Shown one piece after another: positions 1 through 64,000 of a stretch of 64,000 bases of DNA. Position numbers and translations under genes: made by a program. How positions within the stretch are numbered: position 1 is the first letter of the stretch; each line of letters starts with the position of its first letter. Under the pieces are notes generated by a model that was not told where the DNA came from, searched no databases, and worked only from the letters and a program-made list of their open reading frames with translations. The stretch comes from Candidatus Uhrbacteria bacterium (GTDB lineage Bacteria > Patescibacteriota > Patescibacteriia > UBA9934 > UBA10169), in the NCBI GenBank assembly GCA_016187485.1, contig JACPJO010000001.1:6195-70194 (forward strand). The letters are read 5' to 3'.

Positions 1-2
1 AA

Positions 3-803
3 GTGATTCTTCTCGTGGGCCTGCTTGGCGGGGGGTATTGGGCGTACGAAAGTGGTAACGTCTATGAGATTGGCCTCCCTGGAGACGGACAGAAACCGTA
101 TGTGGATGTGCCAGTGGAGGCGGAGAAGGTGGAAGAAGTGAATGAAGCGGAGGAACCGAAGGAGGCGGTAAAAGCAGACGAGGAAGAAGATCTGCAGCGT
201 GTCCCCGCACAGGTTAATCTCGCCGTCCCGTTTGCATCCCAGGCTCCTTATGGTGTGTGGGATGAGGTGCACGAAGACACCTGTGAAGAAGCGGCGATCC
301 TTATGGTGGACCGCTACTACAAAGGGGAGCGTGGTACGCTGGATGCGGAGGGTGTCGAGAAAGAACTGCAGGCGCTTGTGGCGTTTGAGAATAAGACGTT
401 TGGGTTTTTTGAGGACACCACGGCGCGCGAGACGGCGGAGCTCGTGAGGCTCTTTTATCAATACCCGAAGGTCGAGTTGATTGTCGAGCCAACAGCAGAG
501 GACATCAAGGCCCACGTGCGTGCCGGGCGACCCGTGGTGCTTCCCACGGCTGGCCGCATTCTTGCCAATCCCTATTTTTCCGGCGCCGGCCCCAAGTACC
601 ATATGATTGTGGTGAAAGGGTATACCGAGGACGGATTTATTGTGAACGATCCGGGGACGAAGCGCGGCGCCGATTGGCTTTACGACACCGATCACTTGAT
701 GCGCTCGATCCACGATTGGGAGGTGCCAGAAGGAATCGAGAATCACCCGGCGGATATTCCCAAAGAAAAGAAGGTAGCCATTGTCATTTATGATACTGAA
801 TGA
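3..803 (+). CDS. Peptidase C39-like (C39_2/BtrH-like) domain protein, 5' partial
   Basis: Motifs VPFASQAPYGVW...EDTCEEAAILMV (Cys), HMIVVKGY (His), VNDPG (Asp) match the C39-like papain-fold peptidase pattern; ORF runs off the window start. Confidence 0.5.
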   Translation: MILLVGLLGGGYWAYESGNVYEIGLPGDGQKPYVDVPVEAEKVEEVNEAEEPKEAVKADEEEDLQRVPAQVNLAVPFASQAPYGVWDEVHEDTCEEAAILMVDRYYKGERGTLDAEGVEKELQALVAFENKTFGFFEDTTARETAELVRLFYQYPKVELIVEPTAEDIKAHVRAGRPVVLPTAGRILANPYFSGAGPKYHMIVVKGYTEDGFIVNDPGTKRGADWLYDTDHLMRSIHDWEVPEGIENHPADIPKEKKVAIVIYDTE

Positions 804-1263
804 TTACACGCTCGGCGCCGCGCTTGGGCTCTTGGTGGGGTTTGTCCTTGCCGTTCCCGCCATAGTTGTGGAGTGGCGCGAAAAGAAAGAGCAGCACCCG
901 CTTCCTATTCTTGTGGACATCAAACCAAAGTGGGGGCGGTCGCTTACTTATCGTGAGCTTTTCCTTGTGGCACTTCTTCTTCACTTCGTTTTGGCGACGT
1001 TATTTGGATTGATCTACGTCATCTTTGTAGAACAAGGGTGGTTGTTTGTGACACACGCTCCCTATACGCTGCTCTCGCTTGTGATTTATGCCGTAGGAGC
1101 ATGGTTGGTGGTGGGCATTCTCATTTTCCCGGCGGTCGGGTTCGGCCTATTTGGACGCCGTGAGGGGCCGGCTGTATGGGCAGAGATCTTTGTCACGCAG
1201 CTTCTGATCGGTCTTGGGATGTGGGGAATTATTCAGTGGCTTACGCCCGCGTATTTTTCATGA
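781..1263 (+). CDS. hypothetical polytopic membrane protein
   Basis: 160-aa ORF with 4-5 hydrophobic helices; overlaps the upstream gene end. Confidence 0.4.
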   Translation: MSFMILNDYTLGAALGLLVGFVLAVPAIVVEWREKKEQHPLPILVDIKPKWGRSLTYRELFLVALLLHFVLATLFGLIYVIFVEQGWLFVTHAPYTLLSLVIYAVGAWLVVGILIFPAVGFGLFGRREGPAVWAEIFVTQLLIGLGMWGIIQWLTPAYFS

Positions 1264-1264
1264 T

Positions 1265-2791
1265 ATGGGAGAGATGGGTATGGAGTGGAGAAACTCGAAA
1301 GGATGGGAACCAGAACCGTCTGTTTCTTCTCTTGAGCGTGGTCGGGCACAGCTGCAAGAATATCGAGAAAAGGTACAGCCGGTCATCACGGAGTTTAAGT
1401 ACTCGATTTACGAGCTCTCCTCCACACAGACAGACGCCCTCCTCCTTCGTCTAAAGGAGTATCGGGGCCTTATCGTAGCTACACTCCAGGAGAAAGAATC
1501 CATCGCTTTTATTGAGGCATTCAATGGGATGAAGGATCTTCTCTATGCTACGGATTACAGCAAACCGGAAGACTCAAAGGAAAGAGACAGATTCAAGGAT
1601 TTTGCCATAGAAATTCTCTTGGAACTTCGTGAAGAAGTATCCTGTGCTATGCGGGACGGTCGCGTGAATACTCTTTCGGGTTTGGGCGCGTTTAAGATGA
1701 TCGCGGACATTTCTTCAGATGTAAAACAAAAGGATGTTGCCTGCGGGGTTTTGATAGAATACCTCAAGGAAATAGAAGAGGACCTTCAGAGAAGTCCCAT
1801 GTTCTCCCTGGAGTTCTTTAGGACGATATTTTCGGAAGGAAATCCGTGGCAGATCAACGCGGCGGCGCAGGTTTTAAAAAAGTTTGCCAAAACTCAAGGC
1901 GGGGAAATGTTTGCACAGGCAGTGTCACGATTCTTTGGCGACTCTCCGTTTGGACCAGAACTGTGTGCCTATGGCGAGGAATTTATATCGCCGGTTTTAA
2001 GAACATACCAATTGCCAGAGAGCAAGTTTTTGAAAGCCTGGTATGCCAGTACAAAAAGGGAGAGATGGTCAGAAATGATTTTTAGCAACCTTAAAAGGCT
2101 GATGGAAATCGAAAAAGAGGAGCCTGGAGCAAGCGCCTTTCTGTATAAAGAGTTTGGGATTATGGACTTTGGGCGTTATCCCAAAGAAACGCTTGTGGCG
2201 CAGGTTCGAGAACATGACGATCTCTCTAAGCCATACGGGGTTGTCATCTTCCCGCGTGAAGATTGGAACGGGGCTTTCTATAATAAGGACATCCTCTTTG
2301 AATCGCTTACGGAACAACTGAAAGGAGAGCTTCTTTTGCGTGTCTTTGAATGTGAAGGGAGAATAGGCGTCGTAAAAGCGCTTATCAAAGCAGATCGGAA
2401 GTATCATCCGTCGGAGGGTGTCGGACACAAAATTGAGCTTGCGATTATTGGTGGGCATGGGACAGAAGACAGCATTCAGTTTGGCTACGGAAAAGGAAGC
2501 CATCTCTTTATTGAGGATCTTGCGGGGCATGGAGTGCAAAAAGTACGAGAAAAATTCTTCGCAGATAATCCGACGATCATTCTTTCGTCATGTTCGACAG
2601 GAACAGAGGGAGGCATTGGACAGGCGCTTTCACGGATCCTTAAGGCTAAGGTGATTGCACCCAAAGAATCGTCCGCTTTACAATCGCTTCACGCGAGTAA
2701 AAAAAGAGGCGAAAGTCGCTTTCGGTTCAATGCGACATTCTCGAGTCGACAAAAAGGGGTGTTTATGAACGGGGAGGAATCAAAAGAATAA
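1265..2791 (+). CDS. hypothetical protein; C-terminal His/Cys dyad-like motifs (AIIGGHG ... IILSSCSTG) reminiscent of clan CD (caspase/CHAT-like) peptidases
   Basis: ATG at 1265 directly follows the TGA of the previous gene; the upstream part of the tracked ORF (1214) overlaps. Motif assignment is from pattern only. Confidence 0.4.
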   Translation: MGEMGMEWRNSKGWEPEPSVSSLERGRAQLQEYREKVQPVITEFKYSIYELSSTQTDALLLRLKEYRGLIVATLQEKESIAFIEAFNGMKDLLYATDYSKPEDSKERDRFKDFAIEILLELREEVSCAMRDGRVNTLSGLGAFKMIADISSDVKQKDVACGVLIEYLKEIEEDLQRSPMFSLEFFRTIFSEGNPWQINAAAQVLKKFAKTQGGEMFAQAVSRFFGDSPFGPELCAYGEEFISPVLRTYQLPESKFLKAWYASTKRERWSEMIFSNLKRLMEIEKEEPGASAFLYKEFGIMDFGRYPKETLVAQVREHDDLSKPYGVVIFPREDWNGAFYNKDILFESLTEQLKGELLLRVFECEGRIGVVKALIKADRKYHPSEGVGHKIELAIIGGHGTEDSIQFGYGKGSHLFIEDLAGHGVQKVREKFFADNPTIILSSCSTGTEGGIGQALSRILKAKVIAPKESSALQSLHASKKRGESRFRFNATFSSRQKGVFMNGEESKE

Positions 2792-2797
2792 AGTGGT

Positions 2798-3973
2798 ATG
2801 AAAACGCTTTCAGTTGCGGAGTATCTGGAACTTGTAAATGAGACGCTTTCGCTTATTCCCACAACGGAGTTTTTGGTGGAGGGTGAGGTGGCCGAGTACC
2901 GCGTGTCTCAACAGAAGTGGATACATTTTTTACTCAAGGACGAAAAGAAGGAGGCATGCGTGCCGTGCTTTGCGACGACCTATCAGCTGTCGGTGCCGCT
3001 CGAGGACGGTATGCGCGTGCAGGTGGCAGGGTATGCCAGAATTTTTGAACGGTTTGGGAAGTTCAGTCTGAACGTCCGCCAGGTGACTCCCGTGGGAGAG
3101 GGGGCGCTGCGAAAGGCGTATGAACTTCTGAAAAAGAAACTTGAAGAAGAGGGGCTGTTTGATGTGGGACGCAAGCGGGAGCCCCCGCGCTTTCCTCGTA
3201 CCGTTGGCTTGCTTACCTCACCGGAAGCGGCGGCGTATACGGACTTTGTGCGTATTGCGAAGAATCGTTGGGCCGGCTCCGTGATTGAACTGTATCCGGT
3301 ACACGTGCAAGGAGCGCGGGCGGTGGAGAACATTTTGGAGGCGTTTGCGTATTTCCAGACGCTCTCTGTAAAGGAGCGTCCCGACATTCTTGTCTTAACA
3401 CGCGGCGGCGGATCGTTCGAGGACTTACACGCATTCAATGATGAACGCGTAGCGCGCGCCGTGTTCGGTTCTCCCGTTGCTGTTGTCGTGGGTGTGGGGC
3501 ACGAACGTGACGAATCTTTATGTGACTTTGTGGCTGACGTGCGCGCTTCAACGCCTTCGAACGCTGCCGAGATGGTCTTTCCCGATCGAAGAGCGGTCGC
3601 CGCCGAGATAGAATCGTCTGTGCGTGTATGGGACAGCCGACTTCACCGATGGGTGGAGGAGCGCCATGTTGTATTGGCTCGCGCCGGATCTGCCACCACG
3701 GTTTTCTTTGAACAGCTCTCCTCCCGTCTCCTGCATAACACGAAACGTCTTGGGCACGTGTTTTGGCCCGTGATGGCGCGGGCGCGAGAACGAGTGGAAC
3801 ATTTAGAGCGTATCCTTAAGCAAAGCAGCCCAAAACGCATTCTTGCGCGTGGCTACAGCATCGTACGACTTCATGGGGGTGTGCTTAAAGACGCGCGCGC
3901 GCTTGTGAAAGGGGAAGCCGTTCAGGTACAATTGGCGCACGGATCGTTCGACGCAGAGGTGACCTCTCTATGA
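2798..3973 (+). CDS. xseA: Exodeoxyribonuclease VII large subunit
   Basis: OB-fold N-terminus; RGGGSFEDL and ASTPSNAAE motifs. Confidence 0.85.
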   Translation: MKTLSVAEYLELVNETLSLIPTTEFLVEGEVAEYRVSQQKWIHFLLKDEKKEACVPCFATTYQLSVPLEDGMRVQVAGYARIFERFGKFSLNVRQVTPVGEGALRKAYELLKKKLEEEGLFDVGRKREPPRFPRTVGLLTSPEAAAYTDFVRIAKNRWAGSVIELYPVHVQGARAVENILEAFAYFQTLSVKERPDILVLTRGGGSFEDLHAFNDERVARAVFGSPVAVVVGVGHERDESLCDFVADVRASTPSNAAEMVFPDRRAVAAEIESSVRVWDSRLHRWVEERHVVLARAGSATTVFFEQLSSRLLHNTKRLGHVFWPVMARARERVEHLERILKQSSPKRILARGYSIVRLHGGVLKDARALVKGEAVQVQLAHGSFDAEVTSL

Positions 3974-4188
3974 CAAAAAAGGCCGCGGATTTTGGAAAGT
4001 TATTTGCCGAACTAGAAGACATTACGGCGTGGTTTGAGCGTGCCGATGTGGATGTAGAAGAAGGACTTAAGAAGTTTGAGCGTGGGCTTGTGCTCGCCAA
4101 ACAGTGCAAAGAGTTTTTGGACGAGGTAGACGTGAAAGTAAAAACTATCAAGAAAAAATATGATGCTGATACTTCGGTGGGTGATTAG
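3970..4188 (+). CDS. xseB: Exodeoxyribonuclease VII small subunit
   Basis: 72-aa coiled-coil protein; start overlaps the xseA stop (ATGA), the usual xseAB arrangement. Confidence 0.75.
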   Translation: MTKKAADFGKLFAELEDITAWFERADVDVEEGLKKFERGLVLAKQCKEFLDEVDVKVKTIKKKYDADTSVGD

Positions 4189-4510
4189 TGCGGTTCTTCT
4201 TTTGCTTGCGGCATCGTTTGTGCCGGGATTTGAAGTGAACGGATTGTACGCGGCGCTCATTGCGGCGCTTGTGCTTGGCCTCATCAACGCCATCATTCGC
4301 CCACTCCTTTTTCTCCTCACGCTTCCCGTGACGATTCTCACGCTGGGTCTATTCACGTTTGTGCTCAATGGCCTCATGGTGCTTCTTATGTCCACGGTGG
4401 TGAAGGGCGTAGAATTGGATGGACTCGTACCCGCGATCCTTGTGGGGCTCGTGATGTGGATCGGCGGCTGGGCGGCGAACACGCTTATTCGGGAGGCAAG
4501 CGAAAGCTGA
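4160..4510 (+). CDS. Phage-holin-4_2-like (PF04020-type) small membrane protein
   Basis: 116 aa, 4 TM; pattern ...GLINAIIRPLLFLLTLPVTILTLGLF... typical of the YvlD/holin_4_2 family. Confidence 0.55.
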   Translation: MMLILRWVISAVLLLLAASFVPGFEVNGLYAALIAALVLGLINAIIRPLLFLLTLPVTILTLGLFTFVLNGLMVLLMSTVVKGVELDGLVPAILVGLVMWIGGWAANTLIREASES

Positions 4511-4512
4511 TT

Positions 4513-5193
4513 ATGTTGCATGTGCTGTCGGTGGGCGGCTCCATGATTGTTCCCAGCGGAGGGATTGACGTGCGTTTTTTAAAATCTTTTTCTGCACTTG
4601 TCCGCCGTTCTGTGAAACGGGGCGACCGGTTTGTCATTGTCACGGGCGGGGGTTCAACAGCGCGTCATTATATTGAAGCGGGATCTCGTGTGACGAAAAT
4701 TTCCCACGAGGATTTAGACTGGCTTGGTATTCACGCGACGCGCCTCAATGCACATTTAGTGCGGACGATTTTGCGGGATGTTGCGTATCCGGTTGTCGTA
4801 AAATCTACGACAGAATCTATCCGCGGGTGGAAGAAGCCGGTGTTGGTTGCTGCCGGGGAAAAGCCCGGCCGATCGACGGACGACGTGGCCACGCGTTTAG
4901 CGCGCCGGTTTGGTGCGCGCACGGTCGTCAACATCAGCAACGTGGACGTACTCTACGACAAGGATCCGCGGACGCATAAAGACGCGAAGCCGGTAAAAGA
5001 GATGTCATGGAAGGAGTACCGCAGGATGGTAGGGAACAAATGGAGTCCGGGTTTAAGCGCTCCCTTTGACCCTGTTGCCTCAAAGTTGGCGCAAACCTCT
5101 CACATCCGCGTCGTCCTGGTCGGCGGCCGGGACGTTGCCAATATCGGTAAAGTACTCAAAGGCAAGCCATTTAAGGGGAGCGTGATTCAATAA
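4513..5193 (+). CDS. pyrH: Uridylate kinase (archaeal-type amino-acid-kinase fold)
   Basis: MLHVLSVGGSMIV..., VIVTGGGSTARHY, VLVAAGEKPGRSTD motifs; ATG at 4513 follows the upstream stop. Confidence 0.7.
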   Translation: MLHVLSVGGSMIVPSGGIDVRFLKSFSALVRRSVKRGDRFVIVTGGGSTARHYIEAGSRVTKISHEDLDWLGIHATRLNAHLVRTILRDVAYPVVVKSTTESIRGWKKPVLVAAGEKPGRSTDDVATRLARRFGARTVVNISNVDVLYDKDPRTHKDAKPVKEMSWKEYRRMVGNKWSPGLSAPFDPVASKLAQTSHIRVVLVGGRDVANIGKVLKGKPFKGSVIQ

Positions 5194-5195
5194 AT

Positions 5196-5615
5196 GTGAC
5201 ACCGGGCAAAGATTATATTGGCGTTGGTTGCGGACTTCTTGTGGTGAACGATAAACAGGAGGTGTTGCTCATGTTGCGTAACGCAAGTATTCGCAACGAT
5301 CGTAATTTGTGGAGTCAGCCGGGTGGGGCGGTGGAGTTTGGAGAGACAATAGAACAAGCGATCAAACGTGAAGCGGTGGAGGAAATTGGGGTTGAGGTGG
5401 AACTTCTGGAGTTGCTGAATGTAAATGACCACATGATTGATGGAGCGCATTGGATTGCCCCAGCGTATCTGTGCCGGATTATCTCTGGCGAGCTAAAAAA
5501 CATGGAGCCGGAGAAGTGTGAGGAGATTCGCTGGTTCTCCCTCTCTGCGCTGCCAGAGAATTTGAATGAAAACACGAAGAATTCAACCACGGTTCTTAAG
5601 CGAAGGGCGACTTGA
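5196..5615 (+). CDS. NUDIX hydrolase
   Basis: Nudix box GGAVEFGETIEQAIKREAVEEIGV. Confidence 0.7.
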   Translation: MTPGKDYIGVGCGLLVVNDKQEVLLMLRNASIRNDRNLWSQPGGAVEFGETIEQAIKREAVEEIGVEVELLELLNVNDHMIDGAHWIAPAYLCRIISGELKNMEPEKCEEIRWFSLSALPENLNENTKNSTTVLKRRAT

Positions 5616-5658
5616 AATCTACCCCCTTTTCCTTTAGGATGCTTGCCGGAGGTGCACC

Positions 5659-6303
5659 GTGCGTCACGTTCTCTCCCACGTGAACAATGATCTTGGTCAA
5701 GGGCTCCTGGCGTACATCGATCGCGGAGATGCCCACGTGATCCAGTTTCACACGAAGGAGCAGGGCCTGCGTATTATCGCTGGATTGGACGTGGAGGACT
5801 TTGAGGTGAATGAACTGGCGTCGGATATCCACTCGTCCACGCTTCCCCTGGATGCGAGCGAGTGTGACGAACGCATCATTCACTATCACGGCCGGCTTGC
5901 AGAGGAGTTGTGCATTCTCTTTGAGGTCATTGATCCGTCTGAGCGTGACCGTCTGACCGTCCCGCTGTACTCGCTCTTCATCCGTGTTTCTTCGTCTGGC
6001 CTCTCGCCGCTTGGCATGATTGGGGTCGTGTACGGGGCCTTTGTGTACCTTCTCGTGAGCGCGTCCGGTCGCTCGCTGATCCGGGAGGGGCAGAGGTTCA
6101 GTCCGCTGGATCTACGCTTTCATCTGGATGTTCAGCGCACGTGTGAGGCGCTTCCTCGGGGACGTGGCCGGGTGAGGAGGATTGGGGGAGTTGTGGCCTA
6201 CATGGCGATCGTGGGCATGGTGAGTGCGCGCATGCAGGAAGGGCGCGTGTTTGACAGCAGCAAGGCAGAGAAGATCTCGAGAGACCCCCTTGCCGTAAAC
6301 TGA
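5659..6303 (+). CDS. hypothetical protein
   Basis: GTG start preceded by GGAGGT; intrinsic terminator immediately downstream. No recognisable domain; it could be spurious in GC-rich DNA. Confidence 0.35.
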   Translation: MRHVLSHVNNDLGQGLLAYIDRGDAHVIQFHTKEQGLRIIAGLDVEDFEVNELASDIHSSTLPLDASECDERIIHYHGRLAEELCILFEVIDPSERDRLTVPLYSLFIRVSSSGLSPLGMIGVVYGAFVYLLVSASGRSLIREGQRFSPLDLRFHLDVQRTCEALPRGRGRVRRIGGVVAYMAIVGMVSARMQEGRVFDSSKAEKISRDPLAVN

Positions 6304-6954
6304 TCTCGTCCTCCTGCGTCTACCTTCTTTCTTGAGAGCCCCACGGGCTCTTTTCCTTTTTTTGAAAAGCGAAATCCTGCCGAGGGCAGGATGTGAAAGA
6401 AGGAACGCCGTTCTCTCGACCAGCCATGGTGGGAGATGTGGGAGAAGAGCGTTGCGTAGTGCCTGGGCACGGCACTCTGCAAGGACGCGCACGACGGAGT
6501 CTTTTGGCACTTCCTTCCTATGCAGTTCTAGCCGTGAGGTCTGTTCATACTCGGCCACTGCGGTGTAGACGACGATGAACCACCGGCGTGCTCGCGGCTC
6601 AACGGGAGTGGCTGCGATATCGGTCAGGGTCACGATGGTGGCCTCCAGCCGCTCCGTCGAGACGAACTTTGTCTCACCAGCACGGAAGATGACAGGGCGC
6701 ATCAGGTGCCCGAGCCACAGCTCCGCGTTCCGGTCTTCTCGTGGGCATCCGCCGGCCTCGGGTTGTCCCGGAGCATCCGGGCAGACGTCGCGTTCGTTGG
6801 GTACCCCGTCGTTGTCCGTGTCCGCGTTGGGGCTGCGCGTCGTCTCTGGTTTTTCGGCTGGCGATGTTTCAGCAGGCGTCTCACCCTGCTCCTTGGCCGC
6901 CGTGAGGAGGGGGACGAGGATGCAGAAGAGGAGGGCGATGTGTGCGGATCGCAT
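6112..6954 (-). CDS. Secreted protein with thrombospondin type-3-like Ca-binding motif (DTDNDGVPNERDVCPD); C-terminus doubtful
   Basis: Signal peptide MRSAHIALLFCILVPLLTAA; the N-terminal ~185 aa look protein-like. The distal half is Arg/His-rich and is translated across two terminator hairpins, so a frameshift or pseudogene is likely. Confidence 0.4.
   Translation of the reverse strand: MRSAHIALLFCILVPLLTAAKEQGETPAETSPAEKPETTRSPNADTDNDGVPNERDVCPDAPGQPEAGGCPREDRNAELWLGHLMRPVIFRAGETKFVSTERLEATIVTLTDIAATPVEPRARRWFIVVYTAVAEYEQTSRLELHRKEVPKDSVVRVLAECRAQALRNALLPHLPPWLVERTAFLLSHPALGRISLFKKRKRARGALKKEGRRRRTRSVYGKGVSRDLLCLAAVKHAPFLHARTHHAHDRHVGHNSPNPPHPATSPRKRLTRALNIQMKA
6334..6364 (+). terminator. 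rho-independent terminator
   Basis: AGAGCCC-CAC-GGGCTCT stem followed by TTTCCTTTTTTTG. Confidence 0.5.
6374..6392 (-). terminator. hairpin ATCCTGCC-GAG-GGCAGGAT with T-rich tail on the minus strand
   Basis: Lies inside the read-through part of the 6112..6954 ORF. Confidence 0.35.
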
Positions 6955-7065
6955 GGCTTTCCTTCAAGGTTCTGGGAGATCGGAACGACCTCCTTCCTCC
7001 GAGTGGAGGATGGTTAAACATAGCCCGAAAAATCCTCCAGGTCAATAGAGGGAGCCAAACCGAAA

Positions 7066-7131
7066 AGGTGCCTGGCACCTGTTTACCTCGCGCTAAACTC
7101 CGTATAAGTGCCGATCGACACTTATACGGAG
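7066..7131 (-). terminator. tandem terminator hairpins
   Basis: CTCCGTATAAGTG-ccgatcga-CACTTATACGGAG (13-bp stem) and AGGTGCC..GGCACCT; each is followed by T-runs on the minus strand, downstream of the 7158 gene. Confidence 0.4.
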
Positions 7132-7157
7132 TGCCCCTGATTCAATGGAGATAAAGT

Positions 7158-7943
7158 TTATGGTGTTGGTAGGCCGGTGATCGGGCGGGATTGGAGGATG
7201 AAAAACTCGCCGTTGGCCAAGCTCCACTCTACATCCACGGGGAAGCCATAGTGTTTTTCAATGTTACAGACCATGTCGGCGAGAGCGAGGATACGTTCGG
7301 GAGAAAGTTTTTGCATTTCTTGTGGAGGGACAATGCTTTCCGTGACGGCGCGAGCGCGTTTGCCCACGACATATTGGTCTGGTGTGACTTCTCCGGACAC
7401 CAGTGCCTCTCCAAGCCCCTTCGCGGCCTCAATGATCATGGTATCGCGATTGCCGGTAACGGGATGCGCGGAGAAGGCAACACCAGAGACTTCTGCGGGA
7501 ACCATTGCCTGGACGACAACGGCAACAGGAATACGCGTAGCATGGTCAATTCCTTGTGCCGAGCGGTATGCCGTGGCACGAGCGGACCCGATGGACACCC
7601 AGCAGCGCTCCACATTTTCTCTAAGAGTATCTCGCTCTGTGTTGAGGTACGTCTCAAGCTGTCCGGCCCACGCCGCCGTCTTTCCATCTTCTGCCGTCGC
7701 GCTTGATCGGACGGCGACGTGTTCAGCTCCGAGTGCATCAAAGTTCTTGAGGATGTCATCCGCGAGTTCGTCTGTCATGACTCCGCACGCCGGAGCAAGA
7801 ATCACAAAACCCGCCGGTACCGGAAATCCCGCCCGCGTCATTTCTCCAAGCGAGGCCCCCTTTCCCCCCGCCTCCGCCACATCATCCTTTCCGATATCTT
7901 TGAGCCATTTTATGAGCTTCATATATTCCCAGGCATTATACAT
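7158..7943 (-). CDS. PEP-utilising enzyme N-terminal (PPDK_N/ATP-grasp-like) domain protein, standalone
   Basis: KWLKDIGKDDVAEAGGKGASLGEM is the classic PEP synthase/PPDK N-terminal signature. No phosphohistidine or PEP-binding domain follows. ATG at 7943 chosen; the ORF extends to a TTG at 8018. Confidence 0.65.
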   Translation of the reverse strand: MYNAWEYMKLIKWLKDIGKDDVAEAGGKGASLGEMTRAGFPVPAGFVILAPACGVMTDELADDILKNFDALGAEHVAVRSSATAEDGKTAAWAGQLETYLNTERDTLRENVERCWVSIGSARATAYRSAQGIDHATRIPVAVVVQAMVPAEVSGVAFSAHPVTGNRDTMIIEAAKGLGEALVSGEVTPDQYVVGKRARAVTESIVPPQEMQKLSPERILALADMVCNIEKHYGFPVDVEWSLANGEFFILQSRPITGLPTP

Positions 7944-8099
7944 CTTTCGTGACTTAGCCCCGAAGGTTGACCTTTTTTTACAGCTGTGGCACTCTTCTTC
8001 CAGATTTGCCGGAGACAACGGGTCGAAGATCCTCCAGAGCTTGAGCGAAGGAGGACATTCGTAAGTCCCGTCGAGGCGACCCCCGAGATTTTTCTTGGG

Positions 8100-8192
8100 G
8101 TCAGTCGTGTCTCTGCGGTCAAGTCCGCAGTTTATTTTTTATCACCCCTCCATAGCTCCAGAGGAGCGAAGGAGGATTAAAGGTCGAAACCT
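8100..8192 (+). promoter_or_regulatory. rplJ 5' leader with attenuator-like hairpin
   Basis: CTGCGG-tcaagt-CCGCAG followed by TTTATTTTTTAT at 8113-8142, then AGGAGG and an ATG at 8193; this matches the L10-leader class of autoregulatory elements. Confidence 0.5.
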
Positions 8193-8711
8193 ATGCCAAA
8201 AACACGTGGACAAAAAGAAGCAACCGTCGCAGAGCTTACAAGTAGACTCACTGGCGCGAAAGCCGTGGTGTTTGCCACCGTAAGCGGCTACACCATGGAG
8301 GACGCCAATGCGCTTCGCCAAGCGGGGCGCAAAGACGGTGTGGAGGTTGCTATAACAAAGAAAACCCTTCTCTCTCTGGCGGCCAAACAGGCCGGGCTTG
8401 AGCTTTCTCGCGACGTTCTTCCGGGATCGATCCTTGCCGCATGGAGCCAGAGCGATCAGGTCGCCCCCGCGCGCGTCCTTGCCCAATTTGCCAAGAAGCG
8501 TGAGTCTATCAAACTTGCGTCTGGCATTGTGGAAGGCAAGTTCGTGGGTGCCGATGTGGTGAAGCGTTATGCCGCGCTACCGTCACGCGAGGAACTCCTG
8601 GCGAAGATGGTAGGGTCTATAAACGCGCCCGTAAGCGGCTTCGTCAATGTCTTGGCGGGCAACTTGCGTGGGCTTGTGACGGTTCTCTCTAAGATTCAAC
8701 CTTCAACCTAA
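8193..8711 (+). CDS. rplJ: 50S ribosomal protein L10
   Basis: Sequence similarity (MPKTRGQKEATVAELTSRL...); followed by rplL. Confidence 0.9.
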   Translation: MPKTRGQKEATVAELTSRLTGAKAVVFATVSGYTMEDANALRQAGRKDGVEVAITKKTLLSLAAKQAGLELSRDVLPGSILAAWSQSDQVAPARVLAQFAKKRESIKLASGIVEGKFVGADVVKRYAALPSREELLAKMVGSINAPVSGFVNVLAGNLRGLVTVLSKIQPST

Positions 8712-8714
8712 CCT

Positions 8715-9116
8715 ATGTCCGATGAAACAAAAGTGATCGAGGTCCCCGAAAAATTTAAGGGCCTTGTGGAGAGCATCGAGAAGATGTCCGTCCTGGACCT
8801 CTCGGAGCTCGTGAAAGTGCTTGAAGAAAAGTTTGGTGTCTCTGCCTCTGCTCCGGCCATGATGATGGCCGCGCCAGCCGCCGGAGGTGCTGTTGCTGAG
8901 GAAAAGTCCGCCTTTGACGTGGAACTTACCGCGGCAGGTGACCAGAAGATCAACGTAATCAAAGTCGTGCGCGAGGTCACGGGTCTTGGGCTCAAGGAAG
9001 CCAAAGACATCGTGGATGGCGCGCCGAAAGTTGTGAAGTCTGGGCTCGCAAAAGCCGATGCGGAAGCGCTCGTGAAATCTCTCACTGACGCAGGAGCCAA
9101 AGCCGCGCTGAAATAA
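8715..9116 (+). CDS. rplL: 50S ribosomal protein L7/L12
   Basis: Ala-rich hinge, then [25 protein letters not shown]. Confidence 0.9.
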
Positions 9117-9126
9117 GAAACAACAA

Positions 9127-9152
9127 AACAGGGTTCACGCCCTGTTTTTGTT
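9127..9152. terminator. bidirectional intrinsic terminator
   Basis: AACAGGG-ttcacg-CCCTGTT followed by TTTTG; A-run on the other side. Confidence 0.6.
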
Positions 9153-11253
9153 ATTCCGTTGCGAGCGGGAACTCGTGCAGTCCCGTCGAGGTAGCGACCC
9201 AAATTTTTCCCTCGCGTTCCCATATCCCCCGCGTCTGTGCAAAGGCGGGGTGTTCCCATTGGGCCGTGAGTGTTCCGGAAGATTTTTCGATCATCACGAC
9301 ACGGGCGTTCGCTGCATCCACAAGATAGACATAGTCCGTCTGCTCGGTTGTCCACAGCACCGCGCCACTTCCCAAAGTGGGGTCCAGGGAAGGGGTGTTC
9401 CATGATTCCTCCAAGCCATTTTGATAGCGCACCATTTGTCCGTCAGCCTTCAGCACCCACACGGAGCCGTCAATGGAGAACGACAAGGCGTCCCGCAGGG
9501 GTACGGTGCGCGCCGCAATCCATCCGGACGGGGGGCCGAACCCGTCTCCCACACGGTCATGTTTATAAACCTGCTCGTCTTCCGGCGCCAAGATGTATAC
9601 GCGTCTGGCGTAGTATTCCATGTCTTTTGCTGATGCATGAAGGCCAGAGACAGGAACAATCTCAAACGTTTTTTCGGGAGGATTGAGCCGGCCGACACGG
9701 TATCCATCAAACACATACACCAATCCGTTGAGGTCATCAAAGCGTGTGCGTTGAGGTACTCCAAAGCCCTCAGGGAGTGGAAGCAGGAGAACAAACGAAG
9801 AGATAGCCGCATCAAAGCGATACACGTTCCGGCTTTCGGTGAATGCGTAGGCACTCTGTGCATCAAAGGCGAACAGTACCGCCGTCTCGCCTTCGGGGAG
9901 GCTTCCCAACGTCGTGAGCTCGTCCACAGAGCGCGCGTGCCGGAGCGTCTGTGAAAGCGCCGTCAGCTCCCCCCGCAGAGTCGTTTGTCTTTCTGCACGC
10001 TCCGAAGGCTTTACCGGCATGGTTTCTACCAACGCAAGGGCTTCGCGAATCAGTGTGCGTGCCTGCTCTTCATCCTTGTAGATCAAACTTGCTTGAGCCA
10101 AGTCACGTTTTTGTTCGACCTCTTCCACGAGTGCTTTATAGGAAATACGGCTCCGCTCACGCGAACGCACAATGGAGAATGCACCTATAGCAACGGCGAG
10201 CACAAGCACGAATACCCCGATGGTCCATGCCAAACGGCGATTACCTCTTGGGAGAATACGGACAGAATTCTTTGCTTGGCGCAGTCGCTCGCCTGCACGG
10301 CCACGGAGTGTCCCCCACGCAAATTTTCGATCTCCATGGCGGAGTCTCCCAACCGCAAAGAACGCGTCTTTTATTATGCCCATAAGGAGCATGGCGGCAA
10401 CCGCAAAAGATGCTCCAATGATTTTCCCAAACGTCTTGATGATGCTTCTGGCAACCACGGGCCAATCCTGCCGGCGGGGACGCTGGCTTTCGAGCATGCG
10501 CGTCGTCGTGTCGCGTGTGCGCACCAAGTGGTCCAAAGAAGAGGCTGCATCGTGGATGTCCATGGAGGCGGGGCTTTCTCCTTCCTCGGCGCGTAGAACG
10601 ATACAGCTTATGTCTGCGGAGATGGGGAAGTACTGGCGGATTCTTTCGGCGGAACTTCGCGGGGGAAGAGAGGAGAGGACCTCATGCAAATCTTCGGCGT
10701 CGATCTGCTGGGAGAGTTCTCGGTTGGCGACCAGAAAGGCATCTCCCGGATTCAGTTCTCCGTCGAGTACGACAGAAAATAGTTTTTCCCATGTAGGCTT
10801 ATGGCTCTCGGTTTGAATACTGCGCGACAAGTTAAATACCTTGTAACGCTGATCGGGAGTTTTGTGGAGAAATGTGGCGACCAGGTCTCCGGTGCCGGTA
10901 AGGTACATAGCATCGTCGCCGGCCATGCCAATGATGGCGTAGACATCTTTTGGCGACAGAAGCCATTCGGGCTCCGCCGCCGAGGTGGCTATGCGCTCAT
11001 TGATTCCTTGCACCATTTGTTCAAATCGATGCTGAGTATGGGACCCTACCCCTGTTGTTTGGGCACTGCGTGTAAGGTGCTCTTCAAACAGGTCCCGCAG
11101 AGGGGACGGGTCCTCTTGGGTTGCCCGTAGGTCGAGAAGCCCAAACAAGAACCCCCCCGACCCCTCAAGAGGGAAAAGGAAACTCCACATCCCCTCTTTG
11201 GTGGGATTTTTTGCCTCATTTAGGTAGGTTGCTTTGAGCAAATTCTTTGGCAT
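9151..11253 (-). CDS. Membrane protein: N-terminal PP2C/SpoIIE-like (possibly degenerate) domain, one TM, C-terminal extracytoplasmic beta-rich domain
   Basis: GSGGFLFGLLDL, VYAIIGMAGDDAMYLTGTGDL, FLVANRELSQ and ADISCIVLRAEEG resemble PP2C motifs 1/8/11; TM at AWTIGVFVLVLAVAIGAFSIV. Start chosen at MPKNLL (11253); 11190 is an alternative. Confidence 0.45.
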   Translation of the reverse strand: MPKNLLKATYLNEAKNPTKEGMWSFLFPLEGSGGFLFGLLDLRATQEDPSPLRDLFEEHLTRSAQTTGVGSHTQHRFEQMVQGINERIATSAAEPEWLLSPKDVYAIIGMAGDDAMYLTGTGDLVATFLHKTPDQRYKVFNLSRSIQTESHKPTWEKLFSVVLDGELNPGDAFLVANRELSQQIDAEDLHEVLSSLPPRSSAERIRQYFPISADISCIVLRAEEGESPASMDIHDAASSLDHLVRTRDTTTRMLESQRPRRQDWPVVARSIIKTFGKIIGASFAVAAMLLMGIIKDAFFAVGRLRHGDRKFAWGTLRGRAGERLRQAKNSVRILPRGNRRLAWTIGVFVLVLAVAIGAFSIVRSRERSRISYKALVEEVEQKRDLAQASLIYKDEEQARTLIREALALVETMPVKPSERAERQTTLRGELTALSQTLRHARSVDELTTLGSLPEGETAVLFAFDAQSAYAFTESRNVYRFDAAISSFVLLLPLPEGFGVPQRTRFDDLNGLVYVFDGYRVGRLNPPEKTFEIVPVSGLHASAKDMEYYARRVYILAPEDEQVYKHDRVGDGFGPPSGWIAARTVPLRDALSFSIDGSVWVLKADGQMVRYQNGLEESWNTPSLDPTLGSGAVLWTTEQTDYVYLVDAANARVVMIEKSSGTLTAQWEHPAFAQTRGIWEREGKIWVATSTGLHEFPLATE

Positions 11254-11338
11254 ACCAGGTCCCGATTGCGTGGTCACAGAAGCTTGTGTACCATTATACC
11301 TGACGACTATGGGTGTGCAAGCAAAGCATTCATCCACA

Positions 11339-11950
11339 ATGGGGACACAACACGCTTTTCGGCTTGAACAGCTTTTTGGTTCAAAAACACGGGCACGGTT
11401 GCTCGGCGTTTTCTTGAATAATGCGGACAAAAGGTTCTTTGTCCGCGAGTTAACCAGGAAAATTGATGCCCAGCTTAACTCTGTGCGCCGAGAGATTCAG
11501 AATCTTGTCGAGCTCGGGCTTGTTAAAGAGAGTGGACAAGATCAAAACGGGAAGAAGACAAGCGAGAACAAAAAGTTTTTTCAAGCAAACGCGGACTCCC
11601 TTTTGTACCACGATCTGCGTGCGCTTTTGCAGAAGGTACAGGTGCTTCTCAAGAAGAATTTGGTATCTGAGATTGATCAAAAAGGAAAACTTTTGTATGT
11701 CGCACTTACGGGAAAGTTTGTTCAAGAGCCCGATGTGCCCGTGGACTTGATCGTTGTCGGTACGATGGACCAGAAGGATTTACAGGGAATTGTCCGTCGT
11801 TTTGAGCAAGAGCTTGGGGAAGAGGTGAATTATACTTTCATGCCGAAAGATGAGTATATGTATCGGAAACAAATTACGGATAAGTTTCTCTCCTCCATTT
11901 TGGATGCCAACAAAATTGTCATGATTGATCGTTTGGCAGACGCGTTATGA
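11339..11950 (+). CDS. Winged-helix transcriptional regulator with C-terminal nucleotidyltransferase-like domain
   Basis: LFGSKTRARLLGVFLNN...RELTRKIDAQLNSVRREIQNLVELGLV; start is uncertain (ATGs at 11309 and 11339). Confidence 0.5.
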   Translation: MGTQHAFRLEQLFGSKTRARLLGVFLNNADKRFFVRELTRKIDAQLNSVRREIQNLVELGLVKESGQDQNGKKTSENKKFFQANADSLLYHDLRALLQKVQVLLKKNLVSEIDQKGKLLYVALTGKFVQEPDVPVDLIVVGTMDQKDLQGIVRRFEQELGEEVNYTFMPKDEYMYRKQITDKFLSSILDANKIVMIDRLADAL

Positions 11951-12309
11951 CGATGTTAAAAAGAAGGCTCTTTTTTTCGCCTGTGGATATTGCGTATATC
12001 CGTCTTGGACTGTGGGGGAACGGCGTGACAGAGGAAGAAGAGCGTCTTGAGGTGGCCCCAGAGCGGCAACTGGCGGCGATAGAGGAGTATCGAGCGCGGA
12101 GGGGGTTATCTTGGGATGATATCGACGGGCTTGTCGTAGAAACAGGACCGGGGTCGCCTACCGCATTGCGCACCGGCATAGCTATTGCCAATACGTTAGG
12201 CTTTGCTCTCGGTATTCCTCTTTTTGATGCACGAAGTCCGATGGTGGCTCGGGAGTCTTTGGTACCTGAATATGGGCGCGAGCCCAATATCACTATTCCG
12301 AAGTCCTGA
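11947..12309 (+). CDS. tsaB: tRNA threonylcarbamoyladenosine biosynthesis protein TsaB-like (short form)
   Basis: GPGSPTALRTGIAIANTLGFALGIPL motif; ATGA overlap with the upstream gene. Confidence 0.55.
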   Translation: MTMLKRRLFFSPVDIAYIRLGLWGNGVTEEEERLEVAPERQLAAIEEYRARRGLSWDDIDGLVVETGPGSPTALRTGIAIANTLGFALGIPLFDARSPMVARESLVPEYGREPNITIPKS

Positions 12310-12386
12310 AAATGCGGTGTGGATAAATTTGCTGTTCAATCCTCTAAAACCCGGTATGATGAATGAAATTTCTAATTTTTCTCATT

Positions 12387-13070
12387 ATGCCATACGAATC
12401 CATTAGTATCGTCCAAACCGCGTTTGCGGACCTTTGGGCGTCGTTGCTGCTCTTCTTGCCGCGTTTTGTAGGTGCTGTCGTTGTCCTCATCGTCGGCATT
12501 TTTATTGCCAAGCTTTTGCAGAGCTTGGTGGTGAAGGTGTTGGATCTCTTGAAGATTGATGAATTAGCCACAAAGCTTGAAGTGAAGAAATTTTTTGCAC
12601 AGGCGGGCATGTCTTTGCATGTAGGACGCCTGCTTGGGTGGATTGTGAAATGGTTTTTCATTGTCGTCTTTCTCGTGGCGGCGGCTGATATCTTGCAGTG
12701 GAGCGAGGTGACCGGATTCTTGCGTGATGTTGTCGTCTATCTGCCGAACGTCTTGATTGCCGTGGTTATTCTTCTTGTGGGAGTGTTGCTTGCCACGTTT
12801 GTGCATCGCGTCGTACGCACGGCGGTGGAGGCGGCGAATATCACCGCGGCGGCATTTCTTGCCGGGCTTTCTAAGTGGGCTATTCTTATCTTTAGTTTCA
12901 TGGCGGCTCTCGTGCAGCTTGGCATTGCGCAGGACCTCATTAAGGTTCTCTTCACGGGACTTGTCGCTATGCTGGCGCTTTCGGGCGGTCTTGCCTTCGG
13001 TCTTGGTGGCCGTGATCACGCGACGCGCTTCTTGAATCGTTTGCACCGAGACATCTCCTCTGACCGGTAG
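12387..13070 (+). CDS. Membrane protein with conserved TM-helix repeats (PF05552-like)
   Basis: Repeated ~25-aa hydrophobic units with V..LL.....G; start at MPYESI. Confidence 0.5.
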   Translation: MPYESISIVQTAFADLWASLLLFLPRFVGAVVVLIVGIFIAKLLQSLVVKVLDLLKIDELATKLEVKKFFAQAGMSLHVGRLLGWIVKWFFIVVFLVAAADILQWSEVTGFLRDVVVYLPNVLIAVVILLVGVLLATFVHRVVRTAVEAANITAAAFLAGLSKWAILIFSFMAALVQLGIAQDLIKVLFTGLVAMLALSGGLAFGLGGRDHATRFLNRLHRDISSDR

Positions 13071-13198
13071 GGGTGCTCTTGTGGATGGGGTGGCGCAGCG
13101 GTTACACGGCGCCCCCCGTGTCGCTTGAAGTTTCTTCTCTAATCCGCTACGATCCGGCCTAGATTATGGCCCATTATGGTCAATATCGAGGCCTTGAA

Positions 13199-14644
13199 AT
13201 GCTCCCCGGGCTTATTGTCTGGGGATCATTTGCTTTAGCCGTCCTTCTTTCTTTTTTCGCCCCGCTTGTCGCTGTCGTCTGCATTATCACTTTTGATCTG
13301 TACTGGTTGTTCCGCGTTCTTTACTTTATTGTCTATCTTCTGGCTTCGTGGCGACGTTACCGCTATACAGAGCGCGTAGATTGGCGTAAAGAAGTGGAAA
13401 AGATTCCCGGGTGGGAGTCGCTCTGGCACATGGTCTTTCTCCCGATTTACGGTGAGGATGTCAGCATTGTCCGCCGCACTCTCAAGGCCATTCGAGAGAC
13501 AGACTGGCCAAAGGATCGCATGGTTATCGTGCTTGCGGGGGAAGGCCGCGAAGAGGCGAGAATCCGCGGCGTTTTTCATCAGCTGGAAAAGGAATTCGGC
13601 GGTGTCTTCCGTAAACTTTTTTTCACCATTCACCCCACGGGTCTTCCCGATGAAATTCCGGGGAAAGGTTCTAACTTAAATTGGTCGGGACATCGAGCAC
13701 AAGAAATGCTCGAGAAAGAATTTCCCGATGTTGCTCCCGAGCATATTCTTGTGAGTGCGCTTGACGTAGACACCCTTGTGCCACCCGTCTACTTTTCTTA
13801 TCTGGCGCATCGTTTCCTTACAACTCCCGATGGACTTCACTCCAGCTACCAGCCGCTTACGCTCTTCACAAACAATATTTGGCACGCGACGGCGCCGGTT
13901 CGTGTAGCCGCTTTCGGCACGACGTTTTGGTTATTGACCGAGCTCTCCCGCCCCGACCGGCTTTGGACGTTCTCTTCGCATTCCATGCCGTGGAAAATGC
14001 TTCTGGATGTTGGGTTTTGGCAGAAAGACATTGTGTCGGAAGACTCGCGCATTTTTTTGCAGGGGTTGATTCGCTATCATGGGAACTATCGTGTTACCCC
14101 GCTCTATATAGGGGTGAGCATGGATACGGTGACGGGGGCGACGTATCTTGAGAGCTTGCGCAACTTGTATCGCCAACAGCGCCGGTGGGCGTGGGGGGTT
14201 GAGCATCTTATGGAGATGGTCGAAGCGTTTCGGCGCGATCCACTGTTCCCGCGGTGGCGGAAACTTCGTTACCTCTTCTTTCACATGGAAGGCATGTACA
14301 CGTGGGCGACAGCTCCGGTACTCATTTTCCTTATGGGGTGGCTCCCGCTCCTTTTGGCGCGCCAAGACCCCACGCTGCTGGTCCAAGCCGCTCCGGGAAC
14401 ATTGGCGCTCATTATGCGTTTTGCTACCCTCGGCGTGATACTCACCGCAATCCTTTCTATGATCGTACTTCCGTCACGGCCGCGCACGGTGGGATGGTGG
14501 GGGTGGGTGGTTATGTTGCTTCAGTGGATCCTTTTGCCGGTGACCTTTATGATTTTCGGGGCGTTTCCCGCGATTGATGCACAGACGCGGCTGATGTGTG
14601 GTCGCTACCTCGGCTTTCAGGTAACGAAAAAACAACGCCTATGA
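13199..14644 (+). CDS. Membrane GT2 processive beta-glycosyltransferase (cellulose/hyaluronan synthase-like)
   Basis: N- and C-terminal TM segments; D,D,D pattern; QQRRWAWG (QxxRW) motif. Confidence 0.7.
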   Translation: MLPGLIVWGSFALAVLLSFFAPLVAVVCIITFDLYWLFRVLYFIVYLLASWRRYRYTERVDWRKEVEKIPGWESLWHMVFLPIYGEDVSIVRRTLKAIRETDWPKDRMVIVLAGEGREEARIRGVFHQLEKEFGGVFRKLFFTIHPTGLPDEIPGKGSNLNWSGHRAQEMLEKEFPDVAPEHILVSALDVDTLVPPVYFSYLAHRFLTTPDGLHSSYQPLTLFTNNIWHATAPVRVAAFGTTFWLLTELSRPDRLWTFSSHSMPWKMLLDVGFWQKDIVSEDSRIFLQGLIRYHGNYRVTPLYIGVSMDTVTGATYLESLRNLYRQQRRWAWGVEHLMEMVEAFRRDPLFPRWRKLRYLFFHMEGMYTWATAPVLIFLMGWLPLLLARQDPTLLVQAAPGTLALIMRFATLGVILTAILSMIVLPSRPRTVGWWGWVVMLLQWILLPVTFMIFGAFPAIDAQTRLMCGRYLGFQVTKKQRL

Positions 14645-15690
14645 AACCCCTCGTTGCGTTTCATGTCGTCACGTGGAATGGGGAGCGTTACATTCCCGAA
14701 CTCTTGGATTCTCTCCGTACACAAACGTTGGCTCCCACGACGGTACGATTCGTAGACAATGCTTCAACGGATCGCACACGGTCTCTTCTTGAGGCATACG
14801 GGGGAGGAGCGACGATGATTCGCCATATTCGCAATCTTGGATTTGCGGGAGGCCACAATCAGGCTTTCCGTCTCTTCCTTGATAAGCTAGGCGAACAAGA
14901 TCCGACGCACGTCTATGTCGCCGTCGTGAATCAAGATGTTATTCTCACTCCCACAACTCTGGAGAAACTCGTGGAAGCGATGGAGGCACATCCCCACGTG
15001 GGAAGTGTTCAGCCGAAACTTCTTCGCGCATATATCGAGCACGCCGGGGATGACGTATTTGCCCACACGGTGTGTGCGGAAAGAATTGATTCGACGGGCA
15101 TAAAGGCGACACACGGTCGGGAGTTTTTCGATCGCGGTGCAGGTGCGCTTGACGAAGGGCAGTTTGATGAAAAGCGCGAGATTTTTGGACCCACGGGAGC
15201 GTGCGCGCTTTATCGAGCCCGTGCGCTGCTTGACGTGCGTGTGGACGAGACGGTGTTTGATCCGACCTTCTTCATGTACCGGGAGGATGTGGATCTGGCT
15301 TGGCGGCTTCAGTGGGCGGGGTGGGACAGCCTGTTCGTGCCAGAGGCGGTTGCCTATCACCATCGCGGGCTTTTTGCTCCAGCATCTTCCGGATGGCTGG
15401 AGCGCATTGCGCGCCGACGCGCAAAACATCGTCGTCTTGCTGCCTACTCGACCCGTAACCTCTTCCTCTCCATCCTCAAGAACGAGTCGTTTCTTAATAT
15501 GATTCTGGCTTGGCCGTGGATACTTTTTATGGTTCTTCGGCAGGTTCTGTACTCGCTGTTCTTTGAACCGTGGGTGTGTGTGGAGCTTTGCTTGTCGACG
15601 CGGCTCCTCCCGCATGTTGTGCGTATGCGCAGAGCCACATTCCGTTCTGCTAAACGCCGGTCTTCGGCCCTGCGCCGCCTGTTTCGATAG
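14641..15690 (+). CDS. Glycosyltransferase family 2
   Basis: VVTWNGERYI...DNASTD...; start overlaps the upstream stop (ATGA). Confidence 0.7.
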   Translation: MKPLVAFHVVTWNGERYIPELLDSLRTQTLAPTTVRFVDNASTDRTRSLLEAYGGGATMIRHIRNLGFAGGHNQAFRLFLDKLGEQDPTHVYVAVVNQDVILTPTTLEKLVEAMEAHPHVGSVQPKLLRAYIEHAGDDVFAHTVCAERIDSTGIKATHGREFFDRGAGALDEGQFDEKREIFGPTGACALYRARALLDVRVDETVFDPTFFMYREDVDLAWRLQWAGWDSLFVPEAVAYHHRGLFAPASSGWLERIARRRAKHRRLAAYSTRNLFLSILKNESFLNMILAWPWILFMVLRQVLYSLFFEPWVCVELCLSTRLLPHVVRMRRATFRSAKRRSSALRRLFR

Positions 15691-15696
15691 CTTTCT

Positions 15697-16500
15697 ATGG
15701 ACGCGACGATTCAAATTGTCCACTACCATTCGCTTGGGCTTTTGCGCGAGACCCTGCGAAGTCTCCGGCGTGCCGTCCCACGGCTTACGTATGAAGTGAT
15801 CGTGGTGGATAATAATCCGCGGCAACGCCTCCCTGCGTCATTTGCCGAGGAGTTTCCGGAAGCGCGCGTGCTCGCTGCTTCGCGCCATTTAGGTTTCGGA
15901 GGCGGGCACAACTTTGCGTCAAAGAAAGCGAACGGAGACTTTCTCATTATTCTCAATCCTGACATCATGGTGGTCCAGGGATCGTTGGAAGAACTTCTCA
16001 AGTACGCAAAATCGCATCCAGAAGCCGGGCTTGTCGCTCCGCGTCTGCATTTTCCCAATGGACACATCCAATATTCGTGTTTTCGTTTCCGCCATACGGG
16101 CCTTAAGCTTCTTGGCCGCACCCCGTTTGCAAATCTTCCGTGGGTGAAGAAACGCATGGACTTTCACCGCATGCTTGATGTGTCGCATGACGAGACGATG
16201 AGTGTGGATTGGGTTCTCGGCGCCTGTTTATGCGTGCCGCGGGATTTGTGGAATCGTCTTGGGGGGTTTGACGAGCGCTTTCTTCTGTATTTTGAAGAGG
16301 TGGATTTTTGCCGGCGCGTGTGGCACATGGGCCGCCATGTCGTCTATCATCCCTTGTCTGTTATGCTACACTATTATCAACGCGAGGGGTCGGGCGGATC
16401 CTTCTTTTCCCAATTGTGCTCGCGCGCCAACTGGATCCACTTGGCGAGTTGGGCGAAGTATCTCCATAAATATTTTCGGACGAAATCGCCATGTCGGTAG
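15697..16500 (+). CDS. Glycosyltransferase family 2
   Basis: VVDNNP...FGGGHN...ILNPD...FEEVDFC motifs. Confidence 0.7.
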   Translation: MDATIQIVHYHSLGLLRETLRSLRRAVPRLTYEVIVVDNNPRQRLPASFAEEFPEARVLAASRHLGFGGGHNFASKKANGDFLIILNPDIMVVQGSLEELLKYAKSHPEAGLVAPRLHFPNGHIQYSCFRFRHTGLKLLGRTPFANLPWVKKRMDFHRMLDVSHDETMSVDWVLGACLCVPRDLWNRLGGFDERFLLYFEEVDFCRRVWHMGRHVVYHPLSVMLHYYQREGSGGSFFSQLCSRANWIHLASWAKYLHKYFRTKSPCR

Positions 16501-18542
16501 ATTTTTCTTCTTCGACGCCTGTGTCCGCTATGCACGAGGCATCAAACCTGCCGCACCGCCGGCGTGTTCCCACGTGGGTGCCGATGGCGCTCGTTGTATT
16601 TGTCGGCGTGCTCGTAGGCGGCGCACTTATTCTTGTAAGTGTGACGGGCAACGCGGTTCTTGATGGACGCGATGCCTGGGCGCGCGCCCGCACCGCTTTT
16701 GAAAACGCAGACATTCTTCGGGCGCAGGAAGAGTTGTCGCATGCCAAAAAGTCTTTCGACCGGGCGTATGGGGCAAGCCGATTTCTCTCCCCGCTTGCGT
16801 ATCTCCCCCTGGTCGGGGATTCCGTCCGTCCGCTTCGCGTGATGATAAAGACGGGGGCCGATGTATCTGGCGTGTTTGCGGACGCTCTTGGGGAAATCCT
16901 TGAAGTCTTTCGTCTTGTCCCTGAAGCGAAGGATCTCTGGCCGTGGCAGGGACGCGTGGGAAGCCTTCTTGCCCTGTGGCCGGACATTGATGAGGCCACG
17001 CGCGGGCTTCTTCTTTCACGCTTGCGTGCTCTCGTGCCGTCGCTTGAGCTTGCGAAGGCCGACATCGCTGTGGTCAAACGCATTTTTGAAGAAGAGACGA
17101 CTCCTCTTTTTTTAGGGCCGCTTGAAAATTCCAAAGAGAAGCTCGCAGAGGCTATCGAGACGCTTTCGTCTGTCCTCGAAGAGGCGGTGGGATGGGCGGC
17201 GATTGGGCCTGAATTGGCGGGGGCAGACGGAGAGAGCCGTGTGCTTATTTTTCTCCTTAACAATTCTGAACTGCGGCCGGGCGGGGGCTTCATGGGGTCG
17301 TTTGCGGTGGCGACATTGCGTGCGGGTCTTTTGACGGAGCTTCAACATTTTGACGTGATGGCGCTCGATGGCGCCGCGACTCCCGTATGGAACGCGGCTC
17401 CCCCAGGCCCGCTTGCGGAGTATCTCGGCGTTCCTGCATGGTATCTCCGCGATGCGAACTGGTCGCCGGACGTACCGACATCGTTTGCGAAAGCTCTGGC
17501 GTTTTATATGGGTGAACAGAATGCGGGCGGGGCGCGCGCCGTATCTATTCCGACCGGCCCCTTTACCGCCGTGCTTGGCGTGACGGTGACGTTTGCGCAG
17601 GATCTTCTGCGCGTCGTGGGTCCTGTGACGGTGGAAGGGGAAACCTTTACCGCCGAGAATATTCCGGAAGATTTGAATGAATCGGTGGAGTTTGGCTTTG
17701 TGTCTCGCGGACAAACACCGGCAGAACGAAAGAATATTATTGGGAGCATGCTTCGGGAAGTGGCTGATCGCGTGGCGGAGCTTTCCCCGGACGGATGGAA
17801 TTACGTCTTGTCTGTAGCAAAAGAACGGGTGGCGCAAAAGCACCTTATGCTTTACAGCGAAGACGCAAAGCGTCAAGATTTGTTTGCACGTTATGGATTG
17901 ACGGGAACCCTTTCTCCACCGGCAGTGGGCGAAGACGCGCTTATGGTGGTAGATGCGAACCTGGCGGCGCTCAAGACCGATCCGGCGATTGAGCGGCACC
18001 TTACCTACACGATCGAACCTCAACCGAACGGGGAGATACATGCAATCGCGCGCATGCAATATCGCCATACGCAAACGTTCTCAAAAACCATCACGCGGTA
18101 CCGGACATTCACGAGGTTTTATGTGCCTGCGGGATCAGAGCTTGTGCAGGTCGAGGGGTCTTTGCGTGACGATAAGCTGAAAAACCCCGGTGGCACGCCC
18201 GATACGCCAGAGATTTCCGACGAGCTAGGGTATCGCGTCTTTGGTTTCTTCACCTCCGTTGAACCTCTCTCCGAGAAAGTGCTGACTGTCCGCTATAAAC
18301 TTCCCGCGCCTCTCGTGGAGCGTATGGAGAAAGGAGAAGGTTACCGTTTGTCTGTGTTAAAGCAGCCAGGTACTCCGACGTATGGTTTGACGCTCGACCT
18401 TTCCTTTGATACAACGCTCGTGCATGCTAACCCACCAGAGGAGCAGGGGGAGTGGGGTGATCGGCGTTATCGCCTGAACACAAATGTAGATCAAGATCGT
18501 GCCTATGTCGTGGAGCTTTCTGCCAAAGAAGATCGGGATTGA
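16491..18542 (+). CDS. DUF4012-like protein (N-terminal TM anchor)
   Basis: LLNNSELRPGGGFMGSFA signature; ATG overlaps the upstream stop. Confidence 0.55.
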   Translation: MSVDFSSSTPVSAMHEASNLPHRRRVPTWVPMALVVFVGVLVGGALILVSVTGNAVLDGRDAWARARTAFENADILRAQEELSHAKKSFDRAYGASRFLSPLAYLPLVGDSVRPLRVMIKTGADVSGVFADALGEILEVFRLVPEAKDLWPWQGRVGSLLALWPDIDEATRGLLLSRLRALVPSLELAKADIAVVKRIFEEETTPLFLGPLENSKEKLAEAIETLSSVLEEAVGWAAIGPELAGADGESRVLIFLLNNSELRPGGGFMGSFAVATLRAGLLTELQHFDVMALDGAATPVWNAAPPGPLAEYLGVPAWYLRDANWSPDVPTSFAKALAFYMGEQNAGGARAVSIPTGPFTAVLGVTVTFAQDLLRVVGPVTVEGETFTAENIPEDLNESVEFGFVSRGQTPAERKNIIGSMLREVADRVAELSPDGWNYVLSVAKERVAQKHLMLYSEDAKRQDLFARYGLTGTLSPPAVGEDALMVVDANLAALKTDPAIERHLTYTIEPQPNGEIHAIARMQYRHTQTFSKTITRYRTFTRFYVPAGSELVQVEGSLRDDKLKNPGGTPDTPEISDELGYRVFGFFTSVEPLSEKVLTVRYKLPAPLVERMEKGEGYRLSVLKQPGTPTYGLTLDLSFDTTLVHANPPEEQGEWGDRRYRLNTNVDQDRAYVVELSAKEDRD

Positions 18543-19521
18543 CCTTGGAACAACCACGGTGCTTGTGTATGTCCCGCGCCGTGGCATTATCATTCAGGAA
18601 CCGTCCGTTGTCGCGATCTCCCTTATTGATAAGAAGGTTCTTGCAGTGGGGAAAGAGGCAAAAGATATGTTGGGCCGTACACCCGATACGATTGTCGCGC
18701 GCCGGCCGCTCAAGGACGGTGTTATTGCCGATTATCGGATCACGGAGGCCATGCTTCGGTACTTCATTAACAAGGCGATCGGCGGATTCCGCTTGTTTCG
18801 CCCCGAAGTAATGGTGGCAGTACCGGGCGGGATTACGTCAACGGAACGGCGTGCCGTGATTGACGCCACACGCGCGGCCGGCGCACGCGAGGCCTATGTG
18901 ATCTCCGAGCCGATTGTTGCGGCCATTGGGGCGAACATTCCCATTGGATCACCATCTGGCCACATGATGATTGATATTGGCGGCGGCACGGCCGAGATGG
19001 CGGTGATCTCGCTTGGCGGTATCGTGGCCTCGGAGTCTGTGCGTATCGGCGGCGTGAAGTTTGATATGGCTATTATGGATTATATCCGCCGAAAATACGG
19101 GCTTGCGGTGGGGGAGCGAACGGCGGAGGACATCAAAATTCAAATTGGTTCGGCGGTGTTTTTGCAGGATAAGCTTTCTATGGAGGTAAAGGGCCGTGAC
19201 ATGATTACCGGTCTTCCAAAAATTGTGGAGGTTACGAGCGATGATGTTACGTCGGCGATACAGCCGGAGCTTGAGGGGATTATTGCGGCAGTGAAAGAAG
19301 TGCTTCACAAGACGCCCCCAGAGCTTTCTGCTGATGTCATGGATAAAGGCATCACACTTTCCGGCGGCTCCTCACAATTGCGTAATCTTGATCAGCTCAT
19401 TGCACAGGCAACGGGCGTGCCGACCTATGTAGCGGACGATCCGCAGCAATGCGTGGCAAAAGGAACGGGTGTTGCTCTAGAAAATCTTGATGCGTACAAA
19501 CGCAGCGTCTTTACTCATTAG
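18499..19521 (+). CDS. mreB: Rod shape-determining protein MreB
   Basis: IGIDLGTTTVLVYV, MIDIGGGTAEMAVIS and ITLSGGSSQLRNLDQLI actin-fold motifs; overlaps the upstream gene end. Confidence 0.85.
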   Translation: MPMSWSFLPKKIGIDLGTTTVLVYVPRRGIIIQEPSVVAISLIDKKVLAVGKEAKDMLGRTPDTIVARRPLKDGVIADYRITEAMLRYFINKAIGGFRLFRPEVMVAVPGGITSTERRAVIDATRAAGAREAYVISEPIVAAIGANIPIGSPSGHMMIDIGGGTAEMAVISLGGIVASESVRIGGVKFDMAIMDYIRRKYGLAVGERTAEDIKIQIGSAVFLQDKLSMEVKGRDMITGLPKIVEVTSDDVTSAIQPELEGIIAAVKEVLHKTPPELSADVMDKGITLSGGSSQLRNLDQLIAQATGVPTYVADDPQQCVAKGTGVALENLDAYKRSVFTH

Positions 19522-19538
19522 GGTACTTTTGGAGGAGT

Positions 19539-20690
19539 ATGCATATTGGCATAGATGCTATTGCGGCAAATGAAGAACTCCGCACGGGTCCGGGTGTGTA
19601 TGCGTTTGAATTACTCCGCGCGATGATGGCAGCAACGGGGGGAGATCGCGTATCGCTGTATCTGAACAAACCATTAGTTCAGGCATGGGCAGATATTCCC
19701 CCGAACTGGCAGGCACGTGTGCTTCCGTGGAAATTGCCTGGGTGGGCGACGGTTCGTTTATCTTCTGAGCTTCTTTGGCATCCACCAGATGTTTTGTTTG
19801 CTCCCTCTTCTCGTTTGCCGCTCTGGACTCCTCGCGGAGGACTTCATAAAACTGCCGCAACGATTCAGGACATCGGCTTTATGCGCTTCCCAGAACTCTA
19901 TGAGCGCCGTGATCGACAGCGACAAAAAAGCGCTCTCCGCCGAGCTCTGCGTCGTGCAGATCTACTTCTGACAATTTCTGCGTTCACAAAGCAAGAGCTT
20001 GTGGAGCTGTTTAGGGTCCCGGCGGAAAAGATTGTCGTGATTCCTCTTGCTGTCTCGCCGCGCTTTACGCCAGACCCGGCAGAAGCGATCGAGCGGATGC
20101 GTGTTAAAGCACGCATAAGCCAGCACTATCTGCTGTGTGTAAGCCGGCTTGATCGAAAGAAAAACATCGAAACGCTTATCCGCGGATTTGAAATTTTTAA
20201 AAGCCAGCGTGGATTTGGAGACCCGCATGAACTGGTCATCGTGGGGCCGGATGGATTTGGAGCGAAAGACATCCGCGCACGCATTGCGACGTCCTCTATT
20301 CGTTCGTCTATTCATCTTCTCGGTGGCGTGTCGGAAGAAGAAAAGGTTGCTCTCTACAGCGGTGCGCTTGGGTATGTGAATATCTCATGGTATGAAGGAT
20401 TCGGTCTCACGCCGCTTGAAGCTGCCGCCTGTGGGACGGCCGCTCTTCTCTCGGACATCCCTGCGCATCGCGAGGTCATGGGGGACGGGGCGTTGTATGC
20501 CAACCCGCGTGATCCGGAAGTGTTTGCACTCGCACTCAAACACTTTGCCGAAGAGCCAACACGTCGCGAGGCTGTCTTGGCTCGTGCGCGTGAACGTCTT
20601 ATATTGTATTCGTGGGAGAGGACAGCGGCACTCACATGGGAGGCTCTCCGCGGCGTTGTGGCTCCAAAAAATCTTTTTCACACATTCTAA
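19539..20690 (+). CDS. Glycosyltransferase family 4 (GT-B)
   Basis: C-terminal EGFGLTPLEAAACGTAALLSD. Confidence 0.75.
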   Translation: MHIGIDAIAANEELRTGPGVYAFELLRAMMAATGGDRVSLYLNKPLVQAWADIPPNWQARVLPWKLPGWATVRLSSELLWHPPDVLFAPSSRLPLWTPRGGLHKTAATIQDIGFMRFPELYERRDRQRQKSALRRALRRADLLLTISAFTKQELVELFRVPAEKIVVIPLAVSPRFTPDPAEAIERMRVKARISQHYLLCVSRLDRKKNIETLIRGFEIFKSQRGFGDPHELVIVGPDGFGAKDIRARIATSSIRSSIHLLGGVSEEEKVALYSGALGYVNISWYEGFGLTPLEAAACGTAALLSDIPAHREVMGDGALYANPRDPEVFALALKHFAEEPTRREAVLARARERLILYSWERTAALTWEALRGVVAPKNLFHTF

Positions 20691-20693
20691 AAT

Positions 20694-21533
20694 ATGTCCG
20701 AGGAGCTTACGGATATTCTGGTAGAGTCAGGACTAAGTCCGAAAGAGGCGGCTATCTATCTTGCGGCGTGCGAACTTGGTCCCGCGGGTGTGCAAGAAAT
20801 TGCGAACAAGTCTGGTATCCAGCGCACGACAGTCTATGTCTGTCTTGAGACGCTGGAGAAAGAGGGGTTTATCTCTGGCGCAGAGGCAGCCGGCCGCAAA
20901 GTGTTTGTTGCTGCTCCGCCGGACCACGTGCTCTCTACAGTGAGAGCAAAACGCGAGGCGATTGTGCAGAAGGAGGAGAAACTTGCCTCTGCGCTGCCGC
21001 GTCTTACTGCTCTTTACAACGTGGAGGGACAAAAGCCGCAAGTTCTATTCATGGAGGGGCAGGAGGGACTCATGAGCCAGTTGGATGTTTTTGAAAAACT
21101 TGTCGGGCCCTTTATCCAGATCACCAATATTGACGACGCGGCAGAGGCGTTTAAGGGTCGAGAACAACGCCGCAAGGAGCATAAACAGCAATTGAAAGAG
21201 CAGGAAGTGGGCGGACGGACGCTGGTTGTTACGTCTAAGTCTCTTGAAGAACTACAGCTTCTTCCCATGCCCGTGGATCTGCGCTTTCTCCCGTTTGAAA
21301 ATTTTCCGATTCATGGAGAGGTGACGGTACGAGAGGACACGATTCTCCTCTATTCATTCCGCGGACAGACGTTCGTGACGATCATACGGAGTAAGACGAT
21401 GGCGGACACGTTGCGGAGTGTCTTCGAACTTGCGTGGAGCGGTGCGCGTATATATCCAGGCCTCTCTTCTCAAGAGCGTCTGGCTGGCTTTACTAAACCT
21501 CTCTCCGACCAAACTTTCCCAAAACAAAACTAA
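20694..21533 (+). CDS. TrmB-family transcriptional regulator
   Basis: N-terminal HTH LSPKEAAIYLAACELGPAGVQEIANKSGIQRTTVYVCLETLEKEGFI. Confidence 0.6.
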   Translation: MSEELTDILVESGLSPKEAAIYLAACELGPAGVQEIANKSGIQRTTVYVCLETLEKEGFISGAEAAGRKVFVAAPPDHVLSTVRAKREAIVQKEEKLASALPRLTALYNVEGQKPQVLFMEGQEGLMSQLDVFEKLVGPFIQITNIDDAAEAFKGREQRRKEHKQQLKEQEVGGRTLVVTSKSLEELQLLPMPVDLRFLPFENFPIHGEVTVREDTILLYSFRGQTFVTIIRSKTMADTLRSVFELAWSGARIYPGLSSQERLAGFTKPLSDQTFPKQN

Positions 21534-21574
21534 GTTTCGTTGTCGAAACTTAGTGTTGTTTAGTTTTGTCGTTT
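21525..21574. terminator. bidirectional intrinsic terminator (15-bp stem, 1 mismatch)
   Basis: CAAAACTAAGTTTCG-ttgt-CGAAACTTAGTGTTG, then TTTAGTTTTGTCGTTT; A-run on the other side. Marks the left edge of the GC-rich segment. Confidence 0.65.
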
Positions 21575-21691
21575 AAGGGGTGGGAGATCCGGCTCCTGTG
21601 GTCGAGCAGCGCTCGGCCACACGAGGGGGTCCTGAAGAAGAGTGTGCTTCAGGTCACGAACGGAGGGAGAAGGAACGGGGCGCCTGGGTGC

Positions 21692-22483
21692 CTAGTGAAG
21701 GACGAGGCTCGTCACCAGGTGGTCGAGCCCGATGGGCTGACGGTCGGGGTCGGACGCGACGGGGGCCACGGCGGCCTCGGGCTTCTTGTGCCCGTGCCGA
21801 CGGTTCCGGCGGCGGCCGTTGTTCTCGTCCTGCGCGACCGGGGACGCGGACTCGGCGGTCTTGGTGACCATCGGGGCCATACCCTTGACGGTCGCTTCGG
21901 TCTCGCTCTTGTCGGCGAGGAAAATCTCGAGGCGCCGGTCGGTCTCCTCCACCCACTGCGCGTTCTCGCGGCACGGATTTTCCCGCAGCGCTCGGAGCGC
22001 GTCCCGCTTGCGGCTGCGCAGCAGGGCCTCCATGTTCTCGAACGAGCGGCCGAAGACCTGCTCGAGGGACTCGCCGTCGCGGGCCACCCGCGTGCAGTAG
22101 GTGATGCGCAGCTGCTCCATGCGGTCGTCGCCGGCCGCGGCGATCTTCTCCTCGACGATCTTCTTGCGGTGCGCCTCGCTCTCGAGCCGCTCGGCGGCCG
22201 CCTTGATCTCGGCGTCCACCTGCGCGTGCTCCTCCGCGACGCGCTCGCAGAGCCGCGCCGCGAGCGAGGGGTTCACCTGGCGGAAGTGCTCGATGCTCTC
22301 GTTGAGGATCTGAAGCGGCGACCAGGTCGTCATCTCGGCGCCGCCGCCGTTGGCCGCCGCGAACCGCCGGAGCAGCCCTTCGATCCTCGTCATGTGCAGC
22401 GAGTCGCTGCACATGACGAGCTTGCGGGCGGTCTCGGCGAGCTCGCGGAACGAGGGCCGGGGGGAACGGGTGCTGTCGGACAT
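21692..22483 (-). CDS. hypothetical protein A of GC-rich island (Glu/Ala/Arg-rich, helical, basic tail)
   Basis: ATG at 22483-22481, TAG at 21694-21692; coding-like composition; no recognisable domain. Confidence 0.45.
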   Translation of the reverse strand: MSDSTRSPRPSFRELAETARKLVMCSDSLHMTRIEGLLRRFAAANGGGAEMTTWSPLQILNESIEHFRQVNPSLAARLCERVAEEHAQVDAEIKAAAERLESEAHRKKIVEEKIAAAGDDRMEQLRITYCTRVARDGESLEQVFGRSFENMEALLRSRKRDALRALRENPCRENAQWVEETDRRLEIFLADKSETEATVKGMAPMVTKTAESASPVAQDENNGRRRNRRHGHKKPEAAVAPVASDPDRQPIGLDHLVTSLVLH

Positions 22484-22826
22484 GTTCGTCTCCAGTGTGG
22501 CGCATCCGCGTGGGATGAACGCCGGGGGTTTGGGGTTCCTCACACCATTCTTAGGGGGTTGAGGGGTCCAGTGACATGCCGAAGCAGTATGGACCCATGA
22601 AACCCGGGCATGTGCATCAAGCGAGAAATCCCGGTTGAAGCACTTGGGTTTCACACCTCTCGTTCTGTCATATGGCAGTTCGGGAGGTGGGCTCTCTCTC
22701 CTCCTAAGAATGGTGGGAGGAACAATCTGGCCTGTGAGCGCGAGTGGGGACTCACGCGCACGGGGGGATTGGGGCCGGCGCAAGGTTTTCACCATGGGGC
22801 CCCGAGAAAGAAACTGATGGAAGGAA

Positions 22827-24110
22827 CTACTCGTCACGCAGCGCGCGGGGAGCGGCGCGGCGCGGACCCGGGGCGTTGCGCTTGGCAAGCGCTGCCTCGA
22901 TCTCGCGCTTCATCTCTTCGTCGACCGTGGGCGTGGGGGTGGGCTCTGCCACGGGGGTGCCGGCGGCGCGGCGGGCGGCGGCGCGGCGGGCGATGTCACC
23001 CATGACCGTGCTGCCGGCACTCGCACTCCGGTGGGCTTCCGAGTGCTCCCGCCGCTCCCGCACGAACTCACTCAACGCGTTCTTGGCGTCGAGCATGTCC
23101 ATGTGTGCGTTGGGGTGGCGGCTCTCGGTGTAGTGACGGATCCGACTTTCGAGGATCCGCTCCACGTCCCGCGGTTGGTAGCCGCGGATGCGGTCGAGGC
23201 TGTCCTCGGTCCGTCCGACCGCGACCTGCCACTTGCGCAGCCAGCCCCACAGGGGGTCCTGGTCGGCGCCGTCCACGTACGTCGTCCTCTCTTCTTCGCG
23301 TCCACGCTGCTCGGCCTTCTGCGCCCGTCGCTCTTCGCGTGCCTTGTTCCTGCGCTTCGTGTCCTCACCGAGGGCCTTCATGGCCTCCTCTTCGAGGTTG
23401 TTGAGGCAGGACCAGTCGCCGTTGCCGCTCACGACCTGCCGGGTCATGGTCTCCGCGATGGCCCAGTAGAGCTGGAGGGTGGAGACTTGCGCGGTCGGGG
23501 CGCCAATCCAGATCGGACGGCCGTCGCCGGCGTCCGTCTGCATGGCGGCCTCGAGGAGGAGCGTGCGAAGCGCGTTGCGGAGCTCGGGGTGCCGCTTTCG
23601 CAGCTCCACGATCCGGCGTGTCCTCCAGCCGCTCGTGATGCGGTGGTTCTTCCACCACGCCACGGGCTGGAGTGACGCCAGTCGCTCGCGCGGATCCTCA
23701 TCCGCCAGGGGCGGGTATTTCGTCTCCCACCACTGCGGCTGGTCCTCCGTCGGCTGGTCGTTGTGGGGGTCCACGGGGGTGAAGATGACGCGCGTGCCCT
23801 TGCAGGACGCTCGGCCCGTCACCTTCGTGCCCTCCACGCGCTCGCTCTGGATGGACTCGCCGACCTTGATTGCGACCTTCTCCTCGTAGTACGAGCTGGC
23901 CGCCAGCCATTCCTCGAAGCCCTGACGTTCGAGGAGGAGGGCTGCGGTTGGCCCGCTGCCCACTCCGCGGTCGGTGTCCCACGACTCCTCGTTGGGGTGG
24001 CAGACGATGTTCGCCACGCCACGGGTCAGGGGACGGATCTCTTCCCACCCCTGCTTCTCGCTGGCCGTCTGTGGCACGTTGCCGCGCCGGGAACTGCTGG
24101 TGCGTCCCAT
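22827..24110 (-). CDS. hypothetical protein B of GC-rich island (427 aa, Trp-rich N-terminal half, charged C-terminal half)
   Basis: AGGAGG 8 nt upstream of the ATG at 24110; no recognisable domain. Confidence 0.5.
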   Translation of the reverse strand: MGRTSSSRRGNVPQTASEKQGWEEIRPLTRGVANIVCHPNEESWDTDRGVGSGPTAALLLERQGFEEWLAASSYYEEKVAIKVGESIQSERVEGTKVTGRASCKGTRVIFTPVDPHNDQPTEDQPQWWETKYPPLADEDPRERLASLQPVAWWKNHRITSGWRTRRIVELRKRHPELRNALRTLLLEAAMQTDAGDGRPIWIGAPTAQVSTLQLYWAIAETMTRQVVSGNGDWSCLNNLEEEAMKALGEDTKRRNKAREERRAQKAEQRGREEERTTYVDGADQDPLWGWLRKWQVAVGRTEDSLDRIRGYQPRDVERILESRIRHYTESRHPNAHMDMLDAKNALSEFVRERREHSEAHRSASAGSTVMGDIARRAAARRAAGTPVAEPTPTPTVDEEMKREIEAALAKRNAPGPRRAAPRALRDE

Positions 24111-24347
24111 GGTCTCTAGCCTCCTGCGATGTTATCGCATGGTTCCGACTTTTTCCGCTTGGGACCATTCCCGCACGGAACAACTCGGTTGTTGTCGAAG
24201 ATCTTCGGCTTCTTTACTTTAACAAAAAAAGCCGTCCTTTGGGGAGAAACACTTTATCCTCAAAAGACGAATTTTTATTTTTTTGATGACGCGGGCTTCC
24301 CCAAGCTCTCGTCAGACCCCCAATTGGAAGGATCAAACTAACGGCGA

Positions 24348-24376
24348 AATGTATCACTTTTTGGGGCTTTTGTCAA
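24348..24376 (-). promoter_or_regulatory. sigma70-like promoter TTGACA-N17-TACATT reading towards island gene B
   Basis: -35 is rc of 24371-24376, -10 is rc of 24348-24353, exact 17-nt spacer; ~235-nt leader to the ATG. Confidence 0.45.
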
Positions 24377-24421
24377 TGGCCGACCTTCATCAATTCGCTT
24401 AAATAAGCCAACTTTTCTTTG

Positions 24422-24454
24422 TCACTAAGAGATCACTTAGTGATCACTAAGAGA
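24422..24454. repeat. operator-like alternating 11-mer triple (TCACTAAGAGA / TCACTTAGTGA / TCACTAAGAGA) containing the 16-bp perfect palindrome CTTAGTGATCACTAAG
   Basis: Read directly; one helical-turn periodicity; sits ~50-80 bp upstream of the -35 above. Confidence 0.45.
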
Positions 24455-24460
24455 GAATTT

Positions 24461-24492
24461 AAACAAAACAACCCAGATCGGGTTGTTTTGCC
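24461..24492. terminator. bidirectional intrinsic terminator
   Basis: AACAACCC-agatc-GGGTTGTT, then TTG/T-run; A-rich on the opposite side. Downstream of the 24560 gene. Confidence 0.55.
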
Positions 24493-24559
24493 CCCGCAGG
24501 AGGTCTCGGAGAGATCTTCTGTGGGGGGTGCGGCAGAGTGAGCCGCGAGAAGGGGTGGG

Positions 24560-25048
24560 CTAGTGCCCGTGGCCGCCGCCAGCAGCGGGGCCGTGATTGG
24601 CGTCGTGGTTGTCGTGACCGTGTCCCGTGCCGTGACGGGCAGCCTGCAGAGCACGCGCGCCTGCGCCGTGCACACGGCCCGCACGGCGCATGGCCTGCGC
24701 AGTGAGCACGGCACCCACGATGCCGAGGATACCGATCACCCACACCCACCAGTGCCATCCCACCAGTACGGTGAGGGCGTAGGCGACGAGCACGGGGTGG
24801 GCACTACGGTCGAGCCCGCGGGCGATGCCCTCTGCGTGCAGAGCGCTCGCGAGCCACCGGGCGATGGCGCCCGGGATCGCCCAATGCGCCCAAGCGAACG
24901 AGCACCATCCGAGCCACAGCATCTTGTTCGTGTGGCTGTACTCGAGGATGTCGAAGCCAGCCATCCAGAAACCCGCGTACCAATACCAGAGCGTGAGCAT
25001 CACGTGATCTTTCTCCGACGCATGGTCGGCGTTGGGGGTTATCGACAC
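24560..25048 (-). CDS. hypothetical membrane protein with His/Gly-rich C-terminal tail (GC-rich island)
   Basis: 3-4 TM helices; tail HGTGHGHDNHDANHGPAAGGGHGH; GC-rich like genes A and B. Confidence 0.45.
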   Translation of the reverse strand: MSITPNADHASEKDHVMLTLWYWYAGFWMAGFDILEYSHTNKMLWLGWCSFAWAHWAIPGAIARWLASALHAEGIARGLDRSAHPVLVAYALTVLVGWHWWVWVIGILGIVGAVLTAQAMRRAGRVHGAGARALQAARHGTGHGHDNHDANHGPAAGGGHGH

Positions 25049-25104
25049 AAGGATCTAAACGCCGGAGAATACTAAAAAAACGGCTTTTTGTCAAGTCAAA
25101 GTCG

Positions 25105-25113
25105 TGCTATAAT
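25105..25113 (+). promoter_or_regulatory. extended -10 element TGcTATAAT upstream of holB
   Basis: TATAAT ends 9 nt before the ATG at 25123, so this is probably a leaderless transcript. A divergent TTGACA-N16-TATTCT lies on the minus strand at 25066-25093. Confidence 0.4.
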
Positions 25114-25122
25114 CCCCGCACT

Positions 25123-26010
25123 ATGGATGAAATTGTTGGCCATTCACAAGCCTGTTCTTTTTTTGATCGTGCTATTTCTGCGGCAAAACTACATCATGCC
25201 TATGCCGTGTTTGGGCCGGATCATGTGGGGAAAACGGTGCTTATTGAGCGGGTGATTGGCCAGATCCTTCACACGCCGTCCGATCACTTGGACGCACACC
25301 CGGACTTTGTGCGGGTCCGTCGAGGAGTGGATGAGAAAACAGGGAAAGAGCGAACGGACATTGTGGTGGGTCAGATCCACGCTCTGCAGAGTGCCCTTGC
25401 GACACGCCCTGTTCTTGCGCCCCATCGTGTCGCGTTTATCGAGGAAGCGGCTCTCCTTAATAAGACAGGCGCGAATGCGCTCCTGAAAACGCTCGAGGAG
25501 CCGATGTCTCGTGTGGTGATTTTTTTGCGTACAACGCATGAAAGCGATCTCCCTAAGACGATTCTCTCTCGCGTGCAGCGCGTCCGGCTTTCACTGGTTT
25601 CCGCAGAAGCCATTGCAAGCATGCTTGTGCGTCTTGGCGCGTCGAAAAAAGAAGCACAAGAGTTTGCCGGTGCGTCTCATGGGTGTCCCGGTCTCGCGCG
25701 CACGCTTCTTCTGCATCCGGCCGATCACGAAGCGCGCGCCCGCGATCGTGCGCAGTTTGAGGAAGTGCTTGCTTTGCCGCTTGCCGGCCGGTCGCTCTAT
25801 TTATCGCGCGCTCTTCCAAAGGGCCAGCCTCGGGCAAAGGCCCTGGAGCTTGTGGAACTTTGGGAAGATGTGCTCCGCGCGCGCTGGCACGCAAGCGGAT
25901 TTGGCGCGCCGCAAACGGCTGTGCTCCAACGCCTCTTTCAAACGCGCGAAGCTCTACAGAGAAACGCGCCGCCTGTTCTTGCTCTTGAACACACTCTTTT
26001 TTTCGTATGA
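25123..26010 (+). CDS. holB: DNA polymerase III delta' subunit
   Basis: HAYAVFGPDHVGKT Walker-like motif; SRVQ sensor; clamp-loader fold pattern. Confidence 0.75.
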   Translation: MDEIVGHSQACSFFDRAISAAKLHHAYAVFGPDHVGKTVLIERVIGQILHTPSDHLDAHPDFVRVRRGVDEKTGKERTDIVVGQIHALQSALATRPVLAPHRVAFIEEAALLNKTGANALLKTLEEPMSRVVIFLRTTHESDLPKTILSRVQRVRLSLVSAEAIASMLVRLGASKKEAQEFAGASHGCPGLARTLLLHPADHEARARDRAQFEEVLALPLAGRSLYLSRALPKGQPRAKALELVELWEDVLRARWHASGFGAPQTAVLQRLFQTREALQRNAPPVLALEHTLFFV

Positions 26011-27062
26011 CTATGCGTAAACTTTTTTTTGGCGTCGGCCTTATTGTACTGTTAGCCGGCATCGGCTGTTCGCGCGGCGGGGCGCGAGGGGCAGATGGTG
26101 GCGTCTTTAAATCGAGCGACGCAGGTGCCTCGTGGTCACAGGCCGTTGCGGTGCTCTCTGCGCGCGGCGTTGGCTCGGCGGCCGGAGCGAATATTCTCTC
26201 GCTTGTCGCGGATCCGTCCGACCCCTTTACCCTCTATGCAGGAACAGAAGGGCAGGGGCTTATCTTTTCGTATGACGGCGCGGCCAGCTGGCAACAACCT
26301 CGTGAGGGAGTGCTCCGCACGGGGGCTGTTACTGCCGTGGCCGTGGATCCTACGGAAAAGTGCCGCGTGTATGTAGCCAAGAGCGATCGTATTTTCCGCA
26401 CGGATGATTGCAACCGAACATTTGGTGAGGAGATTTATGTGGAAGGAAAGGCCGGAGTTTTTGTAACGGGCCTTGCGGTGGATTGGTTTTCGGGCGAGTC
26501 CGTGTATGCGGCGCTCTCCGACGGCCGCCTTTTGAAAACGAGCGACTACGGCGCGAATTGGACAACGGTCTTCCGCGGACGGCAAGCGATTACGCGCTTG
26601 CTTATAAGCAATCTCGATAGCCGCGTTGTCGTTCTGGGCATGTTGGGCGGGGGATTTGCGCGCTCGACTGACGGCGGATTGACATGGGCGCCGATTCTTG
26701 ATCAACTGAAGCCCTATCGGGATGCGAATCGCGTCTTTGGCCTGGTGCAGGATGCACAGGGCGAGCGCATGATGGCCGCAACAGGCTATGGTGTTCTGAC
26801 ATCGGAGGACCAGGGGGATAGCTGGCGGCCGCTCAAGCTCTTGTCGGCGCCGGGCGAGGTGATGGTGAATGCTGTGGGGATTGATCCGGCAGAGAAGGAC
26901 CACATGCTCTACGCGGTCGGCAATGCACTCTACGAAACGCGCGATGCGGGGGAGCACTGGGCGGTGCAAAAACTTGCGACGTCCCGACTGATCCGCACGA
27001 TTCTTTTTGACTCATCCAACTCCGAGACGATTTACATTGGCATGCGCGCTGTTCAACAATAA
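26007..27062 (+). CDS. Lipoprotein with six BNR/Asp-box repeats (Ycf48-like beta-propeller)
   Basis: Lipobox LLAGIGCS; repeats SSDAGASW, SYDGAASW, TSDYGANW, STDGGLTW, SEDQGDSW, TRDAGEHW. Confidence 0.65.
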   Translation: MTMRKLFFGVGLIVLLAGIGCSRGGARGADGGVFKSSDAGASWSQAVAVLSARGVGSAAGANILSLVADPSDPFTLYAGTEGQGLIFSYDGAASWQQPREGVLRTGAVTAVAVDPTEKCRVYVAKSDRIFRTDDCNRTFGEEIYVEGKAGVFVTGLAVDWFSGESVYAALSDGRLLKTSDYGANWTTVFRGRQAITRLLISNLDSRVVVLGMLGGGFARSTDGGLTWAPILDQLKPYRDANRVFGLVQDAQGERMMAATGYGVLTSEDQGDSWRPLKLLSAPGEVMVNAVGIDPAEKDHMLYAVGNALYETRDAGEHWAVQKLATSRLIRTILFDSSNSETIYIGMRAVQQ

Positions 27063-27067
27063 AATGT

Positions 27068-27622
27068 ATGCATCAATTTCTTGTAGGAAAAAAAAGCGGG
27101 TTCGAGGACGCCATAGCGCATCTGCGCGATGAAATGGCCGGGCTTCGGACAGGACGCGCGCATCCGGGGCTGGTCGAGCATGTGGTGGTGGAGGCGTACG
27201 GCACGCAGTCGCCACTGAAGGCGCTTGCGATGGTGAGCATTCCCGAATCGCGCACTCTGCAGATTGAGGCATGGGATGCGGGTATTGTGAAAGACATCGA
27301 GCGCGCACTTTCTGCAGCCGACCTTGGCGCGTCGCCGCACATGGATGGGAAAATTATCCGACTTGTTCTTCCAACGATGACGGAGGAAACGCGCAAGAAG
27401 ATGGTAAGGCTCATGAAAGAAAAGGTGGAATCGGCGCGCGTGTCGCTCCGCCAATCGCGGGAAGACATCCGTAAAGAAGTTTCGGCAATGGAGAAAGACA
27501 AAAAAATATCGGAAGATGAACGGTTTAAAATATTCGATGAGCTCGACCGTATGACGAAGGAATTTACCGATATGGTGGAAAAAATCAGCGAGGAAAAGGA
27601 ACGGGAGATCATGACGGTCTAA
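27068..27622 (+). CDS. frr: Ribosome recycling factor
   Basis: Full-length similarity. Confidence 0.9.
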   Translation: MHQFLVGKKSGFEDAIAHLRDEMAGLRTGRAHPGLVEHVVVEAYGTQSPLKALAMVSIPESRTLQIEAWDAGIVKDIERALSAADLGASPHMDGKIIRLVLPTMTEETRKKMVRLMKEKVESARVSLRQSREDIRKEVSAMEKDKKISEDERFKIFDELDRMTKEFTDMVEKISEEKEREIMTV

Positions 27623-27624
27623 CT

Positions 27625-28950
27625 ATGGCATCTGTTTCGATGGAGACATTGGTACATTTGGCCAAGAGCCGCGGGTTTGTTTTTCCCGGCTCCGAGATTT
27701 ATGGGGGGCTTGCGAATAGCTGGGACTACGGTCCGCTCGGGGTTGCACTCAAAAAAAATATCGTGGACGCGTGGTGGAAACGGTTTGTGACGTCACGCCG
27801 CGATATGGTGGGGATTGATGCCGCCGTTATCATGAATCCAAAAGTGTGGGAGGCGTCGGGACACCTGGCGGAGTTTACAGACCCGCTGGTGGAGTGCAAG
27901 AAGTGCCATACGCGTTTTCGCGCGGACCAAATCGATACGGCCGCCGCGTGCGCGCATTGCGGCACGAAAGGAGAATTTACCGAGTCCAAGAATTTCAATT
28001 TGATGTTCAAAACGTTTCTCGGCTCTACCGATGACGACGCGGCAGTGGCGTATCTGCGCGGCGAGCTGGCGCAGGCGATGTTTGTAGATTTTCCCTCTGT
28101 GGTGCAGATGTCTCGCAAGCGCGTGCCCTTTGGCATTGCGCAAATAGGGAAGTGCTTCCGAAATGAGATTACGCCGGGAAATTTCATTTTCCGCATGCGC
28201 GAATTCAATTTAATGGAGTTTGAGTATTTTGTGCATCCGTCCGAATGGGAGAAGTCTTTTGCCTATTGGCTTAGCGAAATGAAGGCGTGGCTTGGATTTC
28301 TCGGCGTTAAAGAGGAGCATCTTGTGTTTCACGAGATTCCCGACGGCGAACGTGCCCACTACTCCATGCGTACAGTGGACATTGAGTATCAGTACCCGTT
28401 TGGCGTGAAGGAGTTGTACGGTCTTGCCTACCGCACAGACTTTGATTTGAAAAACCACATGGAGAAATCGGGAAAAGATCTACGTTATACCGATCCCGTG
28501 AGTGGCGAAAAATATTTGCCGCATGTGATTGAGCCTACTTTTGGTATTGACCGTACGGTTCTTGTCACTATGCTTGAGGCGTATCACGAAGAAGAGGCGC
28601 CGACCGCCGAGGAAGGGGAGTCTGCCACGCGCGTCGTGCTCAAATTTCCCAAGTCGCTTGCGCCGTTTAAGGTAGCCGTGCTTCCGCTTTCCAAAAAAGA
28701 AGAGCTCTCGGTTGTCTCTAAAGGTGTTCTCGATCTCCTGACCCCGTATTTTGCTTGTGACTATGACGAGACGCAGTCCATCGGACGACGCTATCGCCGG
28801 CAAGACGAGATCGGCACGCCCTATTGCGTGACGGTGGATTTTGACTCGTTAAACGACCATGCTGTCACGGTGCGCGACCGTGACTCCATGAAGCAAGAGC
28901 GTGTCCCCATCACGGACCTTGTAACGTATCTCACCCCGCTTCTTGTATGA
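27625..28950 (+). CDS. glyQS: Glycine--tRNA ligase (alpha2 dimeric type)
   Basis: FVFPGSEIYGGLANSWDYGPLG ...; class II motifs; zinc-knuckle CKKCHTRFRAD. Confidence 0.9.
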   Translation: MASVSMETLVHLAKSRGFVFPGSEIYGGLANSWDYGPLGVALKKNIVDAWWKRFVTSRRDMVGIDAAVIMNPKVWEASGHLAEFTDPLVECKKCHTRFRADQIDTAAACAHCGTKGEFTESKNFNLMFKTFLGSTDDDAAVAYLRGELAQAMFVDFPSVVQMSRKRVPFGIAQIGKCFRNEITPGNFIFRMREFNLMEFEYFVHPSEWEKSFAYWLSEMKAWLGFLGVKEEHLVFHEIPDGERAHYSMRTVDIEYQYPFGVKELYGLAYRTDFDLKNHMEKSGKDLRYTDPVSGEKYLPHVIEPTFGIDRTVLVTMLEAYHEEEAPTAEEGESATRVVLKFPKSLAPFKVAVLPLSKKEELSVVSKGVLDLLTPYFACDYDETQSIGRRYRRQDEIGTPYCVTVDFDSLNDHAVTVRDRDSMKQERVPITDLVTYLTPLLV

Positions 28951-30212
28951 AGAAGACACATTTGTCCAACGGCATTCCGGTTTTTCTTGTTCCATCAAGC
29001 GGCACGGAAGCGGCAACGGTGCTTGTTATGGTGAAAGTTGGCTCGCGTTACGAAACGCCAGCACTAAACGGGGTGAGCCATTTCATTGAGCACATGCTGT
29101 TTAAGGGCACGCCCAGGCGGAAGACTCCGCAAGATATTTCACGCACGCTTGATGCGGTCGGCGCCGACTATAATGCATTCACTGCCAAAGATGAGACAGG
29201 ATATTGGGTGAAGGTGAATCGGACACATGTCCCGCTGGCGGTTGATCTGCTCCACGACATGCTTACATCGTCGAAATTTTCCGCGCCGGAACTTGCGCGC
29301 GAGCGTCACGTTATCATGGAAGAGATTAACATGTATCACGACAACCCGATGATGCATGTGGATGAGATGTTGGAGTCGGTAATGTTTGCTGGCTCCACGC
29401 TTGGATGGGAGATTGCCGGAACGCACAAGACGATGACGGAGATGCCGCGTGCGGATGTCATGGCGTTTTGGCGCCGTGCGTATCAGCCTCGTCGCATGGT
29501 GATTGCTGTGGCTGGGGCGTTCCCCAAAGATACAAAGGCGCGACTTGAGAAATCATTTGGAAGGAAGCTGACAGCGCCGGCAGACATGACCTACGATCCA
29601 TTCTTGGGATTTCTGACCTCGCGGCGCCCGCGTGTGGCGATCCAGTATAAAGAGACAAAGCAAGTACAGGTGGCCGTGGGGTTTCCCGGCGTTTCACACA
29701 TGGATAGGCGTGCGGATGCCATACGGCTTCTCGCCACAATTTTGGGCGGCCCTATGTCATCGCGTCTGTTCACTTCGGTGCGCGAAAAGCGCGGCCTTTG
29801 TTACTTTGTGCGCGCGAGCCACGCGTCGTTTGAAGACACAGGACTCTTTATGGTTCAATCTGGACTGGATCGAGGTCGGCTGGGGCTGGCCGGAAAAATC
29901 ATCATGCAGGAACTACGCAAAATGGTAAAAGAGCGCGTGGGTGGGGCAGAATTGACACGGGCAAAAGAATATCTTGCTGGCAAAACCATTCTTGCTCTTG
30001 AGGATTCGTCCACCGTGGCCGAATGGTATGCCAAACAGGAATTGCATACAGGGACGGTTCTTACACCCCACGAAAAGCTGGCGCGTCTGCGTAAAGTGAC
30101 TCCAGCACAGATTCAGGACGCCGCAGCGTGGGCCCTAGACACGCGCCGCATGGGGTTGGCCGGTATTGGTCCGTTTCGTCGCGAAGGGGAATTATCAAAA
30201 TACTTTTTGTGA
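28947..30212 (+). CDS. M16 family zinc peptidase (insulinase-like)
   Basis: HFIEH inverted zincin motif. Confidence 0.8.
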   Translation: MKKTHLSNGIPVFLVPSSGTEAATVLVMVKVGSRYETPALNGVSHFIEHMLFKGTPRRKTPQDISRTLDAVGADYNAFTAKDETGYWVKVNRTHVPLAVDLLHDMLTSSKFSAPELARERHVIMEEINMYHDNPMMHVDEMLESVMFAGSTLGWEIAGTHKTMTEMPRADVMAFWRRAYQPRRMVIAVAGAFPKDTKARLEKSFGRKLTAPADMTYDPFLGFLTSRRPRVAIQYKETKQVQVAVGFPGVSHMDRRADAIRLLATILGGPMSSRLFTSVREKRGLCYFVRASHASFEDTGLFMVQSGLDRGRLGLAGKIIMQELRKMVKERVGGAELTRAKEYLAGKTILALEDSSTVAEWYAKQELHTGTVLTPHEKLARLRKVTPAQIQDAAAWALDTRRMGLAGIGPFRREGELSKYFL

Positions 30213-30952
30213 AGTATCTCGTTGCCAACTGGAAGATGTACGTGGATACACGCGGTGCGGTGGCGCTGGCGCGCGAGGTTTTACGTTGGACACGCGGAAA
30301 AGAAAAGCTTCCCGAAATTGTGCTTTGCCCAAGCTTTCTGGCCATCCCGGAAGTGCAGAAAGTTCTTGGCCATAGCCGCATTCATCTGGGGGCGCAAGAT
30401 GTTTTTTGGGAAAATGACGGGCCGCATACAGGGGGAATCAGCCCGCAGGCTCTTCATGCGGCTGGGTGCGCATTTGCGATTATCGGACACTCGGAGAGAC
30501 GGCGGGAACTTGGCGAGACGGACGTGATGGTGGCAAAAAAAGTCTCGGCAGCTTTGGCAGCGGGACTCACACCTTTGGTATGCGTTGGGGAAACGAAAGA
30601 GGCGCATGAGGCGGGCGAGACATTGTTGGTCGTCCGCGCTCAAGTGCGCCAAGCGCTTGCGGGCCGTGCGCACGGACGTGTAGGCATTGTCTACGAGCCT
30701 CTTTGGGCGATTTCATTGTATGGGAAAGGGGAACCGGAATCCCCGGAAGCTCTGCGCGAAATTTTTGGCGGCCTCAAAGAGGAAGCGGGAGAGGACGCGA
30801 TCCTTCTTTATGGCGGGAGTGTGGATGGGGCTAACGCCTATAGCTACTTACGCGAGGATGTGGTTGATGGAGTGCTGGTGGGGTACGCGTCGGTGAAGAC
30901 GCACCAGCTTGGCGATATGCTTGCGGCCACGTGCAAAGCTTCTCATATATGA
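30209..30952 (+). CDS. tpiA: Triosephosphate isomerase
   Basis: GTG start overlaps the upstream TGA (VKYLVANWKM); IGHSERR and YEPLWAI motifs. The tracked ORF start at 30128 is in-frame read-through. Confidence 0.85.
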   Translation: MKYLVANWKMYVDTRGAVALAREVLRWTRGKEKLPEIVLCPSFLAIPEVQKVLGHSRIHLGAQDVFWENDGPHTGGISPQALHAAGCAFAIIGHSERRRELGETDVMVAKKVSAALAAGLTPLVCVGETKEAHEAGETLLVVRAQVRQALAGRAHGRVGIVYEPLWAISLYGKGEPESPEALREIFGGLKEEAGEDAILLYGGSVDGANAYSYLREDVVDGVLVGYASVKTHQLGDMLAATCKASHI

Positions 30953-31743
30953 TGATTCTTTTTTGGATAGCGCTTGTTCTCCTTATTGTTTCGCTTGCTG
31001 CACTTGTGTGGGTTGCTTTTCGGCACATGGCGCAAGTACGTGTGGTGAACATCCACACGGATGACAAGGCGCAACATGCACGAGTGAAAGAAGATATTAT
31101 TTTGGAACGCGTGACGCGCACGTTTGCTCCCGCGCGGTTTTTCCTCCGTGTGCTCCCGCGCGTGGTTACATTTCTCCGCCGTGTTGGGCGGCGCACGGTG
31201 CAAGAGCTTCGTACTCTGGAAAAACATTATGCGCATGTACGTGAGCGCGCACAGGCCCCCCTGCGCCGAAGTGGCGAGGCAGTGAAGCGGGCAATGGAGG
31301 AAGCGGCAGCACTCGTGCACGATGAACAGTATGCGGAGGCGGAGAAAAAATACATTGAGGTGATTTCTTTGCGCCCGCGGCATGTGGCGGCGTATGAATT
31401 TTTGGGGCGTTTGTATACAAAGATGGGAAATTTGGACCAGGCGGTGGAGACGCTTGCATTTGCGCTTCAGCTTGCACCGAACGACGCAAGCGTGCATGTG
31501 TCACTTGGCGAGGTGTATGGGAAAAAAGAAGAGTGGGCGCGCGCGCTTGCCGAGTTTGAGCGTGCCGTGGCGAAGCGTCCTGGGAATCCGCGCTATCTCG
31601 ACTTGTATATTGAAAGTGCGCTCATTGCCAAGCGGCCAGAGGAGGCGGCAAGGGGAATTGCGCTGTTGCGAAAGACCAACAAAGAAAACCAAAAATTGGG
31701 GGAGTTTGATGCGCGTTTAGCCGCGTTGCAGGGCACGATGTAA
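30949..31743 (+). CDS. Membrane-anchored TPR-repeat protein
   Basis: N-terminal TM, then TPR-like AYEFLGRLYTKMGNLDQAVETLAFALQLAP...; ATGA overlap with tpiA. Confidence 0.55.
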   Translation: MMILFWIALVLLIVSLAALVWVAFRHMAQVRVVNIHTDDKAQHARVKEDIILERVTRTFAPARFFLRVLPRVVTFLRRVGRRTVQELRTLEKHYAHVRERAQAPLRRSGEAVKRAMEEAAALVHDEQYAEAEKKYIEVISLRPRHVAAYEFLGRLYTKMGNLDQAVETLAFALQLAPNDASVHVSLGEVYGKKEEWARALAEFERAVAKRPGNPRYLDLYIESALIAKRPEEAARGIALLRKTNKENQKLGEFDARLAALQGTM

Positions 31744-31765
31744 TTTGCTACTATCCGCCCCGCAG

Positions 31766-31841
31766 GCCGTTGTAGCTCAGTTGGTAGAGCACGTCCATGG
31801 TAAGGACGAGGTCACCGGTTCGATCCCGGTCAACGGCTCCA
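31766..31841 (+). tRNA. tRNA-Thr(GGT)
   Basis: Hand-folded cloverleaf: acceptor GCCGTTG/CAACGGC, anticodon loop ATGGTAA, T-arm ACCGG-TTCGATC-CCGGT, encoded CCA. Confidence 0.85.
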
Positions 31842-31908
31842 CTCCGCTCTTTGAGCTTCGTTAGGAGTATTCCTAACGAGACCCGAAGGGTGAAGGGAGA
31901 CAACATAC

Positions 31909-31993
31909 GGGTAGGTACTCAAGTGGTCAACGAGGGCAGACTGTAAATCTGCTGGCTCCGCCTTCGAAGGTTCGAATCCTTCCCTACCCACCA
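31909..31993 (+). tRNA. tRNA-Tyr(GTA), long variable arm
   Basis: Acceptor GGGTAGG/CCTACCC, anticodon stem-loop GCAGA-CTGTAAA-TCTGC, T-arm GAAGG-TTCGAAT-CCTTC, CCA encoded. Confidence 0.85.
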
Positions 31994-32120
31994 GCTTCCT
32001 TTCCCGACAGACTTTCGTTCAGGCTTCTCCTTGTCGCCTTCACTTTCGTCTGTCGGCCGGTCGCTTTCGCCAAGCTCTGCTTGGCGAGGAAAGAAAAGAA
32101 TTGGGTCGGAATTGCTAAAC

Positions 32121-32225
32121 GCCGCCTTAGCTCAGCTGGTACCCGCCGTCCAGCAGCAAAGCTGCAGGACAGGCGGGCCCGCCGGCACGCCCGGAGGGCT
32201 GTGCGGCGGGGAGCAACGGTTTTGT
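32121..32225 (+). pseudogene. 5' tRNA-Thr-like fragment interrupted by a ~69-nt GC-rich hairpin inserted in the D-loop
   Basis: GCCGCCTTAGCTCAGCTGGTA [insert] GAGCAACGGTTTTGT copies positions 1-38 of the downstream tRNA-Thr(TGT), then diverges with no anticodon-stem partner. Confidence 0.45.
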
Positions 32226-32241
32226 GGGCTAGTTAGCACGT

Positions 32242-32317
32242 GCCGAGATAGCTCAGCTGGTAGAGCAACGGTTTTGTAAACCGTAGGTCACGGGTTCGAG
32301 TCCCGTTCTCGGCTCCA
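32242..32317 (+). tRNA. tRNA-Thr(TGT)
   Basis: Acceptor GCCGAGA/TCTCGGC, anticodon loop TTTGTAA, T-arm ACGGG-TTCGAGT-CCCGT, CCA encoded. Confidence 0.85.
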
Positions 32318-32336
32318 GACGCGCTTCACAGAAAAA

Positions 32337-32366
32337 CATCCGGTCAAGCCGGAGTGTTTTTTGTTT
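32337..32366 (+). terminator. intrinsic terminator after the tRNA cluster
   Basis: ACATCCGG-tcaag-CCGGAGTGT (one bulge), then TTTTTTGTTT. Confidence 0.5.
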
Positions 32367-32527
32367 CGACAGCATGCCGTTCATTGTTTCTTTGGTCAGT
32401 TTCAACTAACTCATCAACTCAGGGACGAAGGAAAACAGAAGACCGCACCCGAGAGTGAAGCGCACGAGAGCGGCTTCTGTGGGTGCGGTTGAAGGGTGGC
32501 GTCAGACAGAGTGCCTGACGTCGAGGA

Positions 32528-34243
32528 CTAATCGTGGCCAGTTACACGCATCACTTCCTCGAGCGAGGTGACACCATCGCGCAATTTGGCGAGCGCGCTC
32601 ACACGCAACGTCTTCATGCCACCGCGAACGGCTTCACGGCGAAGCTGCTCGGTCGTGGCACCGGCGGCGATCTGCTCGCACAGGTCGGAGGTGAGCGCCA
32701 TGATCTCGTAGATGGCGATGCGGCCCATGTACCCGGTCTCGTTGCAGGCGGGGCAGCCAACGGCGCGCAGGCAGGTGTACTCGTCTGACTCGTCAGACGG
32801 CACTCCCAGGTCGAGCAGGGTCTGGCGCGGAACGTCTTGGGGCTCGCGGCAGGTCTCGCACAGACGCCGCACGAGACGCTGGGCGATGATCATCCGCACG
32901 CACGCGGCGATCTCGAAGGCGGGCACACCCATCTCCGTCAGACGCGCGATCGTGCTCGGCGCATCGTTGGTGTGCAGGGTGGAGAGGACCAGATGCCCGG
33001 TCATCGCGGCCTGCACGGCCGTCTCCGCCGTCTCGAAGTCCCGGATCTCACCCACGAGGATCACGTCCGGATCCAGACGCAGGAACGACCGCAGTGCGGC
33101 GGCGAACGTGAGTCCTGCCTCCACGTTCACTTCCGTCTGCTTGATTCCGAAGATGTCGTACTCGACCGGCTGTTCCACGGTGAGGATGTTCGTCCCTACG
33201 ACGTTGATGTCGGAGAGCGCGGAGTAGAGCGTGGTCGTCTTGCCCGACCCCGTCGGACCCGTCACGAGGACCATGCCACTTGGAGCATGCAGGGCGGCAC
33301 GGAACCCCTCGAGCTCTGAGGACTCCAATCCGAGCTTGGTCATGTCGAGCTGGAGCTTGCTCTGGTCGAGAATCCGGATGACCACGTACTCGCCGTGCTG
33401 GGTGGGAATAACTCCCACGCGCAGGTCGATGTTTCTCCTGCCGCCGAGCTTGAGCTTGATCCGGCCATCCTGGGGCTTCCGGCGCTCGGAGATGTCCAGG
33501 CGCGCCAAGATCTTCACGCGTGAGATGATCGCGTTGCGGTATTTGAACGGAGGCTTGAGCACGTCGTAGAGCACTCCGTCGATGCGGAACCGGACGCGCA
33601 CCTGGCGCTCGAAGGGCTCGATGTGGATGTCGCTCGCGCGGTTCTTGATCGCGCTTGCCAGGATGAAGTTGACGAGCCTGATAACCGGTGCTTCGCCGGC
33701 GACTTCTTCAAGTTCTGCCGCGGTGACATCTTCCTCGGCATCCTTCTCCACTTCCAGTCCGTCGTCTGACAGCCCCAGTTCTTCCAGAGCGTTCTTGAAC
33801 GTCTTGGCGGAGAGGTAGCAACGATCGATGAGAGCGTTGATCTGGCTTTCGGGAGCCACCACGACTTCGAGCTTGTGGCCGGTCTTGACCTCGATGTCGC
33901 GTCGCGCGACGAGATCCCCTGGGTCGACCATGACAACGGTCAAAGTGTTGCCCGACAGACTCAGGGGCACCATGCGGTAACGGTCCACGAGCATGCGCGG
34001 AATGAGCTTCAACACCTTGGAATCCGGTGAAGCCTCCGAGAGGTCTACGGGCTGGACGTCGAACTGCCTCCTCAACGCGTGGACGATTGCGTTCTCGTCG
34101 ATCACGCCGTAGCGCACGAGCTCGTAGCTCAGAGGTCCGCCGGTCTGCTTGACGCGGTCCAGGGCTTCCTGGAGCTGAAGAGGAGAGATGTCCTTGTTGT
34201 GCACGAGCAACTCGCCAAGACGGGTATCAGAAGCTGATATCAT
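32528..34243 (-). CDS. pilB: Type IV pilus assembly / type II secretion ATPase PilB/GspE
   Basis: N-terminal GSPII_E domain; Walker A GPTGSGKTT; Asp box; His box; tetra-Cys CETC...CPAC. Confidence 0.85.
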   Translation of the reverse strand: MISASDTRLGELLVHNKDISPLQLQEALDRVKQTGGPLSYELVRYGVIDENAIVHALRRQFDVQPVDLSEASPDSKVLKLIPRMLVDRYRMVPLSLSGNTLTVVMVDPGDLVARRDIEVKTGHKLEVVVAPESQINALIDRCYLSAKTFKNALEELGLSDDGLEVEKDAEEDVTAAELEEVAGEAPVIRLVNFILASAIKNRASDIHIEPFERQVRVRFRIDGVLYDVLKPPFKYRNAIISRVKILARLDISERRKPQDGRIKLKLGGRRNIDLRVGVIPTQHGEYVVIRILDQSKLQLDMTKLGLESSELEGFRAALHAPSGMVLVTGPTGSGKTTTLYSALSDINVVGTNILTVEQPVEYDIFGIKQTEVNVEAGLTFAAALRSFLRLDPDVILVGEIRDFETAETAVQAAMTGHLVLSTLHTNDAPSTIARLTEMGVPAFEIAACVRMIIAQRLVRRLCETCREPQDVPRQTLLDLGVPSDESDEYTCLRAVGCPACNETGYMGRIAIYEIMALTSDLCEQIAAGATTEQLRREAVRGGMKTLRVSALAKLRDGVTSLEEVMRVTGHD

Positions 34244-34301
34244 GGTTTCTCCATGGGGGGTGTGAGACCCTTAAACACTATGGCAGATGCTGTGTCGGCT
34301 T

Positions 34302-35000
34302 TCAATACCGTGCGTGAAGGAGGAGCGAGACGGCTACGGCGACGTTTAATGATTCCAGCGTTCTCTCGTGCGAGATTTTAACGCTCGGCGCGGAGACGGG
34401 GAGGAGGATGCCTTGTCCCTCCGATCCGGCGATGACGGCAATGGAGTCTCCCGGGAGACTCTTGATATCCATGGCGCCTGGAGTGATTTCCAGACGGTAG
34501 AGCGGACGTTTCAGGTGTGGAAGGAGAGCGAGTGCCTCCTCACACGTTTTCTCCATCCACGGCACATGAAAGAGAGCACCCGCGCTCGAGCGAATCACTT
34601 TGGGGTTTCCTGAGTCAGCGCACTCGACGAGGAGGAGCGCGGCATTAAAGGCGAGTGCGCTTCGAAAAATCGTCCCGAGATTTCCCGGGTCTTGGACATG
34701 GTCGAGCACGACAAGAGTGTTCTTTGCCTCAACATCTTTTTTTGTCCACACAGGAAGTCGTGCCACGCCGGCAATTTCTTGCGGCGTTTCCGTTGTTACG
34801 AGTTTTTGAAAGTTTGGCGTGTCGTACGGCGTAAACGAAAAAAGCAACGAACGCCCCGCTTCTTTTACAAGGTGTTGTCCCTCGACCAACACAAGGCCGG
34901 ATTCCCGCCGACCCTTTTTCGTGTGCGTCGCGCGCACCAATTTTTCCTGCGTCTGACTCAACACACTAAAAAATATGCCGCTCCTTTGAATGTCGCACAA
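34302..35000 (-). CDS. SpoU/TrmH-family RNA 2'-O-methyltransferase
   Basis: LVLDHVQDPGNLGTIFRSA and IAGSEGQG motifs. Confidence 0.65.
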   Translation of the reverse strand: MCDIQRSGIFFSVLSQTQEKLVRATHTKKGRRESGLVLVEGQHLVKEAGRSLLFSFTPYDTPNFQKLVTTETPQEIAGVARLPVWTKKDVEAKNTLVVLDHVQDPGNLGTIFRSALAFNAALLLVECADSGNPKVIRSSAGALFHVPWMEKTCEEALALLPHLKRPLYRLEITPGAMDIKSLPGDSIAVIAGSEGQGILLPVSAPSVKISHERTLESLNVAVAVSLLLHARY

Positions 35001-35700
35001 TCTCCCACGCTTCTTCTGCCGTATCTACAGCGCTCATGATCTTGAGGCTTATTGGGTGCAGGGTTTCGTATTCCTTCACCAATGTGCGTGAGATCCATTC
35101 AAGAAGAGGCGCCCAAAATGATTTTCCCACAAGGACAACGGGAATCACCTGCGCCTTTTTTGTTTCAATGAGCACGAGCATCTCGAAGAGTTCATCGAGC
35201 GTGCCAAACCCGCCGGGGAAGAAAATGTAGGCCTGAGCAGAGGCGGAGAGCATTACCTTTCTCGTAAAAAAGTAATGGAAGCCTTTACCGCGTGTAAGGT
35301 AGTCGTTTGCGCGCTGCTCCAGCGGCAGCTCAATATTTAGTCCAAGCGATTCGCCGCCGGCCTCGAACGCCCCTTTGTTTGCCGCTTCCATAAGTCCGGG
35401 TCCCCCACCGGTGATTACCGTAAACCCGCCCCGCGCCGCGAGCTGTCCAAACCGCTCCGCCTCTTTGTACCAATGCGACCCGCGCGGCAATTTTGCCGAT
35501 CCAAACACCGTGACCTCTTTTTTGGATGTGGAGAGAAATTGAAATCCGTCCACGAACTCCGCCATGATGCGGAATATCCGCCACGTGATCTCGTTCATGC
35601 TGTGTGCGTGTTCAGCGTCTTTCGGATTCACCATGACATCTACCGGACAATTGGGAAATCGGCACAAGCTTGCCGACGCCTCCTTTTTGCGTTTAAGCAT
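34966..35700 (-). CDS. LOG-family protein (cytokinin riboside 5'-monophosphate phosphoribohydrolase-like)
   Basis: GGGPGLMEA and PGGFGTLDELFE motifs. Confidence 0.7.
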   Translation of the reverse strand: MLKRKKEASASLCRFPNCPVDVMVNPKDAEHAHSMNEITWRIFRIMAEFVDGFQFLSTSKKEVTVFGSAKLPRGSHWYKEAERFGQLAARGGFTVITGGGPGLMEAANKGAFEAGGESLGLNIELPLEQRANDYLTRGKGFHYFFTRKVMLSASAQAYIFFPGGFGTLDELFEMLVLIETKKAQVIPVVLVGKSFWAPLLEWISRTLVKEYETLHPISLKIMSAVDTAEEAWEIVRHSKERHIF

Positions 35701-35708
35701 AGTGGAAG

Positions 35709-36803
35709 CTATTTTAGCATACTTTCAATACGTCGGAGGAGAGTATCTACGCCCTCGCCGCTTTGCGCAGAAACAAAAGCAGGGTGAAGTTCACGATAGG
35801 CTGCGCGCATGCGGGCGCGCTCTGCCCGCCGCACGCCATCCATTTTGGCGAAGACAAAAAGCATCGGCGCCTGACTTATGCCAAGTTGGCGGAGGATGTC
35901 CTCGACCACGACCATTTTCTCGTCGCGATGCGGATCGCACGCGTCCACTACATGCAAAATCACGTCAGCGTTTACTGTTTCGGCAAGTGTGGAGCGGAAA
36001 GCCTCAATGAGGTCTGGCGGAAGTGATTGGATAAACCCGATGGTGTCTGAAAGAAGGGCGATCTTTTGCGCATGGGGGAGATAGAGTTGTCCAATACGCG
36101 TATCGAGGGTGGCAAACAGTTTGTCGGCGGCATATTCCCGCCGTCCCGTGAGAGCGTTGAGAAGCGTCGTTTTCCCTGCGTTCGTATAACCGACGATGGA
36201 CACGGTTTGCAAATCCTGCCGCCGGCGGTAAGCGCGTTGCCCCGCACGCATTTGCGCCGCATGCTCAATATCAGCCGTGAGTTTCCGCTCGCGTTCGCGC
36301 AAGTGGCGCTTCATGATCTCCGTGTTCGTTTCCCCGATGCCGCGTGTGCCGATGCCGCCGGTTTGCCGAGACAACTCGTGGCCCATGCCGAAAATTCTTG
36401 GCCCCATATGGCGCAAACGCGCCAGCTCAATCTGCAGCTTTGCTTCTTGGCTTGTGGCGTGTTTCTCAAAAATCTTCAAAATCAAATCCACGCGATCCCA
36501 CACCTGCAAATGTTCTTTGCGCAGGAGTTCTTGAAGTTCGTAGACTTGCCTGGGCTTCAGCATCCCGTTGACGATGAGAAGTTGGGCGCGAAGCTCGCGA
36601 GCCTCGTTCGCGATTTCCTCCACCTTTCCCTTACCGATGTACGTATGGTGATCGGGAGTGCCGCGCCGTTGGAGCTTTTTTACGACGACCACTCCGCCGT
36701 AGGTGTGCACGAGCGATTCCAACTCCTCCAATCGCTCGAGCGCTTGGTATTTCTTCATGGTAGGAAGCACCAGGTCTATGAGGATGGCGCGAGGCCTATG
36801 CAT
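35709..36803 (-). CDS. hflX: GTPase HflX
   Basis: HflX N-terminal domain plus G-domain GYTNAGKTTLLNALT, DTIGF. Confidence 0.85.
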   Translation of the reverse strand: MHRPRAILIDLVLPTMKKYQALERLEELESLVHTYGGVVVVKKLQRRGTPDHHTYIGKGKVEEIANEARELRAQLLIVNGMLKPRQVYELQELLRKEHLQVWDRVDLILKIFEKHATSQEAKLQIELARLRHMGPRIFGMGHELSRQTGGIGTRGIGETNTEIMKRHLRERERKLTADIEHAAQMRAGQRAYRRRQDLQTVSIVGYTNAGKTTLLNALTGRREYAADKLFATLDTRIGQLYLPHAQKIALLSDTIGFIQSLPPDLIEAFRSTLAETVNADVILHVVDACDPHRDEKMVVVEDILRQLGISQAPMLFVFAKMDGVRRAERARMRAAYRELHPAFVSAQSGEGVDTLLRRIESMLK

Positions 36804-36810
36804 ACCCGTA

Positions 36811-36847
36811 TCGTATCAAACAAAAACAGAGGGGCGAACCCTCTGTT
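36811..36847 (-). terminator. intrinsic terminator downstream of hup
   Basis: AACAGAGGG-gcgaa-CCCTCTGTT with T-run on the minus strand. Confidence 0.55.
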
Positions 36848-36855
36848 CTGATTTG

Positions 36856-37140
36856 CTAGGCGAGAAGCGCGTCTTTTGCAGCCTTCGCGACGCGGAATTT
36901 GAGCACGGTCTTTGCAGGGATTTGAATCTGCTCGCCCGTTGCAGGGTTGCGGCCCATGCGAGCTTCACGGCGTTTCTTCACGAGTTTGCCCAGTCCAGCA
37001 AACGAACACTCTCCACTGTGCTTTACCTCTGCGTATGCGACGTCCACCATTGCGGCAAGTACCGCGGCGACATCTTTCTTTGCCACGCCGCTCTTTTCCG
37101 CGATGGCAGCGAGCATTTGAGACTTGGTCATTTTAGCCAT
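36856..37140 (-). CDS. hup: DNA-binding protein HU
   Basis: Full-length similarity (MAKMTKSQMLAAIAEKSG...GRNPATGE..IPA). Confidence 0.85.
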   Translation of the reverse strand: MAKMTKSQMLAAIAEKSGVAKKDVAAVLAAMVDVAYAEVKHSGECSFAGLGKLVKKRREARMGRNPATGEQIQIPAKTVLKFRVAKAAKDALLA

Positions 37141-37234
37141 AGACCTAAGTTAAAAGTAATAAGTACCGGCCTAGTATAGCACATTTCCCCAAAAAACAAG
37201 GGGTTTGTGGATAGCTATGCTATACTGGTCTTCT

Positions 37235-38518
37235 ATGAAGCATCTTTTTTCCTTCATGGTTCTTGGTCTATTCCTCTTTGCTCGACCGGTCTTTGCGACG
37301 GTTGTCGGCTCGTTTGTGGGGTTGGAAGAAGATGTGCAATTCGATGCTATCTGGGTCTACGAAAATGACGATATTACGCTAATTTTAGACCCGATAAATG
37401 CGGGTGCCAGCCTCTATACAATCTTTGTTGGCGACGCGGATGCAGCCGGGTGTACCGTCCATTTGACGCATGTTTCAAGCGGGATAGCATCTCCGGCCGA
37501 GTATATCGCGCTTGGCACGGTTATCGAGTTAAGCTCTATCCAGATCGGGATTTTCGAGATCAATACGAACACGACGGTTCCGCGCTGTCACGTGGGCTAT
37601 AACTTTACTACTTTGGGACCGGTGGATGGGGCGCCCGCTGCTCCAAACGAGCCGGAAGAGGCGCCGCCGGTGAGTGAGCCAGAGAGCGAAGACGAGCCCG
37701 AAGAGGTGTCTCAAGAAATTACAACATGCGCAGATACGGACGGCGGGAGTGAACGCTATGTGGCGGGAGCCATCACGCACTCGGGCAACGCGACGTTTGC
37801 GGGGGTGCCCAATCCTGCAGCGGACTTCTGTCTTAACGCGAACATCCTCCGTGAATATTATTGTACGCCCAACGAAGTGAACGGCTCACATGTCTCAACA
37901 ATCACATGCGCCAACGGATGTGCCGCGGGACGATGTCTCACCGATGCGGATGTGGCGCTTGCCGAACCGGACCCAGAAGAAGATCTTGGTCCCTTCGTTT
38001 CCTGCACCGACTCCGATGGGGGCGTTTCGCCGCATCAAGCTGGTTCGGTGAGTGCCGAGTATGATCGCGCTCTACCGCAAACGTACGTGGATATTTGTAG
38101 TGGAGATACGCTTACCGAGTACGCGTGCAATGCTCATGCGGGGGAAGTGCAGACGGTTTCGTATACGTGTCCCGGCGGCTGTAACGATGGGAAGTGTCTT
38201 ACGAATATGTGTCAGGATGACGACGGCGGAGACAAAAAATTCATCTTCGGACGCATGACGCACGACTTGGCCACGCTTCCGTCGCCTGTGTTTGACACGT
38301 GCACATCGAACAACAAAATCATGGAGTACACCTGCAATGCGAACTTCAACGACGGAAATCCGGAAAATGATAATGCCCGTCCGCGCACGTGCGCGCTCGG
38401 CTGTCTTACGGTGACATCGGACGCGGGGACGGTGAGCCGGTGTAAAAAGTTGGCCGATCTGTCCATCGCCGTTTCAGTGCAAAGTGCATTTTCGTGGCTG
38501 GTGAATCTGTTTAATTAG
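37235..38518 (+). CDS. Secreted protein with three tandem six-cysteine modules (C-x-D-x-D-G-G ... EY-x-C ... C-x-x-G-C-x-x-G-x-C-L)
   Basis: Signal peptide MKHLFSFMVLGLFLFARPVFA; beta-rich N-domain; acidic Pro/Glu linker; three ~70-aa Cys repeats aligned by eye. Confidence 0.5.
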   Translation: MKHLFSFMVLGLFLFARPVFATVVGSFVGLEEDVQFDAIWVYENDDITLILDPINAGASLYTIFVGDADAAGCTVHLTHVSSGIASPAEYIALGTVIELSSIQIGIFEINTNTTVPRCHVGYNFTTLGPVDGAPAAPNEPEEAPPVSEPESEDEPEEVSQEITTCADTDGGSERYVAGAITHSGNATFAGVPNPAADFCLNANILREYYCTPNEVNGSHVSTITCANGCAAGRCLTDADVALAEPDPEEDLGPFVSCTDSDGGVSPHQAGSVSAEYDRALPQTYVDICSGDTLTEYACNAHAGEVQTVSYTCPGGCNDGKCLTNMCQDDDGGDKKFIFGRMTHDLATLPSPVFDTCTSNNKIMEYTCNANFNDGNPENDNARPRTCALGCLTVTSDAGTVSRCKKLADLSIAVSVQSAFSWLVNLFN

Positions 38519-38551
38519 TTGCTGAGTTACCTTGTTGCCGAGTGGTTCTGT

Positions 38552-40300
38552 ATGAACAAACGAGTTCTGCAAATTTATGTTGCGCATGCTCTGCGCTACC
38601 CCTGGAGCGTGACGGCTCTTTTGTTTGTCATTGTTGCTGCGCAAGCGCTTCACTTACTGGTTCCGTGGCTCTACAAACGCTTCTTTGATCTTCTTTTTTC
38701 CGGCGCAACGCCCGCCGTCCTTGCCCCGCAGCTTATCCAGATTCTTTTCTCTGTCTTTTTCTTAACACTTGGCGGATGGTTTTTGTGGCGTGCGTCTGGA
38801 TTTCTCACCGCCGTCCTTCACCCGAAGATCACCAAAGATCTTTACGAAACGGCGTTCCGTTACCTCTTGCACCACTCGTACCGGTTCTTTGCAAATCACT
38901 TTGGTGGGTCGTTGGTCCGCAAGGTCGGGCGTTTCACGCATGCGTTCCATAATCTTGCCGATCAACTACAGTGGAAGCTGATCCCGATTACCGTCACGAC
39001 GATCGGTGTTTTTATTGCATTGTTCCTCCGTCACCCGACTCTTGCGTGGATCCTCTTCGGTTGGCTGGTGGTCTTTATTCTGATGAACGCCGTTATTTCC
39101 AACTGGAAGCTTCGCTACGATAAGGAACGATCGGCGATTGACTCGGAAGTGACCGGGGCGCTCGCGGATGCGCTCACCAACAGTATTACGGTCAAGACTT
39201 TCGCGGGGTATACATATGAGGAAAGATTATTTCAGAATATTCTGGAGCGCTTTCGGCGCATCTGGAAGTTTTGCTGGAATTTGGCCGAGATCAACATGGC
39301 TGTGCAGACGTTTCTCATGATTCTGCTTGAACTTGGCATGATGTGGATGGCGGTATCACTGTGGACAAAGGGCCTACTGACAGCCGGCGACTTTGCGCTT
39401 TTGCAGGCATATCTTATCCGCATCATTGATACGATGTGGGACTTGGGACACGTATTCCGTGACATCTACGAGCAAGTTGCTGATGCGTCCGAAATGGCGG
39501 AGATCATTGATACGACGCCGGAAGTAGGGGACAAACCCAGAGCTAAGGCTCTTGCGGTGCGGCACGGGGAAATCCAGTTTGATCACGTAGTCTTCAGCTA
39601 CAGGAAGACGCGGCCGATTTTGAATGACCTAGACTTAACGATCAAGGCCGGTGAGAAAGTGGCGCTTGTGGGACCGTCGGGAGCAGGGAAGTCTACGGTT
39701 ACGAAACTCATGTTCCGATTCTTCGATCTGGATGCGGGCGCCATTCGCATCGATGGACAATCTGTGGCGGATGTGACGCTCGAGAGTTTGTGGGAGCATA
39801 TCGGTTTGGTGCCGCAAGAACCGATTCTTTTCCACAGGACGCTCATGGAGAATATTCGCTATGGACGGCGTACGGCCACGGACGAGGAGGTCGTCCAGGC
39901 GGCGAAGAAGGCACGATGCCACGAATTTATTGTAGCTCTGCCGAATGGGTACGGCACCTTTGTGGGCGAGCGCGGAGTGAAACTCTCCGGCGGGGAGCGC
40001 CAGCGCGTTGCCATTGCGCGAGCGATTCTCAAAGACGCACCGATTCTCGTGCTTGATGAAGCGACGTCGAGTCTCGACTCGGAATCGGAAGCGATGATTC
40101 AGGAGGCTTTGCGCGCGCTCATGAAGGGAAAAACGACGATGGTTATTGCCCACCGCCTTTCCACCATCATGCAGATGGACAGGATTGTGGTTATGGAGGG
40201 GGGAAAGATGGCGGACGAGGGGACGCATGCCGAGCTTCTCAAACGTCACGGAACCTACAAAAAGCTTTGGGAAATTCAAGCGGGCGGTTTTGTACATTGA
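38552..40300 (+). CDS. ABC transporter, fused permease/ATPase (MsbA-like exporter)
   Basis: 6-TM N-half; Walker A GPSGAGKST; signature LSGGERQRVAIARA; Walker B ILVLDEATS. Confidence 0.85.
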   Translation: MNKRVLQIYVAHALRYPWSVTALLFVIVAAQALHLLVPWLYKRFFDLLFSGATPAVLAPQLIQILFSVFFLTLGGWFLWRASGFLTAVLHPKITKDLYETAFRYLLHHSYRFFANHFGGSLVRKVGRFTHAFHNLADQLQWKLIPITVTTIGVFIALFLRHPTLAWILFGWLVVFILMNAVISNWKLRYDKERSAIDSEVTGALADALTNSITVKTFAGYTYEERLFQNILERFRRIWKFCWNLAEINMAVQTFLMILLELGMMWMAVSLWTKGLLTAGDFALLQAYLIRIIDTMWDLGHVFRDIYEQVADASEMAEIIDTTPEVGDKPRAKALAVRHGEIQFDHVVFSYRKTRPILNDLDLTIKAGEKVALVGPSGAGKSTVTKLMFRFFDLDAGAIRIDGQSVADVTLESLWEHIGLVPQEPILFHRTLMENIRYGRRTATDEEVVQAAKKARCHEFIVALPNGYGTFVGERGVKLSGGERQRVAIARAILKDAPILVLDEATSSLDSESEAMIQEALRALMKGKTTMVIAHRLSTIMQMDRIVVMEGGKMADEGTHAELLKRHGTYKKLWEIQAGGFVH

Positions 40301-40358
40301 CGTGTTCTTCACGATGTGCAAATCTACGCTCTTCTTTGAGGCGATGCCGCTTTAAAGA

Positions 40359-41120
40359 ATGGAGGGTTCATCCATGAGGCCTATCGTTTTTCTCCCCGGG
40401 GCCTGGGGCAACCGAGATCAAGCCATCGGATACTGGACGCGACGCATCCGCGAAGGGCTTTCACCTCCTGCTTTGCACTCGTTCATTCCGATGGGCTACG
40501 ATCGCGATGCGCGCACGCAGAAGCAGGTCGTTCGGCACCTCATCGAGGGCATTCGGCGCAGTGTCGGCGTGTTCGAGATCCGATCCGGCGTGGACGTCAT
40601 CGCCTACTCGTGGGGGGCGTACTTGGCCTGCATGGTCGGCACGCTCCAGCCCGGAATCATCCGGCGTGCCGTCTTCATCTCGGGGATGCCGCACATCGGG
40701 TTCGGGCTCTGCAACACCCTGCGTTTTGCACGAGCGGCACCCAGCTGTCTCTTCGCGGCGCTGGGAGGCTCCTTCGCCCTGCGCAGCACGCAGGAGGTCC
40801 ACCGATGCTTCTTCCCCGGGGTCGTTCCAGATGACGGACTCGAGGGGGAGGTTCTCGCGCATATGCATCCCGAGCGCACCTCTGCGATCCTGCAGCTTCT
40901 GCCGGGACCGCAGCAGATACGGGCTGAATCGCCGATCTTCCGTGTGCTCGCTCTGCGCGCGCCAGACAGACAGGACGTCTTCAGCGCTGGCGCCAACTAC
41001 CAGGGAGGCGTGGACGTGACGTGCAAGGTCATGCCTGACTGGACACACGGGACAATCCTCACATCGGCGATGAGCGACGTGACACATCGTGTCATCGAGC
41101 CCTGGTTCACCGCTCGCTAG
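40359..41120 (+). CDS. alpha/beta-hydrolase fold protein
   Basis: Nucleophile elbow AYSWGA; GC-richer than neighbouring genes. Confidence 0.55.
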   Translation: MEGSSMRPIVFLPGAWGNRDQAIGYWTRRIREGLSPPALHSFIPMGYDRDARTQKQVVRHLIEGIRRSVGVFEIRSGVDVIAYSWGAYLACMVGTLQPGIIRRAVFISGMPHIGFGLCNTLRFARAAPSCLFAALGGSFALRSTQEVHRCFFPGVVPDDGLEGEVLAHMHPERTSAILQLLPGPQQIRAESPIFRVLALRAPDRQDVFSAGANYQGGVDVTCKVMPDWTHGTILTSAMSDVTHRVIEPWFTAR

Positions 41121-41137
41121 GACATCTTCTCTTCTCT

Positions 41138-41165
41138 GCCAGGCCTAAGGCCTGGTTTCTGTTTG
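41138..41165 (+). terminator. intrinsic terminator
   Basis: GCCAGGCC-taa-GGCCTGG followed by TTTCTGTTTG. Confidence 0.55.
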
Positions 41166-41212
41166 ACTTCCTCTTTTTGCTCGCGTACTGTCTTGCACGG
41201 AGGTTATGTCGG

Positions 41213-42052
41213 ATGACACGACAAGAAATCTGCGACAGTGTCGGACGTGAACACGCCAATACGGTCACGCGCCGTCTCGAGAAGGCGGGGCTTCCGTGCC
41301 CCCGTCTCGCGATTCAACTCGGTGACGGGTTCGAACTCTCCGAGTTCAAGCAGGTGCAGTCCTTCCCCCTTCGGGAGACCTTCTCGGGACTCCATGACCT
41401 TCCCGAGTTGGACCCGCCGCGCGCAATTTCCTACGGCTTCCTGCCCTGGGACATTCCGGTCCTGGTGACTCCTCGCATCTCGCTTCACGAGCGCAATCCC
41501 GTGACGGGTCGCGGTGACGCGCGCAACTGGGTGCGACTCCTCAACGACACCCTTGTCTTCGCAGGGTGCACGCGGCTTGTCATCCTCACGGAGGCGGGAA
41601 GCATCAATGCATTCATCCCGGGCGATCTCGTCACCGTGCGGAGCGTCTCCACCATCTTCATGCGCGACTGGCCGATGTACCAGGGGGAGGCCTGCCAGCC
41701 TGACCGGGCGCTTTCCCGGGAACTGGCATTGGTCGCCACGCAGGCATCCATTCAAGCGGACGTGGATCTCAAGATGGGCAAGCATGTGTACTGGCACGGG
41801 CCTGGCATCGAGACGGAGGACGACAAGCGCATCATCCGGCAGCTGACGGCGGCTGAGCTCATCAGTATGTCGGTGCTGCCCGACCTCGCGGTGTGGGCTT
41901 TGCATCCGGACACGGCCGTTCTTCCTCTGGCACTTGTCACGAACGGCATCAACAACCCGTTCAATCTCGAGCACAACCAGCGTCACGTGGCGGAAAGCAA
42001 AGAGAGGATCACACCGATCCTCTCGAAGCTCATCCCGCTCCTGGCACGCTAG
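41213..42052 (+). CDS. Purine nucleoside / MTA phosphorylase family protein (divergent motifs)
   Basis: RISLHE ~ GRfHlYEG; VILTEAGSINAFIPGDLV ~ lvTNAAGgLn..f.vGDlm; GGAGG 9 nt before the ATG at 41213. Confidence 0.45.
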   Translation: MTRQEICDSVGREHANTVTRRLEKAGLPCPRLAIQLGDGFELSEFKQVQSFPLRETFSGLHDLPELDPPRAISYGFLPWDIPVLVTPRISLHERNPVTGRGDARNWVRLLNDTLVFAGCTRLVILTEAGSINAFIPGDLVTVRSVSTIFMRDWPMYQGEACQPDRALSRELALVATQASIQADVDLKMGKHVYWHGPGIETEDDKRIIRQLTAAELISMSVLPDLAVWALHPDTAVLPLALVTNGINNPFNLEHNQRHVAESKERITPILSKLIPLLAR

Positions 42053-42094
42053 TCGATGTTCTTTCTTCCCGGGGCGCGCGTATACGCGCTCTTT

Positions 42095-42859
42095 CTATTT
42101 ATCTATAGAGTAGGTGAGATACACAATCATAGTCCCCTCAATCGTTCCCGGTGCAATATCAGGCGCCGCACCGCCGCCTCCCATCCCAAGACTTTCCCTC
42201 GCGTAGTACATCGGCGGCACGCCCTCATTGAACCCCTCACTATAGCCCACGATTTTCATGTTTTTGAGTTCGAGGCTTGTGCGGATGATCTCGGCTTGCT
42301 CTTTGGCTTTTTCGATCGCCTCTTTACGCGCGACATCTTTGGCATCGGTTGAATCGTCTACGGTTAAGTTTGGTCCGGAGATGCTCGTGGCCCCGTTTTT
42401 GCCAGCCATCGCAAGAAGCGGCGAGACTTTGCCTGTGTCGCGCACCTTCACCGTAATAGTTTGACTTACTATCCAACCAACGGATTCCAACTCATTCTTC
42501 TCTTGATTCCAGCGGTTATCTTCGTACACGTTGTATTGGCTAGTTTGCACATCGGCCTCGGGAATGCCAAGCTCCTTGATCTTCTGCAAGAGAGTGTTAC
42601 CGATCTGTGTGTTTTTCTCTTGCGCCGCAGCGACATCTTTTTCTTTTGTCTCTACGCCAAGCGTAACGGTGGCAATGTCGGGCACCTGACCCACCCGCGC
42701 CTCGCCGGTCACGGTGATTTGGTGCTCATAGGGAACAGGCTTACCGATCTCTCTGGCCTTAAGAAGGCTCAAGAGGGATGAGACTGCAAGAAAGAGCGCG
42801 AGCAGGATAATGGCCGCGTAGAGCGCACGCTCCATGCGTGGTTGGTCGGAGAAATTCAT
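42095..42859 (-). CDS. SIMPL (DUF541) domain protein, membrane-anchored
   Basis: N-terminal TM, then pattern typical of the 26-kDa periplasmic immunogenic protein family. Confidence 0.65.
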   Translation of the reverse strand: MNFSDQPRMERALYAAIILLALFLAVSSLLSLLKAREIGKPVPYEHQITVTGEARVGQVPDIATVTLGVETKEKDVAAAQEKNTQIGNTLLQKIKELGIPEADVQTSQYNVYEDNRWNQEKNELESVGWIVSQTITVKVRDTGKVSPLLAMAGKNGATSISGPNLTVDDSTDAKDVARKEAIEKAKEQAEIIRTSLELKNMKIVGYSEGFNEGVPPMYYARESLGMGGGGAAPDIAPGTIEGTMIVYLTYSIDK

Positions 42860-42867
42860 AAAGAAAA

Positions 42868-43269
42868 TTAAAGTTTTTTACGGAAGAGACAAAGAGCCAC
42901 AAAACCGCCGATGCCGCCCAAGAACAGGTCGAGCATCGTGTCGCCAATCGAGACTTGCGACTTGGGCCAGTCAAAACGCGCGCCCACGGTGTTGTCGAGA
43001 ATGTACTCATGGAATTCCCACGCCACGGCAATAAGAAGGGTGAAACCGACCACAAACAGTGTGTGGTACCACCAGGGGTGTCCCGCCAAGTGGTGCTTGT
43101 CGGTCATGTGGTGGTGGATGGCAAGCCCTAGCATACCTATGGCAAAGCCGCCGGAAAAGTGCATGAGGCTATCGAACTCAAACACGGAGAAATACAGACC
43201 TGTGGTGATCGCGATGACATGGGTGACAAGAACGAGGGCGATGGTAAGAAAAGCGAATCGAAAGGGCAT
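42868..43269 (-). CDS. hypothetical His-rich polytopic membrane protein
   Basis: 4 TM helices; HHHMTDKHHLAGHPWW; start at MPFRFAFL. Confidence 0.4.
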   Translation of the reverse strand: MPFRFAFLTIALVLVTHVIAITTGLYFSVFEFDSLMHFSGGFAIGMLGLAIHHHMTDKHHLAGHPWWYHTLFVVGFTLLIAVAWEFHEYILDNTVGARFDWPKSQVSIGDTMLDLFLGGIGGFVALCLFRKKL

Positions 43270-43296
43270 AGAAGAACTACAGTATAGCACGAATCA

Positions 43297-43325
43297 TTGA
43301 CACGAAGGGCCCAAACCGCTATCAT
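43297..43325 (+). promoter_or_regulatory. sigma70-like promoter TTGACA-N17-TATCAT upstream of typA
   Basis: Exact consensus -35, 17-nt spacer; -10 ends 14 nt before the ATG, so there is little or no leader. Confidence 0.4.
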
Positions 43326-43339
43326 CCGCGCGTATTTCT

Positions 43340-45160
43340 ATGGAAAAACGCACAGACATCCGAAACGTGGCAATCATTGCCCATGTGGACCACGGCAAGA
43401 CGACGCTGGTGGACGCGCTTCTGAAACAGTCCAACACTTTCCGCAACGCCGAGGCCATGGGAACGACGATCATGGACTCAAACGAGCTCGAGCGCGAGCG
43501 CGGGATTACGATTTTCAGCAAGAATGCCGCCATCGTGTGGAATGGCGTGAAGATCAATATTGTAGATACGCCGGGGCACGCGGATTTCGGTGGCGAGGTG
43601 GAGCGCATTATGAGCATGGTGGACGGGTGTCTTCTGCTTGTTGACGCGAAGGAGGGGCCGATGCCGCAGACAAAATTCGTGTTGAAAAAAGCCATTGCAG
43701 CCGGACACAAAGTGGTGGTGGTTATCAACAAGATTGATAAGAAGGATGCGCGGCCCGAATGGGTTCTGAACAAGACGTTTGATCTGTTTGTAGATTTGGG
43801 AGCGACCGATGAGCAAGCGAACTTTCCGGTTATTTATGCCTCGGCTATCCAGGGACTTGCGGGGCGCACACCGGAGCTCTCTCTCATGAAAGATGTGACG
43901 GCGATTTACGAAACGATCGTGTCGGACATTCCTGGGCCCACTGTGGATGCAGACGGCCCCATGCAGATGTCGGTGGTGAACGTCCAATATGATGCGTATA
44001 AGGGCCGGCTTGCGGTAGGACGACTGGTGCGCGGCACGATGCAGACAGGACAAAGCGTGACGCACATCCACCGTGATGGCACACAAGCCGCAGGGAGGGT
44101 GACAACGATCGAGGTGTTTGCCGGATTGGCACGCACGTCGGCAGAGGAAGTCCACGCCGGGGATATTTTGGCAGTTGCGGGCATCGAAGATGTGGGGATT
44201 GGGGAAACACTCGCCGATGCGGAGGCGCCCGAGGCACTGCCGGTACTGGAAATTGAAGAACCTACCGTGAAGATGACGTTTGCCGTCAATACGTCGCCGT
44301 TTGCGGGGCGCGAAGGGGAGTTTGCGACTTCACGTCACTTGAAGGCGCGGCTCGACCGTGAGTTGCAGAATGATGTAGCGCTCCGTGTGGAGGAAGGAAG
44401 CGGCGAAGGAGCTTTTATTGTTTCCGGCCGCGGGGAACTTCACTTGGCGATCTTGATAGAAAAAATGCGTCGGGAAGGATATGAACTGCAGGTATCGCGT
44501 CCTCAAGTCATCATGAAGACCGTAAATAAGGTGGAGATGGAGCCATTCGAGCAGGTTTCCATCGAGGTGCCAGAAAACATGGCGGGCATTGTGATTGAGC
44601 ATATGGGCAAGCGCCGGGGAGAGATGAATGACATGAAGGTTGAGGGTCCAACCGCGTTTCTTGAATTTGAAATTCCTACGCGCGGGCTCATCGGATTTCG
44701 TAATGAGTTTCTTACCGACACGAAGGGGCAGGGGATCATGAACAGTCTGCTGTTGGGGTACCGTCCACGGACGGGCGAGGTGGCGACGGGGGTGCACGGG
44801 TCCATGATTTCGATGGAGAATGGAGCTACGATGGGGTATGCGCTGACGAATTTGCAAGAGCGCGGGATGCTCTTCTTGGGGCCGGGGGTTGAGGTATACG
44901 AAGGCATGGTTGTGGGGGAACACTCGCGTCCTGAAGATATTGAGGTCAATCCCTGTAAAGAAAAAAAACTGAGCAATATGCGCAGCAAAGGGGACGGCGT
45001 GTCCGTCGGCCTCGCGCCGTACCGCGATATGACGCTCGAGCAATGCTTGGAGTATATTGGAGACGATGAACTGGTCGAGGTGACCCCGAAAAATATTCGT
45101 ATGCGAAAGGCCATCCTTGTATCTCACCTTCGCCGCCGCGCGAATGCGGCGGCTCTGTAA
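43340..45160 (+). CDS. typA: Translational GTPase TypA/BipA
   Basis: Full-length similarity: AIIAHVDHGKTTL, DTPGHADF, NKIDK. Confidence 0.9.
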   Translation: MEKRTDIRNVAIIAHVDHGKTTLVDALLKQSNTFRNAEAMGTTIMDSNELERERGITIFSKNAAIVWNGVKINIVDTPGHADFGGEVERIMSMVDGCLLLVDAKEGPMPQTKFVLKKAIAAGHKVVVVINKIDKKDARPEWVLNKTFDLFVDLGATDEQANFPVIYASAIQGLAGRTPELSLMKDVTAIYETIVSDIPGPTVDADGPMQMSVVNVQYDAYKGRLAVGRLVRGTMQTGQSVTHIHRDGTQAAGRVTTIEVFAGLARTSAEEVHAGDILAVAGIEDVGIGETLADAEAPEALPVLEIEEPTVKMTFAVNTSPFAGREGEFATSRHLKARLDRELQNDVALRVEEGSGEGAFIVSGRGELHLAILIEKMRREGYELQVSRPQVIMKTVNKVEMEPFEQVSIEVPENMAGIVIEHMGKRRGEMNDMKVEGPTAFLEFEIPTRGLIGFRNEFLTDTKGQGIMNSLLLGYRPRTGEVATGVHGSMISMENGATMGYALTNLQERGMLFLGPGVEVYEGMVVGEHSRPEDIEVNPCKEKKLSNMRSKGDGVSVGLAPYRDMTLEQCLEYIGDDELVEVTPKNIRMRKAILVSHLRRRANAAAL

Positions 45161-45164
45161 CGTC

Positions 45165-45863
45165 ATGGACACTGTTCGGCTGAACAAATTTTTGGTAGAT
45201 GCGGGCGTGTGCTCGCGGCGCGAGGCCGACCGGCTGATTGAGGCTGGCAAAGTAAAGGTGAATGGCGCACCGGCTGTTCTTGGGCAAAAAGTTCTCCCGA
45301 CCGACCACGTACGCGTGCTTGGGCGGACGGCGCACATAAAAAGAGAGCGCGTGTATTTGGCGTATCACAAACCTGTAGGGGTGATTTGCACAAGCGATCC
45401 CACCGCGCGTGACAATATTATTGAGGCCGTGGGGTATCCCGATCGTGTATTTCATATCGGACGTTTGGACGTGGCCTCATCTGGACTCATCCTTCTCACC
45501 AATGATGGGGGAATTGTGAATAAAATCTTGCGCGCGGAAGGGAAGCATGAAAAAGAATACATCGTGCGCGTGGAACGCCCGATCACGGCTGCGTTTGTGG
45601 AGCGGATGCAGAAAGGGGTGATGCTCGATGGGCAGAAGACGCTTCCCGCAAAGGTTGCGCGTATGGGAGCGGATATTTTTTCTCTCACGCTTGTGGAGGG
45701 ACGCAATCGCCAAATCCGCCGCATGTGCGAAGCGCTTGGATTCAAGACCGTGTCTCTTAAGCGCATCCGTGTGATGCACATCACGCTCGACAACCTCCCG
45801 CCCGGCAAGTGGCGCATGCTCACCGATGAAGAGCGCCAAAAACTCCTCGCGCGCGTGGTCTAG
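45165..45863 (+). CDS. Pseudouridine synthase, RsuA/RluB family (S4 domain plus catalytic domain)
   Basis: RLNKFL...SRREADRLI S4 motif; catalytic HIGRLDVASSGLILLTNDG; start at MDTVRL. Confidence 0.7.
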   Translation: MDTVRLNKFLVDAGVCSRREADRLIEAGKVKVNGAPAVLGQKVLPTDHVRVLGRTAHIKRERVYLAYHKPVGVICTSDPTARDNIIEAVGYPDRVFHIGRLDVASSGLILLTNDGGIVNKILRAEGKHEKEYIVRVERPITAAFVERMQKGVMLDGQKTLPAKVARMGADIFSLTLVEGRNRQIRRMCEALGFKTVSLKRIRVMHITLDNLPPGKWRMLTDEERQKLLARVV

Positions 45864-46539
45864 CGTGAGTGGCTTTTGCGAGGCCTGCCGTATGGCTCGC
45901 GAGGACATCCATACTGTCAACGATGTTCTCCCCGGACATGCAGGCGAGTTGGAGATCCGTGCATCCCAAGACTATGTGCGTGTTACCGATACGCGCAAGC
46001 ATATTTTGCAGAAATTCTCCACACATACCCCCTCCATGCTTGCCGAGTAGTCCCATGATTGCCTGATCCAACAGACACTGATCGGCCGGGTGGGGAAGAG
46101 ACACCGCGACGTGATGTTTGGCTAAGGCATGTTGGTACAATCCGGTCGCTCTGGTGCGGCTGGTCATAAGAACGGTACACGATGTCCACCCGCGCCGCGC
46201 AACTTCGGCGGCGGTCAGCTCAATGATATTCGTGAGAGGGATGGGACTTGTCGCTTGCAGCGATTCGTAGAACTCGTGCACCGTGTTGCAAGGAATAACA
46301 ATGTGCGTGCAGCCAGCACGTGCAAGCCGTTCTTGTCCTTGAGAGAGGCGATGAAAATAGTAGGACGTGTGTTGTCCGCTCGCGATGTATTCTTTTTCTT
46401 TTTGAAGGTTGAGCGGCAAACTCCAAATACACACGGCGGGACGCGACGTCGTAGTAGCTTTATGGATGAGAGATTGGTAGAACTTGGCGGTTGTTTCTGG
46501 GCCGAGGCCTCCTAAGACGCCAACGATAGGTTTTTTCAT
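45820..46539 (-). CDS. Aspartate/glutamate racemase family protein
   Basis: GVLGGLGPETTAKFY, IPCNTVH and LGCTDL motifs. Confidence 0.7.
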   Translation of the reverse strand: MKKPIVGVLGGLGPETTAKFYQSLIHKATTTSRPAVCIWSLPLNLQKEKEYIASGQHTSYYFHRLSQGQERLARAGCTHIVIPCNTVHEFYESLQATSPIPLTNIIELTAAEVARRGWTSCTVLMTSRTRATGLYQHALAKHHVAVSLPHPADQCLLDQAIMGLLGKHGGGMCGEFLQNMLARIGNTHIVLGCTDLQLACMSGENIVDSMDVLASHTAGLAKATHARPRARGVFGALHR

Positions 46540-46706
46540 AGGTAATGATGTTCATGCAAAACAAAAACGCCCCAATTGGGCGCTGGCTTGCAGGAACGCA
46601 AACAACGCCCAATCAGGGCGAGGTATAGAATATTTGGTGACAATTTACGAACATACTACATGGACTTTAACACAAACACTTTAAAAACTCCAAGCCAGGA
46701 GCGCTG

Positions 46707-46850
46707 TCATTTCTCTTTTGGCGTCTCCACCGTTACCCACGTATCATCTTCCGCACATTTATACACGACGCGATCATATGTATTCCCGCCGCCCGTGCTC
46801 GTATCTTGGCGGTCGAAAGCCATAGTGCGACTGCAGGTTGGACATTGCAT
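46707..46850 (-). CDS. candidate small Cys-containing protein (47 aa) MQCPTCSRTMAFDRQDTSTGGGNTYDRVVYKCAEDDTWVTVETPKEK
   Basis: Below the 60-aa cutoff of the ORF track; followed on the minus strand by two tandem hairpin+T-run terminators (46556-46625); CPxC ... KC zinc-ribbon-like spacing. Confidence 0.25.
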   Translation of the reverse strand: MQCPTCSRTMAFDRQDTSTGGGNTYDRVVYKCAEDDTWVTVETPKEK

Positions 46851-46886
46851 ACTTTCTTATGTTACCTTTCTTGCGCAAACACGCAT

Positions 46887-46960
46887 AGGGGTGTAGTGAA
46901 ATGGTATCACGAAGGTCTCCAAAACCTTTATTCTGGGTTCGAGCCCCAGCGCCCCTGCCA
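46887..46960 (+). tRNA. tRNA-Trp(CCA)
   Basis: Acceptor AGGGGTG/CGCCCCT (one G-U), anticodon loop CTCCAAA, T-arm CTGGG-TTCGAGC-CCCAG, CCA encoded. Confidence 0.8.
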
Positions 46961-46961
46961 G

Positions 46962-46990
46962 AAAACTCCGAGTCCTTGACTCGGAGTTTT
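46962..46990. terminator. perfect 12-bp-stem bidirectional terminator
   Basis: AAAACTCCGAGT-ccttg-ACTCGGAGTTTT. Confidence 0.6.
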
Positions 46991-47009
46991 ATGATAGACT
47001 GTTTCCTGT

Positions 47010-47627
47010 ATGAACAATGAGCGGGTGATCCAAATCTACGACAAGATCGCGGAAGAATATGCGCGGAGATACGATCCGATTGAATCCGAAGAGGACCTTG
47101 TCTTTCTAAAAACATTCTTAGACCATCTGAAACCCGGCTCTTATGTTGCCGATATCGGTTGTGGAACTGGCTACTCAACTGGATACTTCACCAAGCATGG
47201 AATGAGCGCCGAGGGCATTGACTTGTCCTCCAGCATGATTGCCATTGCAAAAAGAAATTATCCAGAGATTTCTTTTTCGGTTCAAGATCTAAGACTCTGG
47301 ATGCCGAAAAAATCTGTCAACGCAGTCTGGGCCGGGTACTGCCTTTTTCATCTTGAACAAGACGACTTTGAAAAAACGCTCGCTAACATTCGATCCTACC
47401 TAAAACCGGGAGGTGTATTCGGCCTTGTGATGCAGGAAGGCGAGGGACAGCTGGAAGCGGACGAACCACTTCTTCGAGGAGCAAAAATTTACATTCACCT
47501 GTATACAGAAGAAAGTCTCAGACAGATTTTGGAAAGGCATGGCTTTACCGTTGTTGAAGTGAAAAGAAAAAAACCCATGTATGCAATGGAATTTGCTTAT
47601 AACAAGTTGTTGATCATAGCGACATGA
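47010..47627 (+). CDS. Class I SAM-dependent methyltransferase
   Basis: Motif I VADIGCGTGYST; Methyltransf_11-like layout. Confidence 0.65.
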   Translation: MNNERVIQIYDKIAEEYARRYDPIESEEDLVFLKTFLDHLKPGSYVADIGCGTGYSTGYFTKHGMSAEGIDLSSSMIAIAKRNYPEISFSVQDLRLWMPKKSVNAVWAGYCLFHLEQDDFEKTLANIRSYLKPGGVFGLVMQEGEGQLEADEPLLRGAKIYIHLYTEESLRQILERHGFTVVEVKRKKPMYAMEFAYNKLLIIAT

Positions 47628-47974
47628 CCAGCGCAAAAGATCTCCTCGGTAATATAGTCGACGTCATAGTCGACCGTCCTCTCGGATCAAAACACCCAAC
47701 GCACGACTTTACGTACCTAGTGAATTACGGCTTCGTCCCAGGGACGCAATCGCCCGATGGAGAGGAACTCGATGCGTATCTTTTGGGTATCGATAAGCCA
47801 CTTCAAAACTTCCGTGGTCGGTGTGTCGCTATTATCCACCGAACCAACGACGATGACGACAAGCTGATCGTCGTACCGAGCGACATGACGATCACCGATG
47901 ACCAAATCCGTCAGGCGACTCATTTTCAAGAACAGTACTTCCACTCCGAAATTATTCGCACGCAAGAGTTCTAG
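47624..47974 (+). CDS. Inorganic pyrophosphatase-like protein, N-terminally truncated and divergent
   Basis: DRPLGS..H...YLVNYGFVPGTQSPDGEELDAYLLG...CVAIIHRTNDDDDKLIVVPSD parallels family I PPase (DR.l....YP.NYGfIP.T...DGDPLDvLvl...D.GE.D.KviaV); lacks the first ~50 residues. Confidence 0.5.
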   Translation: MTSAKDLLGNIVDVIVDRPLGSKHPTHDFTYLVNYGFVPGTQSPDGEELDAYLLGIDKPLQNFRGRCVAIIHRTNDDDDKLIVVPSDMTITDDQIRQATHFQEQYFHSEIIRTQEF

Positions 47975-48087
47975 CCTCACTCACTAAGCCCCTGTCACGT
48001 TGGTCGCGACCGACGTAGCCCGCTACGAAGCCGGCCGTTTCAAACGGGCGGTTTTGTGTTAGCATAGCTGCAAAGTTTCCTATCTGA

Positions 48088-48666
48088 ATGTTCCCGTCTA
48101 TGCGAACCAACCTATTGTATAAAATCTTGATAACAGGTTACTCATTTTCAATATTTTCAGAGGCGGTTATTTTACCCATTTATGCGGTGTTTGTGCAGGG
48201 CATTGGCGGTGATATTTTGGATGCAGCCGGGGCGATGGCTGTTTTTTTGATTACACAAGGATTATTCACGATTGTTACCCATCGTTTTTTCTGGGTTCAT
48301 CGGCACAGCATTCCCGTGATGGTCGGCGGCTGGGCGGTGTGGGTATCCGGGATTGCTATGTACCTCATGGTTTCCAACGTCTTGACTTTGTTTATTGCCC
48401 AAATATTTATCGCCCTAGGAAACGCCATTGCCGATCCGATATTCGACAAAGAATTAGCTCGCCACACCGACCATAAAAATGAAGAATTTGAATGGGGAGT
48501 TTTTGAAGGTAGCCAATCGATCATTCAAGGGGTAGCCGCTGTAATTGGAGGACTCATCGTTTCTTTATTTAGTTTTCAGGTTTTGATTTATCTCATGGTT
48601 GCGACAGCGACTGTTTCTCTTGGGATGATCATTTTTTATTACTCGAAAATCCGGAAAGATGTATAG
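48088..48666 (+). CDS. hypothetical polytopic membrane protein
   Basis: 6 predicted TM helices; no motif recognised. Confidence 0.4.
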   Translation: MFPSMRTNLLYKILITGYSFSIFSEAVILPIYAVFVQGIGGDILDAAGAMAVFLITQGLFTIVTHRFFWVHRHSIPVMVGGWAVWVSGIAMYLMVSNVLTLFIAQIFIALGNAIADPIFDKELARHTDHKNEEFEWGVFEGSQSIIQGVAAVIGGLIVSLFSFQVLIYLMVATATVSLGMIIFYYSKIRKDV

Positions 48667-48809
48667 ATGGAAACCGATTACATCACTCTGTGAAGACATG
48701 GCGATGGTTCTCACCTCGCTTGCGAACCCCTGCCACGAAAGCATCAGCTCAACCAGTCTGGTGTTTTTGTTTTCAGGTTGCTACCCTTCGATTGGATTTA
48801 ACCTCGTGT

Positions 48810-49382
48810 ATGGCTACCACACACAAAATACTCTTGTTCGGCAAAGCAGGGTCAGGCAAAGACACGCAGGCAGATTTGTTGGCCGCGCGGCTTGGGTTAG
48901 TCAATCTCTCCATGGGAGGCATTTTGCGCGCCGAAGTGGCAGGCGGATCGAAGACCGGCAAGAAAATCGCGCACTACTTGGAGCGAGGTGAGATCATTCC
49001 TCATGATATCGGCCCGCGATTGATGAGGTCCCATGTGTTGGAAGAGACCACGCAGCGGTCCGGATATGTTGTGTCGGGTTTTCCACGCACATTGGACAGC
49101 TTCCAAACTTACCTGGCGTTTGATGCGCCCACGGCACTCGTCGTATTACACGTGCCCGACGAAGTCGCACGCGATCGACTGATCGCTCGCAGGCGACACG
49201 ATGATTACGAGGAGGCAATCAACAAACGCTTAGAATTGTTTCGAGAAGTAGACGAGCAGACCATTGCGTGGGCCAAAACACATACCGCTATTCCGGTGTT
49301 TGAGGTCAATGGTGCCTTGTCTGTGAAACACGTGCACAAGACAATCCTTGAGATGGTCTCCGAATCGTTTACCAAAGAGTAA
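48810..49382 (+). CDS. Adenylate kinase family protein (short type, atypical P-loop GKAGSGKDTQ)
   Basis: ILLFGKAGSGKDTQADLLAARLG, LSMGGILRAEV, GYVVSGFPRTLDSF; start at MATTHKILLF, not at the tracked 48690. Confidence 0.55.
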   Translation: MATTHKILLFGKAGSGKDTQADLLAARLGLVNLSMGGILRAEVAGGSKTGKKIAHYLERGEIIPHDIGPRLMRSHVLEETTQRSGYVVSGFPRTLDSFQTYLAFDAPTALVVLHVPDEVARDRLIARRRHDDYEEAINKRLELFREVDEQTIAWAKTHTAIPVFEVNGALSVKHVHKTILEMVSESFTKE

Positions 49383-49447
49383 TTTTAAAACGTCCAGGAG
49401 CTGGTCATCTGTGCAAACGTTGGTATGTGTGTAGTAGAGGGCATGTT

Positions 49448-49481
49448 AAACAAGAGACTCTGTTGCCAGAGTCTCTTGTTT
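49448..49481. terminator. perfect 15-bp-stem bidirectional terminator
   Basis: AAACAAGAGACTCTG-ttgc-CAGAGTCTCTTGTTT with flanking A and T runs. Confidence 0.6.
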
Positions 49482-49507
49482 AATGAAATGAGATGTTTGA
49501 GGCCAAG

Positions 49508-49612
49508 TTACTTCTTCCCAATATACTTCACCAGTGCAATGATGCCGAGGACGACGAGGATCCAAAGCAAGAGAATCGTGAGTGAACCGAACCCGGAACC
49601 AAAGCCCATCAT
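49508..49612 (-). CDS. candidate 34-aa membrane peptide MMGFGSGFGSLTILLLWILVVLGIIALVKYIGKK
   Basis: Below the ORF-track cutoff; single TM plus KK tail; terminator 49448-49481 lies directly downstream on the minus strand. Confidence 0.25.
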   Translation of the reverse strand: MMGFGSGFGSLTILLLWILVVLGIIALVKYIGKK

Positions 49613-49703
49613 GTTTGAATAAAAACTCATCATAGAGATGTGAAAAAATGAATAAGAGAGTGGAATAAGAACCATTATACTCTTCATTCATCAAAGACGA
49701 GAG

Positions 49704-50666
49704 TCAAGGGAGGAGGTAGTAGAGACGGCGTGTCCCCGATTTAGTAAGCAGGAATCTTTGTACTTCCAGCTCGTGCAAATGAAACAAAAGGGAAAATGTG
49801 CTTGTTTTTCCCGCACGAAGGGGATCTGACCCAGAAATACTTCGACAGACAAGATACCCACCGAACGGTTCGCACAACCAGTCGGAATTTCCCGCGCCTT
49901 TCCCATTGATGTCTACGTCCGTGATTACCTGTTCCGGGAGATTCTTGAGATCTATACCGAGAGCAACAACGCCGTTTTCTTGGTTTTGTATGGAAATGCG
50001 CTCCTCCACGACATTTGGTTCGAAATACGGCGCACGTTCCCTGCTGAATCGAATGAAGGGTGCTTGAGTCCACCGAACGTGATTACTCATTGGCAAAAAC
50101 GATGAGAGGTCGGCATCGTCCGTGATTTTTTCTTTTGCTTTATCTACGGCCCATGTTGCCGCTTCAAAACCGAACGTTGCAGCCAGAAACGAGCCGAGAC
50201 CAAGAAAGCCACGAAACCATCTCCCGATTTTTCCGAAAACACCTGGCCGAATGTTTGATGTTGATGCAAGAGGGCGCAACGGTTTGTTGTGCTCTGCGAG
50301 TTCCTTAATCATCTTCTCGCGCAGACGTGCCTCATCGGTGAGAGGGGGATGTGCAGGCTTGCCGGTGAGATTTTCAAGCTGTCTCGTTAGCCGGGCTTTT
50401 TCCAGCAGGAGGTCCTGTATTTTCTTAATGACACGTTTTGACGAAAACCTGTCAAAAAACGTACGATGGACGTTCTTATTATCGCGGATGTAGCGTTGCA
50501 GAGTCTCTTCGTAGTGGGGGCCGTAGGATTGTAGGCGTCTTTCGCACTTCACCAATGTGCGACGAATAATCTGCTCGTCACTTTGTCCAAGCAGACGCCA
50601 AAATTTTCGCGCAAGCCACTCAACGAACGATTCCTTCGCCGGAATGGTTGGTTTGACACTCGGCAT
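49704..50666 (-). CDS. hypothetical protein with central TM segment
   Basis: Coiled-coil N-half, TM FLGLGSFLAATFGFEAATWAV, globular C-half; no recognisable domain. Confidence 0.4.
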   Translation of the reverse strand: MPSVKPTIPAKESFVEWLARKFWRLLGQSDEQIIRRTLVKCERRLQSYGPHYEETLQRYIRDNKNVHRTFFDRFSSKRVIKKIQDLLLEKARLTRQLENLTGKPAHPPLTDEARLREKMIKELAEHNKPLRPLASTSNIRPGVFGKIGRWFRGFLGLGSFLAATFGFEAATWAVDKAKEKITDDADLSSFLPMSNHVRWTQAPFIRFSRERAPYFEPNVVEERISIQNQENGVVALGIDLKNLPEQVITDVDINGKGAGNSDWLCEPFGGYLVCRSISGSDPLRAGKTSTFSLLFHLHELEVQRFLLTKSGTRRLYYLLP

Positions 50667-50767
50667 ATGCCTTTATTTTAGCACATATGTCCTACGTTCA
50701 TTCTTGAAGGATGGAAAAGCCATCTTCTGATAATCATCCACAGAGCGGTACTCACCTTTTGTGAGCA

Positions 50768-51079
50768 GTGGTACCATTAATGCTGATCGGCCAGTTAATG
50801 GCCCATAAAATTTTTCCTATGACGACACCATCGTCTTCTCACGCCGCTCGCATCGGCGGTTTTCTTGTTGTTCTTTATGCGGTCTGTCTTATTTGGCCCG
50901 CTGTATTTCCCTATGAAGCGGCGGTCCGTGAATTCCATCTTCTCTCACTCAAACTGGCGTTCCCGGGTTTTCAGGGAATGGCTGTGGGGAGCATTATATG
51001 GGGTGGTGTGTTGAGTTTTGTATACGGATTCGTCGGTTCCTACATTTTCCACGCACTTCATAAGAACTGCTGCAAGTAA
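50768..51079 (+). CDS. hypothetical small membrane protein
   Basis: 103 aa, 3 TM helices, C-terminal HKNCCK. Confidence 0.35.
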   Translation: MVPLMLIGQLMAHKIFPMTTPSSSHAARIGGFLVVLYAVCLIWPAVFPYEAAVREFHLLSLKLAFPGFQGMAVGSIIWGGVLSFVYGFVGSYIFHALHKNCCK

Positions 51080-51128
51080 GCGTGAAATACATGTGTAGGA
51101 GAGACGGCCCACGATGTGGGCCTAATGG

Positions 51129-51452
51129 TTACATTTTCGGAATCTGATCAATTGCTCGTGCAAGAATGAAATCGTTTTCAGTTAGTCCATTCGCTGCGTG
51201 TGTTCTGAGAGAAACTTTCACGCGGCCCCAGCCAATTTCAAGATCGGGGTGATGCCTCTCGGCTTCCGCAATCTCTCCAACCTTGTTTGCAAACGCCAGC
51301 GCGTCCTTAAAGTTTTTGAATTTCCATTCTCGCCGAATCGAGCGCTCTTCCTCCACCTTCCACTGTGCGTCAATTTGTTGCACTAACTCCCGCACGTTCT
51401 CTGATGAAAGCGCGGTAGCCCCGCCCTCGCACGGCACGCAGTGTAATTTCAT
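51129..51452 (-). CDS. Pterin-4a-carbinolamine dehydratase
   Basis: E..HHPD[LI] motif (AEAERHHPDLEIGWGRVKVSL). Confidence 0.75.
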   Translation of the reverse strand: MKLHCVPCEGGATALSSENVRELVQQIDAQWKVEEERSIRREWKFKNFKDALAFANKVGEIAEAERHHPDLEIGWGRVKVSLRTHAANGLTENDFILARAIDQIPKM

Positions 51453-51566
51453 AGGTGGATGATGTTCACAAGCACTCTAAAACGTTCGGCCCATGGCGTC
51501 AATTTTCTGTGTCTTGGAACCTTCTTGGTCAGCTCGTGAGTGGTTTTGTGCTAAGATGATGCCGAT

Positions 51567-52823
51567 ATGCTGCGGATTCTCAACTTTTTCAGACGTGAAT
51601 GGGCGTATCTCTGCGAGGTGTCGGTTGATCAGCGACGATTGCTCGGCGGAGCCTTTCTTTACGGCGTAGCGACACCGGTTGTTTATGTCTTCTCGAATAC
51701 CTATTTGTGGCGCCAGTCGGCAGACCCCATCGTGCTTGCTCTTTTTAATACAGGATTTTTTGGCGGTCTGTGGTTTGGTTTTCTTGGGAACGGCCTTCTT
51801 TTGCGCCGGTTTGCTTCGCCGCGACTCTATTTTCTTGGCTGTCTTCTACAAGGTCTTGTACCGATTACTCTCGTAACTCTGCATGCAAAGGCCGATAGCG
51901 TCGCTCTTCTTCTTGGACTCGTTTTGGGCGTCGCCGGCGGTTTTTATTGGGGCAATCGAAATTATCTCACGTCGGAACTCACTGTAGGACCGCGCCGGCT
52001 AAAGTTCATCAGTCTTGAGTCTACGGCCACTCTTCTTGCGGCGGTGCTTTCCCCAGTCATTACCGGTTGGCTCTTGGTGCTTGGTGAGCGCACCGGATGG
52101 TATACAACGCAAAGCGCGTATCAAGTAGCGGCCGGGTTTGCGTTTGTCGTGCTCATTGTGGCAGGGCTTCTTGTGGCGCACATCACGCACGTACTTCCTC
52201 CGCTTGAACATCTGCGCATTCATTCGCGGAGGGGACGGTGGAACCAATTGCGCCTGCTGGAAGTTTTCAACGGATTTGTTGACGGCCTTGAGGGGGCGAT
52301 CCCGCTCGTGATCCTGCTTACCTTTGTCGGTCTTGAGCACGCCATTGGCACGATTGATTCTTTGGCGGCCATCCTTGCCTCTCTCGGACTCTATCTCATC
52401 GGCAAGTGGGCACGGCACGATCATCACATCAACCTTCTCCGCCTATGGGTCGTGTTTACGTTTCTTGGCCGCGCTCTCTTTAGTCTTCTTTACTCAACGG
52501 CTGGCGCACTTGTTTTCTACACGGTGGAGGGGTTTGTTGGGGGGTTCCGGTGGAATTCCATGGTGAGTGTGGTCTACGAGACGATTGACCGCGAGCAGGA
52601 CGGGCAGGCGAGCGCGCGGCGCTACGCGTACCTTACCGACCGCGAGCTGTTTCTCAACGCTGGCCGTGTTTCCGCCCTTCTCTTGTTCATTGTTCTTTAC
52701 GCGAACGCCCCTGAATTCACCATCCGTTACGGGCTTCTTCTCGGTCTTGCCGCCCAGATTCCTTTGCTGGTACTTGCGAAGAAACAAATTCGTCCGCGAG
52801 CGCAGTTAGATTCGCCACTCTGA
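51567..52823 (+). CDS. MFS transporter
   Basis: 12 TM helices in 6+6 arrangement. Confidence 0.7.
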   Translation: MLRILNFFRREWAYLCEVSVDQRRLLGGAFLYGVATPVVYVFSNTYLWRQSADPIVLALFNTGFFGGLWFGFLGNGLLLRRFASPRLYFLGCLLQGLVPITLVTLHAKADSVALLLGLVLGVAGGFYWGNRNYLTSELTVGPRRLKFISLESTATLLAAVLSPVITGWLLVLGERTGWYTTQSAYQVAAGFAFVVLIVAGLLVAHITHVLPPLEHLRIHSRRGRWNQLRLLEVFNGFVDGLEGAIPLVILLTFVGLEHAIGTIDSLAAILASLGLYLIGKWARHDHHINLLRLWVVFTFLGRALFSLLYSTAGALVFYTVEGFVGGFRWNSMVSVVYETIDREQDGQASARRYAYLTDRELFLNAGRVSALLLFIVLYANAPEFTIRYGLLLGLAAQIPLLVLAKKQIRPRAQLDSPL

Positions 52824-52904
52824 AAGATTTTCCCTGCCCACACGTCTACTGGCAGAAGGGAGACGTATAGGCGTAAGATAAAAAAGAGATGACCGTCACA
52901 TAGT

Positions 52905-53396
52905 ATGACGCCCCAAGAGAAGTTCCTGGAAGGCTACGACAAGTACGCAGATGCGATCTTTCGACACTGCCTGTTTCGCATCTTTTCCCGCGAACGGGCG
53001 GAAGAACTAGCTCAGGAAGTTTTTACCCGCACATGGGCGGTTATGTGTCGAGGAGAGCACATCCTTAATTTCCGCGCGTACCTCTACCGTGTGGCGAATC
53101 ATCTCGTGATTGACGAGGTGCGGAAGAAGAGGCCCTCCCTCACGGTAGACGAACTGCTGGAAAAGGGGATTGAGCCCTCTACGGACGAACACAAGCGCCT
53201 TCCGGACCTTCTCGAGGGACGTCGAATTTTAGAAAGACTGGAACAGCTGCCGGAGGACGATCGCGAAGTCCTTCTTCTGCGCTATGTGGACGGACTCGGT
53301 CCCAAAGAAATCGCCGACCTTCTTCATTGCGAACCCAACACGGTCTCTGTGCGAATCCACCGGGCCGTGAAACGTCTGCGTGACCTCTATGTTTAA
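52905..53396 (+). CDS. RNA polymerase ECF sigma factor
   Basis: Region 2 (YLYRVANHLVIDEVRKK) and region 4 (LLLRYVDGLGPKEIADLLHCEPNTVSVRIHRA). Confidence 0.8.
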   Translation: MTPQEKFLEGYDKYADAIFRHCLFRIFSRERAEELAQEVFTRTWAVMCRGEHILNFRAYLYRVANHLVIDEVRKKRPSLTVDELLEKGIEPSTDEHKRLPDLLEGRRILERLEQLPEDDREVLLLRYVDGLGPKEIADLLHCEPNTVSVRIHRAVKRLRDLYV

Positions 53397-54606
53397 CACG
53401 CCATTACGACAACTTAAGGAGCTCAAAAAAGCACGGCTTTCTTTGGATCGCCGCGCGGCTGTTCGCGAAAACGTAAAAGCGTTTATGGCGGCCAATCCCG
53501 TAAGAGACGCGGAGGCGTTCCGTCACATAGGACAGATGCGGCCGAGCATCTTTTATCTACTTCACTTTAAACCTATGATCGCTATCATTCTTGCTCTCGC
53601 CATTTTGGCGGGGGGTGGAGCGTCCGCGGCGGCGCAAGGCGCTTTGCCGGGAGATGCCCTTTACCCGGTGAAGACCGAGGTGAACGAACGCGTGCGCGTG
53701 TGGTTTGCGGGAGATACAGAAGCGCGTGCGCACGTGGAAGCGGCGCTGGCCGAACGACGCTTGGAAGAGGCGGAGAAATTGTCGGTGCGGGCGGACATTG
53801 GAGCAGATGCAGAGGAACGGATTGAGGCAAACTTCGACGCATTCGCGAAGCGTGTGGCTGACCGTGCAGCAAGGCTTGAGGCAGACGGGAATGCAGGAGC
53901 CGCGGCGGCAGTAACCGCCAGGTTCGAAGCGGCGCTTGAGGCGCACAGTGACATCCTTGCACGTCTCAAAGAGGCACAGGAGGCACAAATAGACGAGGAT
54001 GACGATGATGCGGCGGTGCTTGGAAAAATTCGCGTGCGCGTAGAGAATCGCCGTGAGGACGCGGGCGAAGCACGCGCGCGTGTGGAGGCGAAACTTCGTG
54101 CAACAGTCGAAAATGCGCCCGATATAGAGGCGGCGGCGCGTGGACGGCGCCAGGTGGTAGAGAATAAAATTAGAGAAGTGTCGCTCATGCTTGAGCGGGT
54201 GGGTGGGCGCGTGAGCGCGGAGACGGCGGCACAGGCGGCGGCGAAGGTTGAGGCAGCCAAAGCGCTTCTCGCGAAGGGAGATGCGTCTGTGGAGGCAGAA
54301 GCGTATGCGCAAGCCATTGCAGATTATACGAACGCGCATATCGAGGCACAGAATGCCCAGCGTCTCATTGTGGCGAATATGGAACTCGGTATCTCTGCCA
54401 TACTTGGGGCGACGGTAAGGGCAGATCGTGGTGACGAGGAGGAAAAGAGTGACGAGAAAAATCAAGCACAGAAAGAGGACGAAGATCGTGACGAGGACAA
54501 AGAAGAGGTAAATGAAGTCGAGGCAGAAGTCGATGTGGGAGCGGACACGTCTGTAGGAAATGTCCGCGCGAACATCAATGCAGGTGCCAGCGTTAATCTC
54601 CGATAG
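53389..54606 (+). CDS. Putative membrane anti-sigma factor (DUF5667-like extracytoplasmic domain, acidic tail)
   Basis: ATG overlaps the sigma gene stop; short cytoplasmic N-terminus, TM MIAIILALAILAGGGASAAA, Ala/Glu-rich helical domain. Confidence 0.5.
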   Translation: MFNTPLRQLKELKKARLSLDRRAAVRENVKAFMAANPVRDAEAFRHIGQMRPSIFYLLHFKPMIAIILALAILAGGGASAAAQGALPGDALYPVKTEVNERVRVWFAGDTEARAHVEAALAERRLEEAEKLSVRADIGADAEERIEANFDAFAKRVADRAARLEADGNAGAAAAVTARFEAALEAHSDILARLKEAQEAQIDEDDDDAAVLGKIRVRVENRREDAGEARARVEAKLRATVENAPDIEAAARGRRQVVENKIREVSLMLERVGGRVSAETAAQAAAKVEAAKALLAKGDASVEAEAYAQAIADYTNAHIEAQNAQRLIVANMELGISAILGATVRADRGDEEEKSDEKNQAQKEDEDRDEDKEEVNEVEAEVDVGADTSVGNVRANINAGASVNLR

Positions 54607-54618
54607 AGAAAAATCAAA

Positions 54619-54646
54619 AGAACCGGCTTTCGCCGGTTCTTTTTTG
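54619..54646. terminator. bidirectional intrinsic terminator
   Basis: AGAACCGGC-tttc-GCCGGTTCT followed by TTTTTTG. Confidence 0.6.
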
Positions 54647-54651
54647 TGGGA

Positions 54652-55287
54652 TTATCGAGAGGTAAGACGCTGCGCAAAAATATCTTGGAAGAGGACTTCT
54701 GCATCTTCCGTGTACAGTCCCACACGGCCGGTAGTGTCGAGGATGTCGTTCTCACTCATGGCGTAGCGCGCAACTTCTTGTCCATTGACGAAGACAAAGA
54801 TACGGCTGCTTCGTACGACAAGTGTTACATCGTAGCTTTGGCCGATGGGAAAAGAGAGGTCCCCGACGCGCGAGGTGTATAAAAAGTTTTGCTCTCCAGG
54901 CCCGAGGTACTCACCAATCTCCACGCCATATCCATCCGGTTTCAAGATAAGATATTTAAAACGGCCGTCCGGCTTGTAGTCAAACAAGAGCCAGCCGGTT
55001 TCCCACGGGTTTGGAGGCGAACCGGTACGCAATTGTCGGACAGGTGTCATGGTCGTGCGAAACACGTAAGGTTCCGAGAGCGGGTATTTGGCAAGGACAA
55101 GAGACGCGTGTGTCTCGCTCGGTTCCACAGATGCTTTGGGTACAAGAGACCATGTGCCGTTTTCAAAAAGATTTGTCCCGTACCCATTGTAGACGTCGAG
55201 CCATCGGCTTGGTTGCGTAAGGTACGCGGCATGGGTTTGCGGGGCAAAGAGGATGAAAAGAAGGAAAATTGAGGCGAGAAATTTCAT
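54652..55287 (-). CDS. Secreted LamG/DUF1080-like jelly-roll protein
   Basis: Signal peptide MKFLASIFLLFILFAPQTHA; beta-rich; the tracked ORF's N-terminal 120 aa (to 55647) are read-through of the neighbouring gene. Confidence 0.45.
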   Translation of the reverse strand: MKFLASIFLLFILFAPQTHAAYLTQPSRWLDVYNGYGTNLFENGTWSLVPKASVEPSETHASLVLAKYPLSEPYVFRTTMTPVRQLRTGSPPNPWETGWLLFDYKPDGRFKYLILKPDGYGVEIGEYLGPGEQNFLYTSRVGDLSFPIGQSYDVTLVVRSSRIFVFVNGQEVARYAMSENDILDTTGRVGLYTEDAEVLFQDIFAQRLTSR

Positions 55288-55346
55288 ATAAAAGCACCTT
55301 AGCACAAACGAAAGAAGCGCCAAAGCGCTTCGAGAAAGAAAGGACT

Positions 55347-56069
55347 CTAGAGGCCGGCGAAGGCGAAGTCGTAGCCCTCGCGTGTGATAGCGAAGGTGCC
55401 ATCGCTCTTCTTCACGAGCCAGCCCATGCCAACCAGGTGGCGAAGAGCGCCCGCCGCCGACCGCGGGTTGTCGTAGGGAGGCGCGATGGTTTCGAGAGCG
55501 TCTTCCCGCGAGAGCGGTTCGCAGTCGCGCCGGACTTGCGCTCGCGCGTGCTTGCGCAAAGCGGCAGCGGCAAGACGCCGGCGCCGGTCCCTTGCTCCGC
55601 AGAAGTCGAAGATCGCGGTGAAGCTGTCGATGGTGTCGCCCAGACACATCTGATCCATCTCTGACAAAGCAGAGAGCGTCGCTTCATCGGGTGGGTCGAA
55701 CATTTCTGGCCTGAGGTGGTAGACCACGTTTGGGTCGGCCACAAGCCGGTCATGCAGACGTGCGAGCGCGCTGCTTGCGATGGTGTGAGCCGCTGACGGA
55801 TCTCCGCAGAGCGCAAGACCCGCGAGGATCTTCTCTGCATCGGGATTCACGCTGTAGGACTGGCTTCTCTGGTGGTAGGCCACGAGCCCAGCTTCTCGCA
55901 GAACGGGCAGGTCACTGACGTCCCCGCCTACCTGCTCCACCAGGAACACGACGACCCGGCCGTGGAGCCGGATGTTTTCCGTCACGTTCTCCCAGAGCAA
56001 CAGAGTGCGCACGATGGCCGCACACACGTGTGTCATTTTGGCCTGCCATGCAAGAACGACTTCGGGCAT
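55347..56069 (-). CDS. hypothetical protein with C-terminal winged-helix-like segment
   Basis: GGAGGA 5 nt before the ATG at 56069; GC-rich; LRHLVGMGWLVKKSDGTFAITREGYDF resembles a wHTH wing. Confidence 0.4.
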   Translation of the reverse strand: MPEVVLAWQAKMTHVCAAIVRTLLLWENVTENIRLHGRVVVFLVEQVGGDVSDLPVLREAGLVAYHQRSQSYSVNPDAEKILAGLALCGDPSAAHTIASSALARLHDRLVADPNVVYHLRPEMFDPPDEATLSALSEMDQMCLGDTIDSFTAIFDFCGARDRRRRLAAAALRKHARAQVRRDCEPLSREDALETIAPPYDNPRSAAGALRHLVGMGWLVKKSDGTFAITREGYDFAFAGL

Positions 56070-56188
56070 ACTGTCCTCCGCTCGTAGTATGGCGTCACTC
56101 CTACTCTCCGTCAACTATCCACACAAAAAACGTTGTCTGGGGAATTTAGTGCTAAAATAAGCTTATCTAAATTTTATTCATTTCGTTT

Positions 56189-56404
56189 ATGATGTCACCA
56201 GCCATGTGCGGGGTACACAAAGTGAGTTGCGTGCTCGTGTTTGTCGGAGCTATTAATTGGGGTCTCGTGGGATTGTTCGACTACAATCTTGTAAACGCCA
56301 TTTTGGGCGGATGGGCGGGTGTAGAGCGCGTGGTGTACGTGCTTGTCGGTTTGGCCGGATTAGCGATGCTTGGGACGCATAAATGTAAGATGTGTAAAGC
56401 GTAA
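56189..56404 (+). CDS. DUF378-family small membrane protein
   Basis: VFVGAINWGLVGLFDYNLVNAILG pattern. Confidence 0.55.
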   Translation: MMSPAMCGVHKVSCVLVFVGAINWGLVGLFDYNLVNAILGGWAGVERVVYVLVGLAGLAMLGTHKCKMCKA

Positions 56405-56430
56405 GGAACCTTTAGAACGTTCCCGGAGTC

Positions 56431-56465
56431 AAAGGTGCCGCACCGAATTGGTGCCCGGCACCTTT
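56431..56465 (+). terminator. intrinsic terminator (10-bp stem)
   Basis: AAAGGTGCCG-(15-nt loop)-CGGCACCTTT; a TATAAT at 56471-56476 sits 8 nt before the next ATG. Confidence 0.55.
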
Positions 56466-56484
56466 TGCGATATAATCAGAGCGT

Positions 56485-56940
56485 ATGAAACTTACCCATC
56501 CCATGGTTCTTCTTCCCTCCGTCATTGTTCTTCTGCTCGTACTTCTTCTTGTGAGCAAAATAGATTGGCAAGCTCTTGAACCAGCGCAAGAAGCGTCGCC
56601 GGCCATCGCCCCCCCGGCAGATGTTGTCACGGAGACGCTTGCAGAGGGCGAGGGCGAAGGGGCGGCAACAGGGGATGTTTTGCGCGTACACTATACGGGG
56701 ACGTTGGTGGACGGAACGAAGTTTGATAGTTCGCTCGATCGTGGCGTGCCGTTTGAGGTGACGCTTGGCACTGGCGCCGTTATTGAGGGGTGGGAACGCG
56801 GACTTCTCGGTATGAAGAAAGGGGAGAAGCGCCGCCTCACTATTCCGCCAGAGCTTGGCTATGGAGACCGACAAGCGGGAGACATCCCGCCGAACTCCAC
56901 GCTGGTTTTTGAGGTGGAGCTTTTGGAAATTAATCCTTAG
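56485..56940 (+). CDS. FKBP-type peptidyl-prolyl isomerase, membrane-anchored
   Basis: [60 protein letters not shown]. Confidence 0.8.
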
Positions 56941-58230
56941 ATGATTGTGAAGGAGGAATGTTTTTGGATCACCAGCAGCCCGCGCACGGTTTTTTCGGAA
57001 AATCACGTACCGCGTCAGGTGGATGTGGTTGTCATTGGGGCCGATACGGCCGGTACGACAGCCGCGTATGAGCTCGCGCGTGCCGGGAGCCGTGTTCTTC
57101 TTTTGGATGAGCATGAGGTTGGGTCGGGCATGACCGCGGGGAGTATAGGCGGGCTTATCAGCCTTGCAGGCGCTTCGCTTGCAGAATGCATACGCCGTGG
57201 AGGATTTCCACGCGCCCGCCGATTTGCCGACGCCGTTTTTTCCGCTCTTGAGAGCTCGCGTCGGCTTATCGAACAGGAGCGGCTTGTCTGTGCGCTTCAC
57301 GAAAGCCCGACGCTTCTTTTAGGGCAAACGCCGCTTACGGCGGCCTCTGTTCATGAAGAGTATGCTGCGTGGCGAGCTGTCGGGACTCCTGTCGAATGGA
57401 TGGAGTCGAATGATATTCGTGATGCGTACCCCATGCTTCGCGCCTTGTGCGCTCTTTCTTTTTCGCGAGGGTGCACGATTAACCCCGTGGCGTTTGTACG
57501 GGGTTTAGCGAAGAGAGCAGAGGGGATGGGAGTGGCAGTGTGTGAAGGCGTCTCTGTTCTCGCGTGGAGTCAAGAGGGAGAAGCTATCACGATAAAGACT
57601 TCTCACGGGGAAGTACGCACGCGCCATCTTTTCTTGTGCAGGGCGGCAGAGAATGTGTCACTCTACGAGACGATGATTGTGACGGAACCCGTGGAGCTTC
57701 TGCGCGGATGGTCGCACGGAGAGGTCCTTGCCAATGCTTTGCCACTCCCGGATTGTTCCCGATGGCTTCCCGACGGCCGCATCCTCTTTACTTCCGGACG
57801 AACGCGCGGTCTTTCATCGAGCGATCAGACGTTACATGAATCAGCGCTGCTTCTGCGCCGTTTATTTGCGGATTGGTATGACATGCGTCCACCCGCGATT
57901 GCCGCTACATGGACGCGCGCGGTTCCTCCCGGACATCACATTTTTCCCGTTCTTACACGTAAGAGCAAGAATATTGTGGTTGCGTCGGGCGGGAATGTGG
58001 ATCAACTGGCACTCTTTGTGCAGGCGGGGATAAGCGGAGCGAAGATGATTCAGGGCGCGCCAGTTCCGTACGAGGAGCTCTTTACTTCTGAAAAAGAAAA
58101 ACCCCTTCGCGTATGGGCAGAAGGAGTTTTCCCGCCATGGGTTTCGCGTGTGGCCGCACAAGTGCGGCTTGACGACGAACGCGCAGATGATGCCCAGGCG
58201 CGAGAGCCTATGCATTTTTCAATGCGGTAA
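56941..58230 (+). CDS. FAD-dependent oxidoreductase (DAO family)
   Basis: N-terminal dinucleotide-binding VDVVVIGADTAGTTAAYELARAGSRVLLLD. Confidence 0.6.
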   Translation: MIVKEECFWITSSPRTVFSENHVPRQVDVVVIGADTAGTTAAYELARAGSRVLLLDEHEVGSGMTAGSIGGLISLAGASLAECIRRGGFPRARRFADAVFSALESSRRLIEQERLVCALHESPTLLLGQTPLTAASVHEEYAAWRAVGTPVEWMESNDIRDAYPMLRALCALSFSRGCTINPVAFVRGLAKRAEGMGVAVCEGVSVLAWSQEGEAITIKTSHGEVRTRHLFLCRAAENVSLYETMIVTEPVELLRGWSHGEVLANALPLPDCSRWLPDGRILFTSGRTRGLSSSDQTLHESALLLRRLFADWYDMRPPAIAATWTRAVPPGHHIFPVLTRKSKNIVVASGGNVDQLALFVQAGISGAKMIQGAPVPYEELFTSEKEKPLRVWAEGVFPPWVSRVAAQVRLDDERADDAQAREPMHFSMR

Positions 58231-58441
58231 GGTCAATCGCGCGTCCTGCAGCAATCCATTTTTCCAGCGTGCGAAGTCCGCGTGCCGAGATGGTGACCGT
58301 TACCATGCGTCCTGTTGCAGGGTTGCGCAGACGTTTCTTCTGAAGATTGGGACGAAATGCGCGTTTCACATGACGGTTGGAGTGGCTTACGGTGAAGCCT
58401 TTCATGATGGATTTTCCCGTGATGATGCATTGTTTCGCCAT
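58208..58441 (-). CDS. rpmB: 50S ribosomal protein L28
   Basis: MAKQCIITGKS...VSHSN...TKR.FRPNLQ; ATG at 58441. Confidence 0.8.
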   Translation of the reverse strand: MAKQCIITGKSIMKGFTVSHSNRHVKRAFRPNLQKKRLRNPATGRMVTVTISARGLRTLEKWIAAGRAIDLTALKNA

Positions 58442-58451
58442 AGTGGCAAGG

Positions 58452-58480
58452 AGTGTAGCCTGCCCCGATTTCCTCGTCAA
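58452..58480 (-). promoter_or_regulatory. sigma70-like promoter TTGACG-N17-TACACT immediately upstream of rpmB
   Basis: Read on the minus strand; -10 ends 10 nt before the ATG. Confidence 0.4.
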
Positions 58481-58485
58481 CCCTC

Positions 58486-58563
58486 AGAACGGGGTCAGGT
58501 CTTGAATTTTGAATTTTCGGTTCTAAGGCACGAAATTCAAAATTCAAGACCTGACCCCGTTCT
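58486..58563. repeat. 31-bp perfect inverted repeat with 16-nt loop
   Basis: AGAACGGGGTCAGGTCTTGAATTTTGAATTT ... AAATTCAAAATTCAAGACCTGACCCCGTTCT, checked base by base; lies between the yihY 3' end and the rpmB promoter. Confidence 0.6.
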
Positions 58564-58564
58564 C

Positions 58565-59335
58565 TTAATAACGGCGGGACTGGCGCAGGTGGTTTATGTA
58601 GGCGCCGATCAAAAAGGCGTAGGCGCAAATCTGGATGTACATGATAAGCACGATAGCGCTCGAGAGGACGCCGTAGATTTTGAGGCTCGGCATATGCGGG
58701 ACAAGCCATTGGAAAGTGACCGTTCCCGCAAGCCATACGGCCACGGCAAGGCACCCCCCAAAAAGATGCCGATGCCATACGGAAGAAAGGTGGGCGGGGA
58801 GCAAATGATAAAGCGTGGTACAGATGAGAACGCCCGCAACCGCGGCAATGATCCAAAGGGTGAGCTCGGGCATAGGGAGAGAAAGGGCGGCGAATGCCCA
58901 CTCGCCAATAATCAAGGCACTCGAGAGGAGGAGGAAGGCAAGACTTGCCAGGAGGGTGAGGAGGAGCGAGCCAAAGACATGGACATACCAACGCCGGGTT
59001 GTATGCGTCCCATAGACAGCGTCCAGGTTACGCATGAGTCCGCGGAACAGTCGTGCTGCCGCCCACACGAGGAGGACAAAGCTCATCGAAATAATGGGAG
59101 GAAGGGTGTTCTCCCGAAGTGTCTCAAACCACGTCATCGTTGAGGGAGGGATGACTCCTGTCCAGCCTGCCGATTCGGACATGCCGGTGACATGAAAAAG
59201 AATAAGCGTCACAAGTGCCATGGGAAAAATCCCAAACAGCATGTTGAGGCTCAGCGAGGAGACGTGAAGGCTTAACGGAGATTCAAAATGAATGTGGCGG
59301 AAGGCGCGAAGCCAGAGGGAAAAAGTTGATGGCAT
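58565..59335 (-). CDS. YihY/BrkB (ribonuclease BN-like) family membrane protein
   Basis: 6 TM helices; family-like pattern ...FGSLLLTLLASLAFLL...AYAFLIGAYINH. Confidence 0.7.
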   Translation of the reverse strand: MPSTFSLWLRAFRHIHFESPLSLHVSSLSLNMLFGIFPMALVTLILFHVTGMSESAGWTGVIPPSTMTWFETLRENTLPPIISMSFVLLVWAAARLFRGLMRNLDAVYGTHTTRRWYVHVFGSLLLTLLASLAFLLLSSALIIGEWAFAALSLPMPELTLWIIAAVAGVLICTTLYHLLPAHLSSVWHRHLFGGCLAVAVWLAGTVTFQWLVPHMPSLKIYGVLSSAIVLIMYIQICAYAFLIGAYINHLRQSRRY

Positions 59336-59416
59336 AGGGGACGATGAGCTTTTACAGCATACGCTGGAGTGCCTGTGGAAATCAAACGCGTCGTTTCTTG
59401 CTATACTTCAACCATT

Positions 59417-60760
59417 ATGAACTCTCGAGGAATGGGTGTCGCGCACATCGTTGCCGCAGACATGGGGTATGGACACGAGCGGCCGGCGCACTCTCTGCGG
59501 CATTTGGCGCCATCGGGAGAGGGGATTGTGGTGGCCAACAATTATCCCGGGATTCCCTCAAAAGACCGTACCTTGTGGCGCCGGAGTCGGGAATTTTATG
59601 AAACGGTCTCGCGTTCGCGTTCTGTTCCGCTTATTGGAAAGTATCTTTTTGAGCTTGTCGATGCGGCGCAAGCGATCCCTCCGTTTTATCCACGCCGTGA
59701 TCTTTCTCGCCCTACGCTTCAACTTCGGCAAATGTATGCCGGAATCCGCGCAGGACTTGGACGGCATCTTATGGAGAAGCTGGCGCAGAATCCTCTCCCG
59801 CTCGTGTGCACGTTTTTCTATGTTGCTTTCATGGCGGAGGAATATGGATACCCGGGAGATATTTGGTGCGTGACAACAGACGCGGATATTTCTCGCGCAT
59901 GGGCACCACTGTACCCGTCCAAGAGCCGCATTCGATATTTTGCGGCGAACGGGCGTTGTGTGGAGAGATTAAAACTTTACGGCGTACGTCCGGAGAACAT
60001 TTTTCTCACGGGCTTTCCTTTGCCTCCGGAAATCGTAGACGGACCATCGGGGAGGCTGCTGCGGCAGGATCTCTTGCGGCGGCTGTGCGTACTCGATCCC
60101 CAGGGGATTTTCCGCGCGCACCACGCCCCGGCCATCTCTGCGCACCTCGGCGCAGGCGCGTGTCCTCTCGGACGGTCCAGGCGTGTGCCTCACGTGATGT
60201 TTGCTGTGGGAGGGGCGGGAGCGCAAGCGAGTCTGGCGCTTGTCGTTTTGCGATCGCTTGCCGGACTTGTGCGCCGCGGTGCCTTGACGCTTACGCTTAT
60301 GGCCGGGGCGCGTCCTGCGTTGGGAGCGCGTTTTGAAGAAGAGGCAAAACGTCTTCGTCTCGGTTCGTCTTTGGGGAAGACGTTATTTGTGCGCGCGTAC
60401 AAAACACGCCGCGGCTATTTTGACGATTTCGTCGGCCGTATTCGCGAAACGGATATTTTATGGACCAAACCCTCGGAGCTCTCGTTTTACACGGGTCTTG
60501 GCCTCCCTATTCTCATGGCACCTCCTCTGGGCTCGCAAGAGGAGTATAATCGCGAATGGCTTTCTCAAGTGGGCGGCGGCGTGTTTCAGGCAGACCCTGT
60601 CTATACACACGAATGGCTCATGGATTGGATTTCGTCGGGCGCTTTTGCGCGCATGGCGTGGAATGGCTACACCGAAGCCCCCACGCACGGGACCTATCGT
60701 ATAGAAAATGCGCTGGCGGGAAAACGTACCGAAGTAGAGACGCTCCCTCTTATTGTTTAA
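59417..60760 (+). CDS. GT-B fold glycosyltransferase-like protein (MGDG-synthase/MurG-like superfamily)
   Basis: N-terminal Gly-rich GMGVAHIVAADMGYGHERPA and C-terminal ILWTKPSELSFYTGLGLPILMAPPLGSQEEYN; start at MNSRGM. Confidence 0.45.
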   Translation: MNSRGMGVAHIVAADMGYGHERPAHSLRHLAPSGEGIVVANNYPGIPSKDRTLWRRSREFYETVSRSRSVPLIGKYLFELVDAAQAIPPFYPRRDLSRPTLQLRQMYAGIRAGLGRHLMEKLAQNPLPLVCTFFYVAFMAEEYGYPGDIWCVTTDADISRAWAPLYPSKSRIRYFAANGRCVERLKLYGVRPENIFLTGFPLPPEIVDGPSGRLLRQDLLRRLCVLDPQGIFRAHHAPAISAHLGAGACPLGRSRRVPHVMFAVGGAGAQASLALVVLRSLAGLVRRGALTLTLMAGARPALGARFEEEAKRLRLGSSLGKTLFVRAYKTRRGYFDDFVGRIRETDILWTKPSELSFYTGLGLPILMAPPLGSQEEYNREWLSQVGGGVFQADPVYTHEWLMDWISSGAFARMAWNGYTEAPTHGTYRIENALAGKRTEVETLPLIV

Positions 60761-60765
60761 CGTTT

Positions 60766-62415
60766 ATGGATGCTCGATTGCACCACTTACTAGAAGTTTT
60801 TGCTCACGATCGTGGACCTGGTTCTCCTGCTCACAACGACCATGGGGGTCACAGCGGCGGTCGCGGCCGTGATGACCACAGCGGAGACGAACACGAACCA
60901 ACCGATCCGACCGGTGTTATCATTGTGAATGATCTTGTGAGCAAGGCGGCGTCGGTCTACGAAGTGGTGCGCAACGCTATTGAATATTCCGAGGCGCATC
61001 TGCTGCGTCGCAACGCCATCCGCCGTATCCTCCGCCGCCGTCTATTTGCCGACGAGGACCCTGCCCGTGTCTCGCGCGATCTCCTGCATGAACTTATTTG
61101 GGCGCGTTACCTTCCTAATAAACACATTCCCATCGAACGCGAATCCGAAGTCGCGCATATTCTACAGAAGTACGTGCGTTTGTTTGCCGCCGTGGAGACA
61201 GATCACCTTTCGTCGCGCGCGTCGGCATGGCTGCTCGATCTTGTTTCAACGGAAGTTGAGTATCTCCTCACGCCGCCCACAAAAGAAGAAGCAATGGTGC
61301 TCTTTGCCTACCACACGCTTCGCACGCAAACGAAATGGGAGGGAAAACTTCCGATCGCGGAGGACGAGAAAGATATTCAGCTCTATGTCGGCGTGCATCG
61401 CACGCTGCTCAAGTCTAACCAGGCGACGCTTCGTTACCGTATTTTCCTTCTTTTCTATCCTGCATGGCACGCGGCAAGCGATGAACTTGTAGGGGAAGTG
61501 GCGGCAGGGCTTGAAAAGGTTGTCGCCGCTATTGACCATCACGTGGCGCATCCCATGGGGGAGACGATCGCGCGGCTACTGCGCCAGAAGATGGTGCTCT
61601 TCAAAATCCTTCACGATGTTTTGGAAGAAGAGGGAGAGCGCGCCTCAACCGTCTGCCAAGATCAAGCGGCGCTTGCCGAGGCGGTAAAGAAAGTTGCAGG
61701 GCGCCGATACAAAGCATTTCATGCACGATTGTGGCGGCTCGTTTTGCGCGCAGTCTTTTTCCTGTTTTGCACCAAACTTATTTTGGCGTTCATCATTGAA
61801 CTCCCGTACCAGCTTTTCGTGGTGAAAGAACGGAGCTACGTGCCGTTACTTGTGAATGTGCTCTTCCATCCGTTTCTGCTTGCGGCACTTGGGCTCACTG
61901 GAACAATTCCGGAGAAGAAAAATACGAAACTTCTTATTGAAGGGGTGCGTTCTCTTGTATTCGGCGGCGAGGGCATGAAGACGACGGTGACGGTTTCTAA
62001 GCCGTGGGCGCGCGGGTTTGCTAACGTGGTCTTCAATCTTATTTATGCGGCGACATTCGTGGTGAGCTTTGGACTCATTGCCGCGTTTCTTATTTCGCTT
62101 GGCTTCCACGTTGTCTCGATTATCCTCTTCCTCTTCTTTCTCTCGCTTGTGGCGTTCTTTGGCATCAGTATCCGCTCCGCGCGCAAAGAACTGCTTATTG
62201 TGCCGGGCAAAGGCGGATTTTTCTCTGTGCTTGGGGATTTCTTCACGCTTCCCATTATTCGCGCCGGCCGGTGGATTTCCATGCACGCGCCGCGCGTCAA
62301 TGTGTTTTTATTCTTTCTCGACTTTATTGTAGAGGCGCCATTTAAACTGGTAATCCAAGTGGTCGAAGGGTGGCTCGCCTTTATGAAAGAGAAAAAAGAA
62401 GAGATTAGCGCATGA
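60766..62415 (+). CDS. hypothetical membrane protein (His-rich N-terminus, helical domain, 5-6 C-terminal TM)
   Basis: ATG at 60766 follows the upstream stop; no recognisable domain. Confidence 0.4.
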   Translation: MDARLHHLLEVFAHDRGPGSPAHNDHGGHSGGRGRDDHSGDEHEPTDPTGVIIVNDLVSKAASVYEVVRNAIEYSEAHLLRRNAIRRILRRRLFADEDPARVSRDLLHELIWARYLPNKHIPIERESEVAHILQKYVRLFAAVETDHLSSRASAWLLDLVSTEVEYLLTPPTKEEAMVLFAYHTLRTQTKWEGKLPIAEDEKDIQLYVGVHRTLLKSNQATLRYRIFLLFYPAWHAASDELVGEVAAGLEKVVAAIDHHVAHPMGETIARLLRQKMVLFKILHDVLEEEGERASTVCQDQAALAEAVKKVAGRRYKAFHARLWRLVLRAVFFLFCTKLILAFIIELPYQLFVVKERSYVPLLVNVLFHPFLLAALGLTGTIPEKKNTKLLIEGVRSLVFGGEGMKTTVTVSKPWARGFANVVFNLIYAATFVVSFGLIAAFLISLGFHVVSIILFLFFLSLVAFFGISIRSARKELLIVPGKGGFFSVLGDFFTLPIIRAGRWISMHAPRVNVFLFFLDFIVEAPFKLVIQVVEGWLAFMKEKKEEISA

Positions 62416-63398
62416 AGAAACACGCACACATCGCAAGCGGACTCTGGAGGACGACGCTTGTAGTGTGCGGCCTCGTGCTTGCCGTTCTCCTGCTTTCCGC
62501 CACACGGACAACGAAGCCGGAGCTTGGCATAACGTGGAGTTCGCGTGCGGCGCGCGACATCGGTCTTGATCCTGCCGCTGCGTTTGACCGCGTGCTCGCG
62601 GAGCTGGACCCGGCGCATATCCGTTTGCCCGTGTATTGGGACGATGTAGAGCCGCGGGAAGGAGAATTCGACTTCTCCGCATACGACGAGATGCTTGAAA
62701 AGGCCGGCGCCGCGGGCGTCGAGGTGACGCTTGCCGTTGGAGTGAAGGTGCCGCGCTGGCCGGAATGTTACATACCCGAATGGATGGATGCAGACGATGC
62801 GGAGCGTTTGAAGACGCGGGTACGGATGCTTCTTACAACGACGATTGAACGCTATCGTACGCATCCGGCCGTGACGCGATTCCAAATCGAAAACGAACCC
62901 TTCCTCTTTTTCGGCAAGTGTCCGAAGCCCGATGCGGCTTTCCTAAAAGAAGAATTCGCTATTGCTCGCTCCCTTACCTCAAAACCGCTCGTGATGACTA
63001 CCAGTGGAGAGCTGGAGCCGTGGTTGCACACGATTCCCTATGCCGACGAAGTGGGATTTTCTCTCTACCGACTTGTGTGGAGTCCGATTATCGGTTTTTG
63101 GGTGTATCCTACACAATCGTCGTTTTACTATGCACGGGTAAAGACGCTGGCCCCCTTTGTTGATGAAGTGTTCGTCTCGGAACTTCAGGGCGAACCGTGG
63201 TTTTTTAAACCCCCAGAGGAACTTTCTGTGGAAGATCAGCACCAAATGTTTTCCCCGCGCATGCTGCGCAACAACGTTGCTTTTGCCAAACGGATCGGCG
63301 TGTCGCGGGTGGATGTGTGGGGCGCGGAGTGGTGGCTCTGGATGAAGGAACACGGGGACGCAAGCCTCTGGGAAGAAGCGAGACGGCTTTTCCAATAG
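62412..63398 (+). CDS. Membrane-anchored glycoside hydrolase, clan GH-A (GH5-like) TIM barrel
   Basis: N-terminal TM; catalytic acid/base motif FQIENEPF; a downstream Glu in SELQGEPW could be the nucleophile. Confidence 0.5.
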   Translation: MKKHAHIASGLWRTTLVVCGLVLAVLLLSATRTTKPELGITWSSRAARDIGLDPAAAFDRVLAELDPAHIRLPVYWDDVEPREGEFDFSAYDEMLEKAGAAGVEVTLAVGVKVPRWPECYIPEWMDADDAERLKTRVRMLLTTTIERYRTHPAVTRFQIENEPFLFFGKCPKPDAAFLKEEFAIARSLTSKPLVMTTSGELEPWLHTIPYADEVGFSLYRLVWSPIIGFWVYPTQSSFYYARVKTLAPFVDEVFVSELQGEPWFFKPPEELSVEDQHQMFSPRMLRNNVAFAKRIGVSRVDVWGAEWWLWMKEHGDASLWEEARRLFQ

Positions 63399-63417
63399 AT
63401 GATACAATGAGCCGACT

Positions 63418-64000
63418 ATGTTGGGCGTTTTTCTGTTTCTACTCGGCGCTTCCGTAGGAAGTTTTTTTGCGGCGTGGGCGGGGAGAGGGTCGCTGGCGGC
63501 TGTGGCGCGGGGAAGGTCTTCCTGCCGCAACTGCACTCTTACCCTTCACGGCCATCATCTCGTGCCGATAGTGAGCTGGCTTTTTCTCCGCGGCCGGTGT
63601 GCGCACTGCAAAATCTCTATTCCTCTTTCCTTGCTGGTGACAGAGGCGGCATTTGGCGTCCTCTTTCTTTTGCTGTGGTTTGTTCAGTTTGGAAGTTTCA
63701 CTCACGTCCCCACGGATGAACGCGCGTGGCTTGGGTTTGCCGTTAAGCTGCTTTTTCTGCTCATGTTTGGGATCCTCGCCTTGTTTGATTGGTACCACAT
63801 GACTCTCCCGGACCGTCTTACGGTACCGTTTATCACTATGGCGGCCGTTGTGAATATACTTCTTGAACCAACCGCGGCACGCGCGATCGATCTTCTTTCT
63901 GGCGCCGCCATTCTCGCTGCCTTTTTTGGCTTGCAGTATCTCCTCTCCCGCGGGCGATGGATTGGGGCAGGGGATATACGTTTCGGTGTTCTTCTTGGGG
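63418..64000 (+). CDS. pilD: Prepilin peptidase (A24 family), 3' partial
   Basis: Tetra-Cys CRNC...CAHC zinc site; GAGDIRFGV active-site motif; runs off the window end. Confidence 0.65.
   Translation, partial: MLGVFLFLLGASVGSFFAAWAGRGSLAAVARGRSSCRNCTLTLHGHHLVPIVSWLFLRGRCAHCKISIPLSLLVTEAAFGVLFLLLWFVQFGSFTHVPTDERAWLGFAVKLLFLLMFGILALFDWYHMTLPDRLTVPFITMAAVVNILLEPTAARAIDLLSGAAILAAFFGLQYLLSRGRWIGAGDIRFGVLLG

Follow-up and report, generated by a model that had tools for sequence, protein, structure and literature searches.

Three GC-rich orphan genes between a TrmB-like gene and holB in a Candidatus Uhrbacteria genome

Genes and features of the block

In a 64,000-nt stretch of a Candidatus Uhrbacteria genome (referred to here as the window), three minus-strand genes, A, B and C, are located between a TrmB-like gene and holB. 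The features of the block are the following.

21522-21561, both strands: left border hairpin with 18-nt arms and T-runs on either side, overlapping the TrmB-like stop codon (21531-21533)
21577-21691, minus: 3′ untranslated region of gene A, with a hairpin (21631-21653) partly kept in the related locus L008
21692-22483, minus: gene A, an all-helical orphan of 263 aa that carries a basic/His tail, NGRRRNRRHGHKK; GC3 0.955
22386-22420: perfect 17+17-nt palindrome in the 5′ part of gene A (codons 22-33); local fold z -3.1/-3.7
22484-22826, minus: B-A spacer, 343 nt, without codon periodicity, with a very stable predicted fold
22827-24110, minus: gene B, 427 aa, 14 Trp, GC3 0.88, one known relative
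24111-24341, minus: 5′ leader of gene B, ~230 nt, conserved part 24150-24308
24348-24376, minus: B-A promoter-like site, TTGACA-17-TGATACATT; TGnTACATT
24422-24454: three phased 11-bp repeats, TCACTAAGAGA / TCACTTAGTGA / TCACTAAGAGA, with overlapping palindromes
24464-24548, minus: gene C 3′ untranslated region with three hairpins, the final one (24464-24490), with its U-run, being the putative C terminator
24560-25000, minus: gene C, 146 aa (162 aa from GTG 25048), GC3 0.81
25066-25094, minus: C promoter-like site, TTGACA, 17 nt, TATTCT

The three reading frames had been proposed in an initial annotation of the window, and the GC pattern over codon positions showed that they were correct: GC1/GC2/GC3 was 0.69/0.47/0.955 in A, 0.68/0.52/0.88 in B and 0.69/0.53/0.81 in C, whereas overlapping alternative ORFs lacked this periodicity. 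For gene C, proposed as 24560-25048, the frame stood but the start did not, ATG 25000 or GTG 25003 being more probable than GTG 25048; GGAG precedes both, and gene callers predicted 146 aa. Gene C encodes a membrane protein that is rich in Trp (12 W) and has a tail rich in His and Gly. Searches of A, B and C against Pfam, PHROG, NCBIfam, PADLOC and PDB returned zero matches, in agreement with the earlier remark that none of them has a recognizable domain. A is helical and elongated, its tail being basic, B is soluble, and C is a small protein of the membrane whose tail is rich in His; one might guess that they form a membrane-associated complex.

The known relatives of A, B and C were confined to L008, a candidate phyla radiation (CPR) metagenome-assembled genome (MAG), and L009, a 1.4-kb contig; beyond these, searches of 1.84 billion representative proteins, of 5.8 billion clusters and of the phage and plasmid records covered gave no homologue. 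Among ~15 billion proteins, none from a high-GC organism, phage or plasmid was homologous to A, B or C. An exhaustive search of the 1.84 billion representative proteins yielded a single relative of B, P0005 (32-39% identity), which shares with it the invariant block DQDPxWGWLRKWQV. Within conserved residues, 52% of the four-fold sites differ between the two (saturation = 60%), yet GC3 is 0.87-0.88 in both.

Transcription signals and predicted RNA structures

The initial annotation described the left and the internal hairpins as bidirectional terminators. This was upheld for the left hairpin, which has T-runs on both sides and, as judged from its sequence, serves two converging genes, the TrmB-like one (plus strand) and gene A (minus strand), as a bidirectional terminator, but not for the internal one. 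The latter (24464-24490) has a perfect 11-bp stem followed by a T-run on the minus strand only, which points to a one-way terminator of gene C. A near-consensus promoter belonging to the block and an operator-like repeat, both claimed earlier, were recovered, the former as TTGACA-17-TGATACATT (24376-24348, minus strand) and the latter as the three 11-bp copies at 24422-24454. The repeats contain the palindromes GATCAC-N3-GTGATC (24431-24445) and CTTAGTGATCACTAAG (24436-24451) and constitute, ~100 nt ahead of the inferred B start, a candidate protein-binding site. The 8-mer ACTTAGTG, which was thought to link the border hairpin with the operator palindrome, occurs twice in the window, as it does in 9 of 100 shuffles, and its recurrence is attributable to chance. 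The C promoter-like site is located back to back with an extended -10 sequence of holB, TGCTATAAT (25105-25113).

Given these signals, the block would be transcribed from sigma-70-type promoters as two minus-strand units, C alone and B together with A. The C transcript would end at hairpin 24464-24490, and the B-A transcript would begin ~230 nt upstream of B and cross the intrinsic terminator in the leader. A regulator that binds as a dimer, possibly the TrmB-like protein encoded by the neighbouring gene, may recognize the phased palindromes that precede the B promoter.

The leader of gene B is conserved and structured and contains a terminator hairpin, a feature newly described here. Its conserved part comprises, in order, a GGGG-loop hairpin, an A-rich linker, the terminator-like hairpin (24233-24269), a U7 run (24224-24230) and two further conserved hairpins. 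About 150 nt of the leader, including the terminator hairpin, were 82% identical at aligned bases in the other B locus, with synonymous sites near saturation; the hairpin and U7 were kept there, and conservation extended ~75 nt past the terminator. In this comparison of two sequences, all 10 substitutions in the predicted stems preserved pairing, with four double compensatory changes and no pair broken; slid registers gave no compensatory pairs, and shuffles equalled the observed value in 39 of 500 cases (n = 2 sequences). Conservation far beyond that of neutral sites suggests that the leader is functional. The order of promoter (24376-24348), hairpin 24233-24269 followed by U7, and ATG (24110) is the arrangement of an attenuator or riboswitch, and no promoter-like site was found between the leader terminator and B either by scanning or by reading the sequence. 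Because the B-A transcript must cross the conserved intrinsic terminator, B-A expression is probably set by premature termination versus read-through, in an attenuation or riboswitch-like manner, and UUGGGGA and UCCCCAA in the leader could provide a competing pairing. Equally possible is that the promoter-proximal ~115 nt act as a stand-alone small RNA. Comparison of the leader and its region with Rfam 15 (4227 families) gave no match, at E <= 10 for the window region and at E <= 1 for L008/L009.

A second new observation is that the B-A spacer folds far more stably than shuffled sequence (z -7.3 for the 343 nt). In its core (22535-22723), a 24-nt inverted repeat (22/24 complementary) encloses three hairpins, and the closing-stem arms (22535-22558 and 22700-22723) pair in both the minimum-energy and the centroid folds. 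The fold of the 199-nt core had a z of -7.6 on the minus strand and -9.8 on the plus strand; the spacer matched nothing in Rfam. As in RNase III sites, the predicted fold places a stem of at least ~20 bp between cistrons, and a double-strand-specific RNase would find a substrate in this 24-bp closing stem, where cleavage could uncouple the B and A cistrons.

Composition, relatives and origin of the block

Sliding-window GC and tetranucleotide analyses, proposed with the initial annotation and run within the window, showed that 21525-25120 is GC-richer than its surroundings, as had been claimed, and is an outlier in both respects. Its G+C content was 64.3%, compared with a mean of 54.3% (sd 2.5, maximum 59.3) in 267 other segments of equal length (z = 3.9), and its tetranucleotide profile was the most deviant (r = 0.65 against the remainder of the window; other segments, 0.87 +/- 0.04, minimum 0.73). 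The overall excess thus stands, but it is not uniform as the term GC-rich DNA island implied: a 200-nt scan located the rise (0.65-0.74) in the A, B and C ORFs, at the ends of which it stops. The spacers had G+C fractions of 0.58 (21534-21691), 0.59 (22484-22826), 0.47 (24111-24559) and 0.48 (25001-25122); the pair flanking gene C falls short of the window mean, and the remaining pair exceeds it only slightly. The AT-rich B leader is kept in the sole other B locus, which also argues against reading the island as a single stretch of uniformly high G+C.

GC3 was 0.46-0.69 (about 0.58) in most of the ~60 remaining ORFs of the window, and three others reached 0.76-0.82. In the island genes, the fraction of two-fold Y-ending codons that end in C was 0.87-0.98 and that of two-fold R-ending codons that end in G was 0.83-1.0, both above the values of host genes (~0.3-0.6). 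The amino acid shift was moderate, with GARP residues raised and FYMINK residues lowered by 1-3 sd each. Elsewhere in the window (8193-9116), the ribosomal protein genes for L10 and L7/L12 had an ordinary GC3 of 0.59-0.62, with a Y2 C fraction of 0.54-0.60 and an R2 G fraction of 0.44-0.53, which argues against an expression-driven codon bias of the island.

In L008, a MAG labelled Kerfeldbacteria, a homologue of A (78% aa identity) lies downstream of the same TrmB-like gene, the 185-nt tail of which is 93.5% identical to that in the window; pS was 0.15 for A and 0.22 for this tail. Homology between the two loci breaks at 21527-21576. The shared position indicates that the block is older than the split of both lineages and contradicts a recent or strain-specific integration. 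According to the initial annotation, homologues in the same syntenic position with ordinary annotations would speak against an acquired element; this holds in part, A having the same left neighbour in L008, but the annotation there is 'hypothetical'. A single relative was found, L008/L027, and it carries the block; no empty site was recovered for comparison.

With moderate confidence, we regard the block as an accessory cassette that was acquired laterally long ago, comprises three lineage-restricted orphans and is fixed between the TrmB-like gene and holB in a groundwater Uhrbacteria (CPR) lineage and its closest sampled relative. The data show directly the synteny, the composition, the reading frames, the orphan status of the proteins, the stability of the folds and the conservation of the leader; from them we infer the foreign origin, as we do the transcription units, attenuation, RNase processing and regulator binding. 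The coding sequences would have evolved for a long time in a genome of ~70% G+C. Of the earlier proposal of an acquired or integrated element, composition, codon usage, orphan proteins and the block's own promoters and terminators are retained, but recency and the hallmarks of integration are not. The failure to find a donor, mobility gene, att repeat or tRNA target, and the end of the G+C excess at ORF borders, count against acquisition.

It is possible, although unlikely, that A, B and C are native, lineage-specific CPR genes whose extreme GC3 arose in place, without transfer, through a gene-specific force, either selection on mRNA or codons or, in a hotspot of recombination, GC-biased gene conversion. 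The restriction of the excess to ORFs, with spacers near or, in two cases, below the window mean, fits this explanation, as do the position shared with the sister lineage, the CPR-like or unclassified context of the known relatives and the GC3 of ~0.87 held in two B copies with nearly saturated synonymous sites. The codon signature of the island also occurs in a hydrolase, a phosphorylase and a PilB-like ATPase elsewhere in the window (codon-usage correlation 0.96 for the last), and since PilB is normally a core CPR gene, this leaves room for a gene-specific compositional process. Divergence in gene A is a mosaic indicative of recombination: a 138-nt block with 0/32 synonymous changes adjoins one with a pS of 0.37 (binomial P = 6e-9). 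However, the ribosomal protein genes show no such bias, the preference for G- over A-ending two-fold codons (0.83-1.0) is untypical of translational selection, amino acid composition is shifted too, and the tetranucleotide deviation persists after correction for base composition. Moreover, GC-biased gene conversion would enrich spacers as well, and it shifts bacterial GC3 by just a few points.

We consider it improbable that a small mobile element (plasmid, satellite or transposon cargo) once integrated here and left the block as its remnant, in which B would act in replication or integration and the 11-bp repeats would function as iterons or an origin. The three phased repeats are located beside an AT-rich stretch, and the block has promoters and terminators of its own. 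In L008, the interval between A and the TrmB-like gene contains an IS200-like Y1 transposase gene (PF01797, E 1.8e-5) with 19-nt flanking hairpins and, beside it, one further GC3-rich orphan; but the GC3 of the Y1 gene is host-like (0.42), which indicates a separate insertion. The Y1 protein gave nothing with E < 2 in a tblastn search of the window, the palindromes of which are unlike the Y1 hairpins; the Y1 (HUH) transposase gene and subterminal hairpins of an IS200/IS605 or REP/RAYT element were not found there. Domain and border-repeat searches of the window bore out the earlier statement that no integrase, transposase or att duplication is visible: integrase, transposase, Rep, relaxase and partition domains were absent, and no border direct repeat reached 9 nt, the longest shared k-mer being 8 nt, a length equalled in 182 of 300 shuffles. 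The nearest tRNA starts at 31766, 6.6 kb away. No match was obtained in PHROGs (nothing with E < 0.007), IMG/VR or INPHARED, the viral sequences covered amounting to 2.9 million contigs and the phage sequences to 50,697 records, nor, for gene C, the sole gene searched there, in 72,556 plasmid records. Assemblies of 12 SRA runs showed no presence/absence polymorphism.

An assembly chimera or binning contaminant, to which the abrupt change in composition and the several short Logan contigs ending inside GC-rich genes might point, is practically negligible, because the 12 independent, per-run Logan assemblies (SRR12113383-SRR12113433) reproduce one or both borders at 100% identity, which excludes the mis-join raised earlier as a refutation, at least five of them cross the entire island, and the left junction is also present in the related MAG.

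Comparison with known systems

The B leader resembles attenuators and riboswitch expression platforms in its promoter, structured leader, intrinsic terminator with U7, ORF with its own Shine-Dalgarno sequence and high conservation. It differs in that it matches none of 4227 Rfam families and, in the two sequences compared, is conserved ~75 nt past the terminator.

Intercistronic RNase III stem-loops occur in the phage T7 early region and in E. coli rpsO-pnp. The B-A spacer is similar in having a long, near-perfect 24-bp stem between two cistrons of one predicted operon, but here the stem holds a 141-nt three-hairpin domain, and the plus strand folds better than the minus strand (-9.8 vs -7.6).

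The product of the neighbouring gene contains a TrmB winged-helix domain (PF01978, E 9e-12). The Thermococcales glycolytic motif, an operator of the TrmB family, is TATCAC-N5-GTGATA (PMC4706686), and the palindrome of ATCAC / GTGAT half-sites near a TrmB-domain gene offers a lead in that direction. The site at 24431-24445 is not this motif: it reads GATCAC-N3-GTGATC, with N3 instead of N5 and other outer bases, and lies ~100 nt upstream of the inferred start in a bacterial host.

Genomic islands are documented as common in groundwater Patescibacteria (PMC12455944). Among the marks of such islands, the block lacks a tRNA neighbour or target, flanking repeats, mobility genes and donor-lineage homologues, its excess is confined to ORFs, and it is old and common to a sister lineage. 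It does have the deviant composition and codon usage (z = 3.9; tetranucleotide correlation 0.65; GC3 0.81-0.955), and, like the Patescibacteria islands, it is a short segment, atypical in its G+C and oligonucleotide content and filled with hypothetical genes, in the streamlined genome of an aquifer CPR bacterium. Most likely it is an old acquired cassette with two non-coding RNA regions of unusual structure, and as such it belongs to an ordinary class of features.

Composition, coding frames and assembly of the block

Between the TrmB-like gene on its left and holB on its right, the block at 21525-25120 has a G+C content of 64.3%, compared with 54.3 ± 2.5% (maximum, 59.3%) in the other windows of equal length. 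Its composition-corrected tetranucleotide profile correlated with that of the rest of the window at 0.65, compared with 0.87 ± 0.04, and never less than 0.73, for the others. The sliding-window check thus confirmed the GC-rich island described in the initial annotation. At 200-nt resolution, the G+C excess consists of three stretches matching the ORFs of genes A, B and C, and the spacers fall to 43-59%. Position-specific G+C identified the coding frames as the three minus-strand frames annotated initially:

21692-22483, minus strand: gene A
22827-24110, minus strand: gene B
24560-25000, minus strand: gene C

The start of C, first placed at 25048, is more likely to be at 25000 or 25003. GC3 is 0.955 in A, 0.88 in B and 0.81 in C, with GC2 at approximately 0.5; for the other window ORFs of at least 120 aa it is mostly 0.46-0.69, with three exceptions at 0.76-0.82. 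Overlapping alternative ORFs, one of which is called by the gene caller on some contigs, lack this position-specific G+C pattern. Upstream of its ATG, the frame of A (21692-22888, minus strand) runs on without a stop for 135 codons, crossing the entire B-A spacer and reaching 62 nt into B; since this stretch lacks codon periodicity, the extension is probably untranslated, and a longer 398-aa version of A was rejected. In a Candidatus Uhrbacteria MAG, the identical three proteins bear the locus tags HYW18_00155, 00160 and 00165, and the flanks are ordinary CPR housekeeping genes (glycosyltransferases, MreB, the TrmB-domain regulator, holB, frr, a class II aminoacyl-tRNA synthetase and tpiA).

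Both hairpins (left and internal) were found in the sequence, as were the promoter-like site and the triple 11-bp repeat; the internal hairpin, which had been taken for a bidirectional terminator, carries a U-run on the minus strand only. The 8-mer ACTTAGTG, proposed as a boundary and operator signal, is no more frequent than expected by chance and was rejected as a shared signal. The window has 8 copies of the octamer GGGGTGGG (1.9 expected), with island copies at 21577, 22936, 24044, 24552 and 24794; its enrichment was likewise rejected as a signal, because five of eight copies in the island fit the G+C content and Pro/Thr codons. One copy of a 10-mer, AAGGGGTGGG, lies at the island's left end (21575) and another directly past the stop codon of C (24550). 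The repetition of GGGGTGGG and AAGGGGTGGG is probably a composition effect.

Exact-protein look-ups with B, the TrmB-like protein and holB recovered Logan contigs from 12 different sequencing runs. All ten contigs checked by blastn were 100% identical to the window over the junctions that they reached (one had two mismatches further downstream of the junction), and at least five of these spanned the whole block. No empty site or other neighbour was present on any contig recovered from the 12 runs. The junctions are reproduced in independent contigs, thereby excluding the mis-join that the initial annotation had asked to be considered.

Orphan proteins and the age of the block

Proteins A, B and C had no significant match in Pfam, PHROGs, NCBIfam or PADLOC, and PDB profile searches with the island proteins yielded nothing below E 0.1, so that their description as uncharacterised orphans holds. 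An exhaustive HMMER search of 1.84 billion representative proteins found a single relative of B, P0005 (E 1e-38), a 406-aa protein encoded on a 1.44-kb JGI contig, L009. B and P0005 are co-linear throughout, basic N-terminus and C-terminal ...RDE included, and share the invariant block DQDPxWGWLRKWQV. A word-index search with B returned only B itself, and B locus scans of GTDB species genomes, JGI metagenomes and IMG/VR added nothing to L009. Homologue searches yielded one partial relative of A and none of C, and the A locus scan in IMG/VR had no match. The AlphaFold2 models rest on two-sequence alignments and are of poor quality: that of B (pLDDT 44.6) is unusable, and that of A (pLDDT 60) is all-helical with a disordered basic tail. 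In a Foldseek comparison of the A model to the PDB, nothing scored below E 0.97 and only generic coiled coils appeared. Of the 146 residues of C, 12 are Trp and 13 are His; residues 68-107 form a clearly hydrophobic segment, and the tail reads HGTGHGHDNHDANHGPAAGGGHGH. That A, B and C form a membrane-associated assembly is a guess, as is a possible metal-related role, suggested by the His-rich tails. The 5′ part of gene A contains a perfect 35-nt palindrome (22386-22420; 17-nt arms, 1-nt centre), which encodes LVMCSDSLHMTR and is far beyond chance.

The same TrmB-like gene (93.5% identity over 185 nt) forms the end of a 2.4-kb contig from a related MAG labelled Kerfeldbacteria (L008, identical to L027). 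In the corresponding position this contig has a homologue of A, 78% identical as protein and 83.5% as DNA, indicating that the block is older than the split of the two lineages. A TrmB-based synteny scan returned this contig again and two distant TrmB-domain loci (24% identity), and nothing else. L008 has an extra 1.55 kb, absent from the window, between A and the TrmB-like gene. Positions 680/722-1354 (plus strand) of L008 encode one more orphan of 210-224 aa with a high GC3 (0.86), which combines an N-terminal membrane anchor with a coiled coil and is missing from the window's version of the island; neither this protein nor P0005 gave anything significant in Pfam and PHROGs. Positions 1462-2187, between the island and the TrmB-like gene, hold an IS200-like Y1 transposase gene (232 aa; PF01797, E 1.8e-5), bracketed by the 19-nt hairpins CTCGTCACTTGGTGACGAG and CTCGTCACCAAGTGACGAG and not found in the window. 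Given its host-like composition (GC3 0.42), it seems to have inserted independently at a permissive site.

Between the window and L008, the protein-level rate of A is about ten times that of the TrmB tail (pN 0.132 versus 0.014), and its overall dN/dS is 0.86. The divergence is a mosaic: a 138-nt block has 2 differences and 0/32 synonymous changes, the block beside it reaches pS 0.37 and pN 0.28, and 60-nt bins alternate between 97-100% and 57-58% identity. This synonymous heterogeneity points to either recombination between diverged alleles or local nucleotide-level constraint, and it does not fit pseudogene drift.

No integrase, transposase, Rep or relaxase was found for the block, nor an adjoining tRNA, nor a border repeat longer than chance. 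Viral contigs and phage records showed no similarity to the island (tblastn included), and tblastn of plasmid records with gene C, the only gene searched there, revealed none. The usual marks of an integrated mobile element are absent from the block. The interpretation as a horizontally acquired small element is partly supported: foreign composition, orphan status and the exclusion of a chimera favour it, whereas the block is old, syntenic in a relative and without integration machinery.

Origin of the high GC3

We hold, with moderate confidence, that the island genes are of foreign origin, from a genome of approximately 70% G+C. The GC1/GC2/GC3 pattern is in keeping with this origin, and so are the shift in amino-acid composition and the outlying tetranucleotide profile. 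B and P0005 both have a GC3 of 0.87-0.88, and 52% of the four-fold sites in their conserved residues differ (saturation, 60%); such a shared GC3 is expected if the family's history was mostly in a high-GC background. According to PMC12455944, genomic islands and transferred genes are a frequent feature of groundwater Patescibacteria.

A gene-specific GC3 drive acting in place is a less probable alternative; in its favour are a G+C excess that ends at the ORF borders, the lack of a donor homologue anywhere in our searches, and the same codon signature in a PilB-like ATPase gene and a hydrolase/phosphorylase pair elsewhere in the window. The PilB-like type II/IV secretion ATPase gene (32528-34243, minus strand; PF00437, E 1e-136; GC3 0.82) has a codon-usage correlation of 0.96 with A+B+C and a host-like amino-acid composition. 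It lies immediately after a tRNA-Thr/Tyr/Thr cluster (tRNA genes, 31766-32317), a place that is also compatible with a second acquisition; the gene may be either a second acquired gene or evidence for the drive. A third GC3-rich spot at 40359-42052 (plus strand) comprises adjacent alpha/beta hydrolase and PNP_UDP_1 phosphorylase genes (GC3 0.76-0.77), with weak Pfam matches under the gathering cut-offs. The lowest-GC stretch of the window, 47000-50000, adjoins tRNA-Trp (46887-46960), contains ORFs at 47010-47627 and 48088-48666 (0.43-0.47), and may be another atypical block. Translational selection, or expression-linked codon bias, is disfavoured because ribosomal protein genes are ordinary: L10 and L7/L12 in the window have a GC3 of 0.59-0.62 and no preference between G- and A-ending two-fold codons, compared with a G fraction of 0.83-1.0 in such codons of the island genes.

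Structured non-coding regions and control sites

The conserved part of the B leader (24150-24308, minus strand, approximately 150 nt) aligns to the sequence upstream of P0005 with 82% identity at aligned bases (78% by blastn with gaps included, E 1.6e-29). Since protein identity is no more than 32-39% and four-fold sites are close to saturation, the leader is likely to be under strong purifying selection. Downstream of a near-consensus promoter (TTGACA, 17 nt, TGnTACATT), it comprises a GGGG-loop hairpin, an A-rich linker, a 13-bp hairpin with U7 and two further conserved hairpins. The canonical intrinsic terminator is located as follows:

24233-24269, minus strand: terminator hairpin
24224-24230, minus strand: U7 tract

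Ten of the 26 leader substitutions fall in predicted stems, where pairing is kept in all ten and four are double compensatory changes; control registers slid by 1-3 columns contain none. This covariation is suggestive, coming from two sequences with a shuffle control that reaches the observed value in 39 of 500 cases. Neither a promoter scan nor reading of the sequence revealed a promoter between the terminator and B, from which we infer that B is controlled by a choice between termination and read-through; alternatively, the product would be an independent small RNA of approximately 115 nt. Leader-peptide attenuation was rejected, because a 43-codon frame in the window leader is broken by indels in L009. 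Neither the leader nor the other non-coding regions of the island matched Rfam.

The 343-nt B-A spacer lacks codon periodicity and has a fold z of -7.3, with values of -7.6 (minus strand) and -9.8 (plus strand) for its 199-nt core, in which a 24-nt inverted repeat (22/24 positions complementary) closes three hairpins. A is preceded by a Shine-Dalgarno sequence of its own, and no terminator lies between B and A. On the minus strand, the simplest reading of this single sequence, for which no homologous copy was recovered, is an intercistronic structure inside one mRNA, and its long stem is a plausible candidate target of a double-strand-specific RNase. An integron attC reading was rejected by eye, since the outer bases GTT...AAC reverse the R''/R' order of attC, and a MITE reading because there is no second copy in the window and no target duplication. 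Scanning of IMG/VR with the leader and spacer motifs gave one chance match, which falls in coding sequence of the high-GC phage contig L030, and otherwise none.

An islet of orphan genes in a Patescibacteria genome is an expected, known class of feature. The most interesting result is in the non-coding parts: what is notable is the terminator-bearing leader and the exceptionally structured intercistronic region, together with a possible pointer to a donor or partner from the high-GC3 genes. Few regulatory RNAs seem to have been described in the CPR group, and both the conserved leader and the intercistronic structure may represent new classes of regulatory RNA. CPR bacteria are believed to live in attachment to partner cells, of which few are known; the codon signature of an organism of approximately 70% G+C, in the island and at least two other spots of the window, could point to the donors or hosts that these Uhrbacteria meet. 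It is quite improbable, in our estimation, that the block is instead a CPR-restricted, fast-evolving, recombining module and not a passive transfer relic, with GC3 actively maintained in a genome of approximately 55% G+C and expression dependent on two undescribed structured RNAs (the terminator-bearing leader, conserved across approximately 65% protein divergence, and a 190-nt three-hairpin domain with a 24-bp closing stem). Were this true, the block would define previously undescribed RNA families and three such protein families, and CPR bacteria would have a compositional drive that acts on particular genes.

At the right border, the holB promoter stands back to back with that of gene C. 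Its extended -10 element, TGCTATAAT (within 25105-25123, plus strand), ends 9 nt ahead of the ATG, and the holB mRNA is therefore probably leaderless or nearly so. Three phased 11-bp repeats at 24422-24454 form overlapping palindromes, including GATCAC-N3-GTGATC, and their binding by the neighbouring TrmB-like protein may be considered as a lead only. The half-sites resemble those of the TrmB-family TGM motif, TATCAC-N5-GTGATA (PMC4706686), from which the window palindrome, located approximately 100 nt upstream of the inferred start site, differs in its spacing (N3 versus N5).

Follow-up and report, generated by a model that had tools for sequence, protein, structure and literature searches.

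Among the closest described parallels to the locus analysed here are the attenuator leaders of Firmicutes, namely those of riboswitch platforms and of the T-box, TRAP/trp, PyrR/pyr and LicT/BglG-RAT systems. In these, a hairpin and U-tract are found in a long structured leader, after the promoter and before the ribosome-binding site; sequence and structure of the leader are conserved more strongly than the gene that it regulates. Sigma-70 promoters of the extended -10 type, established from work on E. coli and B. subtilis, combine a perfect TTGACA hexamer with a 17-nt spacer, a -10 hexamer of the form TAnnnT and a TG one base upstream of the latter. Near-palindromic units of one helical turn, arranged head-to-tail next to a promoter, are known from parC of plasmid R1 (11-bp iterons bound by ParR), from the Arc and Mnt operators (11-bp subsite spacing) and from the met-boxes of MetJ; dyads at these sites lie alternately at unit centres and at unit junctions. 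REP and BIME sequences are also built of short palindromic units, in this case imperfect hairpins of 20–40 nt, in alternating orientation and just downstream of terminators.

Bacteria of the CPR (Patescibacteria) either have not been cultured or are difficult to grow, and few regulators can be recognised in their compact genomes. To our knowledge, almost nothing is known of gene regulation in this group, and its promoter usage is almost uncharacterised. A cross-phylum promoter study from 2025 included one CPR species, Nanosynbacter lyticus (PMC12641261). The locus described here lies in a 64-kb stretch of CPR DNA (hereafter “the window”, meaning the whole stretch that was analysed), in the spacer between genes A and B of a GC-rich island. 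We give an even chance to the reading that a sigma-70-type promoter in this spacer drives an attenuator-type structured leader of the orphan gene B. A promoter with a leader RNA that is far better conserved than its protein is a concrete candidate for a cis-regulatory element in CPR, and the leader marks an odd cassette, with third-position G+C near 0.9 and almost no relatives. The value of the candidate is limited, as public data hold two copies of the leader and the regulated gene B has no functional assignment.

The GC-rich island and its genes

The window has a G+C content of ~54%, and its proteins are labelled “Candidatus Uhrbacteria bacterium” at NCBI (locus tags HYW18_00155 to HYW18_00165), so that the host is a CPR bacterium. 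An island of ~3.5 kb, with ORFs of 68–72% G+C, is found between a TrmB-family gene (20694–21533, plus strand) and holB (25123–26010, plus strand). It carries three genes on the minus strand: gene A (24560–25000), encoding 146 aa with a third-position G+C content (GC3) of 0.81, gene B (22827–24110; 427 aa, GC3 0.88), which is without family assignment and has one distant homologue in public data, and gene C (21692–22483; 263 aa, GC3 0.955). The range of 0.81–0.96 in A, B and C compares with 0.5–0.65 in the native genes. ORFs on the opposite strand show the mirror-image composition pattern that antisense frames should give and, in combination with the high GC3, this indicates that the genuine genes are A, B and C. 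The antisense ORFs have been picked in their place by one automatic annotation. The spacers between the GC-rich genes are host-like, AT-richer and highly structured, and the spacer between A and B is 449 nt long in a compact genome that is 10% intergenic.

The junctions of the island are the same in seven independent Logan assemblies, and the island is thus not the product of a chimeric assembly. All seven contigs are 100% identical over the island, so there is no population variation among them. A plasmid or phage origin was considered and rejected, as a Blastn search with 3.7 kb against PLSDB and INPHARED gave no match.

None of the three proteins has a significant match in Pfam, NCBIfam, PHROGs or PADLOC, and accordingly these family searches revealed no DNA-binding domain in any of them; sequence searching of the PDB likewise returned nothing meaningful. 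An AlphaFold2 model of B, built from a two-sequence alignment, has a pLDDT of 44.6 and is unusable. No match to B or C came out of protein-guided scanning of IMG/VR, and in a word-indexed search of 5.8 billion proteins B matched only itself. Exhaustive HMMER scanning of 1.84 billion representative proteins identified a sole real relative of B, P0004 (E = 1e-38). P0004 is encoded on L040, a 1,440-bp contig of JGI metagenome 3300024054 with the identifier Ga0233425_10121584. The gene is preceded there by 204 nt, and it is this upstream sequence that makes a comparison of leaders possible. L040 stops short of the promoter and of the repeat array, both of which are known from the window locus alone.

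The predicted promoter of gene B

The minus-strand promoter TTGACA-N17-TACATT that had been predicted upstream of B is present at 24348–24376. It consists of a -35 hexamer that matches the consensus at six of six positions (TTGACA, 24371–24376) and, after 17 nt, an extended -10 element (TGaTACATT, 24348–24356), in which the hexamer TACATT occupies 24353–24348 and the TG 24356–24355. The TG extension is a feature that the original prediction did not describe. With it, the site has the perfect TTGACA, the 17-nt spacer, the TAnnnT hexamer and the TG one base upstream that are seen in E. coli and B. subtilis promoters, and 10 of 12 hexamer positions follow the consensus; the -10 hexamer itself agrees at only four of six positions with a consensus that was defined in those two species. 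Judged by its sequence, this is an ordinary extended -10 promoter of the sigma-70 type.

Consensus scanning of positions 21300–25400 identified three promoter-like sites, compared to 0.3 ± 0.6 in shuffled sequences. Across the whole 64-kb window only three TTGACA hexamers are intergenic, and each is paired with a -10-like hexamer at a distance of 17 nt downstream: the one before gene B, one before gene A (25094–25066) and one before the native gene typA/bipA (43297–43325). That all three are paired in this way, including the one at typA/bipA, lends credibility to a canonical promoter of the housekeeping kind in this organism. The B promoter is intergenic, upstream of B and on the same strand, with a motif that also precedes a native gene, and transcription from it is predicted to start near 24342, within the A–B spacer. 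The scan found no further promoter-like site between the TTGACA-N17-TACATT site and B. It was also considered whether the promoters of A and B might be copies of a duplicated module, an idea that was dropped: they have only TTGACAAAAGCC in common, and their local alignment was equalled or beaten by 22 of 1000 shuffles.

The leader of gene B and its relative on L040

Given a start near 24342, the leader of B would be ~232 nt long and would act as a functional cis-acting RNA for B. Its predicted layout starts at the 5′ end with a pair of hairpins (H0 and H1) and continues with an A-rich linker, then a hairpin with seven U residues after it (H2 and U7), a conserved 3′ domain, and a hairpin that pairs with the Shine-Dalgarno sequence. 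Stem-loop H0 (GAUCCUU...GGGGGUC, 24315–24334) is found in both the minimum-free-energy and the centroid folds, and lies beyond the L040 contig. Hairpin H1 (24287–24314) has the core GCUU-GGGG-AAGC at 24295–24306, for which L040 has GCACUU-GGGG-AAGUGC. H2 and its tail span 24224–24270, with an A-rich tract upstream, the hairpin at 24270–24232, a GC, and the U7 tract at 24230–24224. The conserved 3′ domain is proposed to comprise a 22-nt block with the palindrome CGAAGAUCUUCG, and hairpin H5 with its invariant apex. As DNA, the block is AAGCCGAAGATCTTCGACAACA (24211–24190); it holds the 12-bp palindrome CGAAGATCTTCG, or H4, which can form a short stem. This palindrome had been placed at about 24203–24214; it does exist, but at 24196–24207, 7 nt away. 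In H5 (24153–24180), an outer stem of 6 bp leads via a GC/AA internal loop to an apical hairpin GGGA-AUGG-UCCC, and H5 contains the 20-nt core GTGCGGGAATGGTCCCAAGC (24176–24157). Both the 22-nt block and the 20-nt core are identical in L040. Hairpin H6 (24123–24142) lies directly 5′ of the Shine-Dalgarno sequence AGGAGG (24120–24125, 9 nt before the ATG at 24110) and base pairs with its first two G residues. Two further palindromes are present as previously described, UGCGAU-AAC-AUCGCA (24125–24139), which adjoins AGGAGG, and AACAAC-N3-GTTGTT (24179–24193). The latter is specific to the window, as the corresponding AACAAC/GUUGUU hairpin is not kept in L040.

The upstream region of L040 aligns to the leader from 24305 through the start codon, with 82% identity over 145 aligned nt of the core. 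The codon-aligned coding DNA of the two loci is far more divergent (52% nucleotide identity, 48% at third positions, and 37.5% amino-acid identity), and even the best 150-nt coding stretch reaches 71%. The longest exact match between the loci is 22 nt in the leader and 13 nt in the coding DNA, and the Blastn match of the leader (154 nt, 78% identity, E = 1e-28) is stronger than that of any part of the gene. As identity, exact blocks and Blastn all exceed what is seen in the coding DNA, the non-coding leader is the most constrained part of the locus. The alignment includes indels of 5, 1 and 10 nt, which rule out a conserved reading frame in the leader on either strand. Since no other part of the locus is as well conserved in the one known relative of B, the leader probably controls expression of B. 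This comparative evidence consists of two sequences in public data, those of the window and L040, and their likeness could stem from recent recombinational exchange between elements.

Wider searches brought no third copy. In three scans of IMG/VR for the invariant blocks there was one match, a chance 20-mer within a high-GC ORF of a viral contig. One scan of JGI metagenomes with an 18-mer gave 34 matches, only one of them homologous, the already known L040, and a covariance model of H2–H5 retrieved no further copy in the window or in any of the other loci collected. The B leader is outside every curated RNA family: for the leaders of both the window and L040, Rfam 15 yielded no match at the gathering threshold, nor any of meaning when E values up to 10 were allowed. 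Its lack of an Rfam family and its two known examples set it apart from the known attenuators, by analogy with which we suggest that it works; nor was an antiterminator or a domain for ligand binding recognised in it.

Folding of the leader had been put forward as a check on the proposed structure, and the result agrees with the proposal. The fold of the window leader is better than those of all 200 shuffles (z = -3.1), and the same is true of L040 (z = -3.5). Hairpins H1, H2, H4 and H5 are retained in the RNAalifold consensus, with which the single-sequence folds agree. Seven of the 42 predicted pairs are changed on both sides, four of these being in the local hairpins H1, H2 and H5 (counted on the same two-sequence alignment that predicted the structure, with low power for covariation), and when the same structure is slid by 1–3 columns as a control there are no compensatory pairs. 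In L040, H1 has one compensatory change from G-C to A-U. H2 has a change from U.G to U-A plus one apical compensatory pair, and H5 has an invariant apex on an outer stem with two compensatory pairs and one wobble change. The hairpin at the site of H6 is found in both loci with unrelated sequences, in each case base pairing with the first G residues of the Shine-Dalgarno sequence.

These observations bear on the possibility that there is no regulation here at all, with a constitutive promoter, an array that arose by replication slippage and a leader likeness that is due to recent recombination. The single palindromes stressed by the original prediction are indeed not beyond chance, since the window has two perfect palindromes with arms of at least 8 nt against 1.24 expected, and 17 with arms of at least 6 nt against 18.5 expected. 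The restriction of the leader comparison to two sequences and the 100% identity of the seven Logan contigs, which offer no population variation, would also fit such a scenario. However, the four compensatory changes in local hairpins, compared to none in the slid controls, argue against it, as do the z-scores below -3 for both leaders and the length of the 449-nt spacer, which is unusual for a genome that is 10% intergenic. We therefore judge absence of regulation to be distinctly improbable, and return to the leader as a structured attenuator of B.

The element that was missed by the original prediction, and that is central to this reading, is H2 with its U-tract. H2 is a hairpin of 37–39 nt, with a predicted stability of -14.7 kcal/mol followed by GC-U7 in the window, and of -18.7 kcal/mol leading straight into U6 in L040. 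A stable hairpin directly before a run of at least 5–6 U residues, by which terminators are recognised, is thus found in both loci, although the window version is A/U-rich and of modest stability. A simple terminator scan overlooked H2 because its apical part exceeds the loop limit of the tool. H2 and its U-tract look like an intrinsic terminator, and are a candidate attenuator. Possible antiterminator pairings picked out by eye are weak (GACGAG at 24311–24306 with UUCGUC at 24271–24266, and AUCCUU with GAGGAU), and L040 ends before this region.

Attenuation might conceivably involve a leader peptide, with a short ORF starting from a GUG inside H2 (~24250) behind a GAGGA, the translation of which would unwind the terminator's 3′ arm and thereby permit read-through. 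Both loci have a GAGGA or GUGGA motif, a GUG and a short open frame; the encoded peptides would be MFLPKGRLFLLK (window) and MCLPKRRLFC (L040). The differences between the two all affect either the residue or the peptide length and give no hint of constraint on coding, and the ribosome-binding site and start codon are buried in H2; we consider this route very unlikely.

A different role for the terminator would be to end an independent small RNA of ~118 nt (24342 to ~24224), in which case B would be transcribed from a separate, non-consensus promoter within the conserved downstream DNA, and CGAAGATCTTCG would be a DNA operator. The 5′ hairpins, the A/U-rich linker and the hairpin with U7 make up a typical layout for a bacterial small RNA, and the terminator is nearly identical in sequence in L040. 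The 12-nt palindrome forms only a 4-bp stem as RNA, and its 100% conservation fits recognition as DNA equally well. However, there is no promoter-like site in 24222–24111, and the covariation of the outer stem of H5, which lies beyond the terminator, argues for transcription and folding there. An indel of 10 nt in the stretch from the U-tract to the palindrome also shows that the spacing there is not fixed. On balance an independent small RNA seems unlikely.

Under the attenuator reading that we prefer, H2 and its U-tract would end a fraction of the transcripts, and those that read through would carry the H4/H5 domain and the hairpin that occludes part of the Shine-Dalgarno sequence. Expression of B would then be set after initiation, by read-through at the U-tract in combination with the accessibility of the ribosome-binding site. 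The invariant apex of H5 on a covarying stem, together with an invariant 22-nt block that is weakly paired as RNA, suggests sequence-specific recognition by a trans-acting factor. Such a factor probably recognises the invariant H4/H5, and candidates are B itself or a host protein. In this arrangement the leader differs from classical riboswitch and antitermination leaders: its most conserved blocks, H4 and H5, follow the putative terminator and neither precede nor overlap it.

The 11-mer array upstream of the promoter

The three head-to-tail 11-mers that had been reported upstream of the promoter are found at exactly 24422–24454, as TCACTAAGAGA / TCACTTAGTGA / TCACTAAGAGA (TRF period 11, 3.0 copies), together with the embedded perfect 16-bp palindrome CTTAGTGATCACTAAG (24436–24451), which is unique in the window. 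Each 11-bp unit is palindromic or nearly so, and dyad centres consequently occur every 5.5 bp. Nested in the array are the 16-bp perfect palindrome, a 15-bp dyad (GATCAC-TAA-GTGATC) and a 20-bp dyad in which 18 of 20 positions match. The array is non-random: when the window was shuffled 200 times with dinucleotides preserved, a comparable array of three units never arose at any period from 8 to 14. A dyad-symmetric site of 14–20 bp, as dimeric helix-turn-helix (HTH) operators need, is present in the array, one palindrome alone being at chance level in 64 kb.

The array lies 8 nt downstream of a terminator-like hairpin that follows gene A on the minus strand (24464–24490; CAAAACAACCC-gatct-GGGTTGTTTTG, then a T-rich tail). 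The 11-nt arms of this hairpin are 100% complementary, and there is a 13-bp stem in the fold of 24500–24400. The array would thus lie in presumably untranscribed DNA between the terminator of gene A and the promoter of B. It extends from about -80 to -112 relative to the predicted start, 45 bp from the -35 hexamer, and neither overlaps nor abuts the core promoter or the start.

No second copy of the array was found in the 64-kb window. The 16-mer palindrome has 31 exact matches in 596 Gb of representative genomes, a collection that does not include the window's own genome. Chance expectation, as estimated from composition, is roughly 45–140 matches, so that 31 is at or below chance. The matches are unrelated, and there are no flanking repeats around them.

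In the version proposed originally, a dimeric HTH repressor (or one of the ribbon-helix-helix type) would bind the array as its operator and silence the island promoter. The non-random array, its period of one helical turn and its nested dyads of 16, 15 and 20 bp are all in keeping with this proposal, which we nevertheless regard as unlikely. At about -80 to -112 the array is outside the -35/-10/+1 region that is usually occluded, and it occurs as a single copy in 64 kb. The frequency of the 16-mer at or below chance in 596 Gb of genomes, with flanking repeats absent from the matches, gives no indication of a wider set of sites, and family searches detected no DNA-binding domain, and thus no cognate regulator gene, in A, B and C. 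The neighbouring TrmB-family gene is a candidate for the repressor, but the published TrmB site, TACT-N3-AGTA, does not fit the array; TrmB and TGM-type sites were both rejected because the spacing of the half-sites is mismatched. As a classical occluding operator, the array is poorly placed. Its position would better suit an upstream site for activation, looping or insulation. As a protein-binding site the array is unproven; most likely it would bind a protein on one helix face and modulate the promoter from upstream in one of these ways.

Of the regulated switch originally envisaged for the island genes, the RNA-structure or attenuator part gains real comparative support from the conservation of the leader, the compensatory pairs and the conserved H2 and U-tract. 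The repressor-operator part is not supported, and what speaks for an operator is an argument from geometry; the proposal as a whole is partly supported.

In its repeat geometry the array resembles R1 parC, the met-boxes and the Arc and Mnt operators, with one-turn head-to-tail units that are near-palindromic, a location next to a promoter, and dyads alternating between unit centres and unit junctions. However, it has only three units, is upstream of the core promoter instead of flanking or overlapping it, and is not accompanied by any detected ParR-, MetJ- or Arc-like gene, or other DNA-binding gene, in the island; the match is one of repeat geometry alone.

A more far-reaching idea unites the leader and array. 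In this, the leader would be a cis-regulatory RNA of a new class, acting as an attenuator that responds to a protein or a ligand, or else as a translational operator, and would belong to a very rare GC-rich CPR cassette. H4/H5 would be read by a protein of the cassette, for example B, with the array as the DNA site of the same module, and the whole would be a self-contained unit that travels with genes lacking relatives. We hold this to be improbable.

The array might also be a relic of, or a target for, a hairpin element of the IS200/REP type. A related contig, L039, has an IS200-like Y1 transposase gene between inverted hairpins (CTCGTCAC-TTG-GTGACGAG), and the core of these hairpins, TCACTTGGTGA, is identical to the central 11-mer but for 1 nt. 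The array also shares with REP and BIME sequences its short palindromic units, alternating orientation and location just downstream of a terminator. However, this likeness to the L039 hairpins amounts to a 4-nt arm plus loop, which could arise by chance, and the window has no Y1 transposase, RAYT or further hairpins of this kind. REP elements are normally multi-copy, whereas the array occurs once in 64 kb, and its units are 11 bp long instead of imperfect hairpins of 20–40 nt. A derivation from such elements is thus highly improbable, and the array is better seen as an upstream modulating site.

GATC clustering in the A–B spacer was considered as a Dam/SeqA-type signal and discarded: the spacer has six GATC sites against a window mean of 4.5 per kb, and counts of six to seven are found in several further stretches of 350 bp. 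As for the TrmB-family gene at 20694–21533, it is a native neighbour of the island and, as such, a candidate regulator only.

Base composition of the island and of other genes

The entire island (window 21560-25120), formed by the minus-strand genes A, B and C between a TrmB-family gene and holB, is of odd composition. The GC3 of its genes is 0.81-0.96, while its intergenic spacers have a host-like G+C of 0.47-0.59, and searches among 5.8-15 billion proteins recovered no relatives of these genes, or nearly none. This pattern of GC-rich genes and host-like spacers is also seen in the metagenome contig that carries the sole known homologue of gene B (L040; GC3 of the homologue 0.87, leader G+C 0.50), and recurs in L039, a contig of a related genome. 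On L001, a Logan contig carrying the island, the gene caller annotated antisense ORFs in place of A and C (5036-5548, 170 aa, and 7511-8467, 318 aa, respectively); judged by codon-position G+C, these are artefacts of high-GC DNA.

Elsewhere in the window, elevated GC3 is found in a minus-strand gene for a type II/IV secretion ATPase with T2SSE/MshEN domains (32528-34243, GC3 0.82) and in two plus-strand genes for an alpha/beta-hydrolase (40359-41120) and a PNP_UDP-like protein (41177-42052), both with GC3 of 0.76-0.77. These three genes may be further acquisitions.

The island counterpart in a related genome

L039 (contig JACQPY010000004.1, labelled 'Candidatus Kerfeldbacteria') carries the island in the same position, at 1-2380. 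The 3' end of its TrmB gene shares 93.5% identity with window 21342-21526, and the gene C region shows 83% DNA identity to that of the window. L039 encodes an additional GC-rich gene without known relatives (680-1354), followed by a low-GC gene for an IS200-like Y1 transposase (1464-2162), which has inverted hairpins, CTCGTCAC-TTG-GTGACGAG, on either side.

Structured segments around gene C

The spacer between genes B and C (window 22484-22826) comprises 343 nt of non-coding DNA without a codon-position GC signal. On either strand it is predicted to fold exceptionally well, with z-scores of -7.3 and -7.1 and fold energies of -146 and -172 kcal/mol. A domain of about 190 nt is closed by a 24-nt inverted repeat with 92% complementarity (22535-22558 and 22700-22723). 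A comparison of the spacer with Rfam gave no match. Candidate explanations are a structured non-coding RNA, a long gene C leader and a MITE-like insertion.

Within the 5' end of gene C, two 17-nt arms separated by a single nucleotide (CTCGTCATGTGCAGCGA and TCGCTGCACATGACGAG, window 22386-22420) form a perfect inverted repeat. Gene C and the TrmB gene converge, and the DNA separating them holds a hairpin with an 11-bp stem and T-runs on both strands (21529-21554). This hairpin, at the island's left edge, resembles a bidirectional terminator. A single copy of the CACTAAG half-site lies inside it.

Predicted promoters of gene A and typA/bipA

A consensus-like promoter of its own, TTGACA-N17-TATTCT, precedes gene A on the minus strand (window 25066-25094) and is oriented divergently from holB. 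TTGACAAAAGCC is common to the gene A and gene B promoters, with a local alignment equalled or exceeded in 22 of 1000 shuffles. A 7-bp hairpin, CGGCGUU...AACGCCG, may form at the start of the short leader of gene A (25001-25059).

The top consensus promoter of the window is TTGACA-N17-TATCAT, matching at 11 of 12 positions, on the plus strand at 43297-43325. As it lies only about 14 nt upstream of the typA/bipA start in the longest ORF, either the leader is very short or absent, or the start codon is further downstream.

Follow-up and report, generated by a model that had tools for sequence, protein, structure and literature searches.

A secreted protein of a Candidatus Uhrbacteria bacterium carries three copies of an unnamed six-cysteine module shared with a large family of extracellular repeat proteins

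Within a 64-kb window (the whole 64,000-nucleotide stretch of Candidatus Uhrbacteria DNA that we analyzed), one gene encodes a putative secreted protein with three cysteine-rich repeats, which raises the question of whether the repeat is a described domain and what a protein built from it might do. The mechanical open reading frame (ORF) spans 37205-38518, and the product starts at the ATG at 37235. Its 427-residue product is 100% identical to the NCBI entry [quoted passage not shown] which bears out the CPR (Patescibacteria) origin that had been proposed from the letters of the sequence. No relatives of the whole protein were found among the GTDB species representatives, and a search for paralogues in the 64-kb window returned 0 further ORFs with the six-cysteine module. 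The analysis turns this "hypothetical protein" into a predicted surface protein whose modular makeup is defined; its parts are as follows.

37235..38518, + strand: whole gene including the stop codon, encoding the 427-residue secreted multidomain protein (ORF list and NCBI identity)
37235..37297, + strand: Sec-type signal peptide, residues 1 to 21 (MKHLFSFMVLGLFLFARPVFA / TVVGSF; read from the sequence and from homologue junctions)
37298..37630, + strand: N-terminal beta-rich "head" domain, residues 22 to 132, with conserved C73 and C118 (predicted structure)
37631..37723, + strand: acidic Pro/Glu-rich linker, residues 133 to 163 (read from the sequence; predicted coil, pLDDT below 55)
37724..37942, + strand: six-cysteine module 1, residues 164 to 236 (58.1 bits against an independent family HMM; pLDDT blocks of 82 to 95)
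37943..37999, + strand: second acidic linker, residues 237 to 255, between modules 1 and 2 (read from the sequence; lower pLDDT)
38000..38206, + strand: six-cysteine module 2, residues 256 to 324, the most canonical copy (52.7 bits; single-module AlphaFold2 model)
38207..38452, + strand: six-cysteine module 3, residues 325 to 406, a divergent terminal type (30.7 bits)
38453..38515, + strand: C-terminal tail, residues 407 to 427, ending in the amphipathic motif SAFSWLVNLFN (sequence and hydrophobic moment)

The preliminary description had read the protein as secreted, and its N terminus agrees with this reading: the signal peptide has recognizable n-, h-, and c-regions, in which V-F-A precedes a conserved mature N terminus, and both the signal peptide and the (T/E)VVGSF junction are common to homologues. 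A hydropathy screen of N termini, which registers a hydrophobic signal or anchor, detected an N-terminal hydrophobic segment in 138 of 158 family members. Nine strands are predicted for the head domain in the full-length AlphaFold2 model (pLDDT of about 57 to 80). This domain was found only in the window protein and in three other proteins (P0002, P0003, and P0131), i.e., in four sequences in all. It had no match in Pfam or the PDB beyond a single marginal profile match to 2vo8_A (E value of 0.046, 16 bits), which is a lead only, and none in a JGI metagenome scan. A word-index search with the head-domain alignment likewise returned nothing, although it missed the source proteins too and so is a weak negative. 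At the opposite end of the protein, the tail is predicted with low pLDDT to form a short helix, its hydrophobic moment exceeds that of 98.7% of shuffles, and about 20 of the 158 family members have a tail resembling it after their last module. Amphipathic tails recur among both archaeal and bacterial members.

Two of the 20 cysteines in the protein lie in the N-terminal domain (C73 and C118), and the other 18 form three blocks of six, at positions 165/199/210/225/229/234 in module 1, 257/288/298/312/316/321 in module 2, and 326/356/367/386/390/403 in module 3. The three-copy alignment has 17 invariant columns, including those of C-x-D-x-DGG, D-x-C, EY-x-C, and G-C; the cysteines C1 to C6 and the first three of these motifs are kept in 3/3 copies, and the corresponding family positions are 90 to 100% frequent. 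The spacing initially proposed for the repeat thus stood with respect to the triplicated six-cysteine layout and its C-x-D-x-D-G-G and EY-x-C motifs, whereas the third copy departs from the proposed ending, C-x-x-G-C-x-x-G-x-C-L-T. In module 3, 12 residues separate C5 from C6, and there is also an extra NDGNPENDN loop; its predicted strand order is that of the other modules, with the last hairpin enlarged. The same terminal type occurs in the three proteins that share the head domain.

We scored the protein with an HMM derived from 1020 units of other proteins, from which the window protein's own subfamily was left out; the total was 130.1 bits (E value of 3e-33 for a library of 1.84 billion sequences), whereas the highest score among 1000 shuffles of the module region was 4.7 bits against the same model. 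The threefold repeat that had first been aligned by eye is therefore real, and the window protein belongs to an unnamed family with the signature C-x-D-x-D-G-G ... D-x-C ... E-Y-Y-C ... C-x-x-G-C-x-x-G-x-C.

The suspicion that the repeat matches no described domain held in every library that we searched, namely Pfam-A, NCBIfam, the PDB sequences, and, by Foldseek, the PDB and BFVD. Neither the protein nor its three units matched Pfam-A at an E value of ≤10, and Pfam likewise gave no module match across 10 multirepeat family members. When 141 units were scanned individually, the Pfam family touched most often, ADAMTS_CR_2, appeared in 8 of them (E ≥ 0.003); NCBIfam returned noise only, with TIGR04201 (Myxo_Cys_RPT) most frequent (10 of 141 units, best E value of 0.025). 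We rejected both candidates, as their matches lie far below curated cutoffs and involve a minority of units; such weak matches are what cysteine-rich composition alone yields. A 16-unit profile compared with the PDB sequences reached a best E value of 0.022, to unrelated proteins. In the literature on cysteine-rich surface repeats of DPANN archaea and CPR bacteria and on C-x-D-x-D-G-G-type motifs, we found no description of the six-cysteine module.

All three copies were predicted to fold consistently and with confidence in the full-length model, as had been anticipated for a genuine repeat; the single-module AlphaFold2 model of module 2 had a pLDDT of 95.5 and a pTM of 0.79. Foldseek found nothing at an E value of ≤1e-3 when this model was compared with the PDB and BFVD or the full-length model with the PDB, and the best PDB match of the single module had an E value of 3.4 and a TM score below 0.4. 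The module thus apparently represents a new disulfide-rich fold, as judged from confident predictions. The family as a whole comprises unnamed extracellular repeats that are absent from Pfam-A and NCBIfam and have no solved structure.

Indirect support for the proposed disulfide stabilization comes from patterns of cysteine loss and covariation. C4 and C6 are lost jointly by substitution in 7 units and with C6 gapped in another 9, whereas they are substituted alone in only 2 and 1 units (Fisher P = 1e-16). The top cysteine-cysteine couplings in direct coupling analysis (DCA) were C4-C6 (5.37), C2-C5 (3.10), and C1-C3 (2.62), the last nearly equaled by C2-C3 (2.61). C1 is absent while C3 is kept in 23 units, C1 and C2 are both absent in one unit, and C5 and C6 are never lost jointly. 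These patterns strongly suggest a C4-C6 disulfide and tentatively point to C2-C5 and C1-C3 disulfides, the latter two resting on very few events. The connectivity so derived (4-6, 2-5, 1-3) would not form the three-disulfide knot proposed in the preliminary description. We accordingly rejected a cystine knot, with C1-C4, C2-C5, and C3-C6 bonds and a threaded ring, as C4 appears from the sequences to be coupled to C6 and not to C1.

Many of the DPANN archaea and CPR bacteria concerned come from anoxic habitats, and extracellular disulfides there need dedicated oxidases; we counted such habitats against a three-disulfide reading. MdbA-like and VKOR disulfide machinery is widely encoded in CPR bacteria (bioRxiv 10.1101/335083). 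An alternative that would need a single disulfide is that C1, C2, C3, and C5 form a Cys4 zinc site or a cluster, with C4-C6 as the lone bond. Recurrent four-cysteine variants of the module retain exactly these four residues, and both the thin evidence for C1-C3 and C2-C5 pairing and the often anoxic habitats would fit. However, two units that have lost both C1 and C3 keep C2 and C5, a pattern that points to pairs and not to a single site with four ligands, and DCA places C2-C5 and C1-C3 right behind C4-C6. Moreover, no zinc finger family matched consistently in the 141-unit Pfam and NCBIfam scans, and the proteins are exported, while Cys4 zinc sites are unusual in extracellular proteins. We therefore regard a metal site made of cysteines as very improbable.

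Besides the six cysteines, the positions that define the family are D4, D6, G8, G15, D25, E35, and G57, several of which are near invariant (D4, 90%; D6, 97%; G8, 91%; D25, 99%; E35, 97%). D4 and D6 tend to be lost together (P = 5e-10), as do D6 and E35 (P = 1e-4), and D6-E35 has a high DCA coupling. The joint loss of D4, D6, and E35 fits a shared cation site, and the acidic set as a whole (C-x-D-x-D-G-G, D-x-C, and E-Y-x-C) probably forms one structural site that would bind Ca2+. Hypervariable loops lie between the residues of the conserved scaffold, and surface tyrosines are conserved at 57% each, a combination that, on sequence grounds, is typical of binding surfaces.

The module is no peculiarity of the window protein, as it might have seemed from a single locus, since it belongs to a very large family, mostly from DPANN archaea. 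The 16-unit profile matched 9,973 representative proteins (50%-identity clusters) at an E value of ≤1e-3, of which 3,460 were at ≤1e-10 and 544 at ≤1e-30. Exactly six cysteines are present in 958 of 1032 units. Genome loci could be assigned to DPANN or other archaea in about 60 of 70 cases, to CPR bacteria in 6, and to other bacteria in 2; the search used six 8-residue patterns taken from a synthetic three-unit consensus of top-scoring members, so this taxonomic picture is biased toward those members, which are probably archaeal. The module had no match in phage or plasmid records of cultured organisms or in IMG/VR. Partner domains in family proteins include S_layer_C, CARDB, PKD, the InlB B-repeat, and Ig-like domains, and one member is named "PEGA domain-containing" by NCBI.

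Family proteins carry up to 26 copies, and modules fill up to 90% of some of them. Arrays of this kind, their company with S_layer_C and PEGA-annotated proteins, and the head-linker-beads-tail order of the window protein are also what would be expected if the modules were inert structural beads, i.e., a rigid, protease-resistant stalk or a block of an S-layer or coat that keeps other domains at a distance from the cell, binds no ligand, and, in the window protein, leaves the head as the only functional part. Some small proteins, however, have a signal or anchor and a single module and nothing else, and others are made of modules alone; the module must therefore act by itself, and a pure spacer would have no purpose there, although a coat role still fits. 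The hypervariable loops and conserved tyrosines also speak against inert beads; since the conserved scaffold bears both, the module would be a binding or coat unit and not just a spacer. Inert beads are thus a possible but rather unlikely explanation.

The neighborhood of the gene was as the preliminary description had it, with a divergent hup gene and an exporter gene directly after the target.

36856-37140, - strand: hup, divergent from the target gene
38519-40300, + strand: ABC exporter (ABC_membrane and ABC_tran domains), starting at the target gene's stop codon

This arrangement, with no terminator-like site between the target gene and the exporter gene, would suit a secreted effector, be it a toxin, a bacteriocin, or a protease inhibitor, that the ABC exporter handles, and Kazal-like CG(S/C)DGKTY motifs were seen by eye in several module-bearing proteins. 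Yet the protein carries a Sec signal peptide of its own, the exporter is a generic MsbA-like half-transporter that lacks a peptidase domain, and Pfam did not confirm a Kazal domain in P0012. In addition, other genes flank the three relatives whose context is known (an MFS gene with a DnaG-like gene; AAA_14; a glycosyltransferase), so that the hup and exporter neighborhood is not conserved. An effector role is the least probable of the readings that we considered. Because the context varies among relatives, we also rejected any operon logic with hup or the exporter, and the gene context gives no functional hint.

We therefore favor the reading that the module is a disulfide-locked, probably Ca-stabilized surface adhesion or coat module, to which we assign a probability of roughly 55%. 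The window protein would then be a Sec-exported cell surface protein of a Ca. Uhrbacteria bacterium, organized like a classical adhesin, in which an orphan beta-sandwich head lies distally and is followed by a flexible acidic linker and then by three rigid beads. The chain would end in a short amphipathic tail, which we infer to keep the protein attached to the membrane or envelope. The beads would each be an all-beta module of about 65 to 80 residues with three disulfides; in DPANN archaea and CPR bacteria, such beads fill most of many predicted surface proteins or occur alongside S-layer, PKD, CARDB, and Ig-like domains. A bolder version, which we consider unlikely, is that the module and terminal tail make up a host attachment toolkit common to two domains of life: a Ca2+-dependent, disulfide-locked "velcro" bead whose hypervariable loops would let ultra-small episymbionts recognize and grip host envelopes, spread by interdomain gene transfer between DPANN archaea and CPR bacteria, and with the tail docked in a membrane, possibly that of the host.

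DPANN archaea and CPR bacteria account for a large share of microbial diversity, and the cultivated ones live attached to other cells; to our knowledge, little is understood about how hosts are recognized and held by them. With roughly ten thousand 50%-identity clusters, the family dominates many of their predicted surface proteins, and it offers curators a new family, structural biologists a small fold, and symbiosis researchers concrete candidates. If the bolder version were true, the family would provide a sequence marker of, and a handle on, host range determinants in uncultivated nano-organisms.

Several described systems resemble parts of this protein. The tail is like the C-terminal membrane-targeting amphipathic helices of MinD and FtsA in being short and terminal, with a similar pattern and comparable hydrophobic moments; family tails such as KFLSWLRKVFR resemble the FtsA end ...WIKRLNSWLRKEF. 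Unlike these family tails, the tail of the window protein has no basic residues, and whereas the MinD and FtsA helices work at the cytoplasmic side of the membrane, this tail belongs to an exported protein. The repeats of Myxo_Cys_RPT and ADAMTS_CR_2 are like the module in being cysteine-rich and extracellular.

The LDL receptor class A module (PF00057) is an extracellular six-cysteine tandem module with disulfides I-III, II-V, and IV-VI and with Ca2+ bound on an acidic cluster. It shares the small tandem layout, and the 4-6, 2-5, 1-3 pattern that we derive would coincide with its connectivity, the 4-6 pair being strongly supported and the other two tentative. However, it is about 40 residues long, whereas the window module has 65 to 80 residues and is rich in beta strands; its acidic motif (D-x-S-D-E) lies between C4 and C6 rather than after C1 (C-x-D-x-D-G-G); and it is found in animals, whereas the module is found in prokaryotes with tiny genomes. 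We rejected this assignment given the wrong length and the lack of a PF00057 HMM match or a Foldseek match to any PDB chain.

The calcium-binding EGF repeat (PF07645 / PF00008) is also extracellular and six-cysteine; it has a D-x-D/N-type Ca2+ motif at its N terminus and a C-x-x-G-x-C-like hairpin at its C terminus, and it likewise serves as a rigid bead in long surface or matrix proteins. EGF differs from the module in length and strand layout, and its connectivity is 1-3, 2-4, 5-6. We rejected EGF-like domains given the apparent pairing of C4 with C6 and a match in 1 of 141 units (E value of 0.059). PKD, CARDB, Big/Ig-like, Kre9_KNH-like, and PEGA domains, which share polypeptides with the module, are likewise tandem beta modules of S-layer and adhesin-like proteins; they are described Ig-like sandwiches without disulfides, whereas the module is smaller, predicted to be disulfide locked, and unnamed.

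The window gene lies in a mechanical ORF at 37205-38518 (+), with a 427-aa product from the ATG at 37235 that shares 100% identity with the NCBI entry [quoted passage not shown], whose source organism is assigned to the Patescibacteria/Parcubacteria group. The protein has 20 cysteines, 2 in the N-terminal domain and 18 in three six-Cys blocks of similar spacing, and is laid out on the plus strand as follows.

aa 1-21, Sec-type signal peptide (MKHLFSFMVLGLFLFARPVFA, followed by TVVGSF)
aa 22-132 (window 37298-37630), beta-rich head domain with C73 and C118 conserved
aa 133-163, acidic Pro/Glu linker
aa 164-236, module 1
aa 237-255, second acidic linker
aa 256-324, module 2
aa 325-406, module 3
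aa 407-427 (window 38453-38515), C-terminal tail ending in SAFSWLVNLFN

Relatives keep the sequence where signal peptide and mature N terminus meet. Upstream, within the stretch 37221-37237, a TATACT hexamer stops 8 nt short of the ATG at 37235, a start codon that has no Shine-Dalgarno sequence at a usable distance; the transcript could have no leader or almost none. For lack of a -35 match, the promoter scan called no site in this stretch.

When the three modules were aligned, 17 columns were invariant (C-x-D-x-DGG, G, D-x-C, EY-x-C, T-C, G-C, and the last C). An independent family HMM, built from 1020 units of other proteins with the window protein and its three close relatives left out, scored 130.1 bits against the window protein (E 3e-33, scaled to 1.84 billion sequences), with modules 1, 2, and 3 contributing 58.1, 52.7, and 30.7 bits, respectively. 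Given that 1000 shuffles of the module region gave at most 4.7 bits and that the repeats align, chance or artefact is excluded as their source. The preliminary description of a triplicated six-Cys module is thus confirmed, except that the C-terminal cysteine pattern it gave for the repeats fails for copy 3, where 12 residues lie in the C5-C6 loop and an NDGNPENDN loop is added. A six-frame scan of the 64-kb window revealed no further module outside this protein.

AlphaFold2, supplied with an alignment of 141 diverse units, modeled module 2 with a mean pLDDT of 95.5 and a pTM of 0.79 as an all-beta fold of six strands of at least 3 residues plus a short terminal hairpin. In the full-length model, the three modules were confident (10-residue blocks mostly 82-95) and identical in strand order, the last hairpin being longer in module 3 than in modules 1 and 2; the head formed nine strands at moderate confidence (~57-80), and the linkers were disordered. 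The consistent folding on which the preliminary description had made its module depend was therefore predicted for all three copies.

The same description had matched the module to no known domain, and the libraries bear this out. Even with the threshold relaxed to E<=10, neither Pfam-A nor NCBIfam matched the window protein or any of its units, and Pfam placed no family over the repeats of ten strong multi-repeat members. Unit-by-unit scans (n=141) returned ADAMTS_CR_2 as the commonest Pfam family (8 units, best E 0.003) and TIGR04201 Myxo_Cys_RPT as the commonest NCBIfam family (10 units, best E 0.025), a scatter of the kind produced by cysteine-rich composition alone. A profile search of PDB sequences yielded nothing meaningful for the module; with the pLDDT-95 model as query, Foldseek matched nothing in PDB, where its best result had E 3.4 and a TM below 0.4, nor did any BFVD model reach E<=1e-3, and the full-length model retrieved nothing from PDB. 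Since literature searches that included the literal motifs found no description either, the module is undescribed in Pfam-A, NCBIfam, PDB, BFVD, and the literature searched.

How the six cysteines (C1 to C6) might pair was approached through co-loss in 1482 unique units, pooled from family proteins and 152 loci, and through mean-field DCA of 1441 units. C4 and C6 were substituted jointly in 7 units versus singly in 2 and 1 (Fisher p 1e-16), and nine more four-Cys units lacked C4 with C6 gapped; these losses were spread over more than a dozen different proteins. By DCA, C4-C6 ranked second among all column pairs (5.37), and the next Cys-Cys pairs, C2-C5 (3.10) and C1-C3 (2.62), complete a non-overlapping set with it, C2-C3 being almost equal to C1-C3 at 2.61. 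Joint loss of C1 and C3 occurred in two units and of C1 and C2 in one, and C1 alone was absent in 23. The best-supported disulfide map would accordingly be 1-3/2-5/4-6, with pairs 2-5 and 1-3 tentative; since this map differs from that of a cystine knot, the three-disulfide knot suggested earlier is not supported. That the cysteines instead form a metal-binding cluster is very improbable. Wide occurrence of MdbA-like and VKOR disulfide machinery has been reported for CPR bacteria (10.1101/335083), which makes extracellular disulfides plausible in the source organism. The acidic positions are near-invariant (D4 90%, D6 97%, D25 99%, E35 97%), as is G8 (91%); D4/D6 (p 5e-10) and D6/E35 (p 1e-4) are jointly lost above chance, and D6-E35 and G8-E35 couplings are high in DCA. 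Such covariation fits one shared site, most simply for a putative structural Ca2+.

Only 16 units went into a profile that, run against 1.84 billion representatives clustered at 50% identity, matched 9,973 proteins at E<=1e-3, 3,460 at <=1e-10, and 544 at <=1e-30, with up to 26 matched units per protein. In 158 family proteins, 958 of 1032 full units had exactly six cysteines, and 138 of the proteins carried a hydrophobic N-terminal signal or anchor; many consisted of 80-90% module, and single-module mini-proteins were present. In long members, S_layer_C, CARDB, PKD, InlB B-repeat, and Ig-like domains accompany the module, and NCBI names one member "PEGA domain-containing". A Kazal-like CG(S/C)DGKTY motif was seen in many archaeal (P0012, P0033, P0037, P0041, P0043, P0048) and bacterial members; a Kazal domain in P0012 was not borne out by Pfam.

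A synthetic three-unit consensus found 70 loci among GTDB species representatives, mostly in DPANN archaea (Woese-, Aenigm-, Micr-, Pace-, Nano-, Alti-, and Iainarchaeota), an archaeal share probably inflated because the consensus was derived from top-scoring members. Some loci lay in bins labeled Methanosarcinales or Euryarchaeota, six in CPR bacteria (Saccharibacteria, Nealson-, Buchanan-, and Tagabacteria), and two in other bacteria; one top match was an uncharacterised protein of Ca. Bilamarchaeum dharawalense. The near absence of the module from the far more numerous ordinary bacterial species is striking. The consensus matched neither phage and plasmid records of cultured organisms nor IMG/VR. 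In proteins from CPR and other bacteria (module-bearing ORFs at L014, L048, L070, L021, L028), modules stand singly between SPNGGE...DxSDNYFSI-pattern repeats and stretches that by eye resemble peptidoglycan-binding domains.

The head domain is common only to the window protein and the family proteins P0002 (59% identical), P0003 (29%), and P0131/P0169. All four members of this subfamily share a signal peptide, head, acidic linkers, two to four modules, the same divergent terminal module, and a tail, beyond which P0003 has additional sequence. Since the window modules are 60-67% identical to their positional counterparts in P0002 but only 32-39% identical to their sisters, the triplication is older than the split between the two species. 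Pfam did not match the head, and a JGI metagenome scan found no relatives of it; a word-indexed protein search with the head alignment missed even its three source proteins, so that its negatives for short or rare domains do not mean absence. Against PDB sequences, the four-sequence head profile matched only 2vo8_A, a 143-residue module of Clostridium perfringens exo-alpha-sialidase, at a marginal level too weak to use (E 0.046, 16 bits). This module is a cohesin-type beta sandwich; family member P0005 carries a dockerin (PF00404), which is curious beside that match.

No terminator-like site separates the window gene from the downstream ABC exporter, as might be expected of an effector exported by that transporter, but the hup/ABC-exporter neighborhood is not kept in relatives, and such an effector is very improbable. 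Because the neighbors differ in every relative (MFS and DnaG-like; AAA_14/DUF4143; Exo_endo_phos and glycosyltransferase), hup and the exporter carry no functional message. At L073, the locus of the fourth subfamily member (5950-7482, +), an HU (Bac_DNA_binding) gene at 3089-3370 (-) lies ~2.6 kb upstream on the opposite strand, echoing the divergent hup; the other two relatives show no HU on their short contigs, and its presence near L073 is probably coincidence. Elsewhere in the window, the following were seen.

21692-22888 (-), long Arg/Glu-rich ORF
22827-24110 (-), second long Arg/Glu-rich ORF
31766-32314, cluster of three tRNA genes
32528-34243 (-), PilB-type T2SSE/MshEN secretion or type IV pilus ATPase (E 1e-136)

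Both ORFs fall in a block at ~21600-24100 with G+C much above the rest (0.678 for 22001-24000 versus ~0.54), which might be of foreign origin or represent an unusual gene. The ATPase gene adjoins the tRNA cluster a few kb upstream of the surface-protein gene; type IV pili have been implicated in CPR host attachment.

On paper, SAFSWLVNLFN, the 11 residues that close the protein, would make an amphipathic helix, its hydrophobic moment of 0.45 exceeding that of 98.7% of shuffles. A similar tail of ~12-15 residues, with the pattern phi-x-x-phi-phi-x-W-phi-x-x-L-F-G, directly follows the last module in ~20 of the 158 family members, archaeal and bacterial (...KFLSWLRKVFR, ...WQKFLSWLKKLFG, ...KLVEWFNSLFG, ...ISFFANLFG). 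The bearers include P0002, P0022, P0072, P0075, P0121, P0156, P0131, P0099, P0049, P0141, and P0008, with proteins of Woesearchaeota, Micrarchaeota, and Altiarchaeota among them. In P0016 the motif stands at the N terminus, right behind the signal peptide, and in some bacterial members a longer, heptad-like helix takes the place of the tail. The pattern resembles that of the membrane-targeting helices of MinD and FtsA; unlike those, the family tails sit on exported proteins. The tail might hypothetically anchor the protein in the plane of the membrane, or else serve in docking or oligomerisation.

Taken together, these observations are best accommodated if the window protein is a Sec-exported surface protein of adhesin-like order, in which a flexible acidic linker would join a head to three rigid beads and an anchor would close the chain, the beads being members of a large family, as yet unnamed, of beta modules that are disulfide-locked and probably stabilised by a cation. 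That the modules are inert stalk or coat beads is rather unlikely, and a pure spacer sits poorly with the existence of module-only and single-module proteins and with the hypervariable loops and conserved tyrosines on the scaffold. For these reasons, we favor a putative binding or coat function of the module itself. Since the module is enriched in DPANN and CPR lineages, whose cultivated members are episymbionts, host-envelope recognition is attractive, as a guess, as the role of the family.

What is new is a very large, taxonomically peculiar family outside the tested libraries, with no structural analogue detectable in PDB or BFVD; it gives curators a solid new domain to define and offers a concrete starting point for work on the surfaces of ultra-small prokaryotes, although the concept is unsurprising and the function putative. 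In kind, the module is familiar from small disulfide-rich Ca-type extracellular repeats (LDL-A, cbEGF) and the tandem beta modules of prokaryotic surface proteins, and the 1-3/2-5/4-6 disulfide pattern of LDL-receptor class A modules is the same as the map proposed for it here.
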